Assembly: GCA_021323375.2 (NCBI GenBank)
Contig: JAJPCT020000018.1
Span: forward strand, 63,556 to 127,555
Reading direction: 5' to 3'
DNA: 64,000 nucleotides
Source: Candidatus Wolframiiraptor gerlachensis
Lineage (GTDB): Archaea > Thermoproteota > Nitrososphaeria_A > Caldarchaeales > Wolframiiraptoraceae
Position numbers and translations under genes: made by a program. Positions 1 through 64,000 of this stretch are shown piece after piece (positions within the stretch are counted from its first letter, which is position 1; every line of letters starts with the position of its first letter). Below the pieces are notes generated by a model that saw only the letters and a program-made list of their open reading frames with translations, was not told where the DNA came from and searched no databases.

Positions 1-729
1 CCCGATCCCGCACTTCATCCTCCTCTCTAGGGAGAAGTAGATCTGATTCTCCTTAAACCCGATCTGCTCAAGAGCCTTAACGGTGAACCTCATCATTATC
101 TCGGGGCCGCAGACGAGGGCTATAGTCCTCTCGACATCTATCCTCGCCATCGGTATAAGCTCTGTAACAACGCCGACATGATACCTCCAAGTCTCATCAG
201 GGTGATCGACGGTAAGGAGGAACTCCGTATTCGGTATCTCCCTATACCGGTCGAACTCATAGCGGTAGAGTAGGAGGCTGGGAGTTCTCGCTCCATAAAG
301 TATCGTTAGCTTCCCATACTTCCCCCTATTCCTTTCAACCTCTAGGATGACTCCCCGGAGTGGCGCTAGCCCAATACCGCCAGCCACGATGAGCACATCC
401 TTTCCAGCGAGCTTCTCGATTGGCCAGCCCTTACCATAGGGCCCCCTTATGCCAACCAAGTCGCCCTCACGCATCTTAAACAGGTAATCGGTCAATGCTC
501 CAACAGATCTTACAGTCTGAACTAGGATCCCATCCTCCAACCCGCATATTGAGACGGGGGCCTCACCCACGCCTGGAACGTATACCTCGGTGAATTGCCC
601 CGGCTTAGGCGCCTCAACGAGGCCCCCCTGTACTCTGAAGTAGAATGTCTTGGTATCTGGGGTCTCGGGGACTATCTTGACGATCTCGGCCCTAACCGGC
701 ACCATCGGAGTCCTGACTACCTCCTGCAC
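1..729 (-). CDS. Sulfhydrogenase/anaerobic sulfite reductase gamma-type FAD/NAD(P)-binding subunit, 3'-truncated by window edge
   Basis: Not in ORF track. Manual translation from GTG at 729: VQEVVRTPMVPVRAEIVKIVPETPDTKTFYF...IRGPYGKGWP...IVAGGIGLAPLR...ICGPEIMM-like...YFSLERRMKCGIG (FNR-like domain plus start of the 2Fe-2S motif). Overlaps the beta-subunit stop. Confidence 0.88.
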   Translation of the reverse strand, partial: MQEVVRTPMVPVRAEIVKIVPETPDTKTFYFRVQGGLVEAPKPGQFTEVYVPGVGEAPVSICGLEDGILVQTVRSVGALTDYLFKMREGDLVGIRGPYGKGWPIEKLAGKDVLIVAGGIGLAPLRGVILEVERNRGKYGKLTILYGARTPSLLLYRYEFDRYREIPNTEFLLTVDHPDETWRYHVGVVTELIPMARIDVERTIALVCGPEIMMRFTVKALEQIGFKENQIYFSLERRMKCGIG

Positions 730-1832
730 CTCGTCTCCACCTCCTTCACCACATCTCTCACAACTTGCCTAAGATCTATTCCTGCGGGACACCAGGTTAT
801 GCACCTGCCGCATCCCACACATCCAAATGTCCCGAACTGCCTGATCCAATACACGAACTTGTGGAGAACCCAGTGCCTATACCTAGCGTAGAGGCTTTTC
901 CTGAAGTGCCCCCCAGCGACCTGAGCATAGCTATAGCTATGGCATCCATCCCAGATCCTAATCCTCTTCGCGGATCCATCAAGCTCTGGCTCATCAATAA
1001 CATCAAAGCAGAAGCATGTAGGGCATACCATATTACAATTAGCACAGCCGAAACATCTCTCAGCAATCTTCCTATAAACCTCCGAGTCTAATCCCATCTC
1101 GAGGGTCTCAGGAAGATTTTCCAGAGTGAACTCCGCTCGAGCCTTCTTAGACGCATCCAGCATGAGGTTTCTGAGGAAGTCAACCTGTTCATCCTCGGCA
1201 GGCCTGAGACTGAGCTCGCTGAGTATATCCACCCCGAGATCGCTCCCCGGCTGGAAGATTACAACGCCGCTGCCAACCCTAGTATAGGCCACATCGAATC
1301 CCTTGAAAGCAAACGGGCCCGTGCCCATGGTCGCGCAGAAGCATGTATCTCCAGGCTCCACGCAGTTCTCGACGATGAGAAGAAGGTTCTCCCTAACCTT
1401 CCGATAATACTCGTCTCCCAGCTCGCCCTGAACACCATCCATGACATTTATCGCAGCAAGATCACAAGGCTTTATACCGAAAAAGGCCGTCTTGTAGAAC
1501 TCGAACCTCGGATATTCCACGCTCAGATCAGGCCTAATGATAAATAGGAGTAGCTCTGGGGGGTATAGGAACCTCTTTGGCGAGTCCGGGCCATGCCTGA
1601 ACCTGCCGCCATTATTGACAACGCGATAATATCCAGGAGCCTGCTTATCCCCATAGCCATATGGGATCTCATTGAAATCATTTAATTGCTCAAGCCTTAT
1701 GACGGAATTCACGAGCTTGGGCCCTATGACCCTATAACCTCTAGAAACCGCCACATTGAACAGCGACTTAAGGTCATCTTCCACACCGGAGTAGACCGAC
1801 CCCCGGAACAACACTTGATCTGCGAAGATCAT
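717..1832 (-). CDS. Sulfhydrogenase beta / AsrA-type 4Fe-4S dicluster subunit
   Basis: Motifs GIKPCD, CFCATMGTG, CFGCANCNMVCPTCFCF and GCVGCGRCITWCPAGID are typical of group 3b hydrogenase beta subunits. Confidence 0.9.
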   Translation of the reverse strand: MIFADQVLFRGSVYSGVEDDLKSLFNVAVSRGYRVIGPKLVNSVIRLEQLNDFNEIPYGYGDKQAPGYYRVVNNGGRFRHGPDSPKRFLYPPELLLFIIRPDLSVEYPRFEFYKTAFFGIKPCDLAAINVMDGVQGELGDEYYRKVRENLLLIVENCVEPGDTCFCATMGTGPFAFKGFDVAYTRVGSGVVIFQPGSDLGVDILSELSLRPAEDEQVDFLRNLMLDASKKARAEFTLENLPETLEMGLDSEVYRKIAERCFGCANCNMVCPTCFCFDVIDEPELDGSAKRIRIWDGCHSYSYAQVAGGHFRKSLYARYRHWVLHKFVYWIRQFGTFGCVGCGRCITWCPAGIDLRQVVRDVVKEVETRCRR

Positions 1833-1955
1833 AAAATCGTTATAATTTTAACCTTTCTAAAGAAAGCATTAGCCTCATTATGGAGAACCAGCTCTAGTTA
1901 AGTTTTGAGGTTGGAGGGGCTTTCGCGCGTTTTACCTGTTGAAGTTCTCCCGAAT

Positions 1956-3050
1956 TCAGGTTGCTGTCAATTTTCCAAGTTTATTCAAGCTAACGCTTCC
2001 CACATTGACGAGGCTTGGATTCAGCTTAACACTCATGTCTATTATGATCTCTGCAATCTCGGCTGAAAGCTCGGCCTGCCTCTTCATACTCCATATAAAT
2101 TGCGTGAAGTTGGGTCAAAGCACGCTCACATCGCATTTAACCGATCTATACCTTAACCTATCGATAATTTCATTTTCGCCGAGTTCTATATCCTCGAGAT
2201 ATCTTCTTATCGCCTCGTTGGCCAGCCTAATATCCTTTGAAAATATGGCTCTTATGGCCTTTTCACGAATATTCCGGCAACGTTCATAATATTCCGTAAG
2301 TTTTTGAAGTGTCTCCTTATCAAGTTCCACCTCGCAGGTCAGTATTTTTAGAACGCTCTTGGCGCCGAGCTTGGATAAATCGGCCATTCTTTCAAGGCAG
2401 TAGCCCATTATCGCGAGGAAAGATATCTCCAATGGTTGTGTTATCCCTAGATTCTCGGCAAAATTCCTCTTCTTATGAGCGGTTGAGAGGGCTCTGGAGA
2501 ATAGATAGTAGAGCTTATTTACCTCCTCATCCCTCAATATCACCATCTTAGCTAGTTCGCGATTCCCCTCAATAAACGCCCTGAAATACTCCTCCTGCAT
2601 GGATGAGACCAAGTTACAGATCCTCTCTAGAATTGAATAGATTGAGGACTTAAGGACATCTACTATACATTGTAGCACGACGTGCTGCTCAGTCTCATCC
2701 ATTACAGAGACCCCTGTCAGCAATTTTAACGCCTCCCGGATCTCCTTGATATGCCTATAGCTTAAGCGAGTTTTTGAGATAATCTCGATCATGTCGACAC
2801 CGGCAATATAGCTCGCAACAATCAGCCTGTTTAGAAGCCCGGGCTGATCGCATAGATCCGCATTTATCCTGCAGGCTTCAAGGGTATGGTCTGCGTCCGA
2901 TTTAGCGGGCCACAATCTTAACGAACCATCATTATATTCTTCGATAACTATGGCGTCCCCCTGCTTAAGACCATGCTCCCTAACCCACCAGTAGGGTAAG
3001 GAGATTGTTAAAGTGCCCTTACCAACACGCTGTATCTTACGCTGCTCCAT
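1956..3050 (-). CDS. AbrB-PhoU family regulator with an internal in-frame TGA at 2115-2117 (truncated or read-through)
   Basis: N-terminal RKIQRVGKGTLTISLP (AbrB) followed by PhoU repeats. The frame continues past TGA as PNFTQFIWSMKRQAELSAEIAEIIIDM, resembling the last PhoU helix, to TGA at 1956. Confidence 0.75.
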
Positions 3051-3105
3051 GAAATCCCCCAGTAAAATAGCATAATTTTCGCTAGATAAGATTTATTGTC
3101 CGAGG

Positions 3106-3165
3106 CCTAGGAGAAATTTAGGGTAAATACCTTATATACTGGAATATTTTTTCTATTTCTCTAGG
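3106..3165. promoter_or_regulatory. Divergent promoter region with an imperfect inverted repeat (CCTAGGAGAAAT ... ATTTCTCTAGG) and TATA-like elements
   Basis: AT-rich intergenic region between the regulator and the hydrogenase operon. Repeat arms at 3106-3117 and 3155-3165, with CTTATATA between them. Confidence 0.4.
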
Positions 3166-3202
3166 TATATATCAAGCTGGTTTGGTAAATGCTTGGGGTA
3201 AA

Positions 3203-3679
3203 ATGAGTGGGAAGATATGTTCCGGCAATCTGATCGAATCTCTCCAAAGAATTCAAGAAAAGCAAGGATTCTTGCCGAGAGACTCATTAATAAAGCTTTC
3301 CCGGGATACGCGGAGCCCTCTAAGCAGGATATTCGGTGTAGCGACATTTTACCACCAGTTCAGGCTGGAACCGCCTGGAAAAGTAACGATTGCTGTTTGC
3401 ATGGGGACTGCATGCCATCTTAGGGGGAATGCTGAGAACTATGAATTTCTAAGGAGATTCTTGGGTATACGGCCCGACAGATCGACGAGCGATGATGGCC
3501 TATTCTCCTTGGAGAAGGCTAGATGCTTTGGCTGCTGTAGCCTAGCCCCAGTGGTGAAGATCGGTGATATGCTCGTCGGCAAGGCCACGCCTAGGGAGCT
3601 TCAAAAGGCGATCTCCCGCGTTAGGGAGTCGATTCTGAGGGAGGAGGCTGCTCGCGGGGCTGGGGGTGGTAAGACATGA
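3203..3679 (+). CDS. HydC/NuoE-like thioredoxin-fold [2Fe-2S] subunit
   Basis: VATFYHQF, CMGTACHLRG and CFGCCSLAP motifs. Start chosen at ATG 3203. Confidence 0.92.
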   Translation: MSGKICSGNLIESLQRIQEKQGFLPRDSLIKLSRDTRSPLSRIFGVATFYHQFRLEPPGKVTIAVCMGTACHLRGNAENYEFLRRFLGIRPDRSTSDDGLFSLEKARCFGCCSLAPVVKIGDMLVGKATPRELQKAISRVRESILREEAARGAGGGKT

Positions 3680-5649
3680 TGAGGCAGGAGTACTGGACAT
3701 TAATGGATCCATGTTGCGATTATTGTCTTCATTCTCGGGACAATCCTTGCGCGAAGTATGTTGTCTGCAGAATGCGCGGGCCATTCTGTCACAGGAGTGT
3801 GGAGTGTAGGGAGAAGAGGCAGCGGAGGATCAGGGAGGTGCTTTACGGCTCGCAGGGCGTTAGAATTAATATCGGTGCATCGAGCTGCGGCTTGGCTGCT
3901 GGCGCCGAACGGGTCCTCGAGGCCGTGAAAGATGGTCTCAGATCAATGGGCGTGGAGGCGGAGGTTTCCGCGGTGGGCTGTCTGGGATTATGCTTCATGG
4001 AGCCCTTCATCGAGATTCAGAGCGAGGATGGTCCATCTCCGATCTATGGCTATGTATCGCCCGAGAATGTTGGCGATATTCTTGCCAGGTATTTTGAGGA
4101 GGGGAGCGTGGATGGCGCATTCGCGATCAGGAAGCGCACGGGCAGATTCAAGGACGAGGATAAGGTCCCCCTCTTGGATGAGCTTGATGTCTGGAGGAAG
4201 CAGGTGAAATGGGTTTCTAGAAACTGTGGTGTGATTAACCCGGAGTCGATCGAGGAGTATATTGTTACAGGCGGTTATGAGGGGCTTTCAAGAGCGCTGA
4301 CGATGAGGCCTGAGGAGGTTATCGAGGAGATTAGGCTGGCGGGGCTTAGGGGTAGAGGTGGAGCCGGGTTCCCAACATGGCTCAAGTGGAAGATATGCCG
4401 CGAGCAGCCATCAGAGGAGAAGTATGTCATCTGTAATGCTGATGAGGGTGATCCGGGGGCTTTCATGAATAGGCTCTTGGCGGAGTCTGATCCACACAGG
4501 GTGCTGGAGGGCATCATAATAGCTGGATACGCGATAGGCGCTTCTCAGGGCGTGATTTTTGTCAGGGCGGAGAAGCCCCTGATGGCTGCCAGGCTTGAGA
4601 AGGCCGTGGAGGATGCTCGCCGATGGGGGCTTCTGGGCGAGAATATCCTCGGATCGGGATTCAGCTTCGATGTGAGGGTGATGAGGAGTGCTGGGGCATT
4701 TGTATGCGGGGAGGAGACGGCTATGATAGCGGCTATCGAGGGGAGGCGTGCGATGCCGCGGCAGCGGCCACCATACCCAGCCTCTAAGGGCCTTTGGGAT
4801 AAGCCAACGGTGGTCAATAACGTCGAGACGCTGGCGCATGTCGCGACGATAATGGCGCATGGATGGCGGGAGTTCGCGAAATATGGGACTGAGCGGAGCA
4901 AGGGGACGAAGATGTTCTGCGTAACCGGCGGCGTTAAGAGGACAGGCGCATTCGAGGTTCCAATAGGCACCACGATCAGGACCCTCGTGTATGATATAGC
5001 TGGGGGGCCGCATGAAGGCAGAAGGATAAAGGCGGTTCAGATAGGAGGACCCTCAGGCGGGTGCCTCCCAGAGAGGCTATTCGACCTACCTATCGATTAT
5101 GAGAGCCTTCAGGAGGCTGGCGCGATAATGGGCTCCGGGGGCCTAGTGGTCATAGATGACACTAACTGCATGGTTGATGTGGCGAGATACTTCACTTCAT
5201 TCACCTTAGCCGAGTCTTGTGGTAAGTGTATACCATGCAGGGTTGGCACGAAGGCGTTGTATGACCGCTTATCCGCGATAGTTGAGGGTATGAGTAGCCA
5301 AGAGGACCTACAATTGCTCGAGGAGATTGGGATTATGATGAAGGAGGCGGCTCTATGCGCCTTAGGCGGGACCGCGCCAAATCCGATCCTATCATCACTC
5401 AGGTACTTTAGAGATGAATATGAGGCCCATATATTGGAGAAGAGATGCCCGGCGAAAGTTTGTAGAAAGCTTGTCTCATATGCTATAAACCGGGAGCTTT
5501 GCGTCAAATGTGGATTATGTGCCAAGTCATGTCCTGTGGGCGCGATAGCAAAAACAGCTGATGGTTACTTCATGATAGATGAGTCTAGGTGCATCAGATG
5601 TGGCACGTGCGTTATCACGTGTCCGAGAGGTGCTGTTGAGAAGAGGTGA
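3676..5649 (+). CDS. HydB/NuoF-like FMN/NAD(H)-binding diaphorase subunit of bifurcating type, with a Cys-rich N-terminal extension
   Basis: GRGGAGFP, NADEGDPGAFM, GAFVCGEETA, GGPSGG and ESCGKCIPCRVG motifs. Also an N-terminal 2Fe-2S domain (SSCGLAAGA...GCLGLCF) and a C-terminal 2x[4Fe-4S] domain. Confidence 0.93.
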   Translation: MMRQEYWTLMDPCCDYCLHSRDNPCAKYVVCRMRGPFCHRSVECREKRQRRIREVLYGSQGVRINIGASSCGLAAGAERVLEAVKDGLRSMGVEAEVSAVGCLGLCFMEPFIEIQSEDGPSPIYGYVSPENVGDILARYFEEGSVDGAFAIRKRTGRFKDEDKVPLLDELDVWRKQVKWVSRNCGVINPESIEEYIVTGGYEGLSRALTMRPEEVIEEIRLAGLRGRGGAGFPTWLKWKICREQPSEEKYVICNADEGDPGAFMNRLLAESDPHRVLEGIIIAGYAIGASQGVIFVRAEKPLMAARLEKAVEDARRWGLLGENILGSGFSFDVRVMRSAGAFVCGEETAMIAAIEGRRAMPRQRPPYPASKGLWDKPTVVNNVETLAHVATIMAHGWREFAKYGTERSKGTKMFCVTGGVKRTGAFEVPIGTTIRTLVYDIAGGPHEGRRIKAVQIGGPSGGCLPERLFDLPIDYESLQEAGAIMGSGGLVVIDDTNCMVDVARYFTSFTLAESCGKCIPCRVGTKALYDRLSAIVEGMSSQEDLQLLEEIGIMMKEAALCALGGTAPNPILSSLRYFRDEYEAHILEKRCPAKVCRKLVSYAINRELCVKCGLCAKSCPVGAIAKTADGYFMIDESRCIRCGTCVITCPRGAVEKR

Positions 5650-6314
5650 TGGTGATGAAGGTTAGGATAAATGGTTTGGAGGTGGAGGCAAGGGAGGGCG
5701 AGAGGATACTCGATGTCGCCAATCGCCTGGGCATTAGGATACCAACCCTCTGCTATCTCAAAAATGTGTATGAGGGCGCCTCCTGCAGAATCTGCGTCGT
5801 CGAGCTAGGTAATGGAAAGTTGATACCAGCCTGCGCCTATGAGGTGTCCGATGGCCTCACTATCAGCACCGATACTCCGAGGATTAGGGAGAGCAGGAGG
5901 GTGACGCTGGAGCTGCTGCTCTCTGCTCATAGGATTACGTGCCAGAATTGTCCCAAGAAGGGTGAGTGCACCCTAGTGGAGCTATGCTCCGAGTACGGTG
6001 TTGAGGGGATACCAGTATGCGCCGAGTGCCCTCTCCACGGAGAGGACTGCTTCATCGCGAGGAGCGAGATCTGCCTAGGCCCGATCACGGCTAGCGGATG
6101 CAAAGCTGAGTGTATTCGCGATGGGAGGACTTGCGAGGGCTGCAGGGGTCCAGTCACGAGGAGAGACGTGATAGAGTGGGCTAGAGGGATTTACATCGAG
6201 CATGGCATATCGTTGGAGGCGGTTCTTGAGAAGCTCAAGACATATTGTGCTTCATCACGCGAATTCGACCTAATTCGCGAGTATCTTGTGGTGAAGGAGG
6301 TGGTTGAGGGATGA
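5646..6314 (+). CDS. Chimeric Fe-S subunit: HydA/NuoG N-terminal [2Fe-2S] and His-[4Fe-4S] domains fused to the C-terminal Fe-S domain of a group-3 [NiFe] small subunit
   Basis: IPTLC..SCRICVVE..AC and HRITCQNCPKKGEC, then PVCAECPLHGEDC..CLGPITASGCKAEC..CEGCRGP. Confidence 0.85.
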   Translation: MMVMKVRINGLEVEAREGERILDVANRLGIRIPTLCYLKNVYEGASCRICVVELGNGKLIPACAYEVSDGLTISTDTPRIRESRRVTLELLLSAHRITCQNCPKKGECTLVELCSEYGVEGIPVCAECPLHGEDCFIARSEICLGPITASGCKAECIRDGRTCEGCRGPVTRRDVIEWARGIYIEHGISLEAVLEKLKTYCASSREFDLIREYLVVKEVVEG

Positions 6315-7600
6315 TGAGTGTTCCTGGTATTGATAGGATAGTGGGCCACGCGACCCTGGACATAGATATGGAGAGAGGGGCGCTGGATGCGCGTTTCAAG
6401 GTCTTGAATGATCCACGCTTCATAGAGGCCATAGTGCTAGGGAAGAAGTATTATGAGGTTCCATCAATTGTCTCTAGGATATGTGGGCCATGTAGCATAA
6501 GCCATACGATAACCGCTACGATGGCCATAGAGAAGGCTCTTGGAGTGAGCGTCCCGGAGCCGGTGAGAATTCTCAGGAGGATAGCTGTGCTTGGGGAAGT
6601 GGTTGAGAACCATCTCCTACATCTCACGCTGGTGTGCTTGCCGGAATACTTTGGATATGCCGATCTTATTGAGGTCGCCAAGTATAAGCCAGAGCTCCTC
6701 AAGAGCATACTGCTCATCAGGTCACAGCTTTCCAAGATCATGGAAATGATCTCTGGGAGGCTCGTCCACCCGAACACGCTGATGATAGGTGGGTTCTCCA
6801 AGACCCTTGGGAAGACGAAGCTCGAGGAGGCGAGGAACATGTTAAGGGAGATCAGGGGCAAGATCATCGATATCGCGGAAATATTTCTCGAGATCGAGTT
6901 CCCCGAGTTCGAGGTGATAATGGAAGCATGCGCATCCCTGAGGGACGACTACCTCTACATCGGGGATGAGATAATCACCTCGGATGAACGGAGGGTTAGA
7001 GCGGAGGATTATAGGAAGGTGTTCATAGAGGATGTGCAGCCATATACGACTTCGAAGAGGGTGACGCTTGAGGGGCTGCCCGTATACGTTGGGGCTAGGG
7101 CGAGGGTGAACTTGAAGGCCGACATGCTCTCAGAGAGGGCTAAATCCTATCTCAAGGCGAGGAGATTCCCGCTGAGAAACCCGTTCGATAATCTAAGGGC
7201 GCAGGCCATAGAACTGATTCACTGCATGGATGCCATGGAAATGTTAATTGAGGAGGTTCTCAATATCCTCGAAGCCAAGTCAATTCATGTAGGATCAGGG
7301 ATCATGATTAGGGAGGGTGCTGGTGTTGGGGTGTCTGAGGCCCCCCGCGGCATACTAATCCACCATTATGAGGTTAATTGCTGGGGCAACGTGGTCTATG
7401 CCAACGTGATAACGCCAACGACAATAAATTGTAGGCACGTGGAGGTCGCGGCCCTGGAGCTTATCAGGCACTATTTCTACGAGGATGCACCGGCCACTGA
7501 GATAGAACGCTACCTGAGAAAGCTCGTGCAGGCATATGACCCATGTCTCGGCTGCGCAACCCACTCGGTCAAGATAAACATTAGGGGGTTGAAAGCATGA
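6311..7600 (+). CDS. [NiFe] hydrogenase large subunit, group 3 (3b-like)
   Basis: L1 motif SRICGPC, EAPRG, and L2 motif DPCLGCATH followed by a cleavable C-terminal extension. Confidence 0.93.
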   Translation: MMSVPGIDRIVGHATLDIDMERGALDARFKVLNDPRFIEAIVLGKKYYEVPSIVSRICGPCSISHTITATMAIEKALGVSVPEPVRILRRIAVLGEVVENHLLHLTLVCLPEYFGYADLIEVAKYKPELLKSILLIRSQLSKIMEMISGRLVHPNTLMIGGFSKTLGKTKLEEARNMLREIRGKIIDIAEIFLEIEFPEFEVIMEACASLRDDYLYIGDEIITSDERRVRAEDYRKVFIEDVQPYTTSKRVTLEGLPVYVGARARVNLKADMLSERAKSYLKARRFPLRNPFDNLRAQAIELIHCMDAMEMLIEEVLNILEAKSIHVGSGIMIREGAGVGVSEAPRGILIHHYEVNCWGNVVYANVITPTTINCRHVEVAALELIRHYFYEDAPATEIERYLRKLVQAYDPCLGCATHSVKINIRGLKA

Positions 7601-8985
7601 GGATCGGCATATACTCATTCGGCGGATGCGAGGGCTGCAGATACTGGCTAATAGACTCGATGCTGAGAGTATGCGAGGAACTTGGCGCCGAGATAGTCTA
7701 TGAGCCCCTCATCGGGCTTTCCAAGGAGAACCCCGAATACGATTTGGTAATCATCGAGGGGGCTGTCTGCACCGACGAGGACTCCGAGAAGCTCCAGAGA
7801 CTGAGATCTCGAGCGAAGTATCTCGTCGCCCTAGGCTCCTGTGCCCTGCTCAGCGGTGTGCCAGGCCTTAAGAGGTTCACGGATCCACGCGCGGCCGAGA
7901 TGGTCTACTTTGGCAAGCCGTTGCCGAAGAAGCCGGTTGACGTGAAGCCGATAACTGCCTATATTCATGTAGATTATTGGATCAGGGGATGCCCGCCGGA
8001 TCGAGAGAACTTCGAGAGGCTCTTTAGGGCCATAATCTCCGGCATCGCCTCCGGGAGGCCTTTCAAGCTCCATGAGAGGAGACTGGAATTCTGCAGGGAG
8101 GAATTCACGAGCATCGAGGGAAGCGTGCTAAGGCTCGACGGCGACAAGTGCATGGTCTGCGGTAGATGTGTCGGCGCCTGCGAGAGGATGGGAGTCTACG
8201 CGATAGACTATGCGTACAGGAGCATAAGCACAGTCGTGACAACGCCCTTCTCAATACCCTTCGATGAGAGCACATGTGTGCTATGCGGCCAGTGTACGCT
8301 CGTCTGCCCGGTCGGCGCGATCCGCGAGAGGAGTGACCTAGAAAAGGTTCAAAGAATTCTATCAAGGCCCACGGCGCTAAGAGCTTACATAGAGCCTGAG
8401 AGCCTAGCAGCTATGTCCAGCTACTTCAACCGCGAGGTCGAGGTAATCATTGGAGCGCTTATCGCCAGAGGCTTTGAGAGCGTTGCAATATATGTGCCCG
8501 AGTATCACGCCGATGTCGAGAGACCGCTGATCCCCGCGAGCGAGGCCGAAAGGAGATTTATCAACATATTCTATCCACAGCTAGCTGAACTATTGTCGGA
8601 GCCGCCGGCTCCGCCGGGAGGATCATCAGTCCTGATAACGCCGTGCTTAGCTAAGAAGGCGCAGGCCCGTGAGGGATTAGTATTAACAACTCGCGAGGCG
8701 ATCAAGCTAATCTCCAACATCGACTTGGACGAGGTCGAGGGGACCCTCCCCATAATGCCCTCCAGAAAAAGCATCACCTTCAGGGAGGTTCATGGGCCGG
8801 ATAACGTGATTAGGTTCCTAGAGGAATATACGAGGGGGGTGCGCGTCAAGGAGCCGATGATACTTAAGATGTGCCCAGGCGGATGCCTTGGAGGCGGAGG
8901 ACAACCATACTATAACGAGGACCTCTATCGGAGGATGAATGAGGCGCTTGCGAGGATATCTTCCACGCTCCTAGTCATTGATTGA
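7597..8985 (+). CDS. Chimeric subunit: [NiFe] small-subunit N-terminal domain fused to HydA 2x[4Fe-4S] and a degenerate H-cluster domain
   Basis: GCEGC, EGAV, GSCA and GCPP, then CMVCGRCVGAC / CVLCGQCTLVCPVGA, ITPCLAKKAQA (P2-like) and MCPGGCLGGGGQP (P3-like). No TSCCP P1 motif. Confidence 0.87.
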   Translation: MRIGIYSFGGCEGCRYWLIDSMLRVCEELGAEIVYEPLIGLSKENPEYDLVIIEGAVCTDEDSEKLQRLRSRAKYLVALGSCALLSGVPGLKRFTDPRAAEMVYFGKPLPKKPVDVKPITAYIHVDYWIRGCPPDRENFERLFRAIISGIASGRPFKLHERRLEFCREEFTSIEGSVLRLDGDKCMVCGRCVGACERMGVYAIDYAYRSISTVVTTPFSIPFDESTCVLCGQCTLVCPVGAIRERSDLEKVQRILSRPTALRAYIEPESLAAMSSYFNREVEVIIGALIARGFESVAIYVPEYHADVERPLIPASEAERRFINIFYPQLAELLSEPPAPPGGSSVLITPCLAKKAQAREGLVLTTREAIKLISNIDLDEVEGTLPIMPSRKSITFREVHGPDNVIRFLEEYTRGVRVKEPMILKMCPGGCLGGGGQPYYNEDLYRRMNEALARISSTLLVID

Positions 8986-9453
8986 ATCCAGCTCGAGCAG
9001 GCGGGATATACTCTCCAATATTTTCGGGATCGCTTTCTCCACCTCCTCACTCAATCCTATTCCCGGACTTATCTCCTTGGCTCCCACGCCGACTAAGAGG
9101 ATCCTGCGGGGCATTTTATCCCTGAAGAGCTCGTATCCCAGCCTGATAGCTGAGACCACGTCAATATCATGCAGCGATTGAATTTCACCGACATGCTCCT
9201 GAGACAGCCCACCCAGATCCACCACGACCACCTCGCCCGGAGATAATCCGGATTTGACGACATCGACTATTATCAAGCCGTCAAATCCTGTGATCTCGTC
9301 CAGGAGCGTGAAGACGTCTAAGCCTGTTTCAAAGATCTTTACCTCGGCTGGTAGATCGCGCTTGAGAAGGATCTCGCCCACGACTAGGCCGAGAGCATCA
9401 TCTTTCATGAGCCTGCTGCCAACACATAGTATCAGGATTTTTCGGGCCCTCAT
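8971..9453 (-). CDS. Hydrogenase maturation endopeptidase (HycI/HybD family)
   Basis: VGSRLMKDDALG, IIVDVV, SLHD and GLSEEV motifs; located in a hydrogenase locus. Confidence 0.88.
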   Translation of the reverse strand: MRARKILILCVGSRLMKDDALGLVVGEILLKRDLPAEVKIFETGLDVFTLLDEITGFDGLIIVDVVKSGLSPGEVVVVDLGGLSQEHVGEIQSLHDIDVVSAIRLGYELFRDKMPRRILLVGVGAKEISPGIGLSEEVEKAIPKILESISRLLELDSIND

Positions 9454-9506
9454 CCCGGGGTGGCCAAGACCTATTGAGCGATATAGCTATTCTAGAATCT
9501 TGGATG

Positions 9507-10574
9507 CTAGCAGATCCTGGGAACCGGGTCTCCAAGGGGCATCGGCAGATATCTTAGCCCACCTATCTCGGTCTCAACGACGACCCCCTCAAGCTCATCG
9601 GAGAACCATCCTATTATCTCGGCCTCGCGGCCTAGTGGATGAGAGCGGAGGGCTTCCAAGACCTCCTCCGCGAACCTCTCGGAGACCGCTAGGACAACTC
9701 TTCCCTCGCATGCCAGTTCAAGCGGATCTATCCCCAGTATCTCGCAGCCGATTCTCACCTCATCGCGGACCGGTATAAGGGCTTCTTTCACGAGTATGCC
9801 GAGGCCCGTGGCCTCGCTCCACTCATTTAGAAGAGCCGCCAACCCCCCTCTAGTTGGATCCTTCGCCGCCACAACCCCTCCCACCTCGAGAGCCCTCTTC
9901 ATGAGATGATTCAATGGCGCGGTATCCGATTTTAGGCCCGGCGCCTCGAAGCCAAGCTCACCCCTAGCAGCTATAATTGTCATCGCATGGTCGCCGATGG
10001 GCCCCGAGACTATCAGCCTATCTCCCGGCCTCACATTCCGGGGATCAAGCCATCTCGATCTCAGGGATCTCCCATCAGATGCCACCCTCTCCAAGTTCTT
10101 ATCCAAGTATGGGCTCCTCCCACCGATGCCAGCCGTGTTGATTATCATCTCATCGAGCTTGCCCCTTTCCACGACCTTTGTGTCGCCTGTCACGATCTCG
10201 ACGCCAGCCTCCTCAGCCGTCTCCTCCATGCTCGATAGAATCCTATCCAGCTTCTCTATCTCGAAGCCCTCCTCGATCACTAAAGCGCATGAGATTGCTA
10301 TGGGCTCGCTTCCCACCACTGAGAGATCGTTCACGGTCCCGGAGACGCTGAGCCTCCCTATATCGCCTCCAGGGAAGAAGAGGGGCTTAACGGTATAGGA
10401 GTCTGTCGTGAACGCTATCCCATCGACAACAGCCGAGTCGGCGAGGAGGGGGAGAGGGATCTCAATAACCCTCCTCTGCTTAAACCTTGGAAGAATATGC
10501 TCCCTGATAAGCTTATGCATGTAGAGGCCGCCAGCACCATGTGCTATGCTTATCCTATTATCCACGCCCACCAA
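9507..10574 (-). CDS. hypE: Hydrogenase maturation carbamoyl dehydratase HypE
   Basis: AHGAGG, TTDSYTVKPLFFPGGDIG, GDTKVV and DPTRGGL motifs, with C-terminal PRIC. Confidence 0.96.
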   Translation of the reverse strand: MVGVDNRISIAHGAGGLYMHKLIREHILPRFKQRRVIEIPLPLLADSAVVDGIAFTTDSYTVKPLFFPGGDIGRLSVSGTVNDLSVVGSEPIAISCALVIEEGFEIEKLDRILSSMEETAEEAGVEIVTGDTKVVERGKLDEMIINTAGIGGRSPYLDKNLERVASDGRSLRSRWLDPRNVRPGDRLIVSGPIGDHAMTIIAARGELGFEAPGLKSDTAPLNHLMKRALEVGGVVAAKDPTRGGLAALLNEWSEATGLGILVKEALIPVRDEVRIGCEILGIDPLELACEGRVVLAVSERFAEEVLEALRSHPLGREAEIIGWFSDELEGVVVETEIGGLRYLPMPLGDPVPRIC

Positions 10575-10599
10575 AAATCACCCCACACTCACGATCTCC

Positions 10600-11775
10600 T
10601 CAGGGGCCTCGCCTCACGATTAATCCACAGACCCCGCTCATACATCTGATATCCTTAACCAATATCCTGTTCTGAGCCCATATCCTGCATGTTCCCTCAA
10701 TCCCAACCATCGCCGGGCCCACCGGAGTCGATGGGGTACACTTCTTCATGTATAGGGGGCAGTCCGGTGGATCAATAATCCCCTTTATTATCTCGGCGCA
10801 TCTAGCCTCCGACGGGAAGCAGTCTCCTCCTCCATGCTCTAGGCCATAAGTCCTTCTAGCATCAACTTGGGAGAACATTTCCTTAAAGTTCATGGCACTT
10901 TCAGGTATTATCGCGACACCTCTCCAATAGCCATCCTCGAAATCGAAGACCTCTTGGAGAGCCTTCTGCGCCTTCAGGTTCCCCTCCCACGTCACAGATC
11001 TCACATACTCGTTCTCCATCCTCGGGGCGCGATCCCTTAGCTGCTTGAGAACCATGTAGATCGCCATCAAGACGTCTATGGGCTCGAAGCCCGCGAAGAC
11101 CATCGGCTTGCCACACTTATCGAAATACGGCTTATACGCCTTCATACCGCTCACGGTCGAGGCGTGGCCCGGATTTATGAAAGCATCTATCTCGAGATCC
11201 TCGGATTCCGCTAGAAGCCCGACAGCCGGCGGGACATACCTGTGGGCGGAGAGGACCTTAAGGTTTCTCGGAAGCCCCTTCAGGACGAAATAGGCCACGG
11301 TTGGCGCCGTGGTCTCAAAGCCTGCTCCAAGGAATACATACTCCTTATCCGGGTTACTGCTAGCGATCTTGACAGCATCCATGAAGCTATACACAACCCC
11401 AACCCTCCCACCCTCAGCAGCACAATCCTCCAGCGAGATCATCCTAGAACCCTTAGCCCTAGACACATCACCATAGGTAAGCACATGGATCCCATCAAGC
11501 GCGAGCCCGACGGCCACATCTATATCAGATGCAGGGGTTATGCAGACTGGGCAGCCGGGTCCAGCCCTAACCTCAACATTATCCGGCAGAAGAGCCCTAA
11601 TACCCCAATGAGTTATGGTCCACTCATGAGTCCCACACACATGCATTATCCTAACCCTCGGAAGATCCCTAGCAACCTCCCAGATCTTCTCAACTAGCCT
11701 CCTAGCAAGAGCTGGATCCCTATATCTCGAAAGAATCACCCTCACACGATCCAAGGACCCCATACCATCTATCAC
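10600..11775 (-). CDS. hypD: Hydrogenase maturation protein HypD
   Basis: MHVCGTHE, GPGCPVC, GFETTAP and GFEP motifs, plus a C-terminal Cys cluster. Confidence 0.96.
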   Translation of the reverse strand: MIDGMGSLDRVRVILSRYRDPALARRLVEKIWEVARDLPRVRIMHVCGTHEWTITHWGIRALLPDNVEVRAGPGCPVCITPASDIDVAVGLALDGIHVLTYGDVSRAKGSRMISLEDCAAEGGRVGVVYSFMDAVKIASSNPDKEYVFLGAGFETTAPTVAYFVLKGLPRNLKVLSAHRYVPPAVGLLAESEDLEIDAFINPGHASTVSGMKAYKPYFDKCGKPMVFAGFEPIDVLMAIYMVLKQLRDRAPRMENEYVRSVTWEGNLKAQKALQEVFDFEDGYWRGVAIIPESAMNFKEMFSQVDARRTYGLEHGGGDCFPSEARCAEIIKGIIDPPDCPLYMKKCTPSTPVGPAMVGIEGTCRIWAQNRILVKDIRCMSGVCGLIVRRGP

Positions 11776-11881
11776 GCAGTCATATAAAACCCAGCGCCAC
11801 GATAATAAAGATTTAACCCTGTAAAATTGGCAGCAGACTTAACTAAAATAACGAGGTTTAGCGGAATGGGGCATCGGTTTT

Positions 11882-12856
11882 TCAGTCATAAAGATGGCAG
11901 GCTACTAAGTGCCCCGGTTGATACTGCCTGAGCTCAGGAATCACCTGCTTGCATACGTCCATTACATATGGGCATCTCGGGTGAAATCTACATCCCGCCG
12001 GGGGGTTAGATAAGTCGGGTGGCTCACCTTTAATCACCTCCCTGATCTTAAATCTGTTTGAGGGATCCGGGTCGGGAATAGCATCTATCAGTGCCTTAGT
12101 ATATGGGTGTAACGGATTCTTCAACAGTGTAGAGGAGGGCCCCAATTCTATTATCTTTCCAGCATACATCACCGCGATTCTCTCGGAGAAGTATTTTGAC
12201 GTGGCGATATCATGTGTTATGTAAAGGTATGATAGATTATGCTTCCTCTGAAGTTCCCTCAACAATAAAAGTATCTCCACCCTGACAGAAGCATCTAGCA
12301 TAGAGACTGGCTCGTCAGCCACTATGAAGTCCGGCCTAAGAACCAGCGCCCTAGCGATAGCCACCCTCTGCCTTTGGCCGCCGCTGAGCATGTGTGGGTA
12401 TTTTCTCGCGAACTCCTCGGGAGGTATAAGCCTCACCTCCTCTAGGGCCCTCATAACAAGCTCAGCCCGCTCCTCCCTCGTCCCAATACTATGTATCTCT
12501 AGAGGCTCCTCTATCACCTTAAAAACACTGTAACTGGGGTCGATGCTCGCATATGGATCTTGGAAGATCATTGCCATGTGTCTCCTGAGCTTCTTCATCT
12601 CGTTATAATTTGTGTTTGTGATCTCTTGACCCTTGAAGAAGATCTTGCCAGCAGTCGGCTCAATTATTCTCAATAATGTCTTTCCAAGAGTTGTTTTACC
12701 GCAGCCGCTTTCACCCACCAATGCCAGTGTTTCACCGGGATAAATCTCGAGGCTAACTCCATCAACTGCCCTAACATAACCAGCTATCCTGAACAAGCCT
12801 TTTCTAACAGGGAAATAGGTTTTAAGATCTATCGCCCTTATGACAGGATCACTCAT
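11882..12856 (-). CDS. oppF: Oligopeptide/dipeptide ABC transporter ATPase (OppF/DppF-like)
   Basis: GESGCGKT, LSGGQRQR, DEPVSMLD, HPYT and PPAGCRFHPRC motifs. Confidence 0.92.
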   Translation of the reverse strand: MSDPVIRAIDLKTYFPVRKGLFRIAGYVRAVDGVSLEIYPGETLALVGESGCGKTTLGKTLLRIIEPTAGKIFFKGQEITNTNYNEMKKLRRHMAMIFQDPYASIDPSYSVFKVIEEPLEIHSIGTREERAELVMRALEEVRLIPPEEFARKYPHMLSGGQRQRVAIARALVLRPDFIVADEPVSMLDASVRVEILLLLRELQRKHNLSYLYITHDIATSKYFSERIAVMYAGKIIELGPSSTLLKNPLHPYTKALIDAIPDPDPSNRFKIREVIKGEPPDLSNPPAGCRFHPRCPYVMDVCKQVIPELRQYQPGHLVACHLYD

Positions 12857-13830
12857 GCACCTTCACCTCCATACAGCCAACAAACAACATAATGCCCTCC
12901 TCCGATATCGAACTCAGGAGGCTCCTCAACATCACACTTGCCTTTTATCATGTAGGGGCATCTTGGATGGAATCTACATCCTGAAGGTGGATTTCTTAAG
13001 TCGGGCGGCGCGCCCGGTATGAATGATGGTGGGATATCCTGTCTTAACCTCGGGATACTATTGAGTAGCAGTTTCATATATGGATGGGCGGGGGAAAGAT
13101 AAACGTCATCAGCTGGCCCGCGTTCGACAATCTTTCCAGCATACATAACTGCGACAGAGTCTGCCAGCTCACTGCTCAACGCGAGGTCATGTGTTATGAA
13201 AATATAGGATAAGCCTCGTTCCTGCTTCAGCTGCTTTAAGAGATTGATTATGTTGGCCTGGGTTATTATGTCGAGTGCCGACGTTGGCTCATCGAGGATA
13301 ACTATCTTCGGCCTAGTCACTAGGGCCATTGCGATACAGACTCTTTGCTTCATCCCACCGCTGAGCTCGTGAGGATATCTTTCAGAAACTCCTTTAGGCA
13401 GTCCAACCTCCTCTAGAGCCTCCTCAGCTATCGCTAGCGCGTCTTTCTTATTAAGACCAAAATTATGAATTAGGGGCTCAGCCACCTGAAATCCGACCTT
13501 CAGCACCGGGTTTAGGGCGTTCATAGCTCCCTGAAATACTATAGATATGATCCTCCACCTTACATTTCTTCTGAACTCCTCCTCAGGGAGCTTCATGACA
13601 TCTAATCCATTCATGTAAATCTCGCCTTCGTATCTTGCGGTATTTGGTGGAAGCAGGCGCATCAATGCCATGGCTGTGGAGCTCTTCCCGCACCCGCTCT
13701 CCCCAACTAAAGCTATAGCACGTCTACTCTGAAGCTCAAAGAATATTCCGTCAACTGCTCTTACAATAGATCTTCCGGACCTATAATGCAGAAAAAGCTT
13801 TTTAACACTTAATACCTGCGGCTCGCTCAT
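12853..13830 (-). CDS. oppD: Oligopeptide/dipeptide ABC transporter ATPase (OppD/DppD-like)
   Basis: GESGCGKS, LSGGMKQR, DEPTSALD and PPSGCRFHPRC motifs. Confidence 0.92.
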   Translation of the reverse strand: MSEPQVLSVKKLFLHYRSGRSIVRAVDGIFFELQSRRAIALVGESGCGKSSTAMALMRLLPPNTARYEGEIYMNGLDVMKLPEEEFRRNVRWRIISIVFQGAMNALNPVLKVGFQVAEPLIHNFGLNKKDALAIAEEALEEVGLPKGVSERYPHELSGGMKQRVCIAMALVTRPKIVILDEPTSALDIITQANIINLLKQLKQERGLSYIFITHDLALSSELADSVAVMYAGKIVERGPADDVYLSPAHPYMKLLLNSIPRLRQDIPPSFIPGAPPDLRNPPSGCRFHPRCPYMIKGKCDVEEPPEFDIGGGHYVVCWLYGGEGA

Positions 13831-13844
13831 CTCATTTCACCATA

Positions 13845-15275
13845 CTAGCCGGTTCTGAGTCTAGGATTAACAACAGGTTCCATTCCAAGTGCTATAAGTA
13901 CGAATGTAAAGGCTGTTAAAACGATCATGACCCCCGGCGGGATTATCCACCACCATAATCCCAGATATATCGCGCCATTCCTGAATCCAAGCTCCAGCAT
14001 CTGCCCCCATGTTGGAAGTGATGGATCTCCAAGCCCGAGGAAGCTGAGCGCGGCTTCAAGCAGGATAAACGTCGGTACATAGAATATCATTTGAGCCACG
14101 ATAAATGGCATCACTTGGGGTAGCATATGCCTGAAGATTATTCTCCAAGGTGAACTGCCGAAGGATTTTGCAGCCTCAATATATTGCGCCTCCTTTAATT
14201 GCAGCGTTATTGATCTTGTAACTATTGTCAGTCCTGGCCAACCGAACACTATTAAGAGGAGAACGATGTTCCAAATACTCGAGCCCATCAGGAAGATGAG
14301 AAATATTGTTAGCGGGAGAAGAGGAAGATTATAAACTATGTCGGATGTTCTCTGGGTAATCTCATCTATCTTGCCGCCGAAGTATCCGCCTATAATACCT
14401 AGGAGACATCCAATTAAAGTCACTATTACGGAGGTTATAATTCCTATGAAGAGCGATGTCGGGAAGCCCAATAAGACGCCAATCGCAATATCTCGCCCAA
14501 TTACATCGGTGCCGAGTAGCCCGTAAACGCTTCCGCCAAGAATTAGGGAGATATCGTCTACTGAGTCCCTCTCATTATATGCCGTCACAGCAACCTCGAA
14601 CCTATATCTCCCCTTTAATGGGGAGGAGAAATTGCCTTCGATGGGGGATCCAAAGATAAATCGCTCTGGGTTCCTACCAATCTCGGATGGACTAAAGCTT
14701 AATCCATAGCTCTCTTTCAGGAATAATGAGACGCTTCTCCAGACATTTACATCAGAATCTATCTTCAAGATAAATGGCTCTTCTCCATAACGCAAGTAGG
14801 GAGGCTTCTCCCCCTCTCTTGGAGATGGCACTATGAATGACGTCAGCTCAACAGCCTTTCCATCGGGTCTCAGGAGTTTAAGCGCGATAATTGGTGGAGA
14901 TTTCCAGTATCTCACGTCTCTCACCAACATTGAGAAGAACTTTGGAAATTCGTCTGAGTCATAATCTAGGTCAAAGTAATAGAGTTTCTTGATTGTTCCA
15001 TCCGGCACCCTAAATACTACTGGTTCACGGGCCTCCAGTATTTTGTGCTCGAAGAGCTTGGATTGTGTGAAAAAGTTCACCCATGAAGGTGGGGCAGATT
15101 TCGGGTAATTCTCCCAGGCTTTTGGATTGTTCCAGACAAGTTTCCCATAGTCCGGCGGAAATGCCACTAATGCATAGATTGAGAATGCCAGCAGGATTAT
15201 CAGGAGCACTACTCCCAGCTTTGAGACCGAGCTCGAAAAGAATACTTGGAGCATCTCTTTCCTCGATGAGATCAT
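13845..15275 (-). CDS. oppC: Peptide ABC transporter permease (OppC-like) with a large extracytoplasmic domain
   Basis: LLGTDVIGRD, EAA loop YIEAAKSFG and LSFLGLGDP..WG motifs. Confidence 0.9.
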   Translation of the reverse strand: MISSRKEMLQVFFSSSVSKLGVVLLIILLAFSIYALVAFPPDYGKLVWNNPKAWENYPKSAPPSWVNFFTQSKLFEHKILEAREPVVFRVPDGTIKKLYYFDLDYDSDEFPKFFSMLVRDVRYWKSPPIIALKLLRPDGKAVELTSFIVPSPREGEKPPYLRYGEEPFILKIDSDVNVWRSVSLFLKESYGLSFSPSEIGRNPERFIFGSPIEGNFSSPLKGRYRFEVAVTAYNERDSVDDISLILGGSVYGLLGTDVIGRDIAIGVLLGFPTSLFIGIITSVIVTLIGCLLGIIGGYFGGKIDEITQRTSDIVYNLPLLPLTIFLIFLMGSSIWNIVLLLIVFGWPGLTIVTRSITLQLKEAQYIEAAKSFGSSPWRIIFRHMLPQVMPFIVAQMIFYVPTFILLEAALSFLGLGDPSLPTWGQMLELGFRNGAIYLGLWWWIIPPGVMIVLTAFTFVLIALGMEPVVNPRLRTG

Positions 15276-16318
15276 ATTCTCACCCTAGGATCAAGCATGA
15301 CATAAAAGATCTCGAGCACAAACCTAGCTATGACATAGACAAGTGTGAAGACATAGACTAAACCTAGGATCAGGGCTTCATCACCCGAGACTATTGCTTG
15401 GTAGAAGAGCAGGCCCATACCAGGCCATCCGAAAACCGTCTCCGTCAAGATGGCGCCACCTATGGATCCGGCCAAACCCAGTATTAGCTGGGTTAAGATT
15501 GGTGGTGCTGCAACTCTCGCGATATATCTCCATCTGACTATGCGCTCTGGTAGCCCTTTAGCCCTAGCTGCTAGTACGAAATCCTCCTGAGCTATATTCA
15601 TGACCACAGTTCTAGTAACGTAAATGTTGGAGCCGACTGTAGCTAGAACTAGGACTATGATCGGGAGTGTTGCATGCCAGAGGAGGTCGAGAAACCTTGC
15701 TAATACATCATCGGGCGGGGGGATGCTATACATCCCTCCCGGCGGGAAGATCCTAAGATAGAAGTAGAATATGAGTATGAAGATTATCCCAGTCCACCAT
15801 GTTGGTAGAGCATATGAAATTGCGGAGAAGTATGTAAGTGCTCTATCGAGCTTTGAGCCTATGGCTGTCGCTAATTTAACCCCCACTAAGAGACCAATTA
15901 TGAAGGATAATACGGTTGCGGTTGTAACGAGGAGAATCGTGTTAGGTAGTCTCTCCATTATTAGATCCACAACCTTATTGCTACCAGAGAATGTTTGGAG
16001 TGACTTGGAGACTCCTAAGTCGAGGAATATTATCCTCCTAAACATATCTCCGATTCTGGTGTACCATGGTTTATCAAGCCCATAGGCCTTTATCAGCTCC
16101 TGCCGGTAGGTCTCAACGGCTTTCTCCAGGGCCTCGGGATCGGTTATCGTTCTAGAGATTGCTTGTCTGTAGGTGCTTACCTCTTGCCTGACTATAGACA
16201 TCAATATCTTGTCGGAGGTTCCAGTTGCACCTATTATTACGACAACTAGAAAGAGTACTAAAAGGAGGACGAGTAGAAGGTTTACGGCCCGGATGGCCAG
16301 TGTCTTTGCCAGCCCCAT
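15272..16318 (-). CDS. oppB: Peptide ABC transporter permease (OppB-like)
   Basis: YGLDKP, EDFVLAARAKGL, ETVFGWPGMG and LDPRVR motifs. Confidence 0.92.
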   Translation of the reverse strand: MGLAKTLAIRAVNLLLVLLLVLFLVVVIIGATGTSDKILMSIVRQEVSTYRQAISRTITDPEALEKAVETYRQELIKAYGLDKPWYTRIGDMFRRIIFLDLGVSKSLQTFSGSNKVVDLIMERLPNTILLVTTATVLSFIIGLLVGVKLATAIGSKLDRALTYFSAISYALPTWWTGIIFILIFYFYLRIFPPGGMYSIPPPDDVLARFLDLLWHATLPIIVLVLATVGSNIYVTRTVVMNIAQEDFVLAARAKGLPERIVRWRYIARVAAPPILTQLILGLAGSIGGAILTETVFGWPGMGLLFYQAIVSGDEALILGLVYVFTLVYVIARFVLEIFYVMLDPRVRI

Positions 16319-16365
16319 TATTTTCGTTAAAAAAATAAAGGGGTAAAGTAATAAACCTTGCAGCG

Positions 16366-19155
16366 CTAGGACATCCTTCGCTGCCTTATAATGGCGACTG
16401 CGGACAATGCGACAGCAATTATCGAGATCACCAGCACGATAGTTGCTATTATTAATAGGTTCTGGACAGCATCTCTTAGATCAGAGGTCTCTTTATGTAA
16501 CACCGCGACATTGGCGCCCAGTTCTGATAGTGACTTGCTGATATCGCTCATTGTTGCGGTCGTCCTGCTCTCGAGATTTTAAACCGCCGTATTCACCGTG
16601 GTAACGCTTTCCACAGTCTTTCCAATTGCGCTTTCAACGCCCTTAAGAGCATCCGCAAGGTCTTTTGATAATTCTTCAATTCTTCGGGCGACATCCTCTG
16701 ATACAACCTTAACCGACTCCTCGACGCCCCTCTTTAGCGGCTCTATGTTTAGGACGTCAACGAATTCCTTAACCGCGGCCACGAAAGCAACTTCATCACT
16801 ATATGCGGCAATGGTGAACTCGTAGAGCCCTCCAGGCCTCAGCTTAGCGGTGAAGTCCGGATCTAGTTTAATAGCAAACCTTGTTGGCGTGACCCTATCT
16901 CCCTCGCCAACTTTTACTACGCTGCCCGTCAGCGGATCCTTAACGAGATACTTCACGTGGAGTGCTCCAGGTCCTTTAACATCAACTATTAGTGTTGATT
17001 CGCCACCTGGGACTATTGTGGATTTTCCAACGCTTACTATCTCAACAGGCTCTGGCAGGCCCCAGTAATTATCTCCGGGCTTGAATGGATAATTCTCATC
17101 CCTATATGCGGTGAACTCAGCATACTGCGCCGCCGGATCGAATTTTGTTAACATGAATGGGCCGTTGCCTATCCACATCAGGCCATAGGCCTCATACCAC
17201 TTTAATGCAGCATCATATCTCGCCATCGCGTTATCCGCGGTTTCATAGGTTTTGCCATTTATGGTGAACCAGCTCTCTGGGAAGAATGCAGCCGACTTCA
17301 TCTCCTTAATCACATCGGCAACCGCGGCCGCATGATCTTTAAGCACTAGGCTCAGCCATGGTATTCCAAGCTTTGTTGCGGCAGTGTCACTATATGCGTA
17401 GGTCTTCTTCTCGAAGACGAGCTTATCCATGGCGGCCCACACCTCCCAGGGCACGGTCATGCAGGGAGCAGAGGCCGGCCAGATAATAGCAGCTTGATCG
17501 GCTATGTAAGCTGGCTCAAAGTGCCAATAGTCAATGTAAACCTCCACCCTCTCGTCAGGTAGTATTCTTATCCCCCTTATCAGCTCGAAGGCTGGAGCAA
17601 TTCTAGAAGCTATAGCAGGTTCTATTGCGCTTTTCTCCGGGTCCATGGCTAGATCCCATAATGCCGCTAAGTTATGTATCATGTCGGCGAGTGATATCTG
17701 AATTCCATGATGCCACTTGGCCTTGAATAGCTTGGAGAAGTCAAAAGTCACCTTACTGGTTGCCTTTGTCCCCGCTGGAACATTAATCCACCTATCATTC
17801 ACCGCGTCCCAGACGACAGCATCAGAAGGAACGTTAAGTTTTCCATCGGGCCCAGCGGTCTCAACATCATAGGAAGCTCGAATGGCAATCGGCAATCCAT
17901 TAAAGGGATGACGGGCCATTACTGGATCACACGTGGAGGCAGCAAGGTCTACAGAGTATACATCTTCGAACCCCCCAACAGGGTTCCATGTCGTTCTCTC
18001 CGTCCAAATCCATAGATGTCCAACTACCAGTGTATCCTTTCCCGGGATGTAGGCGTTTCTAACAACATGCCAAGCTCTAATCCCGGCTCCGATATCATTA
18101 GTTATGCCCGTGACTTCCGCCCTCGTCGGATACGCCTCCATTCTCGTGATTCCCCAAATCCTTATCGACTCCTGTATCGACATCTCGGACATCCTTCGAT
18201 ATAATTCATCTCTCTCTGTCTTGCTCTTGAACTGGCCTTGATAGATTCTCAGCCCTAGATCATCTATAGTAGAGTTCTCATATTGCCAGTAGCCCGCCTC
18301 CTGTCATCCGGGCATAAAGCCGAACCATGGTGCATTGAATTGGTTTATTGTCCCAATATCATATTTCTCAGGAGCTGTCTTGCCCCAGCCCTCCGTGTAT
18401 AGGTGCCACTCGAAGTCCTTTGGATCCGTGCCATACACCTTCTCAATCGCTACTCCAAACGGCGCATAAATCCTCTCAATAGTAAATCCAAGCCTCTCAA
18501 GCTCTGTTGCAAACGTGTCGCCGATCTCTCTCCTCTCATCCTCGATCCTTATTATGAACTTTAAGGTAACAGGCTTGCCATTGTAATACCATTTTCCGCC
18601 GATTTTCTCAGCACCCATTCTCGTCATTTCCTCATCAACTATTTGAGCAGCTAGAGCTGGATCATACTTGAAATCATACTTCGCGATTATGTCGAATATT
18701 GTCGTGTAGTCTGGGTCATACGTTGATAGGAATGTTACCATCGGCGCGGCGAACCCCTCGTAGATATTGGTCACGATGAACTCCCTGTTGAATGCGTACT
18801 GGAGGGCTAGCCTAATCCTCTTATTGGCCAATGGATTTAATTCTCCTGCGGGAGCTGGCGCCGGGTTCAAAATGATGTCAACAAGGCCGGCTGGAGCCAT
18901 GTAAAGCCTTACATTGGGATCGCCCATCAATGCCTTAGCTTGAGCAGGTCTCAGGGCAAACTGATACATATCGATATCGCCGGCTTGAATAGCCTTTGGT
19001 GCCAGATCGACAGGAACCCGCTTATAGATCACCTTCTCAACGGCTGGCCCCGGCATTGTATGAGGAGCTCTATACTGAGCAAGCGCCGGCGAGATCATCA
19101 GAGACACCGCCAAGATCACTAGCAGGGACAAGAGGAATATTTTCCTAGAATTCAT
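16366..19155 (-). pseudogene. oppA: Family-5 ABC substrate-binding protein (OppA-like) with a C-terminal TM anchor, interrupted by in-frame TGA (18304-18306) and TAA (16579-16581)
   Basis: The ORFs at 18304-19155, 16579-18192 and 16366-16551 share one frame. Read-through gives FMPG*QEAGYWQYENSTIDDL and TAV*NLESRTTATMSDIS. Signal peptide at the N-terminus, TM helix at the C-terminus. Confidence 0.82.
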
Positions 19156-20644
19156 CGTTATTACTCTTATCAGCTTGTTTATTAGTATTTTTATACTTTC
19201 TCACGGACTTACTTCTTTTCTGAGAAATCATTCTCATCACTGAGAATGGTATTCCTGCTAGCATTATTGTTGCTTGGGTTTGGAAGGCCTCTGCGATGGC
19301 GTTGGTAAGGTTGCTTGCCGCGATATTTTCCCCAATGTTTGCTGTTCTCTCCATTATTATTAGCTGTGTGGCGGCTTCGTATGAAGTTGCTTGGACGAGT
19401 GATATTACTGCTATGTTTAGGCTTATCAGGAATCCTATGTTGAAGGAGAGGGTTCTTATGGCTGAGGCGACCCCCCTCCTTTCTGGTGGAACGGATGTCA
19501 TTATTGAGCTGGTGTTGGGCGAGATGAAGAGGCCCCCGCCAATGCCGAGGATTATCGTCGCGGTTATCACATGGGCTAGGCTTGTCGCGGCGCTTATCTT
19601 GGATAGCATGAGCAGGCTCGCTCCCGCGAGTAGTAGCCCTGTTGTGGTCGGCATCTCGAACCCCTTCTTATCAGATATTCGGCCGCCCACGACCCCGAAG
19701 ACTAGGAATGAGAGTTCGAAGGGTGTTATCAGTAGTCCTGTTAAGGATGCTGAGTAATTTTCCAAGACTTCGAGAAAGATTACTATTAGGGTTAATGATG
19801 CACCGAAGCCCATGGAGTAGAGGAGCTGGGCTATTATCCCTCCCGTGAATTGAAGATTCCTGAATATTGATAGGTCGAGTGCCCTGCATCTGCCACGTCG
19901 CTCATGAGCTATGAAGAGCGCGAATAGTATTGTTGCGAGGATCATGGAGAGTATTGCCTCGCTGAGCCACTGGGCGGCATTCATCATCATCGTCAAGCCC
20001 ATGGCCATGGAGAATAGGAATGATGTGAATAGCAGGAATCCGGGAATGTCGAGGCAAGTCTTCTGCGGGGGCTTATATGTTTCTCTCAGGGTTCTCATGC
20101 TCCATATGAAGGCGGCGAATCCCATGGGGACGTAGAATAGGTAGATCCATCTCCATCCCAGCATGTCTATTATAATTCCGCTTAGCGTCAGCCCTAGGAG
20201 CGCTCCTACTCTCCAAGCGATCTGGTTTACGCCGAGCCATGTCCCCAAGACGCTGCGGGGGAGATTATCCGTCAGGATTGTTACGCTAAGAGTCATTAGG
20301 AATGCAGAGCCCACCCCCTGCAGGATCCTTGATGCTATCAGCATTTGTGGGCTTAATGCTAGTCCTGATGCCAGGCCGCCGAGCGTGAAGATCAGCAAGC
20401 CCGCGTTAAAGAGCCTCACTCTGCCGAATAGGTCGGCGAGATCCCCGACAACCAGCTGTATGATTGTGGATCCTATTAGGAAGCCCTGAATTATCCATAA
20501 TGCCTCATCAAATCCTGCTCCGAGTTCATGTGCGATGATTGGGAATCCGACGAGGGCGAGTCTAACATTTAAGCCAGTTAGAAATGATGCTAGAGTTGTA
20601 ACGGATAAGACCGTTAATACCCTCCCGCGCTCAGGCCCATCCGT
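19145..20644 (-). CDS. MFS transporter (DHA2/EmrB-like); apparent start codon is ACG
   Basis: The frame is open upstream of the called GTG 20419 and encodes TM1-2 (VLTVLSVTTLASFLTGLNVRL...GDLADLFGR). A GGTGA RBS lies 6 nt before ACG at 20644. Confidence 0.8.
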   Translation of the reverse strand, partial: TDGPERGRVLTVLSVTTLASFLTGLNVRLALVGFPIIAHELGAGFDEALWIIQGFLIGSTIIQLVVGDLADLFGRVRLFNAGLLIFTLGGLASGLALSPQMLIASRILQGVGSAFLMTLSVTILTDNLPRSVLGTWLGVNQIAWRVGALLGLTLSGIIIDMLGWRWIYLFYVPMGFAAFIWSMRTLRETYKPPQKTCLDIPGFLLFTSFLFSMAMGLTMMMNAAQWLSEAILSMILATILFALFIAHERRGRCRALDLSIFRNLQFTGGIIAQLLYSMGFGASLTLIVIFLEVLENYSASLTGLLITPFELSFLVFGVVGGRISDKKGFEMPTTTGLLLAGASLLMLSKISAATSLAHVITATIILGIGGGLFISPNTSSIMTSVPPERRGVASAIRTLSFNIGFLISLNIAVISLVQATSYEAATQLIIMERTANIGENIAASNLTNAIAEAFQTQATIMLAGIPFSVMRMISQKRSKSVRKYKNTNKQADKSNNDEF

Positions 20645-20766
20645 CCCTACTCACCTTATGCTTGCCAGTTAGGAATCGCGGTTACATCTTATACTATAAG
20701 CCTTGCCGAGATCAATAGCAACCCTCCTAACATCATTTTTCAGAAATGCGGCTCAGAGGCTACGGG

Positions 20767-21093
20767 TTATTGCCCGGCGTCTTTCTTCCTTTTCCTAGCA
20801 TGATACTCGATGGATGCTATCTCCTTCTCCGTCTCCTCTATGATTCTGCTAGGCCTGCTTGCCAGGTAATGAAAGGCTAGGCCGATGCCCCATCCCGCGA
20901 GGATGAAGGGGAACCATAAGGAGCCAGGGCTTGTCCAAAGGTTGATGAAGATGAGGAAGGCATTCACGATTACGTATGCTGCGAGATGGCTGACGAAACC
21001 TCTTCTAGCCTCGGTCACCCGAAGCTCCTTTAAGGCCTCCTTGAAATTCTCGAGAGATATCTCTTCACCCATCTTCTTGCGAGCGTTAATCAT
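20767..21093 (-). CDS. 2TM domain-containing membrane protein
   Basis: GFVSHLAAYVIVNAFLIFINL...WFPFILAGWGIGLAFH matches the 2TM pattern. Confidence 0.8.
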   Translation of the reverse strand: MINARKKMGEEISLENFKEALKELRVTEARRGFVSHLAAYVIVNAFLIFINLWTSPGSLWFPFILAGWGIGLAFHYLASRPSRIIEETEKEIASIEYHARKRKKDAGQ

Positions 21094-21456
21094 GGATCAT
21101 GGTATATAAGCTTTCACGAGCATCAGTCTTGCTCCGCTCGACCTCGACGGCTGTTCCATATGATGAGACTAGAACTACGGTCTGGAACACTTCCGTGGTC
21201 CCGAAGTCTATTCCCACGACGGCGTTCGCGCCGAGCTTTCTAGCCTCTTCAACAATCCTTCTTAAAACCTCCTCCTGGCCTTCTGCATCTCCTTGGTGAT
21301 TGCTGAGACCTCTCAGCCAAAGGCCGTCTGTATGCTGGCTATAAACCCGCCACCAACACCGCGAGTCCTCGCTGTCATCCCATGAACCACCCCGAGAATC
21401 CTCTTAACCCTATAACCCAGAATACTCGGCGTCATAACGAGAATCACTTCGCTCAT
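21086..21456 (-). pseudogene. YbjQ/UPF0145 heavy-metal-binding family pseudogene
   Basis: MSEVILVMTPSILGYRVKRILGVVHG...AFG*EVSAITKEMQKAR, then a frameshift, then EEVLRRIVEEARKLGANAVVGIDF...SSYGTAV. TGA at 21313-21315 and frameshift near 21275. Confidence 0.85.
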
Positions 21457-21549
21457 GATCCTTCACAGCTCATGGATGATGATCGGATATAGCCTTTTTT
21501 CCATGATTAGGAAAAATCTAAACTCGGGGCTATGCCTTAGTCACATGGA

Positions 21550-22794
21550 ATGAGCAGGGTTCTCCTAATTCCTGTCGCATCTCCACTACATGATCCAGCG
21601 GCCGTGAGAAGGATCCTTGAGGAGTATCGCAACTGTTTGCAGGGGGAGGTTGATGAGATTCTCCCACTGATTACCGAGAAGAAGCAGTTGGATGGACTCA
21701 AGTCCATTAGGGACAGCCTGGCCGTGGTCGTCCCGCTGACGGGCGGCACAGAACACGTGATTCAAGCGATCTTTGAGCTTGTTGGCGAGCAGGGCTTCCT
21801 CCTCCTATCCCCCAGCCCCATGATGAATAGCCTTCCAGCAGCCTTAGAGGCATTCTCAGCCCTGAGAAGCTCTGGGAGAGCATGGATTGTCGCCGAGTGG
21901 CCTCCCGGCGCGAGAATACGGAGATTCATGAAGGCCTGGAGGGCGATTCAAGGAATTAGGAGCATGAAGATCGGGCTTATCGGGGAACCATCTCCATGGC
22001 TCATATACAGCTCCGGGCCCCCCGTCAAGGAGGGCTTAATGAGTATGTTTGAGAGCTTAAGGCTCATCAGGCTCGGCCTCGAGGAGCTCTACAGCGAGAT
22101 GGATAAGCCTCTTGATGATTACTTGGTTGATGAGGTGGCGGGGAGGGCGCTCTCCCTCAGGGTTCCCCGAGGAGATGTTGAGAGGGCCATGAGAGTATAT
22201 TTGGCGTTGAGGAGGCTTTTCGAGGAGTATCGACTGGATGCTGTCTCGATCAGATGCTTCGACTTAATCGGGCGCGTTGATACGACGGCATGCCTCGCCG
22301 CATCACTTCTCAATAGCGAGCTGAGGATTGTCGGGTGCGAGGGGGATCTGCCGGCGCTCATAACCATGCTGCTTTTCTCCAAGCTCACGGGCTCATCCTC
22401 CTTCATGGGAAACATTACGTGGATCGAGGATAATATCATCACAATCGCCCACTGCTCAGCCCCCATATCCATGCTCAGAGGATTCGAACTCGACACGCAT
22501 TACGAGTCCGGGAGAGGTGTGGGGGTAAAGGGATGGTTTGATGAGGGTCATCCAGTTACTTTGGGGAGGCTCGACCCCCTAACAAGAACCCTTAGATACA
22601 TGGTTGGCGTGGTGCTGGAGACTGCTCCCAGCGAAGGTGCGTGTAGGACTCAGCTCAGGGTGAGGGTTTCGGGGAGTACCCGCGTAATCATCGAGGAGGC
22701 AATCGGCAACCACTATGTGATCGTGCTGGCCGACCTATCCGAGGAGCTGAGATACGTGGCGCGAATATTAAACGTAAAGTTGGATGGGACATAA
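21550..22794 (+). CDS. L-fucose/L-arabinose isomerase-related protein
   Basis: LTGGTE, NSLPAALE, SIRCFDL, GCEGD, AHC and THYESG..G motifs of the FucI-like family. Confidence 0.75.
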   Translation: MSRVLLIPVASPLHDPAAVRRILEEYRNCLQGEVDEILPLITEKKQLDGLKSIRDSLAVVVPLTGGTEHVIQAIFELVGEQGFLLLSPSPMMNSLPAALEAFSALRSSGRAWIVAEWPPGARIRRFMKAWRAIQGIRSMKIGLIGEPSPWLIYSSGPPVKEGLMSMFESLRLIRLGLEELYSEMDKPLDDYLVDEVAGRALSLRVPRGDVERAMRVYLALRRLFEEYRLDAVSIRCFDLIGRVDTTACLAASLLNSELRIVGCEGDLPALITMLLFSKLTGSSSFMGNITWIEDNIITIAHCSAPISMLRGFELDTHYESGRGVGVKGWFDEGHPVTLGRLDPLTRTLRYMVGVVLETAPSEGACRTQLRVRVSGSTRVIIEEAIGNHYVIVLADLSEELRYVARILNVKLDGT

Positions 22795-22864
22795 GAGTGG
22801 GGATATGCCAATAAGATCTTCTGCGTAGAGCTTGAAAAGTTACCACATTATTCTTCACATCCTT

Positions 22865-23794
22865 CTAGGATTTCTCGAATCTTCTTCTTAGCTCCATAAT
22901 TAGCTCCTCTAGGCTTGTGTACGTATCTTTTCTTAGCTGTTTTAGTATGACGCTTGCCGGGACCCGTGTCTTAGGATCTATGTCTATCAGCTTCCACCCA
23001 TGCATTTTGATGAGCTCCTGCTTTGTCGCCGGGAATCTTGCGCCCCTCAGGACCTCCTCAAGCGAGTCTATTCCGAACTTTGATGTGACGGGTGGAAGCT
23101 CGCCCCTCTTCAGGAACTTCTCCATTCTCGCTGCATCGAGATACATCGCTATCCCATGGAAGCTCAGGTATACCTTCTTGGATTTCCTCCTCTCAGCCCT
23201 CTCCCTGATCTCCTTTAAGTCCTCATCCGTGAGCTGGTATATGTTATGCTCACCCTTCCCAAATATCCTGCTATAAGCTATCTCCTCATCATCATATGGT
23301 GGATCCTCCCTCGAGTAGTCCGCGACAGGTATAATGTTCATGCTCTTTAGGGCTTCTATGGTTTCAGTTGAGCCCGCCGCCCACCCGCATCTGGGCTCGA
23401 GGACGAGCCTGACATCCCCCAGATCCACATGATCGAGGATCCTTGAGAGGTTTATCTCGATCTCCTTGAGATTCATGCTTCTCGGGACCTCCAGCACTAT
23501 TATCCTCGATCCCAGTATCCTGCATAGTTCTAGGTGCTTCTCCAGCAGCTCTATAAGTTGACTTGATGGTGTAAGCCTCCACTTATGGGTGATGAGCCTA
23601 TTGGCCTTTATCGAGAACTCGAAGCTGCTTGGAACCCTCCTTCTCCATGAGGCGACGATCTCGATCTTCGGGAGGCTGTAGAACGTGGAATTCACCTCGA
23701 CGAATCTAAATGCTAGAGAGTAGAGTTTCAATGGATCCTCGCCCAGCGCCTGGAAATAGCTCCAACCACCACATCCAATGATTATCTCTGCCAT
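22865..23794 (-). CDS. DUF72 family protein with a C-terminal DUF2795-like domain
   Basis: IGCGGWSY, VEVNSTFY and FSIKANRLITH motifs; C-terminal LRGARFPATKQELI. Confidence 0.82.
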   Translation of the reverse strand: MAEIIIGCGGWSYFQALGEDPLKLYSLAFRFVEVNSTFYSLPKIEIVASWRRRVPSSFEFSIKANRLITHKWRLTPSSQLIELLEKHLELCRILGSRIIVLEVPRSMNLKEIEINLSRILDHVDLGDVRLVLEPRCGWAAGSTETIEALKSMNIIPVADYSREDPPYDDEEIAYSRIFGKGEHNIYQLTDEDLKEIRERAERRKSKKVYLSFHGIAMYLDAARMEKFLKRGELPPVTSKFGIDSLEEVLRGARFPATKQELIKMHGWKLIDIDPKTRVPASVILKQLRKDTYTSLEELIMELRRRFEKS

Positions 23795-23886
23795 ACCCGG
23801 CGCATCCCGCCGGCTCTATCTAGTCAAATAAGCCTTCGGAGATTTATATTCATAGGGCTCAAGCTTCATGATGGGGCTCCCGAGGG

Positions 23887-25062
23887 TTGATTAGGATAGG
23901 GACGAGTGGGTGGAGTTATAAGGATTGGGAGGGTGTCTTCTATGAACCGGGCGAGAGCAAGCTCCAGAAGTATTGCAGGGTTTTCGACACCGTTGAGATA
24001 GACTCGACCTTCTACTCGTATCCCAGTCCGGATGTCGTGGAGAGGCTGGCCCGCCATACTCCAAGGAACTTCATATTCGCGGCCAAGATACCGTTGGTGA
24101 TAACCCATGATAAGAAGCTCGATCCAAGTAAGGGTGCTCTGAAGGATTTAAGCAGGTTCTTGGAGCTTTTGAGACCTCTTAGGGACTCGAGGAAGCTCGG
24201 CCCCCTGCTCATCCAGCTGCCGCCGAAGTTCGAGTATGAGAAGCATGCCGAGGTCCTCGAAAGGTTTCTAGCGGAGCTGCCGGGCGAATACATGTTCGCG
24301 GTCGAGTTTCGGGATGAATCATGGCTGAGGGATGATGTGATGAGGATATTATCGAGGTATAATGTTGCATACACGATCGTTGATGAGCCTCTCCTCCCGC
24401 CGGAGACGCATGTAACCGCGGACTTCGCCTACATAAGATGGCATGGTAGGGGGAGGAGCCCATGGTACTATTATCATTATAGCAGGGAGGAGCTGGAGGC
24501 GTGGAAGCCCAAGATAATCGAGGTATCAGGGAGGGTGAAGAGCGTCTACGGGTACTTTAACAACCACTTCAAGGGGTATGCTGTTCATAACGCATTACAA
24601 GTGCTTGAGATCCTTGGCGTGATAACCCCGGCTCAGAGGAGGGTTCTCGAGGAGGTGGAGAGGAATCTGAGGCATGGTGTTATGGAGCAGCCCAAGCTAT
24701 CACAGATCCTCCCGCCGGAGAAGATCCCGGATAACGTTGAGGACATGTTGAAGCTCCTGACGAATCAGGCTAGGCTCAGGAGGGCTAAGGAGATAGGCGG
24801 CGGGGAGATAGAGGTTCTTGAGAGGACGGAGAGCACGTTGTCGGCGAGGGTTAAAGAATATAGAGTTTTCATAGACCTGGAGAGGAGGATGATCATCCAT
24901 GATTGCGCTGACTGGGCGAGGGTCAAGGATGTGCTGAGCTTCTGTAAGCATCTAGCAGCCCTAATGCTCAGGCTCGAGCCAGATTACTCGAAGAGGATCC
25001 TGAGGGAGATACTGATGGATAGGGCTTCATGGACTTTCGCCGATTATCTAGATTCCTCCTAA
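23887..25062 (+). CDS. DUF72 family protein with a C-terminal SWIM-type zinc finger
   Basis: IGTSGWSY, VEIDSTFY, LIQLPP, YIRWHG and YFNNH motifs; C-terminal HDC..W....FCKH. Confidence 0.88.
   Translation: MIRIGTSGWSYKDWEGVFYEPGESKLQKYCRVFDTVEIDSTFYSYPSPDVVERLARHTPRNFIFAAKIPLVITHDKKLDPSKGALKDLSRFLELLRPLRDSRKLGPLLIQLPPKFEYEKHAEVLERFLAELPGEYMFAVEFRDESWLRDDVMRILSRYNVAYTIVDEPLLPPETHVTADFAYIRWHGRGRSPWYYYHYSREELEAWKPKIIEVSGRVKSVYGYFNNHFKGYAVHNALQVLEILGVITPAQRRVLEEVERNLRHGVMEQPKLSQILPPEKIPDNVEDMLKLLTNQARLRRAKEIGGGEIEVLERTESTLSARVKEYRVFIDLERRMIIHDCADWARVKDVLSFCKHLAALMLRLEPDYSKRILREILMDRASWTFADYLDSS
24988..25062 (+). repeat. Copy 1 of a degenerate ~75-bp direct repeat (3' end of the DUF72-SWIM gene)
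   Basis: Encodes SKRILREILMDRASWTFADYLDSS; matches 26605-26682. Confidence 0.8.
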
Positions 25063-25110
25063 GCCCTAAATGCTTAATGAGGACTAGAGTGATATCTATG
25101 GTGTGGGAGC

Positions 25111-25506
25111 TTGAGCGAGGATGTTGAGCAGGCTCTAAGAGATCTTCTAAGGTCGGTTGATAAGGGAATCATCGAGAGAACCGCAGCTGATATCCTGAAG
25201 GCTCTTCTCCTCCTCTATGGCTCTGCTTGGGAGGGCGACTTGATGGATACATTGGCCGGTTTATGGAGTGTTAGGGGGATGGGGTTGAAGGAAATGGGAG
25301 AGGCCGAGGCGGCTGTACCCGAGGCTGAGAAGCTCCTTGTGGAGAAAGGGCTGATAAGGGTTGAGAAGAGGTATAGGGCTGATCTCGGCGAGAGCGGCCC
25401 CATATTGGAAAAATTCATCTCGACAGATCACCTACTCCTATTGATGAGGGTGTTTAGCGGGGATATCGAGCTGGATAGATACAGGTATCAGATGATGCAG
25501 GGCTAG
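25111..25506 (+). CDS. Hypothetical protein, possibly winged-helix
   Basis: 131-aa ORF with typical codon usage. LVEKGLIRVEKR resembles a wHTH wing. Confidence 0.65.
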   Translation: MSEDVEQALRDLLRSVDKGIIERTAADILKALLLLYGSAWEGDLMDTLAGLWSVRGMGLKEMGEAEAAVPEAEKLLVEKGLIRVEKRYRADLGESGPILEKFISTDHLLLLMRVFSGDIELDRYRYQMMQG

Positions 25507-25559
25507 AGTACTGGTGGTAAGGCTTATTCGATTCTCGAGCATCTCTTATTTTTCGGGAT

Positions 25560-26030
25560 ATGAGACTCTATCTCGTCCAGCATGGTGAGGCGAGGCGCGA
25601 GGAAGAGGACCCATCTAGGCCGCTGACGGAGGGTGGGAGGATCGAGGTTGAACGTGTCGCGGAGTTCCTAGCGAGGGCTGGCGTGAAGGTTGATAGAATT
25701 CTTCATAGCGGGAGGCTTAGAGCGGCTCAGACGGCGGAGATACTCGCGAGACATTTAAGGCCATCTAAGGGTGTGGAGGGCGCTGAGGGGCTTGACCCAC
25801 TCGCGGATCCAAGTATATGGGCTGGGAGGCTTAGAGAGGTGGATGAGGACTTGATGATAGTCGGCCACCTGCCACATCTCGCCAAGCTCGCAAGCCTGCT
25901 CACATTTGGAAACCCTGAACCCCAGATCATCGAATTCAGATATGGAGGGGTCGTATGCCTTGAGAGGAAGGCCAGCGGCTCATGGAGCATCCTGTGGATA
26001 ATCAGGCCCGATATAATCCCGAGCAGGTAA
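25560..26030 (+). CDS. sixA: Phosphohistidine phosphatase SixA
   Basis: LYLVQHGEA, RPLT, HSGRLRAAQTA and IVGHLPHL motifs. Confidence 0.88.
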   Translation: MRLYLVQHGEARREEEDPSRPLTEGGRIEVERVAEFLARAGVKVDRILHSGRLRAAQTAEILARHLRPSKGVEGAEGLDPLADPSIWAGRLREVDEDLMIVGHLPHLAKLASLLTFGNPEPQIIEFRYGGVVCLERKASGSWSILWIIRPDIIPSR

Positions 26031-26048
26031 GCCGCAAATAATTTAAAG

Positions 26049-26465
26049 GTGGGGGCGGGGAACCTATGCGGGATGGACAGGATTGAGAATATGAGGCAGC
26101 GGCTGGCGAAGATACATCTCACACTAAAGGCTCCGCCAGAGCGCATTGAGAAGATCTTGACTGAGGTTCTGGAGGCAGGGAGATCGGTTGGTCTAAGTCC
26201 CGAGAGGAGGGCTGAGGGCTATGCCCTCATACCATCACGCGAGGCAGCAGTCATAGGTCTCCCGCATCTAAGAGTTGCTATCATAAGTGATCTTCTAACA
26301 GTATGGGTTAGAGCACCGTATTCATTGGATGAGGAGAGATGTGTAATCGCGGGGATAAATGCTGGAGAGCTATACGAAATGATCCTAGCTGGAGCGATGA
26401 GGATAGCCGAAGTCATGAGAAAGCATTCTACCAGTGGAGAATTCCTCCAAATATCTTTGCCATAG
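26049..26465 (+). CDS. Hypothetical protein
   Basis: 138-aa ORF co-oriented with sixA; real start possibly ATG 26073. No recognisable motif. Confidence 0.6.
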   Translation: MGAGNLCGMDRIENMRQRLAKIHLTLKAPPERIEKILTEVLEAGRSVGLSPERRAEGYALIPSREAAVIGLPHLRVAIISDLLTVWVRAPYSLDEERCVIAGINAGELYEMILAGAMRIAEVMRKHSTSGEFLQISLP

Positions 26466-26604
26466 GCTTGGATCACTAGTCATGGCAATTGGCCGGGGAG
26501 GCTATCCAGATTCCCCGGGCTCGGGCACAAAATTCTCCAGGAAACATTTACCACATCGCAATCTCACGGATCTACAGTATTCCTTCCTGCTCAAGCAAGA
26601 TCGT

Positions 26605-26682
26605 TCAAAGCGGATCCTGAAGGAGATACTGGTAGATAGGTCTTCATGGACCTTTGCTGACTACTCCTCGGATATCTCCTAA
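26605..26682 (+). repeat. Copy 2 of the degenerate direct repeat (remnant of a DUF72-SWIM 3' end)
   Basis: Encodes SKRILKEILVDRSSWTFADYSSDIS; matches 24988-25062. Confidence 0.8.
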
Positions 26683-26824
26683 AAACCAGCCTTGTAGCTC
26701 AGGATAATCAAGCTCGGACATGGGAAGGTTGCATGCCTTGATAAAATGCAAACAATCCTTTTGTGATTAGAAGTCTGGCAGGCATTATCCTTGATTCTCC
26801 CCTCTCTAGGTCTGGAGTTTTTGA

Positions 26825-26936
26825 TGGCGCCGGGGGCGGGATTTGAACCCGCGCGGCCCCGAGGGGCCACGGGCTATCTCTCATGAAAATGTTTTAGCTC
26901 AAGGCCCGCGCCTTATCCTGGCTTGGCTACCCCGGC
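26825..26936 (-). tRNA. tRNA-Ser(TGA) with a 22-nt intron at 37/38 (26876-26897) and encoded CCA
   Basis: Acceptor stem GCCGGGG/CCCCGGC, discriminator G plus CCA, anticodon arm CGGGC-CTTGAG^A-GCCCG, long variable arm, and GGTTCAAATCC T-loop. Confidence 0.92.
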
Positions 26937-26977
26937 TCGGCCTATGCTGAATCGGCCCTAGCTTTAATCATTTCCGG

Positions 26978-28300
26978 CTATTTCGAGCCTGGTTCCCAGC
27001 TTCTCAGGTAGTTGATCTGCTCTGGGGTGAGCTCCTCGACCTCGGCTCCCATGGATTCTAGCTTGAGTTTTGCGACGAGTTCATCGAGCTCCCTCGGCAC
27101 GTTTAGGACGTCTATCGGGAGTTTTCCCCGGTTTCTCGCGAGGTATTCCGCTGATAGGGCTTGTAGGCTGAAAGACATATCCATCACATCGCTTGGATGG
27201 CCCTCTGCACAGACGAGATTCACGAGCCTGCCCTCGCCCAGTAGATAGAGCCTCCTACCATCCTCAAGAACATACATATCTATGCATGGCAGTATCCTCT
27301 CCCTTTTAATGCTCATGGCCTCGAGATCCCTCTTGTCTATCTCGACATCAAAGTGGCCGGCGTTCGCTAGGATCGCGCCATCCCTCATGAGTTTGAAATG
27401 TTCTCTCCTTATCACCGAGATGTTGCCGGTCGCGGTTATGAAGAGCTCGCCGTGCGCCGCCGCCTTCTTCATGCTCTCGACCGCGAATCCTTCCATGAGC
27501 GCTCTCAGTGCTCTTATCGGGTTTGCCTCGACCACGGTTACCCTCGCGCCCATCCCCCTGAGCCTCTGAGCTATCCCGGAGCCAACATTCCCGTAACCGA
27601 CCACGACGACATCCCTCCCTGCGAGGAGCATCCCCGTCGCCCTGATAACGCCGTCAAGAGCAGACTGGCCCGTGCCGATCGGGTTATCAAAGAGCTTCTT
27701 CGACTCCGCGTCATTCACCGCGATCACAGGGTAGAGGAGCTTCCCATCCCTCGCGAGAGCCCTCAGTCTGAGGACGCCTGTCGTCGTCTCCTCGCATCCA
27801 CCAATCATCCGGCCTAAAAGCTCCCTAACATCGAGATCCCCGATTATGGGCCTCACATACTTGAGCTCCTCGGACTCGATACCATAATAGAGCTTATGGA
27901 TCGTGGAGATAAGATCGGCGCCATCATCTATCGTTATCTGAGGCTCGTCGGCGAGGACATGGCCTATACACTCGTAGTATTCCCGGGTGGTCTGGCCCCT
28001 GAAGGCGTAGACCCTAGTCCCGCGAGCGGCGAGCGCCGCCGCGACATCATCCTGCGTGCTCATGGGGTTCGAGGCGCAGATGCTCACCTCGGCCCCACCC
28101 TCCTCAAGAACCTCGACAAGAATCGCGGTCTCAGTCGTGACATGGAGGCAGGCTCCAATCCTCACACCGTTTAGCGGCTTCTCCCTCCTAAACCTCTCAA
28201 GGATCCTCATGAGAACCGGAGTGAAATTCTTCGTCCACTCAATCCTCCTCTCACCAACCTCGGCCAGGCTCGGATCCCTAATCCAGCTCGTTCCCCTCAT
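26978..28300 (-). CDS. ahcY: Adenosylhomocysteinase
   Basis: CLHVT, SNPMSTQD, DDGAD, EETTTG, NAGHFDVEID and GHPSDVMDMSF motifs. Confidence 0.96.
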   Translation of the reverse strand: MRGTSWIRDPSLAEVGERRIEWTKNFTPVLMRILERFRREKPLNGVRIGACLHVTTETAILVEVLEEGGAEVSICASNPMSTQDDVAAALAARGTRVYAFRGQTTREYYECIGHVLADEPQITIDDGADLISTIHKLYYGIESEELKYVRPIIGDLDVRELLGRMIGGCEETTTGVLRLRALARDGKLLYPVIAVNDAESKKLFDNPIGTGQSALDGVIRATGMLLAGRDVVVVGYGNVGSGIAQRLRGMGARVTVVEANPIRALRALMEGFAVESMKKAAAHGELFITATGNISVIRREHFKLMRDGAILANAGHFDVEIDKRDLEAMSIKRERILPCIDMYVLEDGRRLYLLGEGRLVNLVCAEGHPSDVMDMSFSLQALSAEYLARNRGKLPIDVLNVPRELDELVAKLKLESMGAEVEELTPEQINYLRSWEPGSK

Positions 28301-28429
28301 CGGCGCTATACAGCAATTCTCGGGGAATTAAGCCTTAGATCTAAAAGCCCGCCAGCGGCCGAGAATAACTAGTGGATAGCAAAGTGCTGGTTTATTAGCT
28401 GCCGAGCCTCAGGTAGGCTCGCTGAGAGG

Positions 28430-28867
28430 TTGAGCTGGGAGGAGCTTATCAGGACGAAGGAAGGTTATCTTAGGATTCTAGATGAGGTTTTCTCGGCCCT
28501 CCCGAGATCTGCTAAGGGGGCCGGTGATAGGGTGATAGTCCTCAACCCGGAGATACTTCATGAGAGTAGGAGGACTATTGTGACGAATTTCAAGGATTTA
28601 GCGGACAAGCTTAACAGGGATCCATCGCATATCGCGAAGTTCATAGCGAGGGAGTCGGGTAGGCCGAGCTCCATAGAGGGCGAGAGGCTAATAATCCAGG
28701 GCAGGCTCTCGATGGAGGAGCTGAGAAAGCTCCTAGAACTATATGTCAGGGAGTTCGTGAAATGTCCGATCTGCGGAGGCCTCGATACGAAGATAGTGTC
28801 TGAGAGAAGGTTAAGGTTCTTGGTATGTGAGATCTGCGGCGCTAAGAACCCGGTTCGAAAGCTCTAG
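28430..28867 (+). CDS. eif2b: Translation initiation factor 2 subunit beta (aIF-2beta)
   Basis: TIVTNF..LNRDPSH and the zinc ribbon CPICGGLDT...CEICGA. Confidence 0.92.
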   Translation: MSWEELIRTKEGYLRILDEVFSALPRSAKGAGDRVIVLNPEILHESRRTIVTNFKDLADKLNRDPSHIAKFIARESGRPSSIEGERLIIQGRLSMEELRKLLELYVREFVKCPICGGLDTKIVSERRLRFLVCEICGAKNPVRKL

Positions 28868-28916
28868 CAATTGGAGAATTTTTAAGAAGAGGGCTTCCGG
28901 CGCTTATCATGGGAGG

Positions 28917-29627
28917 ATGCCGAAAAGCAGGCCGCCGCTGGCCATAGAGGTCCTAGATCTTCTGAATCTAGCACGGCTTACGATGGGTATGACAGAGATC
29001 CAGCCGCTTTTCTGGCTCTTCGAGCATGGAGATAGGCTGATCCTCGGAAGCCTCCTCTCAATACCATATTGGCGTGGAGGCTTGCCAATATTCGCATATA
29101 CACGGGTCTCGGAGGAGGTGCGGAGCGCGTGCTACTTGGCATATACTAGCATAGAGCGTGAGGAGGTGTTTTTCACGCGAAGCACCGATAGCAGCCGATA
29201 CGCCTATGGCCCCATAATAGATGTGGAGAATCCACCCAAGCCCTTTATCGAGGCCCTCTCCACGAGGCAGCCCCTAAAGCCCAAGCCCATACCGACTAGA
29301 GCAAGGAGTCTCTCATCGCTTTTAAGGGCTCTTACGACGCTGAGCGATGAGGTTGCCTCACCCCCGATATGGCATTATGAGGCTGGGGCGAGGAGGCATA
29401 TACTCGGCCTACTGACTCTCCTCTACGATTATTATGACGCCGACGCCCTCCCAATATTCCTATATGTCGAGGTTGAGGAGAGGCCGGGCCCATTCATAAG
29501 ATACCTAGCACTGGATGGCGAGGAGATAATAGAATACTCCTCGAGCATGTCCACGCCAAAATACCTGTATGGTAGGGTGGTGACGGTTAAGCAGATGCCC
29601 TTCCTAAAATCCTCGGCCAACCGATAG
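28917..29627 (+). CDS. Hypothetical protein with an internal two-fold domain duplication
   Basis: GGAGG RBS before ATG 28917. Both halves carry W....G..hILG....LPIF.Y.....Y.YG. Confidence 0.7.
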   Translation: MPKSRPPLAIEVLDLLNLARLTMGMTEIQPLFWLFEHGDRLILGSLLSIPYWRGGLPIFAYTRVSEEVRSACYLAYTSIEREEVFFTRSTDSSRYAYGPIIDVENPPKPFIEALSTRQPLKPKPIPTRARSLSSLLRALTTLSDEVASPPIWHYEAGARRHILGLLTLLYDYYDADALPIFLYVEVEERPGPFIRYLALDGEEIIEYSSSMSTPKYLYGRVVTVKQMPFLKSSANR

Positions 29628-29632
29628 TCTAT

Positions 29633-29776
29633 CTATTGTTTCCAGAGCTCTTTTTTCAATAAATCTCTGACGGCGGTGCGCATTACAGCGCTTCTACTAG
29701 GATAGGCCCCCCTCCTCACGAGCTCGTCCATCCCCTCAATTAATGCCTCAGGCATCTTAACCGAGATGAGCTTCAT
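29633..29776 (-). CDS. Small ribbon-helix-helix (CopG/CdrS-like) transcription regulator, 47 aa
   Basis: Not in ORF track. MKLISVKMPEALIEGMDELVRRGAYPSRSAVMRTAVRDLLKKELWKQ, with a GAGGTGA RBS upstream. Confidence 0.88.
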   Translation of the reverse strand: MKLISVKMPEALIEGMDELVRRGAYPSRSAVMRTAVRDLLKKELWKQ

Positions 29777-30056
29777 ATGCGGATCACCTCGCGTCCCCTA
29801 GTATTATCCCGGTCTCTCATAAAACTTTCCAGGGAGCATACGCTCACAGCCCTCAGCATACGGTAATACGTGATCGCCGCATCATCAAAAGCTATCAGAA
29901 AACGAGAATTTCCTAGAGAATTCCTAATCGCTTGAAACAGCCACGATATTAGCCCTTCGCTCTCGGCTCTTAAATCTCGCGCTATCTTAGGTTTATAAAT
30001 AACCCCTGCCCACATCATCCCCGGAGATATAGATTGTGTGGAGGTGAAGAGTGAAT

Positions 30057-31700
30057 ATGGCGGCGGAAATTCCCGTAATAATTCTCCGTGAAGGGACTAA
30101 GAGGGCAAGCGGGAGAGAGGCTCAGCTTAACAATATAATGGTTGCGAAGGTGATTGCTGAGGCGATGCGCTCCTCCCTGGGGCCAAGGGGCATGGATAAG
30201 ATGCTTGTTGACAGCTTCGGCGATGTGACGATAACGAGCGACGGCGCCACGATACTGAAGGAGATGGAGGTTGAGCACCCGGTCGCGAAGATGCTTGTTG
30301 AGGTGGCCAAGGCGCAGGACGCTGAGGTTGGAGATGGAACAACAACCGTTGTAGTCCTTGCAGGAGAGCTGCTGGCAAAGGCCGAGGAGCTCCTCGAGAA
30401 GGAGGTCCACCCATCAATAATAATAGATGGGTACAAGAAGGCGGCTGTAAAGGCTCTCGAGGTTTATGATCAGATAGCTATCCCGGTCTCGATAGAGGAT
30501 AGAGAGACTCTTAAGAAGATTGCGAAGACGGCGATGTCGGCTAAGGTCGTCTCGGAAGACGCGGACTACCTAGCTGGGATAGTTGTTGACGCGGTTCTAA
30601 GGGTTGCTGAGCAGGTTAATGGGAAATGGACCGTCGACTTGGATAACATAAAGCTGGAGAAGAAGGAGGGCCAGTCGATAAGGGATACATCAATAATTGA
30701 TGGGATAGTGTTGGATAAGGAGGTCGTCCACCCAGGAATGCCTAAGATAGTGCATGATGCGAGGATAGCTGTGCTCGACTGCCCGCTTGAGATAGAGAAG
30801 ACTGAGTTCGATGCCAAGCTCCATATAGAGACGCCGGAGCAAATGAAGGCCTTCATGGAGCAGGAGGAGCAGATGCTCAAGGAGATGGTGGATAAGATTG
30901 CCGCGGCGGGCGCGAACGTGGTTATATGCCAGAAGGGCATAGATGATGTGGCACAGCACTTCCTGGCTAGAAGGGGAATATTGGCCGTGAGGAGGGTGAA
31001 GAGATCTGATATCGAGAAGGTCGCTAAAGCCACCGGGGCGAGGATAATCACAAGAATAGAGGAGATCTCGGAGAAGGATCTCGGAAGGGCGAAGCTCGTT
31101 GAGGAGAGGAGGGTTGGCGAGGACAAGATGGTCTTCATAGAGGGATGCGAGAACCCGAAGGCGATAACTATCCTAATCAGAGGTGGGACGAAGAGGCTCG
31201 TGGATGAGGCTGAGAGGTCGATAAAGGATGCGCTGAATGTGGTGAAGGACGTGATCGTCGAGCCCAAGATAGTGGCTGGTGGAGGAGCGCCGGAGATAGA
31301 GGTTTCTCTAGCGCTGAGGGACCATGCGAAGACATTGCCCGGCAAGGAGCAACTGGCTGTTGAGAAGTTCGCTGAGGCCGTGGAGATAGTTCCGGCGCAG
31401 CTAGCGGAGAACGCAGGCCTGGATCCGATCGAGGCGCTCGTGAACCTGAGGGCGAAGCATAAGGAGGGCCAGAGATGGGCTGGGATAAACGTCTTCGAGG
31501 GCAAGATCGATGACATGTATAAGCTCAATGTCTTGGAGCCGGTGCTGGTCAAGAAGCAGGCGATAAAGTCCGCGGTAGAGGCTGCCGCAATGATACTCAG
31601 GATTGATGACATAATAGCGGCATCGAGGCTGGAGGAGAAGAAGGGCGGCAAGGGTAAAGAGGAGAAGGAAGAGGAAGAGACGTCGACATCCACGGACTGA
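30057..31700 (+). CDS. ths: Thermosome (group II chaperonin) subunit
   Basis: [17 protein letters not shown] and GGGAPE motifs. Confidence 0.97.
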
Positions 31701-31710
31701 GGATAAGAAA

Positions 31711-31968
31711 ATGAGCGAGGACCCCTATAGAACACGTCCCCTCACTAGATATGAGAAGGCTAGGATAATTGCTGGAAGAGCCCTGCAGCTGGCGCTCGGG
31801 GCATTCCCGCTCGTTCCAGTAAAGCCCGACGACACGCCGATAGAGATAGCCAAGAGGGAGTTTGAAGCAGGAGTCCTTCCGATCATAATCAGGAGGAGAA
31901 GGCCTGACGGAAGCTATGTCGACATACCGCTGAAGGATTTGCTGAAGCCCATCGAGGAGGTCGCATGA
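31711..31968 (+). CDS. rpoK: DNA-directed RNA polymerase subunit K (Rpo6)
   Basis: LTRYEKARIIAGRALQL..GA...IAKRE....LPIIIRR..PDG motif. Confidence 0.95.
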   Translation: MSEDPYRTRPLTRYEKARIIAGRALQLALGAFPLVPVKPDDTPIEIAKREFEAGVLPIIIRRRRPDGSYVDIPLKDLLKPIEEVA

Positions 31969-31972
31969 GAAA

Positions 31973-31992
31973 CTTCTCATTTTTCTTTTTTC
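31973..31992 (+). terminator. T-rich archaeal terminator after ths-rpoK
   Basis: CTTCTCATTTTTCTTTTTTC immediately downstream of the stop. Confidence 0.55.
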
Positions 31993-32097
31993 AAGCCTTT
32001 GTGAGAATTTTTCTTCCTCGGGTGTTACCCGGGTATCTATACGGGGATCCTTTCATACGCATAGTTTAATTCCCGGAGGTGCGTGGTTAGGCCATAG

Positions 32098-33180
32098 ATG
32101 TATCGTGCGGGGTTAAGGGAGCTCAAGCTCATCTACTCCTCGAAGCCTAGATGGTATTTCAGGCAGGCTGAGAGGGTTCTGACAGCGATACTCGAATCGT
32201 ATCTCTCGATCTTCGAGCCTAGAAAGTTTCTGAGGGCTCTCGCCTCACCGACATTTTTCGATGGGCTAGTCGCCTCCGCCTCCTTAGATGAGCTGGGAGG
32301 CGGGGCCACAACCATAGTCGCGGCGACTCTTAAGAACTTCGTAAGGCCGGACTCGGGCCTCGCTGTTGTTGGAGGAAAGAAGCCTCATGGCTATAGGGTT
32401 CCGGAGGAGCTGGATGAGCTCGCGAGCATCTTCGGGTTCGATGAGAGGATGTTGGAGAAACTGAAGTATGCAAGCAGGATGGTTGCAAAGGTTGATAACG
32501 CGGCGATACAGGATGGCTTCCAGCTCTATCTGCATATAATGATCGTGAGCTGGGATGGGGAGTGGGTGATAATCCAGCAGGGGCTGAAGCCCATGACAAA
32601 CCTCGTCAGGAGATATCATTGGATCTCGATGGGGCTGAGGAGCTTCGTCGAGGAGCCTCATAGCGGGATAGTCTCGGCGGCGAGGGAGGAGGTCGTGCTC
32701 GATATGACGAGCCGGGATAGCCGCGAGTCTAGGAAGGCGTGCGTCGAGGCCGTGAATCATGACATAGACGCGCTCAAGAGATTCAGCAGGGGGATCTCGA
32801 GAGGCCAGTCAACGCTCATGGAGTTTGATGCCATTGAGCCGAGAAAGTTCCCGTTAAGCATACCGAAGGTAAGCTGCTCATCCCTCCTAGCGATTCATGA
32901 GACTTCTCCGAGGGATTATGAGGAGCTCTTGGCAATCCGGGGCGTCGGCCCGAGCATGGTGAGGTTTTTAGCGGCGGCCGCCGCGGCCCTCTATGATGCT
33001 CCACCAAGCTTCAGGGATCCCGCGATGTTGTTCAGCGAGCTTCCTGTGAGGATGGGCGCCGACAAGCCGCTATATGAGCTCGTTGAGGCGATAAAGGCAT
33101 CTAGGCTGAGCTTCGCCGAGAAGAGCAAGTCTCTTAGTAGGTTGACATCAGTCTTCAGGTCGCTTGAGGAGGCTTCGTGA
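32098..33180 (+). CDS. DUF763 domain-containing protein
   Basis: ASRMVAKVDNAAIQDGFQLYLH, WVIIQQG, RRYHW, FVEEPH and an HhH-like GVGP motif. Confidence 0.85.
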   Translation: MYRAGLRELKLIYSSKPRWYFRQAERVLTAILESYLSIFEPRKFLRALASPTFFDGLVASASLDELGGGATTIVAATLKNFVRPDSGLAVVGGKKPHGYRVPEELDELASIFGFDERMLEKLKYASRMVAKVDNAAIQDGFQLYLHIMIVSWDGEWVIIQQGLKPMTNLVRRYHWISMGLRSFVEEPHSGIVSAAREEVVLDMTSRDSRESRKACVEAVNHDIDALKRFSRGISRGQSTLMEFDAIEPRKFPLSIPKVSCSSLLAIHETSPRDYEELLAIRGVGPSMVRFLAAAAAALYDAPPSFRDPAMLFSELPVRMGADKPLYELVEAIKASRLSFAEKSKSLSRLTSVFRSLEEAS

Positions 33181-33182
33181 TT

Positions 33183-34268
33183 TTAGCGCTCCCTCTTCCC
33201 AGCTATAAACTCCTCAACCATTTGTCTCGCGACATCGTCCGGGTACTGGATTGGCGGACTTTTCATGAAGTAGGCTGATGGGCTGATTAGGACCCCGGCG
33301 ATACCCCGATCCTTCCCAATCTTCGCGCAGCGGATAGCATCTATAACCACGCCGGCGGAGTTCGGGCTATCCCAAACCTCGAGCTTCGCCTCGATGTTTA
33401 GCGGGCAGCCTCCGAAAGCCGTGCCCTCGATCCTGATATAACACCACTTCCTATCCTTCAGCCATGGCACATAATCGCTTGGCCCTATGTGGATATTCTC
33501 CTCGCCTATATCATATGGTATCAAGCTCGTGACAGCAGTTGTCTTGGAGATCTTCTTAGAGGTCAGCCTCTCCCTCTCAAGCATGTTCAGGAAGTCCGTG
33601 TTGCCGCCGAAGTTGAGTTGATAAGTCCTCTCGATCTTGACCCCCCTATCGACTAGGAGCTTTATGAGGACTCTATGGAGTATTGTGGCGCCGACCTGGC
33701 TCTTCACATCATCCCCTATAAGCGGGACCCCACGCCTCTCAAATATCTCCTGCCACCTAGGCTCTCTTGCTATGAAGACGGGGATGCCATTGACGAAAGC
33801 GGCGCCGGCGTCGAGAACCTGCTCGACATACCACTTCGTGGCCGACTCGCTTCCAACTGGGAGGAAGTTCACAACGACATCAGCGCCGGTGCTCTTCAAC
33901 ACATCAGCGACGTCAACTGTTGGTGATGGATGCTTCTCTATCACACCTTGGAGATATTTTCCAAGGCTATCATGCGTCATCCCCCTCATGACCTCGACGC
34001 CGAGCTTCGGGACATCAGCGAACTTCATGGTGCAGTTTGGGGGAGCGAAGATCGCCTCCGATAGATCCTTCCCAACCTTATTCTTATCAATATCGAATGC
34101 AGCAACGAACTCGATATCGCCGACATGATATGGGCCCAGCCTCACATGCATCAATCCCGGGACGAACTCATTCTCATCCGCATCCCTGTAATAATAAACG
34201 CCTTGAACAAGAGCTGAGGCGCAGTTACCCACACCTATAATCGCAACCCTAACCTTCGGCATACACAA
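33183..34268 (-). CDS. ino1: myo-Inositol-1-phosphate synthase
   Basis: [36 protein letters not shown] and MKSPP motifs. Confidence 0.95.
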
Positions 34269-34292
34269 ATATTATTCTCGGGGCATATATAG

Positions 34293-34314
34293 CTATTTCA
34301 TGAGCATGAAATAG
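34293..34314. promoter_or_regulatory. Perfect palindrome CTATTTCATG-AG-CATGAAATAG; candidate operator upstream of ino1
   Basis: 10-bp inverted repeat between the padR stop and a TATATA element in front of ino1. Confidence 0.55.
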
Positions 34315-34656
34315 TCAGAGCCTCTCCGCCAGCTCCTTCAGAAAATCTCTAGCCATCTTGAGGGCTTTCTCGCCCTCCCGCGTCAAGATGTAGTATTTTC
34401 TCTGGGGGCCCTCGCTATCAGCTCCGGTGCTGGCAGATGTTATCAAGCCCTCGGATTGCAGCTTATGGAGGACGATATAACAGGTCACCCTGCCCGGCTT
34501 AAAGCCAAACCTCTCCTCAATTCTCTTCGCAACCTCATAGCCGTAGAGCGGCCCCTCCTTCAGCAAGCTCAAAACATAGAGCCAGAGATTCTCGACTGTC
34601 AGCTTACGCACGAGCCTCCTATAAGCCGCGGTCTCCTGCAACCCTTCCTCAAACAA
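34315..34656 (-). CDS. PadR family transcriptional regulator
   Basis: LSLLKEGPLYGYEV...Y..LHKLQSEGLI...RKYY.LT.EG motif. Confidence 0.9.
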   Translation of the reverse strand: MFEEGLQETAAYRRLVRKLTVENLWLYVLSLLKEGPLYGYEVAKRIEERFGFKPGRVTCYIVLHKLQSEGLITSASTGADSEGPQRKYYILTREGEKALKMARDFLKELAERL

Positions 34657-34739
34657 GCTCCCATATAGGTGGATAAAAAGCCTGCCCGCGTGGAGCTTAA
34701 CTCTTTAAGATGCCTTAATCAGCCGGCGAATGGGATGCG

Positions 34740-35531
34740 ATGAGGTATCGTGGGATGATAATGGACTTGGATGGCTGCGTCTACCGCGACTATGTGCCAA
34801 CTGAGGGCGCTGTGGAGGCGTTGAATAGGCTTAGAAGACTCGGGGTCAGGGTTATCTACGTCACAAATAACCCGGAGACGACATCCGAAGAGCTGGCTGA
34901 GAGGCTTCATGGCCTTGGCGTAGAATGCTCGCCCGAGGACTTCATAACAGTCGGCGAGGCAGCTGCATCCTACATTTACTCTAGATCGGGGACGAGCAGG
35001 GTCCTAGTTATTGCAGGGGATGGCGTTAAGAAGTATTGCATGCGCATGGGCCACAGGGTCCTCGACATGGATGAGTGGGATAAGGCCGAGTATGTTGTCG
35101 TCGGCTTTGATCGCGAGATAAATTACCAGAAGCTCGTGGCAGGGTTAAGAGCAATATTGAATGGCGCGATCTTCATAGGTACGAATCCCGATGCCGTTCA
35201 CCCTGGGAAGAATGGCTTAGAGCCCGGATCCGGAGCCTTCGTCATCATGTTCGAATATATGACGGGCGTCAAGCCAATAATAGTTGGAAAGCCGTCCAAG
35301 ATAATAATGGAGCAGGCTTTGAAGAAGTTGGGAATGAGTCCTGAGGAGGTTCTCGTGGTGGGTGATAGGGTTGACACGGATGTTAGGGCTGGGAAACTCG
35401 TCGGGGCTGACACAGCCCTTATCCTAACAGGGATAACAAGGGAGAAGGATCTACCAAATATACCGCCTGAGCTCAGGCCCACCTATGTATTCAGGAACTT
35501 GCGGGAGCTCGTGGAGAGCCTCTATACTTGA
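34740..35531 (+). CDS. HAD-IIA family hydrolase (NagD-like)
   Basis: DLDGC, VTNN, TNPD, GKPS and VGDRVDTD motifs. Confidence 0.92.
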   Translation: MRYRGMIMDLDGCVYRDYVPTEGAVEALNRLRRLGVRVIYVTNNPETTSEELAERLHGLGVECSPEDFITVGEAAASYIYSRSGTSRVLVIAGDGVKKYCMRMGHRVLDMDEWDKAEYVVVGFDREINYQKLVAGLRAILNGAIFIGTNPDAVHPGKNGLEPGSGAFVIMFEYMTGVKPIIVGKPSKIIMEQALKKLGMSPEEVLVVGDRVDTDVRAGKLVGADTALILTGITREKDLPNIPPELRPTYVFRNLRELVESLYT

Positions 35532-36007
35532 GCTTGCCTAGCCTGCCTGCTTAATACTGGGAGCTTGTAATCCTCCTTCACGGTTCTTAAGACAATCTTC
35601 GTCTCAGTGGATGCCACGCCATCAAGTTTCCCTATCTCATCTAGGATCCTGGCCAGCTCCTCATTACTCCTAGCCCTAACCTTGATGAGGCAGTAATGCT
35701 CGCCCGTGACATCATGCACCTCTAGGATCTCAGGCATTATAGAGAGCTTCTCGAGCACCTCCTCATACTTGGGTGGCCTAACGGTGACAGCGATAAAGGC
35801 GGTCACGGTGTAGCCGAGCTTCTCCGCATCCACAATAGCTTGTATCTTCTTGATCACGCCGAGGCTGATCAGCTTCTTGATTCTAGAGTAGACGGCTGCC
35901 TCACTCATCCCAACCCTCTTCGCGATCTCGGAGTATGATGCTCTACCATCCTCCTGCAGGATCTCGATGATCTCCAAGTCCTTCTGATCCAGGACCTCCT
36001 TCCTCAT
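35522..36007 (-). CDS. Lrp/AsnC family transcriptional regulator
   Basis: LDQKDLEIIEILQEDGRASYSEIAKRVG and VTGEH motifs. Start chosen at ATG 36007. Confidence 0.92.
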   Translation of the reverse strand: MRKEVLDQKDLEIIEILQEDGRASYSEIAKRVGMSEAAVYSRIKKLISLGVIKKIQAIVDAEKLGYTVTAFIAVTVRPPKYEEVLEKLSIMPEILEVHDVTGEHYCLIKVRARSNEELARILDEIGKLDGVASTETKIVLRTVKEDYKLPVLSRQARQAQV

Positions 36008-36125
36008 CCAACAATATCTCCACAGCATACCCGATATATTTTTATTGGCGGTAAGACCGCCTGTGATAGAGGCCCCCATAATAGTTGGAAGAGGCTTAAG
36101 CGGGGGTCGAAGGGGCGCGGCTTAC

Positions 36126-37085
36126 ATGAGCTGTAAAGTTGGGATTGCATGGGGTGAAGAGCTCCTAGACTACAGCTTCCCATTTCCACATCCATTTAGG
36201 AGGGAGAGAGCGTTAGCCTTTTATCAGGAGCTGAGCAACCTCGCGGAGCATCTGGCAGACTCAATAATAGTGGTAAAGCCCGAGCAAGCATCCCTAGAGG
36301 ATCTCCTCCTCTTCCACGAGGCAGGCTACGTGGATTTTGTCAGGAGGAGGTCGGAGGAGGGCCGCGGATACCTGGACTACGGTGATACGCCCGCGTTCAA
36401 GGGATGCTATGAGGCATCACTCTACGTGGTTGGGGCGACGCTAAAGCTCGTCAAGCTAATACTCGCTGGCGAGATCAATCATGGATTCAATCCGGTCGGC
36501 GGGCTTCACCATGCTAGGAAGGGTTCAGCAGCCGGGTTCTGCATATTCAACGACGCGGCCATAGCGATAGAATACCTTCTGAGGAAGGAGAGACTATCGG
36601 AGATCCTATACGTGGACATAGATGCTCATCATGGCGACGGTGTCTTTTACAGCTTCTATGGCGATGCCCGCGTCAGGATCCTCGATGTCCACCAGAATGG
36701 GAGGACGCTCTATCCTGGGACCGGGTTCCCACATGAGCGGGGCGCTGGCAACGCCGTGGGGACGAAGCTGAATATAACGCTCCTGCCCGGAGCTGGGGAC
36801 AAGGAGTTCATGGAGGCGTGGAACGAGATGGCTGAGGATTTTCTAGCGGACTCGAGGCCAGAGTTCATAATACTCCAGGCTGGGGCTGATGGCCTCGCAG
36901 GAGACCCGCTTACAGGCCTAAACTACACTGAGGAGGTTCATGCTTTCGTGGCTTCGAGGCTCCACAAGCTCGCTCATGAGAGATGCGATGGCAAGCTTCT
37001 CGCCCTCGGCGGGGGAGGCTATGACATCTCCAATGTGGCCAAAGCATGGACTGCAGTGGTAAAGGCCCTCGCTACTCGATCCTAA
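36126..37085 (+). CDS. Histone deacetylase family / AcuC-like deacetylase
   Basis: GGLHHA, GFCIFND, DIDAHHGDG, YPGTG, GADG..GDPL and GGGGY motifs. Confidence 0.93.
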   Translation: MSCKVGIAWGEELLDYSFPFPHPFRRERALAFYQELSNLAEHLADSIIVVKPEQASLEDLLLFHEAGYVDFVRRRSEEGRGYLDYGDTPAFKGCYEASLYVVGATLKLVKLILAGEINHGFNPVGGLHHARKGSAAGFCIFNDAAIAIEYLLRKERLSEILYVDIDAHHGDGVFYSFYGDARVRILDVHQNGRTLYPGTGFPHERGAGNAVGTKLNITLLPGAGDKEFMEAWNEMAEDFLADSRPEFIILQAGADGLAGDPLTGLNYTEEVHAFVASRLHKLAHERCDGKLLALGGGGYDISNVAKAWTAVVKALATRS

Positions 37086-37488
37086 TCTTATACCCTGTAA
37101 TCTTCTTCTTCGCAATCACCTCTAGGACTCCTTCCTTGTATCTTGCCTTTACGGATTGTGGATCTATCTTCGCCGGGAGCCTCACGTGGAGGACGTATCT
37201 CCTGCCCTCGCCACCTCTTAGGAGCGACCTGCATGGAGCTTCTATTCTCAGATAATCCTCCCCAGCGATCAGCCCTATCTCCTCCTTGCTTGCTCCCGGG
37301 AGGTCCGCAGTCAGCCTAACCTCATCCCCCGACTCGTAAATGTTGTAGAGCGGTGTTATGCAGCCGCTCCTCTCCTCGGCCTCCCTCATGAGTCTGAAGA
37401 ACTCGTCCTCCATCCTGCTTATCTCGGCCTCAACCCTCCTAAACTCCTCCAAGATTCTTCTCCAAATATTCCTCCTCCACTCCTCCAT
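37072..37488 (-). CDS. Small heat shock protein Hsp20
   Basis: ADLPG, ARYKEGVLEV and a C-terminal IRIE (IxI) motif. Confidence 0.9.
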   Translation of the reverse strand: MEEWRRNIWRRILEEFRRVEAEISRMEDEFFRLMREAEERSGCITPLYNIYESGDEVRLTADLPGASKEEIGLIAGEDYLRIEAPCRSLLRGGEGRRYVLHVRLPAKIDPQSVKARYKEGVLEVIAKKKITGYKIRIE

Positions 37489-37500
37489 CCCCGGATCACC

Positions 37501-38262
37501 TCACAGGTAGACTGGTGGGAGCTCAAGCTCCTTGGACTTCTGAATCCCACGCATCACCTGATCGGTCCTCATCATTAGATCCCTAAGCCTGAGCCTAAGC
37601 TCCTCGGCACTCTCAAGCAGAGGCTTAACATCTATCTCGATTCCCAGAAGCTTCGAGAGATAGGATACTACCTGGCCAGCGGCTCCCGGATCCGGGTAAT
37701 TATAATGTGCCTGGGCTAGGATTATGGCGGCGTCGAGCCCAGCCCTCACAGCATCCCTCAGGAGCATCCCCTTTATCCCAGCGATGAAGCCATCCTTAAA
37801 CCTATTAGCCCCATTAAGCTTGACAAGCATCTCAGTTATCTCTGGCCTGCTCCCCAGAACATAGATCTCTGGCTTTTCTATGTCAAGTCTATTCGGCTCA
37901 GGTATCCCGGAGACCGATATGAGGAGCTTTCCATCCTTCCGCTTAATCCAGCTCACGAGGCTATGTGAGAGCGGCCTAATCATGTGCGGCGGTATCGGGA
38001 TATCGGATGTTATCGCGACGATCCTATCTCTATGATAGATCCTGATAAGCTCCTTTATCTGCTCATTCCTCACGGAGATCAGGGGCGGCAGGAACTCCGC
38101 GTCTATATAGCCGACCTCCCTCATCTCAAGCCTATCAACTATGTAGGATGCGGCTATGGCCCCGACGAGCCCCACATCCGGGAACCCCTCGATAAATATC
38201 AGGTCGCGCCCCTGGATGGGCTCAACCTCAATTATGCTTATCTCCTCAGCCTCTGACATCAA
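37501..38262 (-). CDS. Proteasome assembly chaperone PAC2 family protein
   Basis: IEGFPDVGLVGAIA, PDPGAA and a C-terminal VYL (HbYX) motif. Confidence 0.88.
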   Translation of the reverse strand: MMSEAEEISIIEVEPIQGRDLIFIEGFPDVGLVGAIAASYIVDRLEMREVGYIDAEFLPPLISVRNEQIKELIRIYHRDRIVAITSDIPIPPHMIRPLSHSLVSWIKRKDGKLLISVSGIPEPNRLDIEKPEIYVLGSRPEITEMLVKLNGANRFKDGFIAGIKGMLLRDAVRAGLDAAIILAQAHYNYPDPGAAGQVVSYLSKLLGIEIDVKPLLESAEELRLRLRDLMMRTDQVMRGIQKSKELELPPVYL

Positions 38263-38361
38263 TTAACCCTCGGAGGCCCCCTAGATAAACTTGCCCAGAA
38301 GGATTAGAGAAAATACTTTTTAGTAGGACTTCTTCACCGCATCATCGGATGGTGAATTCTC

Positions 38362-40362
38362 ATGAGTGAGACCCCTGTTAGCAGCTCCTCAGTAGCATCG
38401 GCGGAGGCCAGCAAGAGGTATTACGGGCATAAGCTGAAAGAGATTTGGTCAAAATCCCTAGAGAATCCTGAGGCATTCTGGAGTGAGGTCGCGGAGAACA
38501 TTGTTTGGTTCAAGAAGTGGGACAAGGTCTATGAATGGGATCCACCATTCGCGCGATGGTTTATCGGCGGGATCCTCAACGCCTCCTACAACGCTCTTGA
38601 CGTGCACTTGAAGAGGGGCCTGAAGAACAAGGTCGCGATATTCTGGGAGGGCGAGGAGGGTGCTTCCAAAGCCCTGACATACTATCAGCTCTGGAGGGAG
38701 GTTAACAAGTTCGCTAACGCTCTGAAGAAGCTGGGCGTCAAGAAGGGTGATAGGATCTCGATATACCTGCCCATGATACCGGAGCTCCCAATAGCGATGC
38801 TCGCTTGCGCCAGGATAGGCGCTATACACAGCGTTGTCTTCTCGGGATTCAGTGCGACGGCGCTAGCCGATAGGATAAATGACGCGGAGGCGAAGATCCT
38901 CATCACGGCGGATGGATTATACAGGAGGGGCAAGATAGTCCCCTTAAAGACGACGGCGGATGAGGCGCTCGCCATGACGAAGACCATTGAGAAGGTCATA
39001 GTCGTGAGGAGGGTTGGTCTCGAGAATACACCAATGAAGGAGGGCAGGGACCTATGGTGGCATGATGTCGTCAAGGATGTTGAGCCTTATTGCCCGCCCG
39101 AGCCCATGGAGTCGACGGACCCGCTCTTCATCCTCTACACGAGCGGGACGACTGGTAAGCCAAAGGGCGTGGTCCATAGCACTGGAGGATATCTCGTCTG
39201 GGTCTGGGCAACACTTAAGTGGGCATTCGACCCGCAGCCCGATGACATCTGGTGGTGCACGGCTGACATAGGCTGGATAACAGGCCACAGCTACGTGGTC
39301 TATGGCCCGCTAATGCATGGGCTGACGCAGATAATGTATGATGGAGCCCCCGACTACCCGGCCCCCGACAGATGGTGGGAGATAATCGAGAAGTATGGCG
39401 TGACGGCCTTCTACACCGCCCCAACAGCCATCAGGATGCATATGAAGTTCGGCGAAGAGTGGGCCAAGAAGCATGATCTCAGCAGCCTCAGAATACTCGG
39501 ATCTGTTGGCGAGCCGATCAACCCAGAGGCTTGGAGATGGTTCTACGAGGTCATAGGTGGCGGAAGATGCCCGATAATAGATACTTGGTGGCAGACTGAG
39601 ACCGGGGGATTCATGATCTCGCCGGCCGCCGGAATAGAGCTCGTCCCACTCAAAGCCGGATCCGCAACATTCCCGCTGCCCGGGGTTCATGCTGAGGTAG
39701 TAGATGAAGATGGTAGACCGGTCAAGCCCTTCGAGAGAGGATACCTCGTAATCCTAGCCCCGTGGCCCGGAATGCTGATGACACTGTGGAGAGACCCTGA
39801 GCGCTACAAGGAGGTCTACTGGTCCAAGTTCCAGCCGAACAAGTATCTCCAGTTCAAGATAACCCCGCCGGCAATCTACTACACCGGAGACTATGCGATG
39901 AAGGATGATGAGGGATACTTCTGGCTCATGGGAAGAGCTGATGACGTGATAAAGGTGGCGGGACACAGGATTGGCACGGCAGAGCTTGAGAGCGCTTTCG
40001 TCAGCCATCCAGCTGTCGCGGAGGCAGCGGTGATAGGGAAGCCGGACCCGGTGAAGGGCGAGAGCATAGTCGCCTTCGTCATCCTGAAGTCAGGACATCA
40101 GCCCACCGACGAGCTCAGGGACGAGCTGAAGATGCATATCAGGAAGACCATCGGCCCTGTTGCCACGCCCGATGCGATCTTCTTCGTCTCATCCCTACCA
40201 AAGACGAGGAGCGGCAAGATAATGAGGAGGGTCCTGAAGGCGGTGGTAAGCGGGGGACAGCTAGGAGATATCACGACGCTTGAGGATGCAGCCTCGGTCG
40301 AGGAGGCAAAGAAAGCGGTTGAGATGCTGAGAAAAGCCATGGAAGAGGCAACCAAGAAGTAA
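38362..40362 (+). CDS. acs: Acetyl-CoA synthetase (AMP-forming)
   Basis: [24 protein letters not shown] and [12 protein letters not shown] motifs. Confidence 0.96.
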
Positions 40363-40452
40363 GCCCCCTCAAAAGATCATTTTTAATTCTTTAATCCTAG
40401 ACAAATCTTTTCCCCTTAATCCTCCAAAGTCTCCCATATTTGGTGGTTTGGA

Positions 40453-41292
40453 TTGGTGAAGGTTGGGATAGTTGGGGCTGGAAGGGTTGGGAGCACAGCC
40501 GCCTATACGCTTCTATCCCTCATGGATCTTGATGAGCTTGTTCTCGTGGATGTCTTGGGTGATCTAGCTGAGGGGGAGGCCCTAGACCTGATGCATGCGG
40601 CTTATGCTCTCGGGAAGCGGACGAGGATACATGGAGGCTCTGATTATGATCTTTTAAGGGGCTCAAACCTGATAATAGTCACGGCTGGCGCGGCGAGGAA
40701 GCCGGGGATGTCGAGGCTCGATCTGCTTAAGACGAACGCGGAGATAATGAGACGAGTCGCCGCAAGCCTCAAGGATGTTTGTGGTGACGCGGTGATAATG
40801 GTGGTCTCAAATCCCGTGGACCTGATGACATATCTTCTCTGGAGGGAGCTCGGGATCCCAAGGCATAGGATAATGGGAATGGGAGGCATCCTCGATACAG
40901 CGAGGCTCTGGAGCATCCTCGGGCAAAGGAGCGATGACATGGTTCTAGGAGAACATGGCGATAGCATGTTCATCCGCGGCGGGCATCATGATCTCGAAGA
41001 ACAGCTCAAGGGCCTGGCGATGGAGGTGATAAGGAGGAAAGGCGCGACAGTCTACGGGCCCGCGGCTTCAATCTATATACAGGCAAAAGCGATCCTCGCA
41101 GACTCCCAAGAGATTCTGCCAGTCTCCGCGATCCTAGATGGGGAGTATGGTCTCAGGAATATAGCCGTCGGGGTTCCAGCGAGAATAGGCCGAGAAGGAA
41201 TAATCGAGATAATAGAGTATGAGGATGCTCGTGATGGGATCATCCGCTCGGCATCCATTCTTAGGGAGAGGCTCCATGAAGCTGGCTACTAA
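40453..41292 (+). CDS. mdh: Malate dehydrogenase (LDH-like), compact
   Basis: GAGRVG, TAGAARKPGMSRLDL (Arg specificity loop), SNPVD, LDTAR and GEHGD motifs. Confidence 0.85.
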   Translation: MVKVGIVGAGRVGSTAAYTLLSLMDLDELVLVDVLGDLAEGEALDLMHAAYALGKRTRIHGGSDYDLLRGSNLIIVTAGAARKPGMSRLDLLKTNAEIMRRVAASLKDVCGDAVIMVVSNPVDLMTYLLWRELGIPRHRIMGMGGILDTARLWSILGQRSDDMVLGEHGDSMFIRGGHHDLEEQLKGLAMEVIRRKGATVYGPAASIYIQAKAILADSQEILPVSAILDGEYGLRNIAVGVPARIGREGIIEIIEYEDARDGIIRSASILRERLHEAGY

Positions 41293-41333
41293 GTTAGAAA
41301 GCTTTAAGCTAGGTTTTGTCACATTTGAGCGCG

Positions 41334-42614
41334 ATGGAGAGGACGAGTAGGATCCCGGGCTTTTACAAGCTCACGGTAGAGGAGAGGCTTAGGATAGTTG
41401 CAGAGTTTGCTGGGCTAAGTGAGGAGGAGGTTGAGCTCTTGAGGAAATATGCGGCGCTCGATAAGGATACTGCTAACAGGATGATCGAGAATGTGGTTGG
41501 GACGTTCCAGCTCCCGCTTGGGATAGCCGTGAACTTCCTGATTAATGGCAGGGATTACATGGTCCCCATGGTTATTGAGGAGCCGTCCGTGGTCGCGGCC
41601 GCCTCGAATGCCGCGAGGATGACGAGGGAGGGTGGCGGAGTCTTCGCCCAGAGCACGGAGTCCCTGATGATAGGCCAGATACAGCTCGTCGGGATCAAAG
41701 ACCCGTATGCCGCGAGGCTTGAGGTCTTGCGAAACAAGGAGGAGATACTGGCGATAGCTAACGAGCAGGACCCAGTCCTCGTCAATCTCGGAGGAGGGGC
41801 GAGGGATCTCGAGGCGAGGGTGATCGAGACGAGGCTCGGCCCCATGCTGATAGTCCACTTGATCGTTGATGTGAGGGATGCGATGGGAGCTAATGCCGTG
41901 AATACGATGGCTGAGGCTGTTGCACCAAGGCTCGCCTCGATAACAGGCGGAAGATACAGGCTCAGGATAATATCGAACCTAGCCGATAGGAGGCTTGTTA
42001 GGGCTTGGACGAGGATCCCGCCTGAGGCTGTCGGCGGGAGGGAGGTTGCTGAGGGGATTGTTGAGGCGTGGGCATTCGCGGACGCCGACCCATATCGCGC
42101 CGCGACGCATAATAAGGGGATAATGAATGGCGTTGACGCGGTTGTAATCGCGACCGGGAATGACTGGAGGGCTGTCGAGGCTGGGGCGCACGCATACGCC
42201 TGTAGATTCGGCACATATAAGCCGCTCAGCACCTGGGAGATTGATGAGAGGGGAAATCTCGTCGGGAGCTTGGAGATGCCGTTGGCAGTTGGGATAGTTG
42301 GCGGCGCGATTAGGACGAACCCGCTTGCGAGGATATGCTTGAAGATTCTCGGCGTTAAGACTGCTAGGGAGCTTGCAGAGGTGATAGGCGCGGTTGGCCT
42401 CGTCCAGAACTTGGCGGCGCTAAGGGCCCTAGCCGCCGAGGGCATACAGGCGGGCCACATGTCGCTTCACGCGAAGAATATAGCGATCATGGCGGGAGCT
42501 GTGGGCGATGAGATAGATCAGGTGGCCGAGATCATGGTGCGGGAGAAATGTATCAGGCTGGATCGCGCGAAGGAGATACTTGAAAAGCTGAGAAGAGAGA
42601 GGGAGAGGAAGTAG
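41334..42614 (+). CDS. hmgA: Class II (degradative/MvaA-type) HMG-CoA reductase
   Basis: MIENVVG, EEPSVVAA, DAMGAN, THNKGIMNG and GIQAGHMSLH motifs. Confidence 0.93.
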   Translation: MERTSRIPGFYKLTVEERLRIVAEFAGLSEEEVELLRKYAALDKDTANRMIENVVGTFQLPLGIAVNFLINGRDYMVPMVIEEPSVVAAASNAARMTREGGGVFAQSTESLMIGQIQLVGIKDPYAARLEVLRNKEEILAIANEQDPVLVNLGGGARDLEARVIETRLGPMLIVHLIVDVRDAMGANAVNTMAEAVAPRLASITGGRYRLRIISNLADRRLVRAWTRIPPEAVGGREVAEGIVEAWAFADADPYRAATHNKGIMNGVDAVVIATGNDWRAVEAGAHAYACRFGTYKPLSTWEIDERGNLVGSLEMPLAVGIVGGAIRTNPLARICLKILGVKTARELAEVIGAVGLVQNLAALRALAAEGIQAGHMSLHAKNIAIMAGAVGDEIDQVAEIMVREKCIRLDRAKEILEKLRRERERK

Positions 42615-42633
42615 AGCTGGTCGAGGAAGGCTG

Positions 42634-43227
42634 TTGATGAGCAGTTATCCCACGGCTGTCCAGAAGAAGGGTGTTAGGGTTCTAGGCGTGGCGGAGAGCT
42701 TTAGGAAGGATATTGGGGGGAAGGCAGCCCTAGCCGGGGTTGTCATGCGCGGCGACCTCATCATAGATGGCGTGGTGTTCGGCGAGTGCACAGTCGGTGG
42801 TATGGACGCGACAGACAGCATTCTCGAGATGTATAGGTCGCTTGGGAGGGAGGATATTATGCTCCTGATGCTGAATGGCTGCATAATAAGCAGGTTCAAC
42901 GTGATCGATCTTCAGAGGCTCCATGAGGAAACAGGGCTCCCCGTGATCTCCGTGACATACAACCCGAGCGCCGGGATCAGGGAGTATTTCATCAAGTATT
43001 TCCCCGATGACTGGAGGAAGAGGATCGAGGTCTATGAGAGGAATGGGCCGAGGATCGAGATGACGAATAAGAATGGCTTCAAGATCTATTTCAGGTCTGT
43101 GGGGCTGGATCCAGGCGACGCAGCCAAGATAATAGATCGATATACGATCTTCGGGAGGGTGCCCGAGCCGTTGAGGGTTGCAAGGATCCTCGCTCACGGC
43201 CTCCTCGAGCACATGAGGAAAAGATGA
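42634..43227 (+). CDS. DUF99 family (endonuclease V-like) protein
   Basis: LGVAESF, GGMDAT, FNVID and PEPLRVA motifs. Confidence 0.88.
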   Translation: MMSSYPTAVQKKGVRVLGVAESFRKDIGGKAALAGVVMRGDLIIDGVVFGECTVGGMDATDSILEMYRSLGREDIMLLMLNGCIISRFNVIDLQRLHEETGLPVISVTYNPSAGIREYFIKYFPDDWRKRIEVYERNGPRIEMTNKNGFKIYFRSVGLDPGDAAKIIDRYTIFGRVPEPLRVARILAHGLLEHMRKR

Positions 43228-43262
43228 TTACACAGCTGCTAGCGAGTCATGCTTGAAGAATC

Positions 43263-44306
43263 ATGGCGCTTTATCTTGTTGGGCTGGGCCTCGGGAGCAG
43301 CGGCTACCTGACGAGGATGGCTATGGAGGTTATTGCGAAATCGGATAAGGCTTACTTGGATACTTATACGAGCTTCCTCGAGCCGGAGCTCATCGAGGAG
43401 CTGAGGATTATCCTAGGCTCTAGGCTCATCGAGGCTGATAGAAGGCTCTTAGAGGAGGATGTCTCGCGCATAGTTGAGGAGGCTGGAGAGAGGGATATCG
43501 CGATTCTTGTCCCGGGAGACCCCCTGATAGCCACCACGCATATCTCGATCATCATTGAGGCTGCTCGCAGGGGCGTCAAGTATCATGTGATCCATGGCGT
43601 CTCAGCCCATTCGGCCCTCATCTCCGCCTCATGTCTCCAGGCATACAAGTTCGGGAAGATCGTGACCATTCCTAGGAGCGGTGTTGGCGTCGAGACATGC
43701 TATAGGGCGATCCTGGAGAACATGGAGCGCGGCCTTCACACTCTCATACTCCTCGACACGGCGGATGGAGGCCTAGACATACCATCAGCGATAAAAATGC
43801 TTATGCGGGTTGAGGACGAGTTTGGGATGGGCTTGATAACGCCTGAGAGGCTGGTAATATGCTTAGCTAGGATAGGGTTTGGGGATGAGTTCAGGTGGGC
43901 TGGAAGTCTTGCCGAGGCGCTTGAGAGAAACTACCCGCCGCCACCACATAGCATAATCTTCCCGGGAAGCCTCCATTTCTCTGAGGCAGAGGCGTTGGAG
44001 ACCCTGCTGGGCGCGAGCCCTAGAGTGATTGAACAGCATAAGCCGCCTTGGATCATCTGGCAGAGGCTACAGAGGTATATCGAGAATGTCGAGAACGCGC
44101 TGAGGGGGCTCGAGCTCATAGACCAATCAAGCGAGGTTAAGGAGGTCTTGGATCTAGTGGAGAGATATCTTGATGATTCGAGGAGGTTTCTCTCGGGCGG
44201 CCGCGGCCTCGACTCCTTGGCCGCGATCTCTTATGCCGAGGGGCTGTTAGACTGCCTCAGGATGCTCGGCAGGGTCAGGTTCTCATGGAGCTCAAGACAA
44301 GGCTAG
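43263..44306 (+). CDS. dph5: Diphthine synthase fused to DUF357
   Basis: LVGLGL, GDPLIATTH, YKFGK, GLHTLILLD and PPHSIIFPG motifs; C-terminal Y..DS..F...LAAISYAEGLLD. Confidence 0.92.
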   Translation: MALYLVGLGLGSSGYLTRMAMEVIAKSDKAYLDTYTSFLEPELIEELRIILGSRLIEADRRLLEEDVSRIVEEAGERDIAILVPGDPLIATTHISIIIEAARRGVKYHVIHGVSAHSALISASCLQAYKFGKIVTIPRSGVGVETCYRAILENMERGLHTLILLDTADGGLDIPSAIKMLMRVEDEFGMGLITPERLVICLARIGFGDEFRWAGSLAEALERNYPPPPHSIIFPGSLHFSEAEALETLLGASPRVIEQHKPPWIIWQRLQRYIENVENALRGLELIDQSSEVKEVLDLVERYLDDSRRFLSGGRGLDSLAAISYAEGLLDCLRMLGRVRFSWSSRQG

Positions 44307-45010
44307 ATCGTGATAAAGGACTCGATCGGTATATTGAACTCCTCCATGAGCCTCTCCTTAACCCCTCTCAGGGCTATTATCGAGAACATTCCCGAGATAT
44401 TCGCCTTAAGCTCCTTGCATAGGGCTATCATCGCCCTCATGGTGCCACCCGTCCTGATTATATCATCTACAAGGAGGACATACTCCCCCTTCTTCACGAG
44501 GCCTTTCGGGAGGTAGATGTATCGGTATGCCCCCGACTCGAATATCTGCTTAACCTCCACGAAGTCCCTTACGCCGATCTTCTTGCTCTTCCTCGCGATC
44601 GCTAAGCCTACTCCGAGGATTAAGGCCAGCTGATATGCGACCGGAATGCCGTCGGACTCCATCGTCATCACCCTATCAACCTTGAAACCCATGAGCTTCT
44701 CGAGCTCAGCTAGGACTATCTGCTTCAATAAAAGCGGGTCATGGATTATCTCGCTCGTGTCTATTGCCCCGACCTCATCTCTTGCGAGCCTCCGCCTAAC
44801 CTCATCCAGCAGGAACTCTCTCTTGAAGGCCGCCATGATGGCCCTAGACTTCTCGGGGCTCGGGAGAACATGCCCATTCACGTATCGCGAGAGGACGGCT
44901 GGCGGGAGGCCGAGGATGGAGGAGAGCCTCTCATAGGACATGTGCTTCTTGAGCATCCTAAGAGCCTCGATCGAGTTGAGCCTATACCAGAGCTCATCCA
45001 GCCTTCTCAA
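44303..45010 (-). CDS. HTH-fused phosphoribosyltransferase (purine PRTase-like regulator)
   Basis: SYERLSSILGLPPAVLSRYVNGHVLPS (HTH), DGIP and the PRPP motif LVDDIIRTGGT. Probable TTG start at 45010. Confidence 0.85.
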   Translation of the reverse strand: MRRLDELWYRLNSIEALRMLKKHMSYERLSSILGLPPAVLSRYVNGHVLPSPEKSRAIMAAFKREFLLDEVRRRLARDEVGAIDTSEIIHDPLLLKQIVLAELEKLMGFKVDRVMTMESDGIPVAYQLALILGVGLAIARKSKKIGVRDFVEVKQIFESGAYRYIYLPKGLVKKGEYVLLVDDIIRTGGTMRAMIALCKELKANISGMFSIIALRGVKERLMEEFNIPIESFITI

Positions 45011-45107
45011 CTCCCAGGCACCTAGAGAAGGTGGGCTTGGCTTGGAATTAAAACCTCCACCAAGCAAGCTGATCAATGGATAAATATGGTGGACCTGGAT
45101 TTGTGCG

Positions 45108-45578
45108 GTGATGGAGGAAAGGGCTGGGAAGCGCGTCTTAGCATCCGGGGCATTCGAGCTCCTCCATCCGGGCCATGTTAGGTTTCTTGCAGAGGCTAAG
45201 CGTGTTGGAGGCGAGGGCTCGAGGCTTATAGTCGTCGTGGCCAGGGATGAGACGATTAAGAGGAGGAAGGGGAGGGAGCCGATCCTTGGGGAGGAGGCTC
45301 GGAGGGAGATAATCTCAATGCTCAAACCCGTTGATGAGGTGATCCTCGGCCACGTCCCATTCTCATTTGAGAGGGTGATTGAGGAGGTGAAGCCGGATAT
45401 AGTGGTCTTCGGATATGATCAAGAAGACTTGATGAGGGAGTTCATGAGGTTTATCGAGTCCAGGGGGTTGAATGTAAAGGTCGTCAAGCTCGGGAAGTTC
45501 TCATCACATGGCCCATCCAGCACATCGGAGCTTATCAGGCGGGCGGCGGAGATCATGGGCAAGGGCTCATCATGCTAG
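45108..45578 (+). CDS. ribL: FAD synthase / cytidylyltransferase family
   Basis: GAFELLHPGH, VVARD, FGYDQ and SSTS motifs; adjacent to ribK. Confidence 0.85.
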   Translation: MMEERAGKRVLASGAFELLHPGHVRFLAEAKRVGGEGSRLIVVVARDETIKRRKGREPILGEEARREIISMLKPVDEVILGHVPFSFERVIEEVKPDIVVFGYDQEDLMREFMRFIESRGLNVKVVKLGKFSSHGPSSTSELIRRAAEIMGKGSSC

Positions 45579-46265
45579 GTCGAGTGGGCTCAAGCTCACC
45601 TTTACACACACAATATCCCCATCCCTCAGCCCAAGCTTCTCCCTAATGCAGACTGGCGACAGTATCTCGATAACCTCCCTCGGATAATGCGTCCTCTCTA
45701 TGAAGAGTATAGCGGCCTCCTCGTCCCCGACGCGCGCCTTGATACATCTCGCGCCGCCATAGGATCTCCTTCCATTACTAAACCTCTCTATCTCTATTCT
45801 AGCAGCCCTCTCCACCAGAGTCCTCTTCAATATATCGTCCCTACTAATTAGCCTCAGGTTCAGTGTTCCGGGATAGGGCTTGAACCCGAGCTTCTCCTCA
45901 AACTGCTTCATATAGAATGGTATCTGGACATAGTAGGCGCCCTCCCCCAGCCCGGTAAAGACCCTACCCGTGAGGATAATCTCGGACGGCCTCTCAAGAA
46001 CCTCCTTTAACTTGGCGTGAAGCGATAGCATTAGGTCGAGCGCCTTATCCGTCAGCCTTATAACAGTGCCTCTCCCCGAGGCCTCCCTCTCAATAAGCCC
46101 CTCCCTTTCAAGCTCTATCAAGAGCCTTGAGGCAGATTGCTGTGAGATCCCGATCTCCTCGGCGAGCTTTGCTGTAGAAATCCTGACGCCGCTGACTAGG
46201 GCATTCTCTTGGGCTAGGCGGAGGATAATCCTACCCCTACTGCTGAGGATCTCCTCAAGCGGCAT
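45570..46265 (-). CDS. ribK: CTP-dependent riboflavin kinase with an N-terminal HTH
   Basis: ISQQSASR.L, GLGEGAYYV, PYPGTLN and ERTHY..EILS motifs. Confidence 0.93.
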   Translation of the reverse strand: MPLEEILSSRGRIILRLAQENALVSGVRISTAKLAEEIGISQQSASRLLIELEREGLIEREASGRGTVIRLTDKALDLMLSLHAKLKEVLERPSEIILTGRVFTGLGEGAYYVQIPFYMKQFEEKLGFKPYPGTLNLRLISRDDILKRTLVERAARIEIERFSNGRRSYGGARCIKARVGDEEAAILFIERTHYPREVIEILSPVCIREKLGLRDGDIVCVKVSLSPLDLA

Positions 46266-46871
46266 TCAGATGCTTATGGTCTCGTTTAGCTTTAAGCCCT
46301 CTTCCGAGAAAAGTAGAAGGTCTATGCCGTTCCCGCTCGCCGCATCCCTCGCTATCGCCGCCTTTATCGCCTTTATCGCAAGAGCTCTAACATCCCCTGG
46401 TGATAGGTCGGGCCTATACTCAGCCTCGATCACGCCGATGGCTATCTCGGCGCCGGAGCCCACAACCGCGTAATCATCCTCTATCATGGAGCCTAGAGGA
46501 TCGAGGACTATGATATGCGGCCCGGTATCATCGAACCCACCAACAATGGTCTCCGCGATATAGGGTATAAACCTGCTATCGAACAGGTAGTTTGAGAGGA
46601 CCTTCGCGACGGAGACGACCTTAGGCTCCTTCCTATACGTGTATCTGTAGATGTTTATCTCGGCCTGAGCACCCTTCACTAGGATCTGCATGTCGCCGAC
46701 TAGGCCTGCGCAGGCGGCTCCTATCTTTGGGGTTATCTGGAAGACCTTCCTAACATTTTTGCTCATCACGAAGTAGCCGTAGGTTAGCCTCTTCTCCGAG
46801 GCCAGGACGACGGCGTCAGCTGTCTTTATGCCAATCGTGGTAGCGCCGGGGAGCGGGTAACGTAATGCCAT
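46266..46871 (-). CDS. psmB: Proteasome subunit beta (Thr1 position is Ala)
   Basis: GATTIGI, ASEKR, AGLVGD, GSGA and RDAASG motifs. Confidence 0.93.
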   Translation of the reverse strand: MALRYPLPGATTIGIKTADAVVLASEKRLTYGYFVMSKNVRKVFQITPKIGAACAGLVGDMQILVKGAQAEINIYRYTYRKEPKVVSVAKVLSNYLFDSRFIPYIAETIVGGFDDTGPHIIVLDPLGSMIEDDYAVVGSGAEIAIGVIEAEYRPDLSPGDVRALAIKAIKAAIARDAASGNGIDLLLFSEEGLKLNETISI

Positions 46872-46917
46872 ACTAACCGATTAGTGTTGGGTTTCCTAGT
46901 TCTTAACCTTTCGCACA

Positions 46918-48213
46918 CTAGCCATGGCGTCCCACTAGAAGGTTCTCCAAGAACCTCCTCCTCTCCTCTATCGTCTCCTCGTAAAGCCTTCGATAGAGCT
47001 TTTTCTCGGCCTCGCTCATCCCGTAACCCCTCCTAGCCATCATCCTCTCAGCGGCCTCGATCATGCGGTTCACGTCGACCCAGTCCCATACCCTCCCCTT
47101 AACATACCACGTGAATGGCGGCACATACTTGGGGTAGGGCTCGCCCGACGTGACGAGGTTGCACATTATGCCTATCATGGAGCCTGTTGAGAGGAGGGAG
47201 CCGATCCCGGTCTTCGTGTGATCGCCTATAAATGCGCCCAGCTTGATCATCCCAGTGTCCATGAGCTTTCCAGCAGCCGGAGCCCTGACAGGCCCATAAT
47301 CATTCTTTAGATCGCTGGTTGTTGTTAATGCTCCGAGATTCACCCACTCGCCGATATAGCTGTGGCCCACGAAGCCCGCATGATACTTGTTCGAGAATCC
47401 TTGGAATATCGTCTCCTCAACCTCTCCACCAACCCTGCATACGGGCCCTAACGAGGAGCTAGTGATCCTCCCGCCCACGATCCAAGATCCTCTCCCAATA
47501 TAGCATGGTCCGACAATATAGCTATGCGGGAAGATCACGGCATCATCATCGATTATTATTGGGCCGCTTGTCGAGTCTAAGACGACGCATGGATAGATCT
47601 TGGCGCTTCCTGAGACCATGACATCCTCCCTATCTCCCACCACGTAGATGCCCTCGCCGCCTGGTCTCACCCAGGGCTTAAGCCACCTAAGCCTCTCCAA
47701 ATCCCTCTCAAGCTCGAGCCGATGATATCTCACAAGATCCCATGGATACTTTACGAGCCTTGCCCCCTCAATCCCATGGGCTCCAAGCTCGCGCTCAGCC
47801 CTCTCAAGCACATCTCCAACGTTCCTGCACCCTATCAGAATCCTCTTGATATCATTCTTTCTGATGAACGCGTAGACTGGCTCGACATCCCCAATCGCGA
47901 CGCCATCCTCAAGCTTGAGGAGATTCTGGTCGAAGAGCCATCTGCCATTAACGAGGAGGAGATCCTCGCCTCTCATGAGCGCCTTGACATCATCAAGCGC
48001 ATGGACCTCACCGATGCCCCCAAGCCTCTCGCGAGCAACATCAAGCAACATGCTCCTAACATAGAAGACTATATGGCCCTCGACGCCTGACAGGATCTTT
48101 TCATAAAGCATGCTCGCGCCGCATCTAAGGGTATAGACCGGCCTTGCCAGCGTGAGGGGCCTTAGGAACTTCTCGGAATCATCCTCATAGACCGCCACGA
48201 GCACGCTAGACAC
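46918..48213 (-). CDS. GlmU-related sugar nucleotidyltransferase with a left-handed beta-helix
   Basis: PLTLARPV..LRCG, PWDL, hexapeptide repeats and SNKYHAGFVGHSYIGEWVNLGA. Confidence 0.82.
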   Translation of the reverse strand: MSSVLVAVYEDDSEKFLRPLTLARPVYTLRCGASMLYEKILSGVEGHIVFYVRSMLLDVARERLGGIGEVHALDDVKALMRGEDLLLVNGRWLFDQNLLKLEDGVAIGDVEPVYAFIRKNDIKRILIGCRNVGDVLERAERELGAHGIEGARLVKYPWDLVRYHRLELERDLERLRWLKPWVRPGGEGIYVVGDREDVMVSGSAKIYPCVVLDSTSGPIIIDDDAVIFPHSYIVGPCYIGRGSWIVGGRITSSSLGPVCRVGGEVEETIFQGFSNKYHAGFVGHSYIGEWVNLGALTTTSDLKNDYGPVRAPAAGKLMDTGMIKLGAFIGDHTKTGIGSLLSTGSMIGIMCNLVTSGEPYPKYVPPFTWYVKGRVWDWVDVNRMIEAAERMMARRGYGMSEAEKKLYRRLYEETIEERRRFLENLLVGRHG

Positions 48214-48220
48214 CCACTTC

Positions 48221-49057
48221 TCAAGGGCTTAAGTCTTCTCCAAGAACCCTCCTCAAGACCCTCTCAACACGATCTATGTCCATGGTATATGTTAGGTCGA
48301 GGACCCATGAGTCTAGCGGGATAACTTTTACCCCGCAGAGACCCTCATCTATCATGAGCTGGACGGCTGCTGTCAGCTCAAGCTCCCCCCTGACGGGATG
48401 AGGCTTAACGCGCCTACAAGCTTCGAATATCACCGGGCTAAACCTCCAGAGATTCATGTTCACGAGCATGCCATATCTCGTCCTATACGCCTCCGGGTTT
48501 TTGGGCTTCTCAATTATCCTGACGAGGTTTAGGTCATCATTAATCTCCATGACCGCAAAAGATCTAATCCTCTCGAGCCCGAAGTTCCCAGATGAGAGCA
48601 GGGATTCCAGCTTGAAGCCGCCAACATAGCATATGCCGTGATCTTCTGCCCTGATCACGGGCTCAAGGGCATCCCTCGGGTAAAAATTATCACCATTCAA
48701 CACGAGGAAGACGTCATCTTCGGCGAATTCCTTGGCGGCATAGACGGCGTCAGCGGTCCCAAGAGGCCTCTCTTGGATCGCGAAGCTGATAGAGATCCCC
48801 AGCTCCCGGCCAACCTCATCAAAATAGCTCCTTAGCTCAAGATGCTCCGGCCCAATGACGAGGCAGATCTCATGGACCTCAAGCCCTGCGAGAACCTTCA
48901 GCTGATGATAGATGAATGGCTTTCCGGAGATGGGAATAAATGGCTTCCAGCCGAGCCTTGCGAACTTCTCAACCTGTGGGTCGAGGGGTACCTGGTCCAA
49001 GCTGCTCCTCATCCTCTTGCCCATTCCACGCGCGAGGATCACGGCTTTGCCGATCAA
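48221..49057 (-). CDS. Sugar-phosphate nucleotidyltransferase
   Basis: VILARGMGKRM, QERPLGTADA, NGDN, EKP and RGELELT motifs. Confidence 0.88.
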   Translation of the reverse strand: MIGKAVILARGMGKRMRSSLDQVPLDPQVEKFARLGWKPFIPISGKPFIYHQLKVLAGLEVHEICLVIGPEHLELRSYFDEVGRELGISISFAIQERPLGTADAVYAAKEFAEDDVFLVLNGDNFYPRDALEPVIRAEDHGICYVGGFKLESLLSSGNFGLERIRSFAVMEINDDLNLVRIIEKPKNPEAYRTRYGMLVNMNLWRFSPVIFEACRRVKPHPVRGELELTAAVQLMIDEGLCGVKVIPLDSWVLDLTYTMDIDRVERVLRRVLGEDLSP

Positions 49058-49063
49058 CCTTGA

Positions 49064-49864
49064 TCACCTCACTTTGGTGATCCTAAGCTTATCACCCGGC
49101 TTAAGCCCGAAGATCTCCGCAGCGTTTCCACGATTCACCGAGAGCTCGAGATATCCCCATCCCCCAACCGTGAGCAGCGGCTGTCCAGCCTCCACGAAGC
49201 CATAAGACCTCACATACCTGCATCTAAGCTCTCTACACGGAACGCTCACGAGGGCCTCGTCGCCAAGCTCTAGGCCGAGCTGCATGGGCTTGAGATTCGT
49301 CACGAGATTACCGAACCTATCCACATGCATTATCGTCGTCTCGGCTGAATCGCCTTCGATAACGGGTTCCGGTAGCCTCATGGCCGCATAGGACTCGATC
49401 CTCCTGCCGAGGCTTGAGGGCTTCTCTCCCCGGGCAAGCCTGCCGACGACATGAGCGAAGACATCCCTCGCATGGAATGTCTCAGCATTCCTGGGAGGAA
49501 GATTAGACTCATCAATCTCATAGGCCGCGGATACCCCGAGGATCTCGGCGGCTGGCGCCATGAAGCCCGTATCAGGGCCGATGAATACATCACCCCTCAC
49601 GGTCTCCAGGATTATCCCCCTCCTCCTAGTCCCAACTCCCGGATCAACGACGCAGAGATGGATCGTGGCCGGAGGCATGTATGGCACGCTCACTCTCAGG
49701 ATGAAGGCCGCTTGAAGCTCGTTAAACGGCATAACCTCATGCGTTAGATCAATTATCACCGCATCCCTGCAGTACGATAGTATAACGCCCTTCACCTGCC
49801 CCACGTATGGATCCGCAAGCCCGAAGTCCGTGAGGATCGAGATAACAGGCCTAGTGCCCATCAT
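49064..49864 (-). CDS. SAM hydroxide adenosyltransferase (DUF62, chlorinase/fluorinase family)
   Basis: LTDFG, VVDPGVGT.R, TFHARDVF, DRFGN and ELSVN motifs. Confidence 0.92.
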   Translation of the reverse strand: MMGTRPVISILTDFGLADPYVGQVKGVILSYCRDAVIIDLTHEVMPFNELQAAFILRVSVPYMPPATIHLCVVDPGVGTRRRGIILETVRGDVFIGPDTGFMAPAAEILGVSAAYEIDESNLPPRNAETFHARDVFAHVVGRLARGEKPSSLGRRIESYAAMRLPEPVIEGDSAETTIMHVDRFGNLVTNLKPMQLGLELGDEALVSVPCRELRCRYVRSYGFVEAGQPLLTVGGWGYLELSVNRGNAAEIFGLKPGDKLRITKVR

Positions 49865-49885
49865 CCCAAGCCGATATTATGATGC

Positions 49886-49941
49886 GCGCTCAGAGCTTTT
49901 AACCATCCTCATCTCATCAGGTAGCCAGGACTCATCATCGC
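49886..49941 (-). ncRNA. C/D-box guide sRNA
   Basis: ATGATGA-GTCCTGGCTAC-CTGA-TGAG-ATGAGGA-TGGTTAAAAGCT-CTGA: all four boxes with canonical spacing, in an intergenic region. Confidence 0.88.
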
Positions 49942-50032
49942 TGAGACATGATCAGCGGACTAGCATATTAATTCAGCCCCTTCCATGGGCTAGTGGAAGC
50001 GTTTATTCCTAGGTGGCGGCATTTGATAGGGC

Positions 50033-50875
50033 GTGATAAGGGTTAGAAAGGCTGATGGCAGGCTTGAGCCCTATGATGGCTCTAAGGTGCTAAGGACAGC
50101 CCTCTACCTCGGGCTGGACCGGGCTGATGCGGAGAGGATAGAGAGGGAGGTTTCCGAGAGGGTTTATGATGGGATTCCGACATCCGAGATTCTTACGATG
50201 ATCCGCGGGCTCGCGGAGGAGGTTAGGCCCGAGCTCTCTCACTTGAGAGATATCAGGGAGGCGATCTCGGCTATGAGGCCGAAGCCAGATTTCGAGGATT
50301 ATGCCAGGATTATCTTAAGGGAGGTTGGATACCTCGTCGAGCCGGGGAGGGTTCTCGAGGGCAGATGCGTGAGCCACGAGATAGATGGCATAGCGTTTAA
50401 GGGCGATGAGGTCTTCGTCGTCGAGGTGAAGCATCACTTCAACCATCACACGTATACTGGGCTCGGCACGATACTTGAACTATGGGCCGCATTAGAGGAT
50501 CTCAGGGAGGGTTATAGGCTGGGCTTCCACCCATATGCCTTCACATCCGCCATCCTAGTCTGCAACACGAAAATCTCCCAGCATGCGGAGCAGTATGCGA
50601 GATGTAAGGGGATAATGTATATGGGATGGAGGTATCCGAGAGCATTCGCGCTCAGCGACATCGTCTCGAGCAAGAGAATCTATCCGATAACGATGCTCAA
50701 GGAGCTTCCCGCTGATATGATCGCGAAGCTCGGCGACCGGGGAATAGTGACTTTGAACCAGCTGATTAAGCTCCGGGCGAATGAGGTGGCCGAGATACTC
50801 GGGGCGAGCATTGAAGAGGCGGAGCGGGTTAGGGAGGTCGCGGAGAAGATCCTCTCAAGCCCGCGTCAAAGCTAA
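50033..50875 (+). CDS. ATP-cone plus PD-(D/E)XK restriction-endonuclease-like protein with a C-terminal HhH-like region
   Basis: VRKADGRLEPYDGSKV (ATP cone); FE..HEID.....VEVKHH (Mrr-like catalytic core). Confidence 0.82.
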   Translation: MIRVRKADGRLEPYDGSKVLRTALYLGLDRADAERIEREVSERVYDGIPTSEILTMIRGLAEEVRPELSHLRDIREAISAMRPKPDFEDYARIILREVGYLVEPGRVLEGRCVSHEIDGIAFKGDEVFVVEVKHHFNHHTYTGLGTILELWAALEDLREGYRLGFHPYAFTSAILVCNTKISQHAEQYARCKGIMYMGWRYPRAFALSDIVSSKRIYPITMLKELPADMIAKLGDRGIVTLNQLIKLRANEVAEILGASIEEAERVREVAEKILSSPRQS

Positions 50876-50883
50876 AACAAAGA

Positions 50884-51981
50884 ATGCTGGAGATGATGCT
50901 CGGCATGGAGCTGATCGAGATAGATGGATCAATGGGTGAAGGCGGCGGCCAGATCCTCAGAAACGCGGTCTCACTCTCCGCCGTCTTGATGAAGCCGATA
51001 AGGGTCTATAATATCAGGGCTAAGAGGAGTAATCCGGGGCTGAGGCCGCAGCATCTCACGGGTGTTAAGGCTGTTGCAACCCTCTCATCAGCGGAGGTCT
51101 CGGGTCTCTATGTCGGCTCCAAGGAGATAATCTTTAGGCCGAGGGCGCTCAAGGGCGGTAGAATGAGTTTCGACGCGGGAACCGCCGGTAGCACAACGCT
51201 CATACTCCAGAGCCTCATGCCGGTTATGGCCTTTAGTAGCGAGTCTGTTGAGGTGGAGCTTAGAGGTGGGACGAACAATCCTATGGCCCCACCCGTCGAA
51301 TACTTTCAATACGTCTTGATACCGATCTTGGATAGGATGGGCTGCAGCTTCGAGGTCGAGCTCCTGAGGAGGGGTTTCTACCCGAGGGGCGGCGGCGTTG
51401 TTAGAGCGAGGTCGAAGCCTGTTGAGAGGCTCAAGCCGATAAGATTGATGGAGTCTGGTGGCGTGAGGAGGATACGCGGCCTAAGCTATAGCTGCAGACT
51501 GCCGGCGCATATTGTAGAGCGCATGGCCTCGACTGCTGAGAGGATCCTTAAAGGCGCAGGATATGGAGATGTTCATGTTGAGAGGCAGGCCCTCCAGCCC
51601 GGAGACAGCGCATGCTCCCTCGACCCGGGCTGCGGGATAATCTTGGTGGCGGAGCTGGAATCAGGCGCCGTAATGGCCTCTGATAACCTCGGGAAGATCG
51701 GTGTCCCAGCGGAGAGGATTGCGGAGGAGGCTGCTCAAAGCCTCATAAAACAGCTCGAGACAGGGGCACCCGTGGATAGGCATCTAGGCGACCAGCTCGT
51801 GATATGGGCAGCACTCGCATCCGGGGTCTCCGAATACAAGGTCGCAGAGCTAACAATGCATACGACAACGAGCATAGACCTATGCAAGATCATGGCCGGC
51901 ATAAACGCCGAGATCGATGGAAGGCTTGGAGAACCCGCGACTATAAGAATCACGGGGATAGGCTATGTGAGGCCCGGCTGA
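50884..51981 (+). CDS. rtcA: RNA 3'-terminal phosphate cyclase
   Basis: DGSMGEGGGQILR, PGLRPQH, RGFYPRGGG, DRHLGDQL and TMH motifs. Confidence 0.95.
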   Translation: MLEMMLGMELIEIDGSMGEGGGQILRNAVSLSAVLMKPIRVYNIRAKRSNPGLRPQHLTGVKAVATLSSAEVSGLYVGSKEIIFRPRALKGGRMSFDAGTAGSTTLILQSLMPVMAFSSESVEVELRGGTNNPMAPPVEYFQYVLIPILDRMGCSFEVELLRRGFYPRGGGVVRARSKPVERLKPIRLMESGGVRRIRGLSYSCRLPAHIVERMASTAERILKGAGYGDVHVERQALQPGDSACSLDPGCGIILVAELESGAVMASDNLGKIGVPAERIAEEAAQSLIKQLETGAPVDRHLGDQLVIWAALASGVSEYKVAELTMHTTTSIDLCKIMAGINAEIDGRLGEPATIRITGIGYVRPG

Positions 51982-52056
51982 AGTTAATATTTTAAAGATG
52001 CTCAAGCCCCAGACCGTGTAAAGCTGTGGCATAAGGGCTGGAGGCTGAGTAGAGAC

Positions 52057-52575
52057 TTGAGAAGGGGGCTTTTTGTCGGCAGGTTTCAGCCACCTCATCT
52101 GGGCCATGTTCATGCTATTAAGACAGTCCTAGCTGAATGTGATGAGCTTGTGATAGTTGTGGGAAGCGCGCAGTATAGTCATACGCTTGAGAACCCGTTC
52201 ACGGCTGGTGAGCGGGTTGAGATGATCCGCCAAGCCCTAGCAGAGGAGAACATAGACCTAGCGCGCGTCTATATAATCCCGGTCCCCGATGTTGGCGAGC
52301 ACTCGGTCTGGGTTGCGAGGGTCAAGTCCTTCTGCCCAAGCTTCCACGTGGTCTACACGAATAACCCACTGGTGAGGAGGCTCTTCGAGGAGGGGGGTTA
52401 TGAAGTGAAGCCTGTAAATCTCTATCAGAGAGACCTAGAGATGGGGGCGAGGATAAGGGAGCTTATGCTGAGGGGAGGCGACTGGGAGAGCCTCGTGCCG
52501 CGTAGCGTCGCCGAATACATCAAGAGGATAGGAGGTGTTGAGAGACTCAGGACAATAGCCCAGAAAGATTATTGA
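52057..52575 (+). CDS. nadM: Nicotinamide-nucleotide adenylyltransferase
   Basis: GRFQPPHLGH, GSAQ and NPFTAGER motifs. Confidence 0.94.
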   Translation: MRRGLFVGRFQPPHLGHVHAIKTVLAECDELVIVVGSAQYSHTLENPFTAGERVEMIRQALAEENIDLARVYIIPVPDVGEHSVWVARVKSFCPSFHVVYTNNPLVRRLFEEGGYEVKPVNLYQRDLEMGARIRELMLRGGDWESLVPRSVAEYIKRIGGVERLRTIAQKDY

Positions 52576-52596
52576 GCCATCCTCTCGAGTGGAATC

Positions 52597-52962
52597 ATGT
52601 TGAGGGAGTTCAGGTATAAGCAGGCAATACTCGTGAGGGCGGATCTGAGGATGAGTAGGGGGAAGATAGCGGCTCAAGCCGCTCATGCAGCCGTCTCAGC
52701 TGCCGAGGAGTGTAGGAGGCTTAGGCCCGACTGGCTTGAGGCATGGCTATCTGAGGGCCAGAAGAAGGTGGTCCTGAGGGTTGAGAGCGAGGATGAGCTT
52801 AGGAGATTCTATGAGGAGGCGAGGAGGATGGGGCTTCCGGCGAGCTTGATAGAGGATGCGGGGCTGACGGAGATCCCGCCGGGAACATTAACCGCGTGCG
52901 GGATTGGGCCAGCGCCCTCTGAGATCCTCGACAAGCTAACAGGAAGGCTTAAGCTCCTTTAA
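52597..52962 (+). CDS. pth2: Peptidyl-tRNA hydrolase Pth2
   Basis: [26 protein letters not shown] and IGPAP motifs. Confidence 0.95.
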
Positions 52963-52992
52963 TCTCCCGGGGCAAGATTTCTCCGTGAGTGG

Positions 52993-54384
52993 ATGATGCT
53001 GGGAATCCTCGCAAGCCTAACCCCCGAGTCTGTTGAGAAGTTCATTGGTATAGAGTATTATCTGACGCGGGGTGGTGGGGTGGGCGGCGTCATAAAATCA
53101 TCCCCGGAGGATTTTCAGACGTGGGAGCAGCTTGTGGATGGTCTTGACGCGAGATTCGCATATGAGTCTTGGACGGGTTTGAGGGAGGGGTTTGGGGATC
53201 AGCTGCTCGCGGTGATGTGGAAGAGAGGCGTGGATACGATAAGGGCTTGCACGATTCTCGCGAAACAGCTTGGGATAAGGCCAGCACAGATTGGCGTATG
53301 CGGCATCAAGGATAAGGTGAGCGTGAGCTGGCAGTTCATAACGCTTCCAGCATGGAGCATTAGGCCGGAAAGAGTCGAGGTTGGAGGCGTGATAAAAATT
53401 CTCCCGATAATGCATGTGGGCTGGAGGATAAGCTCCGAGAGGCTTGCGAGAAACATGTTTGAAATCGTGATCCGGGGGCCGAGTGATGGGGCTGAGGCCG
53501 CTCAAAGGATCTTGGAAGAGCTTAGGCTCAGGGGGATTCCCAACTTCTATGGCCATCAGAGGTTCGGAATTTCGAGGCCGATAACTCCCATAGTTGGGAG
53601 GCTGATGATCGAGGGGAGGATCGAGGAGGCTGTCAAGGCTTTTCTCGCAGAATACTCCCCGCTCGAGAGCAGTGAGAATAGGATGGCGAGAATGAGGCTT
53701 CTCGAGGACTTCGATCCGGCGAGGGCGCTGGAATACTTCCCGAGGATACTGAGATATGAGCGGGCGATCCTAAGACATCTAGCGAGAAGGCCTGGAGACT
53801 ATCTCGGCGCTCTGAGATCAATTCCACTCAGGCTTAGAAGGCTTTTCGTCGAGTCGGTCTCAGCCCTGATATTCAATAAGGCCCTATCCAGGGTGATCGC
53901 GGAGGATCTCTTGGGCGTGGTCGAGGTTGGAGACCTCGTTGTGAGGCTCGATACTTTTGGGAGGCCGGAGCCGGGCAGGCCGATAATGGTCTCGGAGGCG
54001 AATATACAGCAGGTCGAGAGGCTCATATCGCGTGGAAAGCTAGCGGTCGCGCTGCCAGTGCCGGGATACCTCTCCCCAATACCGAGAAGCAGGAAGGGTG
54101 AGATACTCCTCAGCATCCTAGATGAGATGGGCTTGGAGCCGAATGCATTCCGGCTGAAAATATGCCCAGAGGCCTCGACTAGGGGCTCACTCCGCCCAAT
54201 AAAGATCACGAGATGGAGCTGCAGGATATCAGAGCTGGATGATGGCTCAATAAAGCTGAGCATCGAGCTCCCACCCGGATCATACGCGACGATCCTGCTG
54301 AGGGAGATAATGAAGCCCGAGAGCCCGCTCGCATTCATCGGAGGGGGAAATGTTAATAGCCGTGAGCCTAGAGACATTATGTAA
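52993..54384 (+). CDS. truD: tRNA pseudouridine(13) synthase TruD
   Basis: IKSSPEDF, GIKDK, PNFYGHQRFG and LPPGSYATILLRE motifs. Confidence 0.93.
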   Translation: MMLGILASLTPESVEKFIGIEYYLTRGGGVGGVIKSSPEDFQTWEQLVDGLDARFAYESWTGLREGFGDQLLAVMWKRGVDTIRACTILAKQLGIRPAQIGVCGIKDKVSVSWQFITLPAWSIRPERVEVGGVIKILPIMHVGWRISSERLARNMFEIVIRGPSDGAEAAQRILEELRLRGIPNFYGHQRFGISRPITPIVGRLMIEGRIEEAVKAFLAEYSPLESSENRMARMRLLEDFDPARALEYFPRILRYERAILRHLARRPGDYLGALRSIPLRLRRLFVESVSALIFNKALSRVIAEDLLGVVEVGDLVVRLDTFGRPEPGRPIMVSEANIQQVERLISRGKLAVALPVPGYLSPIPRSRKGEILLSILDEMGLEPNAFRLKICPEASTRGSLRPIKITRWSCRISELDDGSIKLSIELPPGSYATILLREIMKPESPLAFIGGGNVNSREPRDIM

Positions 54385-55043
54385 TGGAGGGTTACGTAAT
54401 CAGCACGCCAAGCGCTAGGGCCACGTGGATTATAATTGGTATGAACACGATCATAGGCTTGGCTACATTCGCGACCCAGCTGGCGAACCCCCGCCTCTTC
54501 GATGAGATTATCCTTAGCTTCTCCGCGATACCCTTTCTCACGATACTGGGGAGGGAGCCGTATAGGCTGATAACATCCATGTTTCTCCATGGAGATCTTA
54601 TCCACCTATTCTTGAACATGTTCGCCCTCCTCATATTCGGCCCGGATGTTGAGAGGGTTCTCGGGAGGGTGAAGTATCTCATCCTCTATTTTGCCAGCGG
54701 CATCGCAGCCGACTATGCTCATGCATATTTTATCCTGACATTCTACCCGGCTAAGCAGCTCCTACTCACGCCATCGATCGGGGCCTCGGGCGCGATCTTC
54801 GGCATCATGGCGGCCTACGCCGTCCTCTTTCCGCTGAGGAGGGTCGTGTTCTTCATGTGGTTCCCGGTCGTTGCCCCCGCCATAGTCGCGATACTCATAA
54901 TGGCATTACTCCAGGTCTTCTACGCCCTCTTAATGCCCTTCTCGCGGGTAGCTTATGCAGCCCATCTCGGCGGATTCATCGCGGGGCTTGTCATCACGCT
55001 CATCTACAGGCCCATGCTGAGAAGGGTGCGTATCGGGTTTTAA
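54384..55043 (+). CDS. Rhomboid intramembrane serine protease
   Basis: SMFLHG..HL..NM, GASG and AHLGG motifs. Confidence 0.93.
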   Translation: MEGYVISTPSARATWIIIGMNTIIGLATFATQLANPRLFDEIILSFSAIPFLTILGREPYRLITSMFLHGDLIHLFLNMFALLIFGPDVERVLGRVKYLILYFASGIAADYAHAYFILTFYPAKQLLLTPSIGASGAIFGIMAAYAVLFPLRRVVFFMWFPVVAPAIVAILIMALLQVFYALLMPFSRVAYAAHLGGFIAGLVITLIYRPMLRRVRIGF

Positions 55044-55453
55044 TCAGATCCCATGACCCTGACATAGACCCTCCTGCTCCTCGGCCCATCGAACTCCGCG
55101 AGGAATATGCTCTGCCAGGTCCCGAGCATTAGCCTCCCACCCTCGACTGGCACCGCGAGCGATGCTCCCAAGATTATAGATCTTAGATGAGCATACGCGT
55201 TATAATCCACTTCATCATGCATGTATCCTCCTTTCTCCGGGATGAGCTTCTCCAGGATCCTTTCAAGATCCCTCTTCAGCCCGCCCTCATCCTCATTCAT
55301 GAATATGCCTGTCGTCGTGTGCGGCGTGAATATTATTGCGACGCCGCTCTTGATCCCACTCTCCCTAACAGCCTCCTCAACCTCCCGCGTGATATCCCTG
55401 AACTCGACCCTGCCACTAGTCTTTATGGAAAGTTCCTTGAGGAACGTCCTCAT
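55040..55453 (-). CDS. YjbQ/UPF0047 family protein
   Basis: PHTT, NE, NAYAHL, LGTWQ and EFDGPR motifs. Confidence 0.92.
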   Translation of the reverse strand: MRTFLKELSIKTSGRVEFRDITREVEEAVRESGIKSGVAIIFTPHTTTGIFMNEDEGGLKRDLERILEKLIPEKGGYMHDEVDYNAYAHLRSIILGASLAVPVEGGRLMLGTWQSIFLAEFDGPRSRRVYVRVMGSD

Positions 55454-55530
55454 CTCATGCAGGCTGGCGCCGCCAAGATTTAACATTAGCCTTAAGACTA
55501 CCCGTATACAAGGTATCTCGTGAAGGCGGT

Positions 55531-56244
55531 ATGCTTATTGACGCCCATTGTCATGCTCATGCGTTGGACGAGGAGGTTCTCAGGCGTGTCGAGAATAGAA
55601 TAATCTTGATCGCGGTTTCTGAGGATCTGGAGAGTAGTCTGAAGACCCTGAGCCTCATCGAGAAGTTCGAGAACATTATGCCGTTCATCGGGGTTCATCC
55701 ATGGAGCTTGGAGGAGATAACGCAGCAGGAGATAGATGATGTGGTTACGTTAATCGAGAGGAGGGAGGATGTGAAGGGCATAGGCGAGGTTGGCCTAGAT
55801 GGGAGGAGGCGGAACCGGGAGAAGCAGATGGAGGTCTTCAAGATCTTCTGCAAGCTCTCGGCAGAATATGATCTGCCGATGAATATTCATGCGAGGGATG
55901 CTTGGATGGAGGTTCTCGAGGTTCTTAGGAGGATGGATGTCGAGTCCGCGATAATCCACTGGTATAATGGCCCGCTTGAGATGCTTGAGGAGATCCGGGA
56001 GAGCGGCTACATGATCACGATAAACCCGGCGGCTAGGATACAGCCGAAGCATAGGGAGGTGATTGGGAAGGCGCCCATAGACATGATATTGACGGAGAGC
56101 GATGGCCCCTACGAGTATAGGGGCTTGAGCCTCAGACCGGACATGGTCGCGGACTTGATCAAGCTGATCGCGGAGGTGAAAGGGGTGATGGTTGAAGACG
56201 TGGAGGAGGCCATTGAGTTCAATTTCAGGAGGCTATTCAGGTAG
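55531..56244 (+). CDS. TatD family hydrolase
   Basis: DAHCH, GVHP, IGEVGLD, IHAR, HW and TESDGP motifs. Confidence 0.92.
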   Translation: MLIDAHCHAHALDEEVLRRVENRIILIAVSEDLESSLKTLSLIEKFENIMPFIGVHPWSLEEITQQEIDDVVTLIERREDVKGIGEVGLDGRRRNREKQMEVFKIFCKLSAEYDLPMNIHARDAWMEVLEVLRRMDVESAIIHWYNGPLEMLEEIRESGYMITINPAARIQPKHREVIGKAPIDMILTESDGPYEYRGLSLRPDMVADLIKLIAEVKGVMVEDVEEAIEFNFRRLFR

Positions 56245-56809
56245 CGATGAGGGCCGAGGCCTCCACCAAGTATCTATGAACCTTCTCATCCGCATCAGCC
56301 ACCTCCCTCTCGATCTCCGAGACCAATTCCAAGGTCTTCTTGAAGAGCTCATACTCCCTCTCGCTCAGCACCTCGACGAGCCTCAGCTCCGGCCCCCTCT
56401 TCACGAAGACGCAATATAGTGTACATGGGAGCTGGGATGGGATCTTCGAGAGAAGCTCCTCATCCACAGGCACGCTGAACGCCCTCCCACTCATCCTGCC
56501 GCTCACTATCGGGTAAATGCCCCTAGAAACATCCTCTATGACTGCTTGAGCGACCTCGATAGCCCCCGGCTCGCCGATAAACCTCATCTCGGCGACAATC
56601 CACCTAGGGACACCCCTCTGCCTGCTGAGAACAATCCTGGCCCAGACTTGGATCGCGGGGCTTAGGAAGCTTGGAGGATTCAGTGTATATACTGTGAAGA
56701 GCTCACCGCCGGAGCTCATGATCTTGAGCTCATACTCGATAAGCCCCATCCTAGTCCTAGGTCTTATTGAGATTAGATATCCGGTCAGCTCAATTTCCTC
56801 GCCGCTCAT
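56237..56809 (-). CDS. Hypothetical protein (possible OB-fold pair plus C-terminal helix)
   Basis: 190-aa ORF following ilvD, with a beta-rich pattern. No recognised motif. Confidence 0.65.
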   Translation of the reverse strand: MSGEEIELTGYLISIRPRTRMGLIEYELKIMSSGGELFTVYTLNPPSFLSPAIQVWARIVLSRQRGVPRWIVAEMRFIGEPGAIEVAQAVIEDVSRGIYPIVSGRMSGRAFSVPVDEELLSKIPSQLPCTLYCVFVKRGPELRLVEVLSEREYELFKKTLELVSEIEREVADADEKVHRYLVEASALIAT

Positions 56810-56846
56810 CCCAGCCCACTCAAGACATATCAGCAGCTATTATCCC

Positions 56847-58535
56847 CTAGCGCTCCGGGGACGGCCCGAGAATTGCGCCAGTATCAGCCGAGGATACGCT
56901 GAGAGAATATCTTAGAAGCCAGCCTCTCTCAGCTCTGGGCTTTGGCGGGCTCCAGGACTCCAGCCTCCGCCTAAGCTCATCCTCCGAGACCTCGAGATTC
57001 AGGAGTCTCGCCTCGACATCGATCGAGATCGGGTCGCCATCCTCGACAACCGCTATTGGGCCGCCCTCAGCCGCCTCCGGTGAGACATGGCCCACGCAGA
57101 GGCCATGCGTCGCGCCCGAGAATCTCCCATCCGTCACCAGCGCAATCTTCTCCATGAGCCCCATGCCCACGAGAGCAGCGGTTGGAGCAAGCATCTCCCT
57201 CATCCCAGGCCCGCCCCTCGGCCCCTCATACCTTATCACAACCACCTCACCCTCCAGTATCCTTCCACTTAGGAGGGCGTCAGCAGCCTCCTCACCAGAC
57301 TCGAAGACCCTGGCCCTACCCCGGAACCTCATCATACTCAATGGCACCCCAGCCGTCTTGAGGACAGCGCCCCTCGGCGCCAAGCTCCCTTTCAGGATCG
57401 CGATCCCACCAGTGGGCCTAATCGGCCTATCAAGAGGCCTGATAACCTCCTCATCAAGCCTCCTTGCATTAGCGATGTTCTCGCCGACTGTTTTCCCTGT
57501 GACGGTGAGAGCGTCGAGGTTGAGGAGCGGCTCAAGGGTCTTCATGACTGCGGGCACGCCTCCAGCCTTATCAAAATCATCCATGCCATGGGGGCCGCTT
57601 GGGATGAGCTCGGCTATCTGTGGCGTCTCCCTGCTAAGCCTATCAAAGTCCTCGAGCTCCAAGTCCACGCCAGCCTCCCTAGCAACTGCCATGAGATGGA
57701 GGACTGTGTTCGTAGAGCCTCCAAGCGCGAGATCAACCCTTATCGCGTTCTCGAAAGCCTTCCTTGTCAAGATCTTGAGCGCGGTTAAGTTCTCCCTAAC
57801 GAGCCCAACTATTCTCCTCCCAGCCTCGCGGGCGAGTGCTATCCTTCTAGAGCTCGTCGCCGGCGGCGTCGCTGAGCCCGGTAGGGCGAGGCCAATCGCC
57901 TCGGCTATACATGCCATGGTATTCGCCGTGTAGAGGCCATTACAGGAGCCCGGGGTTGGGCAGGCGGCCATAGCCAGCATCTCAAGCTCCTCCTCGCTCA
58001 GCTCTCCAGCCTTAACCCTCCCAATACCCTCATAGACATGGGAGAAGGCGACCTTCCTCCCGCGGAACCAGCCGCAGGGCATCGGCCCACCAGTCATCAC
58101 TATTGTTGGTAGGTTGAGCCTCGCAGCGGCCATGAGCATGCCCGGCGTAACCTTATCACAATTCGGTATCAGAACCAAGCCATCAAGAGCATGCGCCCTA
58201 GCAATCGTCTCGACAGAGTCGGCTATAAGCTCCCTAGATGGGAGGGAGTATTTCATGCCCTCATGATCCATAGCGATGCCATCGCAGACGACTATTGTGT
58301 TGAACTCGAATGGCACCCCGCCAGCCTCCCTAATGCCCTGGATGACGGCGTCCGCGATCATCCTCAGGTGAACATGGCCCGGAACCATGCTCGAATAGCT
58401 ATTGACAACGCCGATGAATGGCTTCTCGAAATCATCGCGGCTAAGCCCGAGAGAGTATAGTAGAGCCCTATGAGGAGCCCTCTCAAGACCACGCTTAATC
58501 AAATCACTTCTCATATCTGAGCCCATTAGCCTCAA
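56847..58535 (-). CDS. ilvD: Dihydroxy-acid dehydratase
   Basis: [37 protein letters not shown] and TDGRFSG motifs. Confidence 0.96.
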
Positions 58536-58652
58536 GCTCCGCCTACATAAGAGTTCTACGTGCCGGGGGCATCACCCCCTCTTAATAAGATGCGGGCAGC
58601 AGTGGGCGGTCAAGATTAATTTAGGAGATCTCATCCTCAAGCCCTAAAGAAG

Positions 58653-60362
58653 ATGAGGCTGAGTGGCGCTAAGGCTTTAGTCAAGTCGCTGGAGGATGAG
58701 GGGGTTGAGGTGATATTCGGGATTCCGGGAGGCGCGATCCTCCCGGTTTACGACGCCCTTCATGACTCCAGTATAAGGCATATCTTGGTGAGGCATGAGC
58801 AGTGCGCGGCACATGCTGCTGATGGCTATGCTAGGGCTAGTGGCAGGGTTGGGGTATGCATGGCCACATCCGGGCCGGGCGCAACAAACCTCGTAACCGG
58901 GATAGCGACAGCCTACATGGACTCATCACCCATAGTCGCGATAACGGGGCAGGTCGCGAGGCACATGATCGGTAGGGACGCCTTCCAAGAGGCTGACATA
59001 ATCGGGATAACGACGCCGATCACGAAATACTCCTTCCAGATCCAGAGCGCTGAGGAGGTTCCAAGAGTGGTGAAGGAGGCATTCTACCTGGCCACTGAGG
59101 GAAGGCCGGCGCCCGTGCTGATAGACTTCCCGGTTGACGTGCAGAGGGAGGAGGCTGAGATGGATTTCGATGCGAAGATCTCACCACACTTAAACAAGGT
59201 GGTTAAGGAGCCTCACCCCCTCCAAGTTAAGCGGGCTGCCGAGATCCTTCTAAATGCCGAGAGGCCCGTGATACTCGCTGGAGGCGGAGTCATACTCTCG
59301 AATGCCTCGGAGGAGCTTAGGGCGCTGGCAGAGCTCCTCATGATCCCCGTGACGGTCACATTGATGGGTAAGGGGGCATTTCCGGAGAACCACCCACTAT
59401 ACATAGGCAGGATAGGCATGCATGGCTCAGCGGCCGCGAACAAGCTGATAATGGAGGCGGATGTAATACTCGCGGTCGGGACGAGGTTCAGCGACCGGTC
59501 AACAGGCAGATTTGACGCGTTCGCGAGGGATGCCACGTTAATCCACGTGGACATAGATGCCGCTGAGATCGGGAAGAACATTAAGCCGGAAATACCGATA
59601 GTCGCTGACGCGAAGCACGCGCTCAAGGCCATCTACGAGGCCGCGAAGGAGCTTGCAAGGAAGAGGGATTCCTCGACATGGCTTCAGAAGGTGAAGGAGG
59701 TTAAGGAGAGCCTTGAGAAAACTGGACAGAACTCGGCGGACGAGCTATCGCCCAAGAATCTGATAAGGGAGATTAGGAGGCTACTACCCACTGATGGAAT
59801 CGTGACGACCGGGGTTGGTAGAAACCAGATGTGGGCATCGCTCTACCTCGAGGTATATCATCCAAGGACTTTCATAACATCCGGCGGCCTAGGGACGATG
59901 GGCTTCGGCCTTCCAGCCGCTCTGGGGGCTAAGGTCGCCAAGCCAAACTCGATAGTCGTGGATATTGATGGTGATGGAAGCTTCCTCATGACTGAGAGGG
60001 AGCTTGCAACCTCAATCGCTGAGAACATTCCAATAATCGCCGTGATACTCAATGATGGCTGGCTCGGCATGGTGAAGTACTGGCAAGACCTATTCTATGG
60101 GAGAAGGTATTGCGCGACCTGCCTGAAGCGCGGCATACCGGACTTTGTCAAGCTGGCGGAGGCATATGGTGCTAACGCGGCTAGGCCCCAGTCCCTAGAG
60201 GAGTTCTCGAAGGCATTCAAGGAGGCGATGAGCAGCGATAGGACGACGGTAATAGATGTCTGGATAAACCCGGATGAGCCCGTCCTACCGTTCGCGCCGC
60301 CGGGGAGGTCGCTGGCAGAGATGATAATTGATTTAAGGGAGGTGAGGAGGGGTGGAAGCTAG
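58653..60362 (+). CDS. ilvB: Acetolactate synthase large subunit
   Basis: GIPGGAIL, RHEQ, TSGPGATN, FQE, GLGTMGFG, GDGSF..N and GMV..WQ motifs. Confidence 0.96.
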   Translation: MRLSGAKALVKSLEDEGVEVIFGIPGGAILPVYDALHDSSIRHILVRHEQCAAHAADGYARASGRVGVCMATSGPGATNLVTGIATAYMDSSPIVAITGQVARHMIGRDAFQEADIIGITTPITKYSFQIQSAEEVPRVVKEAFYLATEGRPAPVLIDFPVDVQREEAEMDFDAKISPHLNKVVKEPHPLQVKRAAEILLNAERPVILAGGGVILSNASEELRALAELLMIPVTVTLMGKGAFPENHPLYIGRIGMHGSAAANKLIMEADVILAVGTRFSDRSTGRFDAFARDATLIHVDIDAAEIGKNIKPEIPIVADAKHALKAIYEAAKELARKRDSSTWLQKVKEVKESLEKTGQNSADELSPKNLIREIRRLLPTDGIVTTGVGRNQMWASLYLEVYHPRTFITSGGLGTMGFGLPAALGAKVAKPNSIVVDIDGDGSFLMTERELATSIAENIPIIAVILNDGWLGMVKYWQDLFYGRRYCATCLKRGIPDFVKLAEAYGANAARPQSLEEFSKAFKEAMSSDRTTVIDVWINPDEPVLPFAPPGRSLAEMIIDLREVRRGGS

Positions 60363-60861
60363 GCGCGTGAAAAAGCCCCTCCACGTCATCTCATTCATAG
60401 TTGAGAATAAGCCGGGAGTCCTCTTTAGAGTGGCCTGGCTCATAAGGAGGAGGAACTTCAACATAGAGAGTATCTCCGTGGGTCCGACCGAGAACGCGAA
60501 CATTTCACGGATGACGATAACTCTCTATGGGGACGAGCCGACGGTCGAGCAGGTGGTAAAGCAGCTTAGAAAGCTCGTGGACGTCCTTAAGGTTTCGAGG
60601 CTCGACCCGGATAATACCGTGATAAGGGAGATGGCCCTCGTGAAGGTCCATGTCCCGGACCCAGCGGCCAGAGCAGACCTAGACTACTATGTCAGGGCAT
60701 TCAGGGGGAGGATCGTGGACCTCTCACCGGATGCCGCGATAGTCGAGGTGACCGGAACCCCGCAGAAGATCGACGCCTTCATAGAGCTAATGAGGAGTTT
60801 TGGGATAAAGGAGCTCGCGAGGACTGGGGCGACAGCGCTGCCGAGAAGCCCGAAGGAGTAG
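60352..60861 (+). CDS. ilvN: Acetolactate synthase small regulatory subunit
   Basis: ACT domain VENKPGVLFRV..RRNFNIESI, plus ELARTG. Confidence 0.95.
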   Translation: MEARRVKKPLHVISFIVENKPGVLFRVAWLIRRRNFNIESISVGPTENANISRMTITLYGDEPTVEQVVKQLRKLVDVLKVSRLDPDNTVIREMALVKVHVPDPAARADLDYYVRAFRGRIVDLSPDAAIVEVTGTPQKIDAFIELMRSFGIKELARTGATALPRSPKE

Positions 60862-60902
60862 GCGCGCAAGGTTTTTCCGAAGCCAGATACAAGCTTAACC
60901 TC

Positions 60903-60960
60903 GAGTATGATGAGAGCTGCAGTATCTGATGCGATGATGATCTCAGCTCACCCTGATAAT
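60903..60960 (+). ncRNA. C/D-box guide sRNA
   Basis: ATGATGA(60907)-GAGCTGCAGTAT-CTGA-TGCG-ATGATGA-TCTCAGCTCACC-CTGA(60956): perfect boxes and 12-nt guides. Confidence 0.9.
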
Positions 60961-60968
60961 ATCATGGG

Positions 60969-62048
60969 CTATGGCATGATCTCCACAGTGTTATTGTATT
61001 TTGGATAGAGCAGGTCATCCATCCTCAGCCCACTTATCTTTGCGGCCTCCTCTATCCTCTCGAGATTCTTCTTAACGAGCTCTATTATGTGGCGCGAGCA
61101 GGCACAGATAGCCTCAACACCCTCATCCCCCCAAAGCCTCTCCCAATGAGTGTAGAGGCATCTTGAACCGCATATCGGGAGCAGCTCGCATGATCTGCAT
61201 GGCTCGCCTACATTATTCCGCCGGCCCTCAAGCTCACGCCTAGAAATAGTGCCGAGCAAGCCCACCCACGCCCAATCCTCCTCAACAGCGATCGGGCATG
61301 AGATTACCCTACCATCAGTAAGCACCGTGAATGAGTCCTCGCCCGACCCGCATGGAGGAATCGGCCCGCCTTCAAGAATCCTCTTCAGTATCCCTTGGAA
61401 TGGCGCTATCCCGATTATCCTCCCGCGTCTTAGCTCCGAGACCCAGAGCTCCATAAGCCTCTCAAGACCCGGCTTGTATGATGACTCGATCCAGCCCCAT
61501 AAGCCTCCCCAAAGCCTCCTATCAAGCCAGATCATGCTGAGCTGCCAGTGGACGTGGTCGAAGGGGCCGAGCCCGAGAAGATGGGCAACATCGCGGTAAA
61601 TATCAGACTCGAATGTGACCGCCATCCTAGCAATAATGTCTCCCGTGAAGCCCATCCCCCTCAGCCGCCTAACGCCGCCAACGACCCTATCATAGACCCC
61701 ACGTCCTCTCCAGCGATCTGTTATCCGCCGATCACCATCCAGAGAGACAAGTATTGCGTCAAGCCTCTCAAGCAACCATCGTGGAATTCTATCGAGAAGG
61801 AGGCCATTCGTCTGGATAATATGACGACAATCACCAAACCTCCCCACAACATTCTCGATAAACCTGATATTCAGGAGGGGCTCACCCCCATAATATGCTA
61901 TAACATCACCGCCTCTCACAAGATCCTCGAGAAGACTCAGATCATACTTGACGCGCCATGGAACCTTCACGGGATCAAAGCTCCCACCACAATACCTGCA
62001 TCTGAGATTACATCTCCCAGTCGTATAGAGGATGAATGTTATCCTCAT
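60969..62048 (-). CDS. Radical SAM/SPASM protein (TIGR04084-like)
   Basis: CNLRCRYC, YGGEPLL, QTNG, SPASM Cys motifs and a C-terminal NNTVEIMP. Confidence 0.85.
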   Translation of the reverse strand: MRITFILYTTGRCNLRCRYCGGSFDPVKVPWRVKYDLSLLEDLVRGGDVIAYYGGEPLLNIRFIENVVGRFGDCRHIIQTNGLLLDRIPRWLLERLDAILVSLDGDRRITDRWRGRGVYDRVVGGVRRLRGMGFTGDIIARMAVTFESDIYRDVAHLLGLGPFDHVHWQLSMIWLDRRLWGGLWGWIESSYKPGLERLMELWVSELRRGRIIGIAPFQGILKRILEGGPIPPCGSGEDSFTVLTDGRVISCPIAVEEDWAWVGLLGTISRRELEGRRNNVGEPCRSCELLPICGSRCLYTHWERLWGDEGVEAICACSRHIIELVKKNLERIEEAAKISGLRMDDLLYPKYNNTVEIMP

Positions 62049-62063
62049 CCCCGGCCCCTCGGC

Positions 62064-63437
62064 CTAGAGGAATATCTTATCGGGGTTCAATATGTTATTC
62101 GGGTCGAAGATCCTCTTTATCGCCCTCATGAGCTCGAGGACCTTAGGATCGGCATATCTCTGCAGATCCCTTCTCTTAACATATCCTATGCCATGCTCTC
62201 CCGTGATCACTCCACCAAACTCGACAACCTTATCATAAACCTCCTCCTTAATCCTCTCATAATCCTCCGGCCTCCAGCCCTCCCTAACATTAATCCAGAT
62301 GTGGAGGTTTCCATCGCCCGCATGGCCTATCGCCGGAAGCTCGACATCATGTCTCCCTGCGATCTTATCAAGCTCATCGAGGAATCCAGCCATGGATGCA
62401 GGCGGCAGGCTAACGTCAAGAGTATCATACATGCTCCTCTTCAAGACGGGATAGAGCTCGCTCCTAATCCTCAGTATGAGATCCTGCTCCCTCCTGCTCT
62501 CCGCAAGCATGGGCTCACGCGACCCAGCCCTCTCACATAAACCAAGAAGAATCTCGCATGCTTTCAGGAGGGCCTCCTCCGACTGCTCGGCCAAGATTAT
62601 CATGAGCTGGTACTCGCCGCCATCACATGGCCACCTCTCACCGATCTCGGCGGCGGCGAGATCCATGACCGATTTCTCAAAATACTCTATCGCGAGGGGT
62701 AGGATACCGGCCTGAAAGATCCTCGGAACGAGCTCGAACGCCCTCCTCCTCTCATCAAACGGGATTATTATCGTGGCCGAGGCGGCGGGCCTCGGGGCAA
62801 GCCTTATCCAAGCCTTAGTAATTATCCCAAGAGTCCCCTCGCTCCCAATAATCAGCTGCATCAAGTCATAGCCGGTATTATTCTTCATTATCTTGCTCCC
62901 AAGCGTGATGATCTCCCCAGTCGGCAGAACGACCTCGAGCCCCCTAACATAATTCCTCATGACGCCGGTCTTGACGGCCCTAACACCTCCAGCATTACAG
63001 GCAATGAGGCCGCCGATCTGAGCGCTCTCATCACCAGGATGGGGCGGGAAGAATAACCCAGCGGACTCCGCGGCCCTTATCAGGTCTCCAAGCGTCGCCC
63101 CAGCCTCAGCCTCGGCGAAGAGATTATCCCGGTCAATGCTAATCCTATTCATCCGCTCAAGAGAGACGACTATACCGCTCCTAGTCGGGATGCATCCACC
63201 AACAAGCCCAGTCCCACCACCCCTAGGAAACACGGGAACCCTAAACTCGTTAGCAAGCAAGATTATCTTGGAAACCTCCAAGGCGCTTCCCGGCTTAACC
63301 ACAACAACATCCCCGGAAGCCATGGGCCTAACGGGAACAGGAGTCTCATCATACAAGTAGCTGGAAACACCCTCGCCAACAAGAACCCAATCCCCGCCAA
63401 CAACCTCGACAAGCCCCCTCACCAAAGCCGCATCCAA
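62064..63437 (-). CDS. FAD-linked oxidase (GlcD / D-lactate dehydrogenase family)
   Basis: PRGGGTGLVGG, NAGG, KNNTGYDL, GSEGTLG, HAGDGNLH, GEHGIG and DPNNILNP motifs. Probable TTG start at 63437. Confidence 0.92.
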   Translation of the reverse strand: MDAALVRGLVEVVGGDWVLVGEGVSSYLYDETPVPVRPMASGDVVVVKPGSALEVSKIILLANEFRVPVFPRGGGTGLVGGCIPTRSGIVVSLERMNRISIDRDNLFAEAEAGATLGDLIRAAESAGLFFPPHPGDESAQIGGLIACNAGGVRAVKTGVMRNYVRGLEVVLPTGEIITLGSKIMKNNTGYDLMQLIIGSEGTLGIITKAWIRLAPRPAASATIIIPFDERRRAFELVPRIFQAGILPLAIEYFEKSVMDLAAAEIGERWPCDGGEYQLMIILAEQSEEALLKACEILLGLCERAGSREPMLAESRREQDLILRIRSELYPVLKRSMYDTLDVSLPPASMAGFLDELDKIAGRHDVELPAIGHAGDGNLHIWINVREGWRPEDYERIKEEVYDKVVEFGGVITGEHGIGYVKRRDLQRYADPKVLELMRAIKRIFDPNNILNPDKIFL

Positions 63438-63625
63438 ACACGCCCACCGCCTCCAAAAACCCCGAAAAACCCAAAATATAAAGCTCCGAAAACAAAAAGG
63501 GCATAGAAAATAAGGACTGCACGCTATAGGCATCCACAAGATCATTATTCATACCTTATTCCTCTTATCCGACGCATGGATCATATATGAAAACATTATT
63601 TTCTAGGAGTGTCGGGAGTTTTACA

Positions 63626-64000
63626 ATGAGTTGTAGAGAGGAGTTTGTCAGAATACCGAGCGCCGGCCTCGAGCTGGCTGGCGTCCTCCACCTCCCCATA
63701 GGAACCACCAAGCCAAAGCCTGTATTATTCTTGCATGGTTTCACGGGCAATAAGATCGAGGCGGGAAGAATGTACACTGATATGGCCAGGGTTCTCTGCG
63801 CCGCAGGCTACACGGCTCTACGATTCGATTTCCGCTGCCACGGCGACTCCCCACTACCTTTCGAGGAATATCGCATATCATATGCCATTGAAGATGCCCA
63901 AAACGCGGCCAACTTCCTGAAGAGCCTCACATATATCGATAACTCACGTTTCGCGATCATCGGGCTGAGCATGGGGGGCGGGGTGGCAGTAAACTTGGCC
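63626..64000 (+). CDS. Alpha/beta hydrolase, 3'-truncated by window edge
   Basis: Not in ORF track. MSCREEFVRIPS..LHGFTGNK..RFDFRCHGDS..GLSMGG (nucleophile elbow). Confidence 0.88.
   Translation, partial: MSCREEFVRIPSAGLELAGVLHLPIGTTKPKPVLFLHGFTGNKIEAGRMYTDMARVLCAAGYTALRFDFRCHGDSPLPFEEYRISYAIEDAQNAANFLKSLTYIDNSRFAIIGLSMGGGVAVNLA

What the first reader, a model, noticed from the sequence alone, without database searches (positions are those of the whole stretch)
3203..8985. Hybrid [NiFe]/[FeFe] hydrogenase operon built from reciprocally swapped HydA and small-subunit halves
Seen in sequence: the gene order is hydC - hydB - [HydA N-term :: small-subunit C-term] - [NiFe] large subunit - [small-subunit N-term :: HydA C-term]. 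The breakpoints are complementary. HydA is cut after the His-ligated [4Fe-4S] (near 6000) and resumes at its 2x[4Fe-4S] domain (near 8100). The small subunit is cut after GCPP (near 8000), and its distal CLGP...C..CRG domain sits in the upstream gene. Inference: a circularly permuted small-large [NiFe] cassette sits inside the hydA of a hydABC operon, so every Fe-S domain of both parents is kept but split across two interlocking chains. This would give a HydABC-type flavin module powered by a [NiFe] site. Established: bifurcating [NiFe] HydABCSL enzymes and archaeal hybrid [NiFe]-[FeFe] complexes have been reported; I cannot tell whether this exact double swap has been described.
Basis: partly seen in the sequence, partly recalled or inferred. 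Interest (0 to 1): 0.92.

Follow-up and report, generated by a model that had tools for sequence, protein, structure and literature searches.

The report
Known archaeal hybrid hydrogenase operon variant
This is a real five-gene operon for an archaeal hydrogen enzyme built from interlocked halves of two unrelated hydrogenase types, a kind first published in 2024, here in a pared-down form whose iron-only half may no longer make hydrogen.

Summary
The operon hydC-hydB-hydD-hyhL-(hyhS::hydA) lies at 3182-8985. The 222-aa HydD is HydA's N-terminus (TmHydA 1-118) joined to the C-domain of a group-3b [NiFe] small subunit (P. furiosus SHI delta 161-245). The 462-aa protein is the small subunit's N-domain (delta 4-145) joined to HydA from its 2x[4Fe-4S] domain onward (TmHydA 120-234, then L2 and L3). 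It is not an assembly artefact: 32 of 47 related loci keep the gene order, and contigs from four studies bridge both junctions. The kind is already published as the group F [FeFe] / group 3f [NiFe] hybrid hydrogenase of archaea (Greening et al., Cell 2024). The window comes from a Wolframiiraptor-like hot-spring archaeon and belongs to a "short" clade. In this clade the H-domain is halved (L2-L3 spacing 76 against 140-156). The cluster ligands are Ser315 plus three Cys, as in active A. woodii HydA1. The neighbouring position, which I recall as the proton-relay Cys, is unconstrained. HydE and HydG are not found. My best reading is a HydBC-type bifurcating module driven by the [NiFe] site, with the HydA relic as an Fe-S arm. 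A second, minimal H-cluster site is not excluded.

The parts
3182..3679 (+). hydC: NuoE/HoxE-like thioredoxin-fold [2Fe-2S] subunit (165 aa from the TTG start; the true start may lie a few codons later).
   Evidence: PF01257 E 2.6e-37. HoxE and NuoE NCBIfam profiles match below their cut-offs. Its stop overlaps the hydB start by 4 nt.
3676..5649 (+). hydB: Bfu-type flavoprotein (657 aa). It has a Cys-rich CCxxC prefix (residues 8-55), an N-terminal [2Fe-2S]-like domain, an FMN/NADH site, the NuoF [4Fe-4S] and a C-terminal 2x[4Fe-4S].
   Evidence: Pfam and NCBIfam domains. It matches solved bifurcating B subunits over residues 63-656: NfnB 9n5u_B E 1e-209, A. mobile HydB 7t2r_B E 6e-201, TmHydB E 1e-184. 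Nqo1 covers only residues 190-591.
5646..6314 (+). hydD: chimeric 222-aa 'conduit' subunit with 16 cluster ligands for [2Fe-2S], a His-ligated [4Fe-4S] and two further [4Fe-4S] clusters.
   Evidence: The ligands C36, C47, C50, C63, H95, C99, C102, C108, C125, C128, C135, C143, C152, C156, C163 and C166 are kept in 39 of 39 rows, except C102 (38 of 39).
5655..6008 (+). HydD residues 4-121: the HydA/NuoG N-terminal module ([2Fe-2S] plus His-ligated [4Fe-4S]).
   Evidence: Matches 7q4v_A 5-124 (E 3e-27), 7t2r_A 6-122 and 7p5h_A 1-118. The model aligns to 8a6t_A 1-121 with Z 15.3, rmsd 2.3, 116 aligned.
6009..6257 (+). HydD residues 122-204: C-terminal (medial and distal cluster) domain of a group-3b [NiFe] small subunit.
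   Evidence: Matches 9nez_A 161-245 (E 1.8e-13) with 8 Cys aligned, and MvhG/VhuG at positions 202-250 of those chains. ShyD profile 157-238 of 240.
6311..7600 (+). hyhL: [NiFe] large subunit (429 aa), nearest to group 3b, with a C-terminal extension that a maturation protease would remove.
   Evidence: Matches 5yxy_A E 2e-62 and SHI alpha 9nez_D E 8e-62; A. mobile HydL 7t2r_D scores only 2.6e-33. R56, C58, G59, C61, H65 and D410, P411, C412, C415 are invariant in 21 of 21.
7597..8985 (+). hyhS::hydA fusion (462 aa).
   Evidence: AF2 model mean pLDDT 77.5. Model aligns to CpI 4xdc_A with Z 26.5, 302 aligned, rmsd 3.3.
7597..8019 (+). Fusion residues 1-141: small-subunit N-domain with proximal-cluster ligands C11, C14, C82 and C132.
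   Evidence: Matches 9nez_A 4-145 (E 1e-19). The four Cys are kept in 45 of 45 rows.
8080..8421 (+). Fusion residues 162-275: HydA F-domain (2x[4Fe-4S]) and the start of the H-domain.
   Evidence: Matches 7p5h_A 120-234 (E 2e-19); 8a6t_A 138-223 covers fusion residues 177-261 (E 1.6e-21). The eight Cys are kept in 45 of 45 rows.
8422..8982 (+). Fusion residues 276-462: halved H-domain relic. The site residues are S315 (8539-8541), C350 (8644-8646), C426 (8872-8874) and C430 (8884-8886).
   Evidence: L2 and L3 pieces match TmHydA (E 1.4e-5). Spacing table. S315, E318 and C350 are kept in 45 of 45 rows; C426 and C430 in 43 of 43 complete rows. pLDDT is 80-96.
8971..9453 (-). [NiFe] large-subunit maturation endopeptidase (HycI/HyaD family), convergent with the fusion gene and overlapping its end by 15 nt.
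   Evidence: PF01750 E 2e-18; TIGR00072 scores 102.9 bits against a cut-off of 47. It sits in the same place in L001-L003, L004, L026 and L027.
9507..11775 (-). hypE (9507-10574) and hypD (10600-11775), [NiFe] cofactor maturation genes. The names are my own reading of the translations and of their conserved position.
   Evidence: ORFs. Homologs lie at the same place in L001-L003. I did not scan these two against any family library.

Best explanation
The operon encodes a five-subunit soluble hydrogenase of the archaeal 'hybrid' kind (group F/3f of Greening et al. 2024). HydC and HydB form the NADH/FMN electron-bifurcating or confurcating module of the Bfu/HydABC family. The electron-wire subunit HydA and a group-3b [NiFe] small subunit have each been cut once and their halves joined crosswise. 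HydD therefore carries [2Fe-2S], the His-ligated [4Fe-4S] and the small subunit's medial and distal clusters. The last gene carries the proximal cluster, HydA's two F-clusters and a halved H-domain. HyhL holds the [NiFe] site. Inferred wiring: [NiFe], then the proximal cluster (fusion), then the medial and distal clusters (HydD C-domain), then the His-ligated cluster (HydD N-part), then HydB FMN with NAD(H) and ferredoxin. The HydA relic forms a side arm, F-clusters to a Ser315+Cys350+Cys426+Cys430 [4Fe-4S] site. I take that site to be an electron relay or docking end, not a second catalytic site. In a fermenting hot-spring archaeon the likely direction is NADH plus reduced ferredoxin to H2. 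Shown: domain identities, complementary cuts, ligand conservation, synteny and contiguity. Inferred: the wiring, bifurcation, the direction, and the lack of a [2Fe] subsite.
For: HydB matches solved bifurcating B subunits over residues 63-656, including the N- and C-terminal cluster domains that Nqo1 lacks. [NiFe] ligands are invariant in 21 of 21, and the protease, hypE and hypD lie beside the operon. All accessory-cluster ligands are conserved: fusion 45 of 45, HydD 38-39 of 39. In the complex model the HydD C-domain docks on fusion residues 81-94, 115-118 and 130-138, which surround proximal ligands C82 and C132, and on HyhL. Median score 0.86, best of 3 controls 0.11, at least 84% contact agreement between runs, partner pLDDT at least 83. 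That mark was reached by 58 of 80 solved complexes and 2 of 110 mismatched pairs, and it may partly reflect likeness to solved small/large subunit complexes. Evidence against a catalytic H-site: L1-L2 spacing is 36 against 56 in classical HydA, and L2-L3 is 76 against 140-156, with the segment holding the classical 'GGVMEA' helix absent. The position beside the Ser ligand takes 10 different residues in 45 rows, and the CpI K358 position is R in 31, W in 10 and K in 4. HydE gives 0 matches, HydG gives 0, and HydF gives only GTPase-domain hits of 55.6 bits against a cut-off of 325 in an 89.5%-complete genome. All four Bathyarchaeia genomes whose operon lacks hyhL still encode a hybrid-type hyhL elsewhere (298-304 bits), so the [NiFe] site is kept.
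Against: The Ser+3Cys ligand set equals that of A. woodii HydA1, which carries a typical, active H-cluster (passages). L3 'CPGGCxxGGGQP' is kept in most rows (Q in 35 and P in 36 of 43), and K or R follows L2. The long fusions of the sister clade also lack a Cys at the CpI 299 position (W there). The paper reports H2 production from one group F fusion of Thermoplasmata after artificial maturation. The same paper says most archaea with [FeFe] hydrogenases lack HydEFG. The halved domain folds with high confidence onto CpI (Z 26.5). The complex job left out the fusion's own ferredoxin domain. That domain could instead sit beside the proximal cluster, as in FrhG: the FrhG profile covers residues 2-240 and 9nez_A aligns to model range 1-240. 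No RNA or biochemical data exist here.
Confidence: 0.57

Rival explanations
1. A true two-site hybrid. The halved H-domain still binds a complete H-cluster ([4Fe-4S] through Ser315 and three Cys, plus a [2Fe] subsite made by an unknown archaeal route). Both a [NiFe] and a minimal [FeFe] site would then feed the same HydBC module.
For: Ser at this ligand position is compatible with an active H-cluster in A. woodii. S315, E318, C350, C426 and C430 are invariant, and GGGQP is mostly kept. The fold matches CpI with Z 26.5. The published group F fusion Th1 made H2 after artificial maturation, and the paper reports that most of the 130 archaeal genomes with [FeFe] hydrogenases lack HydEFG. The long fusions also have no Cys at the CpI 299 position.
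Against: L2-L3 spacing is 68-78 in the short clade against 127-130 in long fusions and 140-156 in classical HydA. The position next to the ligand is unconstrained and the K358 position varies. Pfam Fe_hyd_lg_C matches only its second half at E 2e-5. I could not see which form Th1 and Th2 are, because the supplements are closed.
Confidence: 0.3
2. Alternative wiring. Residues 1-240 of the fusion act as a complete FrhG-like small subunit (proximal cluster plus the two ferredoxin-type clusters), as the published model describes. HydD would be only a downstream four-cluster conduit, and its small-subunit-like C-domain would not sit beside the proximal cluster. This rival concerns wiring only and is independent of the question whether the H-site is catalytic, so its confidence does not sum with the others.
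For: The FrhG profile TIGR03294 positions 3-218 of 228 cover residues 2-240 (E 5e-19). SHI delta 9nez_A aligns to model range 1-240 (Z 16.3, rmsd 5.1, 186 aligned). The paper speaks of three relay clusters of the [NiFe] component on the fusion and a converging cluster on the hybrid subunit.
Against: The ferredoxin domain matches HydA F-domains best (E 1.6e-21), and the match runs on into the H-domain. No FrhG chain is among the 54 sequences found at E up to 0.001. The HydD C-domain docks at the proximal-cluster face in the complex model (0.86 against 0.11), and all 8 of its Cys are conserved in both clades. However, that job lacked the competing domain.
Confidence: 0.35
3. The H-domain relic binds no metal cluster and is only a structural scaffold or interface.
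For: The domain is strongly reduced. Some branches have degenerate L3 tails ('GSGAP', 'CSVAALA').
Against: S315, C350, C426 and C430 are invariant in all complete rows (45 of 45 and 43 of 43), which a mere scaffold would not require.
Confidence: 0.07
4. Assembly artefact or pseudogene. The chimeras would arise from misjoined contigs or frameshifts.
For: None found.
Against: The same chimeras occur in 44 fusion and 38 HydD homologs from other genomes and in 9 of 9 HydD of the sister clade. Contigs of 4 runs from 4 studies bridge positions ~6006 and ~8060-8120 with no joints, indels or loose ends. The frames are open, with 4-nt overlaps between genes.
Confidence: 0.01

Closest known systems
Group F [FeFe] / group 3f [NiFe] hybrid hydrogenase clusters of archaea (Greening et al., Cell 2024, PMC11216029; section 10 read whole, other parts as passages)
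   Same: The same five genes are present: HydC, HydB, a four-cluster 'conduit' HydD, the group-3 large subunit HyhL and an N-terminal HyhS :: C-terminal HydA fusion. The paper reports the cluster in Thermoproteia, Bathyarchaeia and others. HydD keeps the same 16 ligands in the Thermoplasmata-type loci I fetched (9 of 9).
   Different: The window's clade is separate from the Thermoplasmata-named fusions in the tree (100/99 support). Its H-domain is about half as long. The ligand position holds Ser where those have 'WCP' Cys. Its HydB has 657 aa against 1055-1066 in 8 of the 9 fetched loci that hold a whole hydB (607 aa in L112), so it has no extra domain. Its gene order is C-B-D-L-fusion against fusion-C-B-D-L. 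The paper calls the HydA part a true H-cluster domain with conserved Cys. I did not find the crosswise split of the small subunit spelled out in the text I read, although its methods use MvhG (5ODC chain E) as a template for HydD.
NiFe-HydABCSL of Acetomicrobium mobile (Feng et al. 2022, PMC8880783, passages; PDB 7t2r)
   Same: It has a Bfu-type HydBC module and a HydA-type wire feeding from a [NiFe] site. Its HydA has no H-cluster, and a terminal [4Fe-4S] (A5) stands in its place. The window's HydB matches 7t2r_B at E 6e-201.
   Different: There HydA is one chain and HydS is a separate subunit with one cluster. Here both are cut and cross-joined, and the medial and distal clusters are present. 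The window's HyhL is nearer to SHI alpha (8e-62) than to A. mobile HydL (2.6e-33). Unsplit operons of that type lie beside hybrid operons in L108 and L110.
Pyrococcus furiosus soluble hydrogenase I (group 3b; PDB 9nez, 9e1j)
   Same: The large subunit and both halves of the small subunit are its nearest solved relatives.
   Different: SHI delta is one 261-aa chain and passes electrons to beta and gamma (FAD/NADPH). Here delta is split over two genes and wired to HydBC. A separate SHI-like operon lies just upstream (window 1-1832 plus G000:C18:61417-62556).
Electron-bifurcating [FeFe] HydABC of A. woodii, T. kivui and T. maritima (PDB 7q4v, 8a6t, 7p5h; Katsyv et al. 2023 and Furlan et al. 2022, passages)
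   Same: The HydB and HydC module and the HydA N-terminus and F-domain are shared. A. woodii HydA1 naturally has Ser301 at the cluster-ligand position to which the window's S315 aligns. The alignment is anchored by an ungapped 'YP' 12 residues downstream.
   Different: Those HydA proteins are single chains with a full-size H-domain, the neighbouring Cys and no [NiFe] module.

Membership tests
Group F/3f hybrid hydrogenase cluster (Greening 2024) | One protein with an N-terminal group-3 small-subunit domain and a C-terminal HydA domain. | tested here: met
   Oxidored_q6 at residues 11-144 and the ShyD profile at 1-155. The HydA F-domain and the L2 and L3 motifs follow. The model aligns to CpI with Z 26.5.
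Group F/3f hybrid hydrogenase cluster (Greening 2024) | Contiguous hyhL, hydB, hydC and a four-cluster hydD. | tested here: met
   The order is kept in 32 of 47 related loci; 9 are cut by contig ends and 6 lack hyhL in the operon.
Group F/3f hybrid hydrogenase cluster (Greening 2024) | A 'true' H-cluster domain with the conserved cysteine ligands. | tested here: inconclusive
   Three Cys plus Ser315 are present at the ligand positions. The domain is halved and the CpI 299 position is variable. Ser is tolerated in A. woodii.
Group F/3f hybrid hydrogenase cluster (Greening 2024) | Falls within the published group F clade. | tested here: inconclusive
   It sits in a sister clade to the fusions that NCBI names Thermoplasmata. 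The paper's sequence list is in supplements I could not open.
Group F/3f hybrid hydrogenase cluster (Greening 2024) | H2 production after [2Fe]adt maturation. | not testable with these tools
   This needs a bench assay.
Bfu / HydABC electron-bifurcating family | B subunit with the FMN/NADH site, an N-terminal [2Fe-2S] domain and a C-terminal 2x[4Fe-4S] domain. | tested here: met
   Residues 63-656 align end to end with 9n5u_B, 9bov_B, 8oh5_B, 7t2r_B, 7q4v_B and 7p5h_B (E 1e-209 to 1e-184). Nqo1 covers only 190-591. Pfam domains.
Bfu / HydABC electron-bifurcating family | NuoE-like [2Fe-2S] C subunit. | tested here: met
   PF01257 E 2.6e-37.
Bfu / HydABC electron-bifurcating family | A subunit carrying [2Fe-2S], His-[4Fe-4S] and 2x[4Fe-4S] in one chain. 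| tested here: not met
   All these clusters are present but divided between HydD (residues 4-121) and the fusion (residues 162-275).
Bfu / HydABC electron-bifurcating family | Coupled NAD(H) and ferredoxin turnover. | not testable with these tools
   This needs an enzyme assay.
NiFe-HydABCSL (A. mobile type) | Separate single-cluster HydS and an unsplit HydA. | tested here: not met
   The small-subunit N-domain is fused to the HydA C-part, and the HydA N-part is fused to the small-subunit C-domain. Unsplit examples for comparison are in L108 and L110.
Group 3b [NiFe] sulfhydrogenase | Large subunit with the N-terminal RxCGxC...H and C-terminal DPCxxC motifs. | tested here: met
   R56, C58, G59, C61, H65, D410, P411, C412 and C415 are invariant in 21 of 21. 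The best solved relatives are 5yxy_A and 9nez_D.
Group 3b [NiFe] sulfhydrogenase | Intact delta small subunit with beta and gamma partners in the operon. | tested here: not met
   Delta is split. Beta- and gamma-like genes lie only in the neighbouring divergent operon.
[FeFe] hydrogenase catalytic subunit (group A) | The L1 TSC[CS]P, L2 MPCxxK and L3 CxxxCxxGGGQP motifs in a full H-domain. | tested here: not met
   L1 reads IPASEAE. L2 (TPCLAKK) and L3 (CPGGCLGGGGQP) are present. Spacings are 36 and 76 against 56 and 140-156. Scores fall below the NCBIfam cut-offs (103 bits against 765).

The most novel reading that the evidence does not exclude
The short clade's roughly 200-residue H-domain relic, with a Ser plus three Cys ligand set and no relay cysteine, still assembles an H-cluster without HydEFG. 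It would then be the smallest natural [FeFe] catalytic scaffold, thermostable, and working on the same bifurcating module as a [NiFe] site in at least 44 species-level genomes of Thermoproteota and related archaea.
Probability: 0.3. Interest if true: 0.8.

Novelty: new member of a known kind. Interest (0 to 1): 0.45.

Why it matters
The enzyme kind is already known and was called remarkable when published. This window adds a hot-spring Caldarchaeales (Wolframiiraptor-like) member. It also shows that a large, widespread clade of these operons carries a much reduced HydA part. That clade gives a natural series, from long to intermediate to short forms, for asking how much of the H-domain is needed to hold an H-cluster. 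It also bears on whether 'hybrid' enzymes keep two catalysts or decay to [NiFe]-only bifurcating hydrogenases. The residue-level map of the crosswise split gives a clear wiring hypothesis for structural work. For the organism, the operon supplies a plausible NADH plus ferredoxin route to H2 beside the Mbh hydrogenase. Mbh is the only hydrogenase named in the passages of the genus description that my search for that word returned.

Tried and rejected
1. My first reading was that the H-site had lost a ligand (three Cys only) and so could not hold a cluster. I rejected it. One search gave CpI numbering and showed that A. woodii HydA1 reads TSCSPGW. (Katsyv 2023, passages) states that this Ser301 replaces a Cys ligand in an active enzyme. 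S315 aligns to that position.

2. I considered an FrhG-like reading of fusion residues 1-240. I kept it as a rival wiring rather than rejecting it.

3. I considered that the Bathyarchaeia operons without hyhL show a [NiFe]-less enzyme, which would have argued for a catalytic H-site. I rejected it. All 4 of 4 genomes searched hold a hybrid-type hyhL elsewhere. In three of them it has no adjacent small subunit.

4. Misassembly is rejected (and the comparative data).

5. Expression: no RNA holder was listed, so nothing can be said about it.

6. The VIA second look at the HydD model listed only N-domain matches. The C-domain's fold was therefore not tested by structure, only by sequence.

7. A regex for the 8-Cys motif found nothing because the last motif differs there (CxxC[HFN], not CRG). 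The alignment showed all ligands present.

8. The complex job used the fusion cut at residue 165, so competition with its own ferredoxin domain was not tested.

9. Literature. Searches and the passages read gave no explicit statement of the reciprocal split or of the short clade's Ser ligand. This is not proof of absence, because figures and supplements of Greening 2024 (Tables S1-S2, Figures S2-S4) could not be seen.

10. Rows chosen or dropped.
- One search used 44 of 47 loci; L042, L043 and L055 gave under 350 aligned residues. L021 and L025 end before L3.
- Alignment A4 holds 23 of the 38 HydD homologs.
- Alignment A5 holds 20 of the 36 hyhL listed for L001-L046 (one of those 36 is the second, non-hybrid hyhL of L008).
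- The tree's 66 rows were picked by hand from 379 stored proteins and 44 locus sequences.
- With a single outgroup clade, the tree cannot test whether the fusions share one origin. It shows only the separation of three clades.

Full report
THE OBSERVATION. Five ORFs lie head to tail on the + strand: 3182-3679, 3676-5649, 5646-6314, 6311-7600 and 7597-8985. Each start overlaps the previous stop codon by 4 nt. Pfam and NCBIfam name them as follows.
- hydC is a NuoE-like [2Fe-2S] protein.
- hydB is a NuoF-like flavoprotein with extra cluster domains.
- The 222-aa protein has Fer2_4 and NADH-G_4Fe-4S_3, and its residues 121-201 match positions 157-238 of the 240-position ShyD (sulfhydrogenase small subunit) profile.
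- hyhL is a [NiFe] large subunit.
- The 462-aa protein has residues 1-154 matching ShyD positions 1-155, residues 175-260 matching the [FeFe] hydrogenase A6 profile at 137-223, and residues 344-434 matching only the second half of Fe_hyd_lg_C (E 2e-5).

THE BREAKPOINTS ON SOLVED CHAINS.
- On P. furiosus SHI delta (9nez_A, 261 aa), fusion residues 1-141 cover 4-145 (E 1e-19). HydD residues 122-204 cover 161-245 (E 1.8e-13), with all eight cysteines aligned.
- On T. maritima HydA (7p5h_A), HydD 4-121 covers 1-118 and fusion 162-275 covers 120-234. L2 and L3 follow at 346-390 and 456-504.
- Natural controls exist. Intact small subunits of ordinary sulfhydrogenase operons (L095, L114-L117) hit the fusion with their first half and HydD with their second. 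An unsplit 619-aa HydA in L108 and L110 hits HydD 1-120 and fusion 181-265.

NOT AN ARTEFACT.
- A scan of one genome per species kept 80 loci. Of the 47 that match most of the fusion, 32 show hydC-hydB-hydD-hyhL-fusion. Nine are cut by contig ends but agree as far as they reach. Six, all titled Bathyarchaeia or Bathyarchaeota, have hydD followed directly by the fusion.
- Contigs of four runs from four studies of hot-spring metagenomes cover 5400-9000. Single contigs bridge ~6006 (X10 record 1, X5 record 19, X4 record 11) and ~8060-8120 (X4 record 16, X5 record 22, X10 record 7). There are no joints, indels or loose ends.
- The nearest relatives are an uncultured Nitrososphaeria MAG (92%) and Candidatus Wolframiiraptor allenii (87%) and W. 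sinensis (77%).

COFACTOR SITES.
- In 45 fusion sequences, the four proximal-cluster Cys and the eight F-domain Cys are invariant.
- In 39 HydD sequences, the sixteen ligands are invariant except one Cys in one row.
- The [NiFe] motifs of HyhL are invariant in 21 of 21.
- HydB aligns over residues 63-656 with solved bifurcating B subunits (NfnB, StnB, A. mobile HydB, A. woodii, T. kivui and T. maritima HydB; E 1e-209 to 1e-184). Complex I Nqo1 covers only residues 190-591.
- HyhL is nearest to group 3b enzymes (5yxy_A at 2e-62, SHI alpha at 8e-62) and farther from A. mobile HydL (2.6e-33).

THE HydA RELIC.
- The model of the fusion (mean pLDDT 77.5; 80-96 over residues 250-460) aligns to CpI with Z 26.5 (302 residues, rmsd 3.3) and to TmHydA with Z 25.7. 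The fold is HydA's.
- The domain is halved. L1-L2 spacing is 36 residues against 56. L2-L3 spacing is 76 against 140-156 in ten classical HydA, 127-130 in thirteen long fusions and 81-93 in ten intermediate fusions. The stretch that holds 'GGVMEA' in classical enzymes is absent.
- L1 reads IPASEAE. fixes the numbering: CpI has C299-C300-P301, and A. woodii HydA1 has C300-S301-P302.
- Katsyv et al. 2023 (passages) state that Ser301 replaces a Cys ligand of the H-cluster's [4Fe-4S] in an enzyme with a typical, active H-cluster.
- The window's S315 aligns to that position, anchored by an ungapped 'YP' twelve residues on, and is invariant in 45 of 45. The cubane site therefore has a full Ser+3Cys ligand set.
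- The neighbouring position is CpI C299, which I recall as the proton-relay Cys; PDB titles list C299A and C299D variants. It takes ten different residues in the short clade. The CpI K358 position is R in 31, W in 10 and K in 4 rows.

FAMILY STRUCTURE.
- An exhaustive profile search found 101 proteins at E up to 1e-30. These include short fusions (427-501 aa), intermediates (476-529 aa, L1 'SWC[KRL]') and long ones (563-581 aa, L1 'SWCP').
- NCBI names the latter two Thermoplasmata, Thermoplasmatota or Euryarchaeota proteins. Some are annotated as [Fe-Fe] hydrogenase large subunit C-terminal domain-containing.
- I built a careful tree of 66 hand-picked rows on the HydA-derived part (333 columns). 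It separates classical HydA (100/99), long plus intermediate fusions (100/99) and short fusions (100/99).
- Within the short clade, two proteins with Cys in L1 (P0126 'PCC' and P0127 'PCS') stand outside a 31-row clade (100/97) that has none. The window is in that 31-row clade.
- The intermediate-type loci fetched from metagenomes have the order fusion-hydC-hydB-hydD-hyhL. HydB has 1055-1066 aa in 8 of the 9 loci that hold a whole hydB (607 aa in L112). HydD keeps all sixteen ligands in 9 of 9.
- The crosswise split therefore predates the two clades, and the gene order is a cyclic permutation of the window's. This leaves the 'cassette inserted into hydA' picture unproven.

GENOME CONTEXT.
- The genome (1.28 Mb, 27 contigs, 89.5% complete) gives no match to HydE or HydG, and only sub-threshold GTPase hits to HydF.
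- It has three [NiFe] large subunits: the window's, one just upstream of the window, and one on contig 22.
- It has one Fe_hyd_lg_C match, the fusion itself.
- The genus description, in the passages that my search for the word 'hydrogenase' returned, names only the membrane-bound Mbh. A hot-spring survey assigns group 3b and 3d enzymes to Caldarchaeales (passages).

COMPLEX MODEL. I folded HyhL, fusion residues 1-165 and HydD residues 118-222, each with its alignment.
- The median score was 0.86 against a best control of 0.11. Runs agreed in at least 84% of contacts, and the partner's pLDDT was at least 83.
- That mark was reached by 58 of 80 solved complexes and 2 of 110 mismatched pairs. These counts hold only roughly here, because my own alignments were used and three chains were sent.
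- The contacts on the fusion surround the proximal-cluster ligands C82 and C132.
- Because intact small/large subunit complexes are solved, the pass may come partly from likeness. It supports binding but does not show it. The fusion's own ferredoxin domain was not in the job.

MECHANISM. My best reading and its rivals are given in their own sections of this report. The identity as a Bfu-type hybrid hydrogenase is near certain. [NiFe]-only catalysis stands at about 0.57 and a second minimal H-cluster at about 0.3. The wiring through HydD's small-subunit domain is favoured but open.

WHAT IS KNOWN.
- Greening et al. 2024 (section 10 read whole; other passages) describe 21 archaeal genomes with exactly these five genes. 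They define group F by the HyhS-HydA fusion, model the complex, and report H2 production from one Thermoplasmata fusion after artificial maturation.
- They call HydD a NuoG-like conduit with four clusters. Their methods list MvhG (5ODC chain E) among the templates for it.
- I did not find the reciprocal split spelled out, nor the short clade's reduced H-domain and Ser ligand.
- The finding is therefore a new member of a known kind, with features that deserve a note.

Noticed in passing
window 1-1832 (- strand) and G000:C18:61417-62556: A second, ordinary sulfhydrogenase-type (group 3b) operon lies divergent from the hybrid operon. Beta- and gamma-like genes are at 717-1832 and 1-729, and a [NiFe] large subunit lies just before the window's start. 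The genome thus holds an intact relative of the donor beside the split copy.
   Followed up: partly
window 2115-3050 (- strand): A PhoU-domain protein with an N-terminal AbrB/MazE-like DNA-binding domain sits between the two hydrogenase operons. It is kept at the same place in L001-L003, and a weaker match is in L045. It is a candidate regulator.
   Followed up: no
window 3697-3840 (HydB residues 8-55): HydB starts with a Cys-rich 'CCxxC NuoF prefix' domain (NF040902, 63.5 bits against a cut-off of 45). None of the solved bifurcating B subunits covers it; their matches start at residues 63-97. Relatives in Archaeoglobales, Ignisphaera and Pyrobaculum loci align only from about residue 47-55.
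   Followed up: no
L015, L019, L025, L028, L043, L055; L093, L094, L096: Bathyarchaeia-type operons lack hyhL between hydD and the fusion. In 3 of the 4 genomes searched, a hybrid-type hyhL sits elsewhere without any small subunit, behind a gene of about 436 aa with a ferredoxin-like C-terminus.
   Followed up: partly
L108:25-6148 and L110:3-6100 (- strand): An unsplit A. mobile-type hydC-hydB-hydA(619 aa)-small(183-188 aa)-large operon lies back to back with a hybrid operon on the same metagenome contigs.
   Followed up: no
P0138 (859 aa), P0337 (869 aa): In these proteins a small-subunit N-domain plus ferredoxin domain, like fusion residues 2-298, is joined to histidine-kinase and response-regulator domains. 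One is named as from a Planctomycetota bacterium. They may be redox or H2 sensors built on the same module.
   Followed up: no
window 11882-15275 (- strand): Two ABC ATPase genes (324 and 325 aa) and a permease (476 aa) follow the hyp genes. I read them by eye as oligopeptide/dipeptide-type transporter genes and did not scan them.
   Followed up: no
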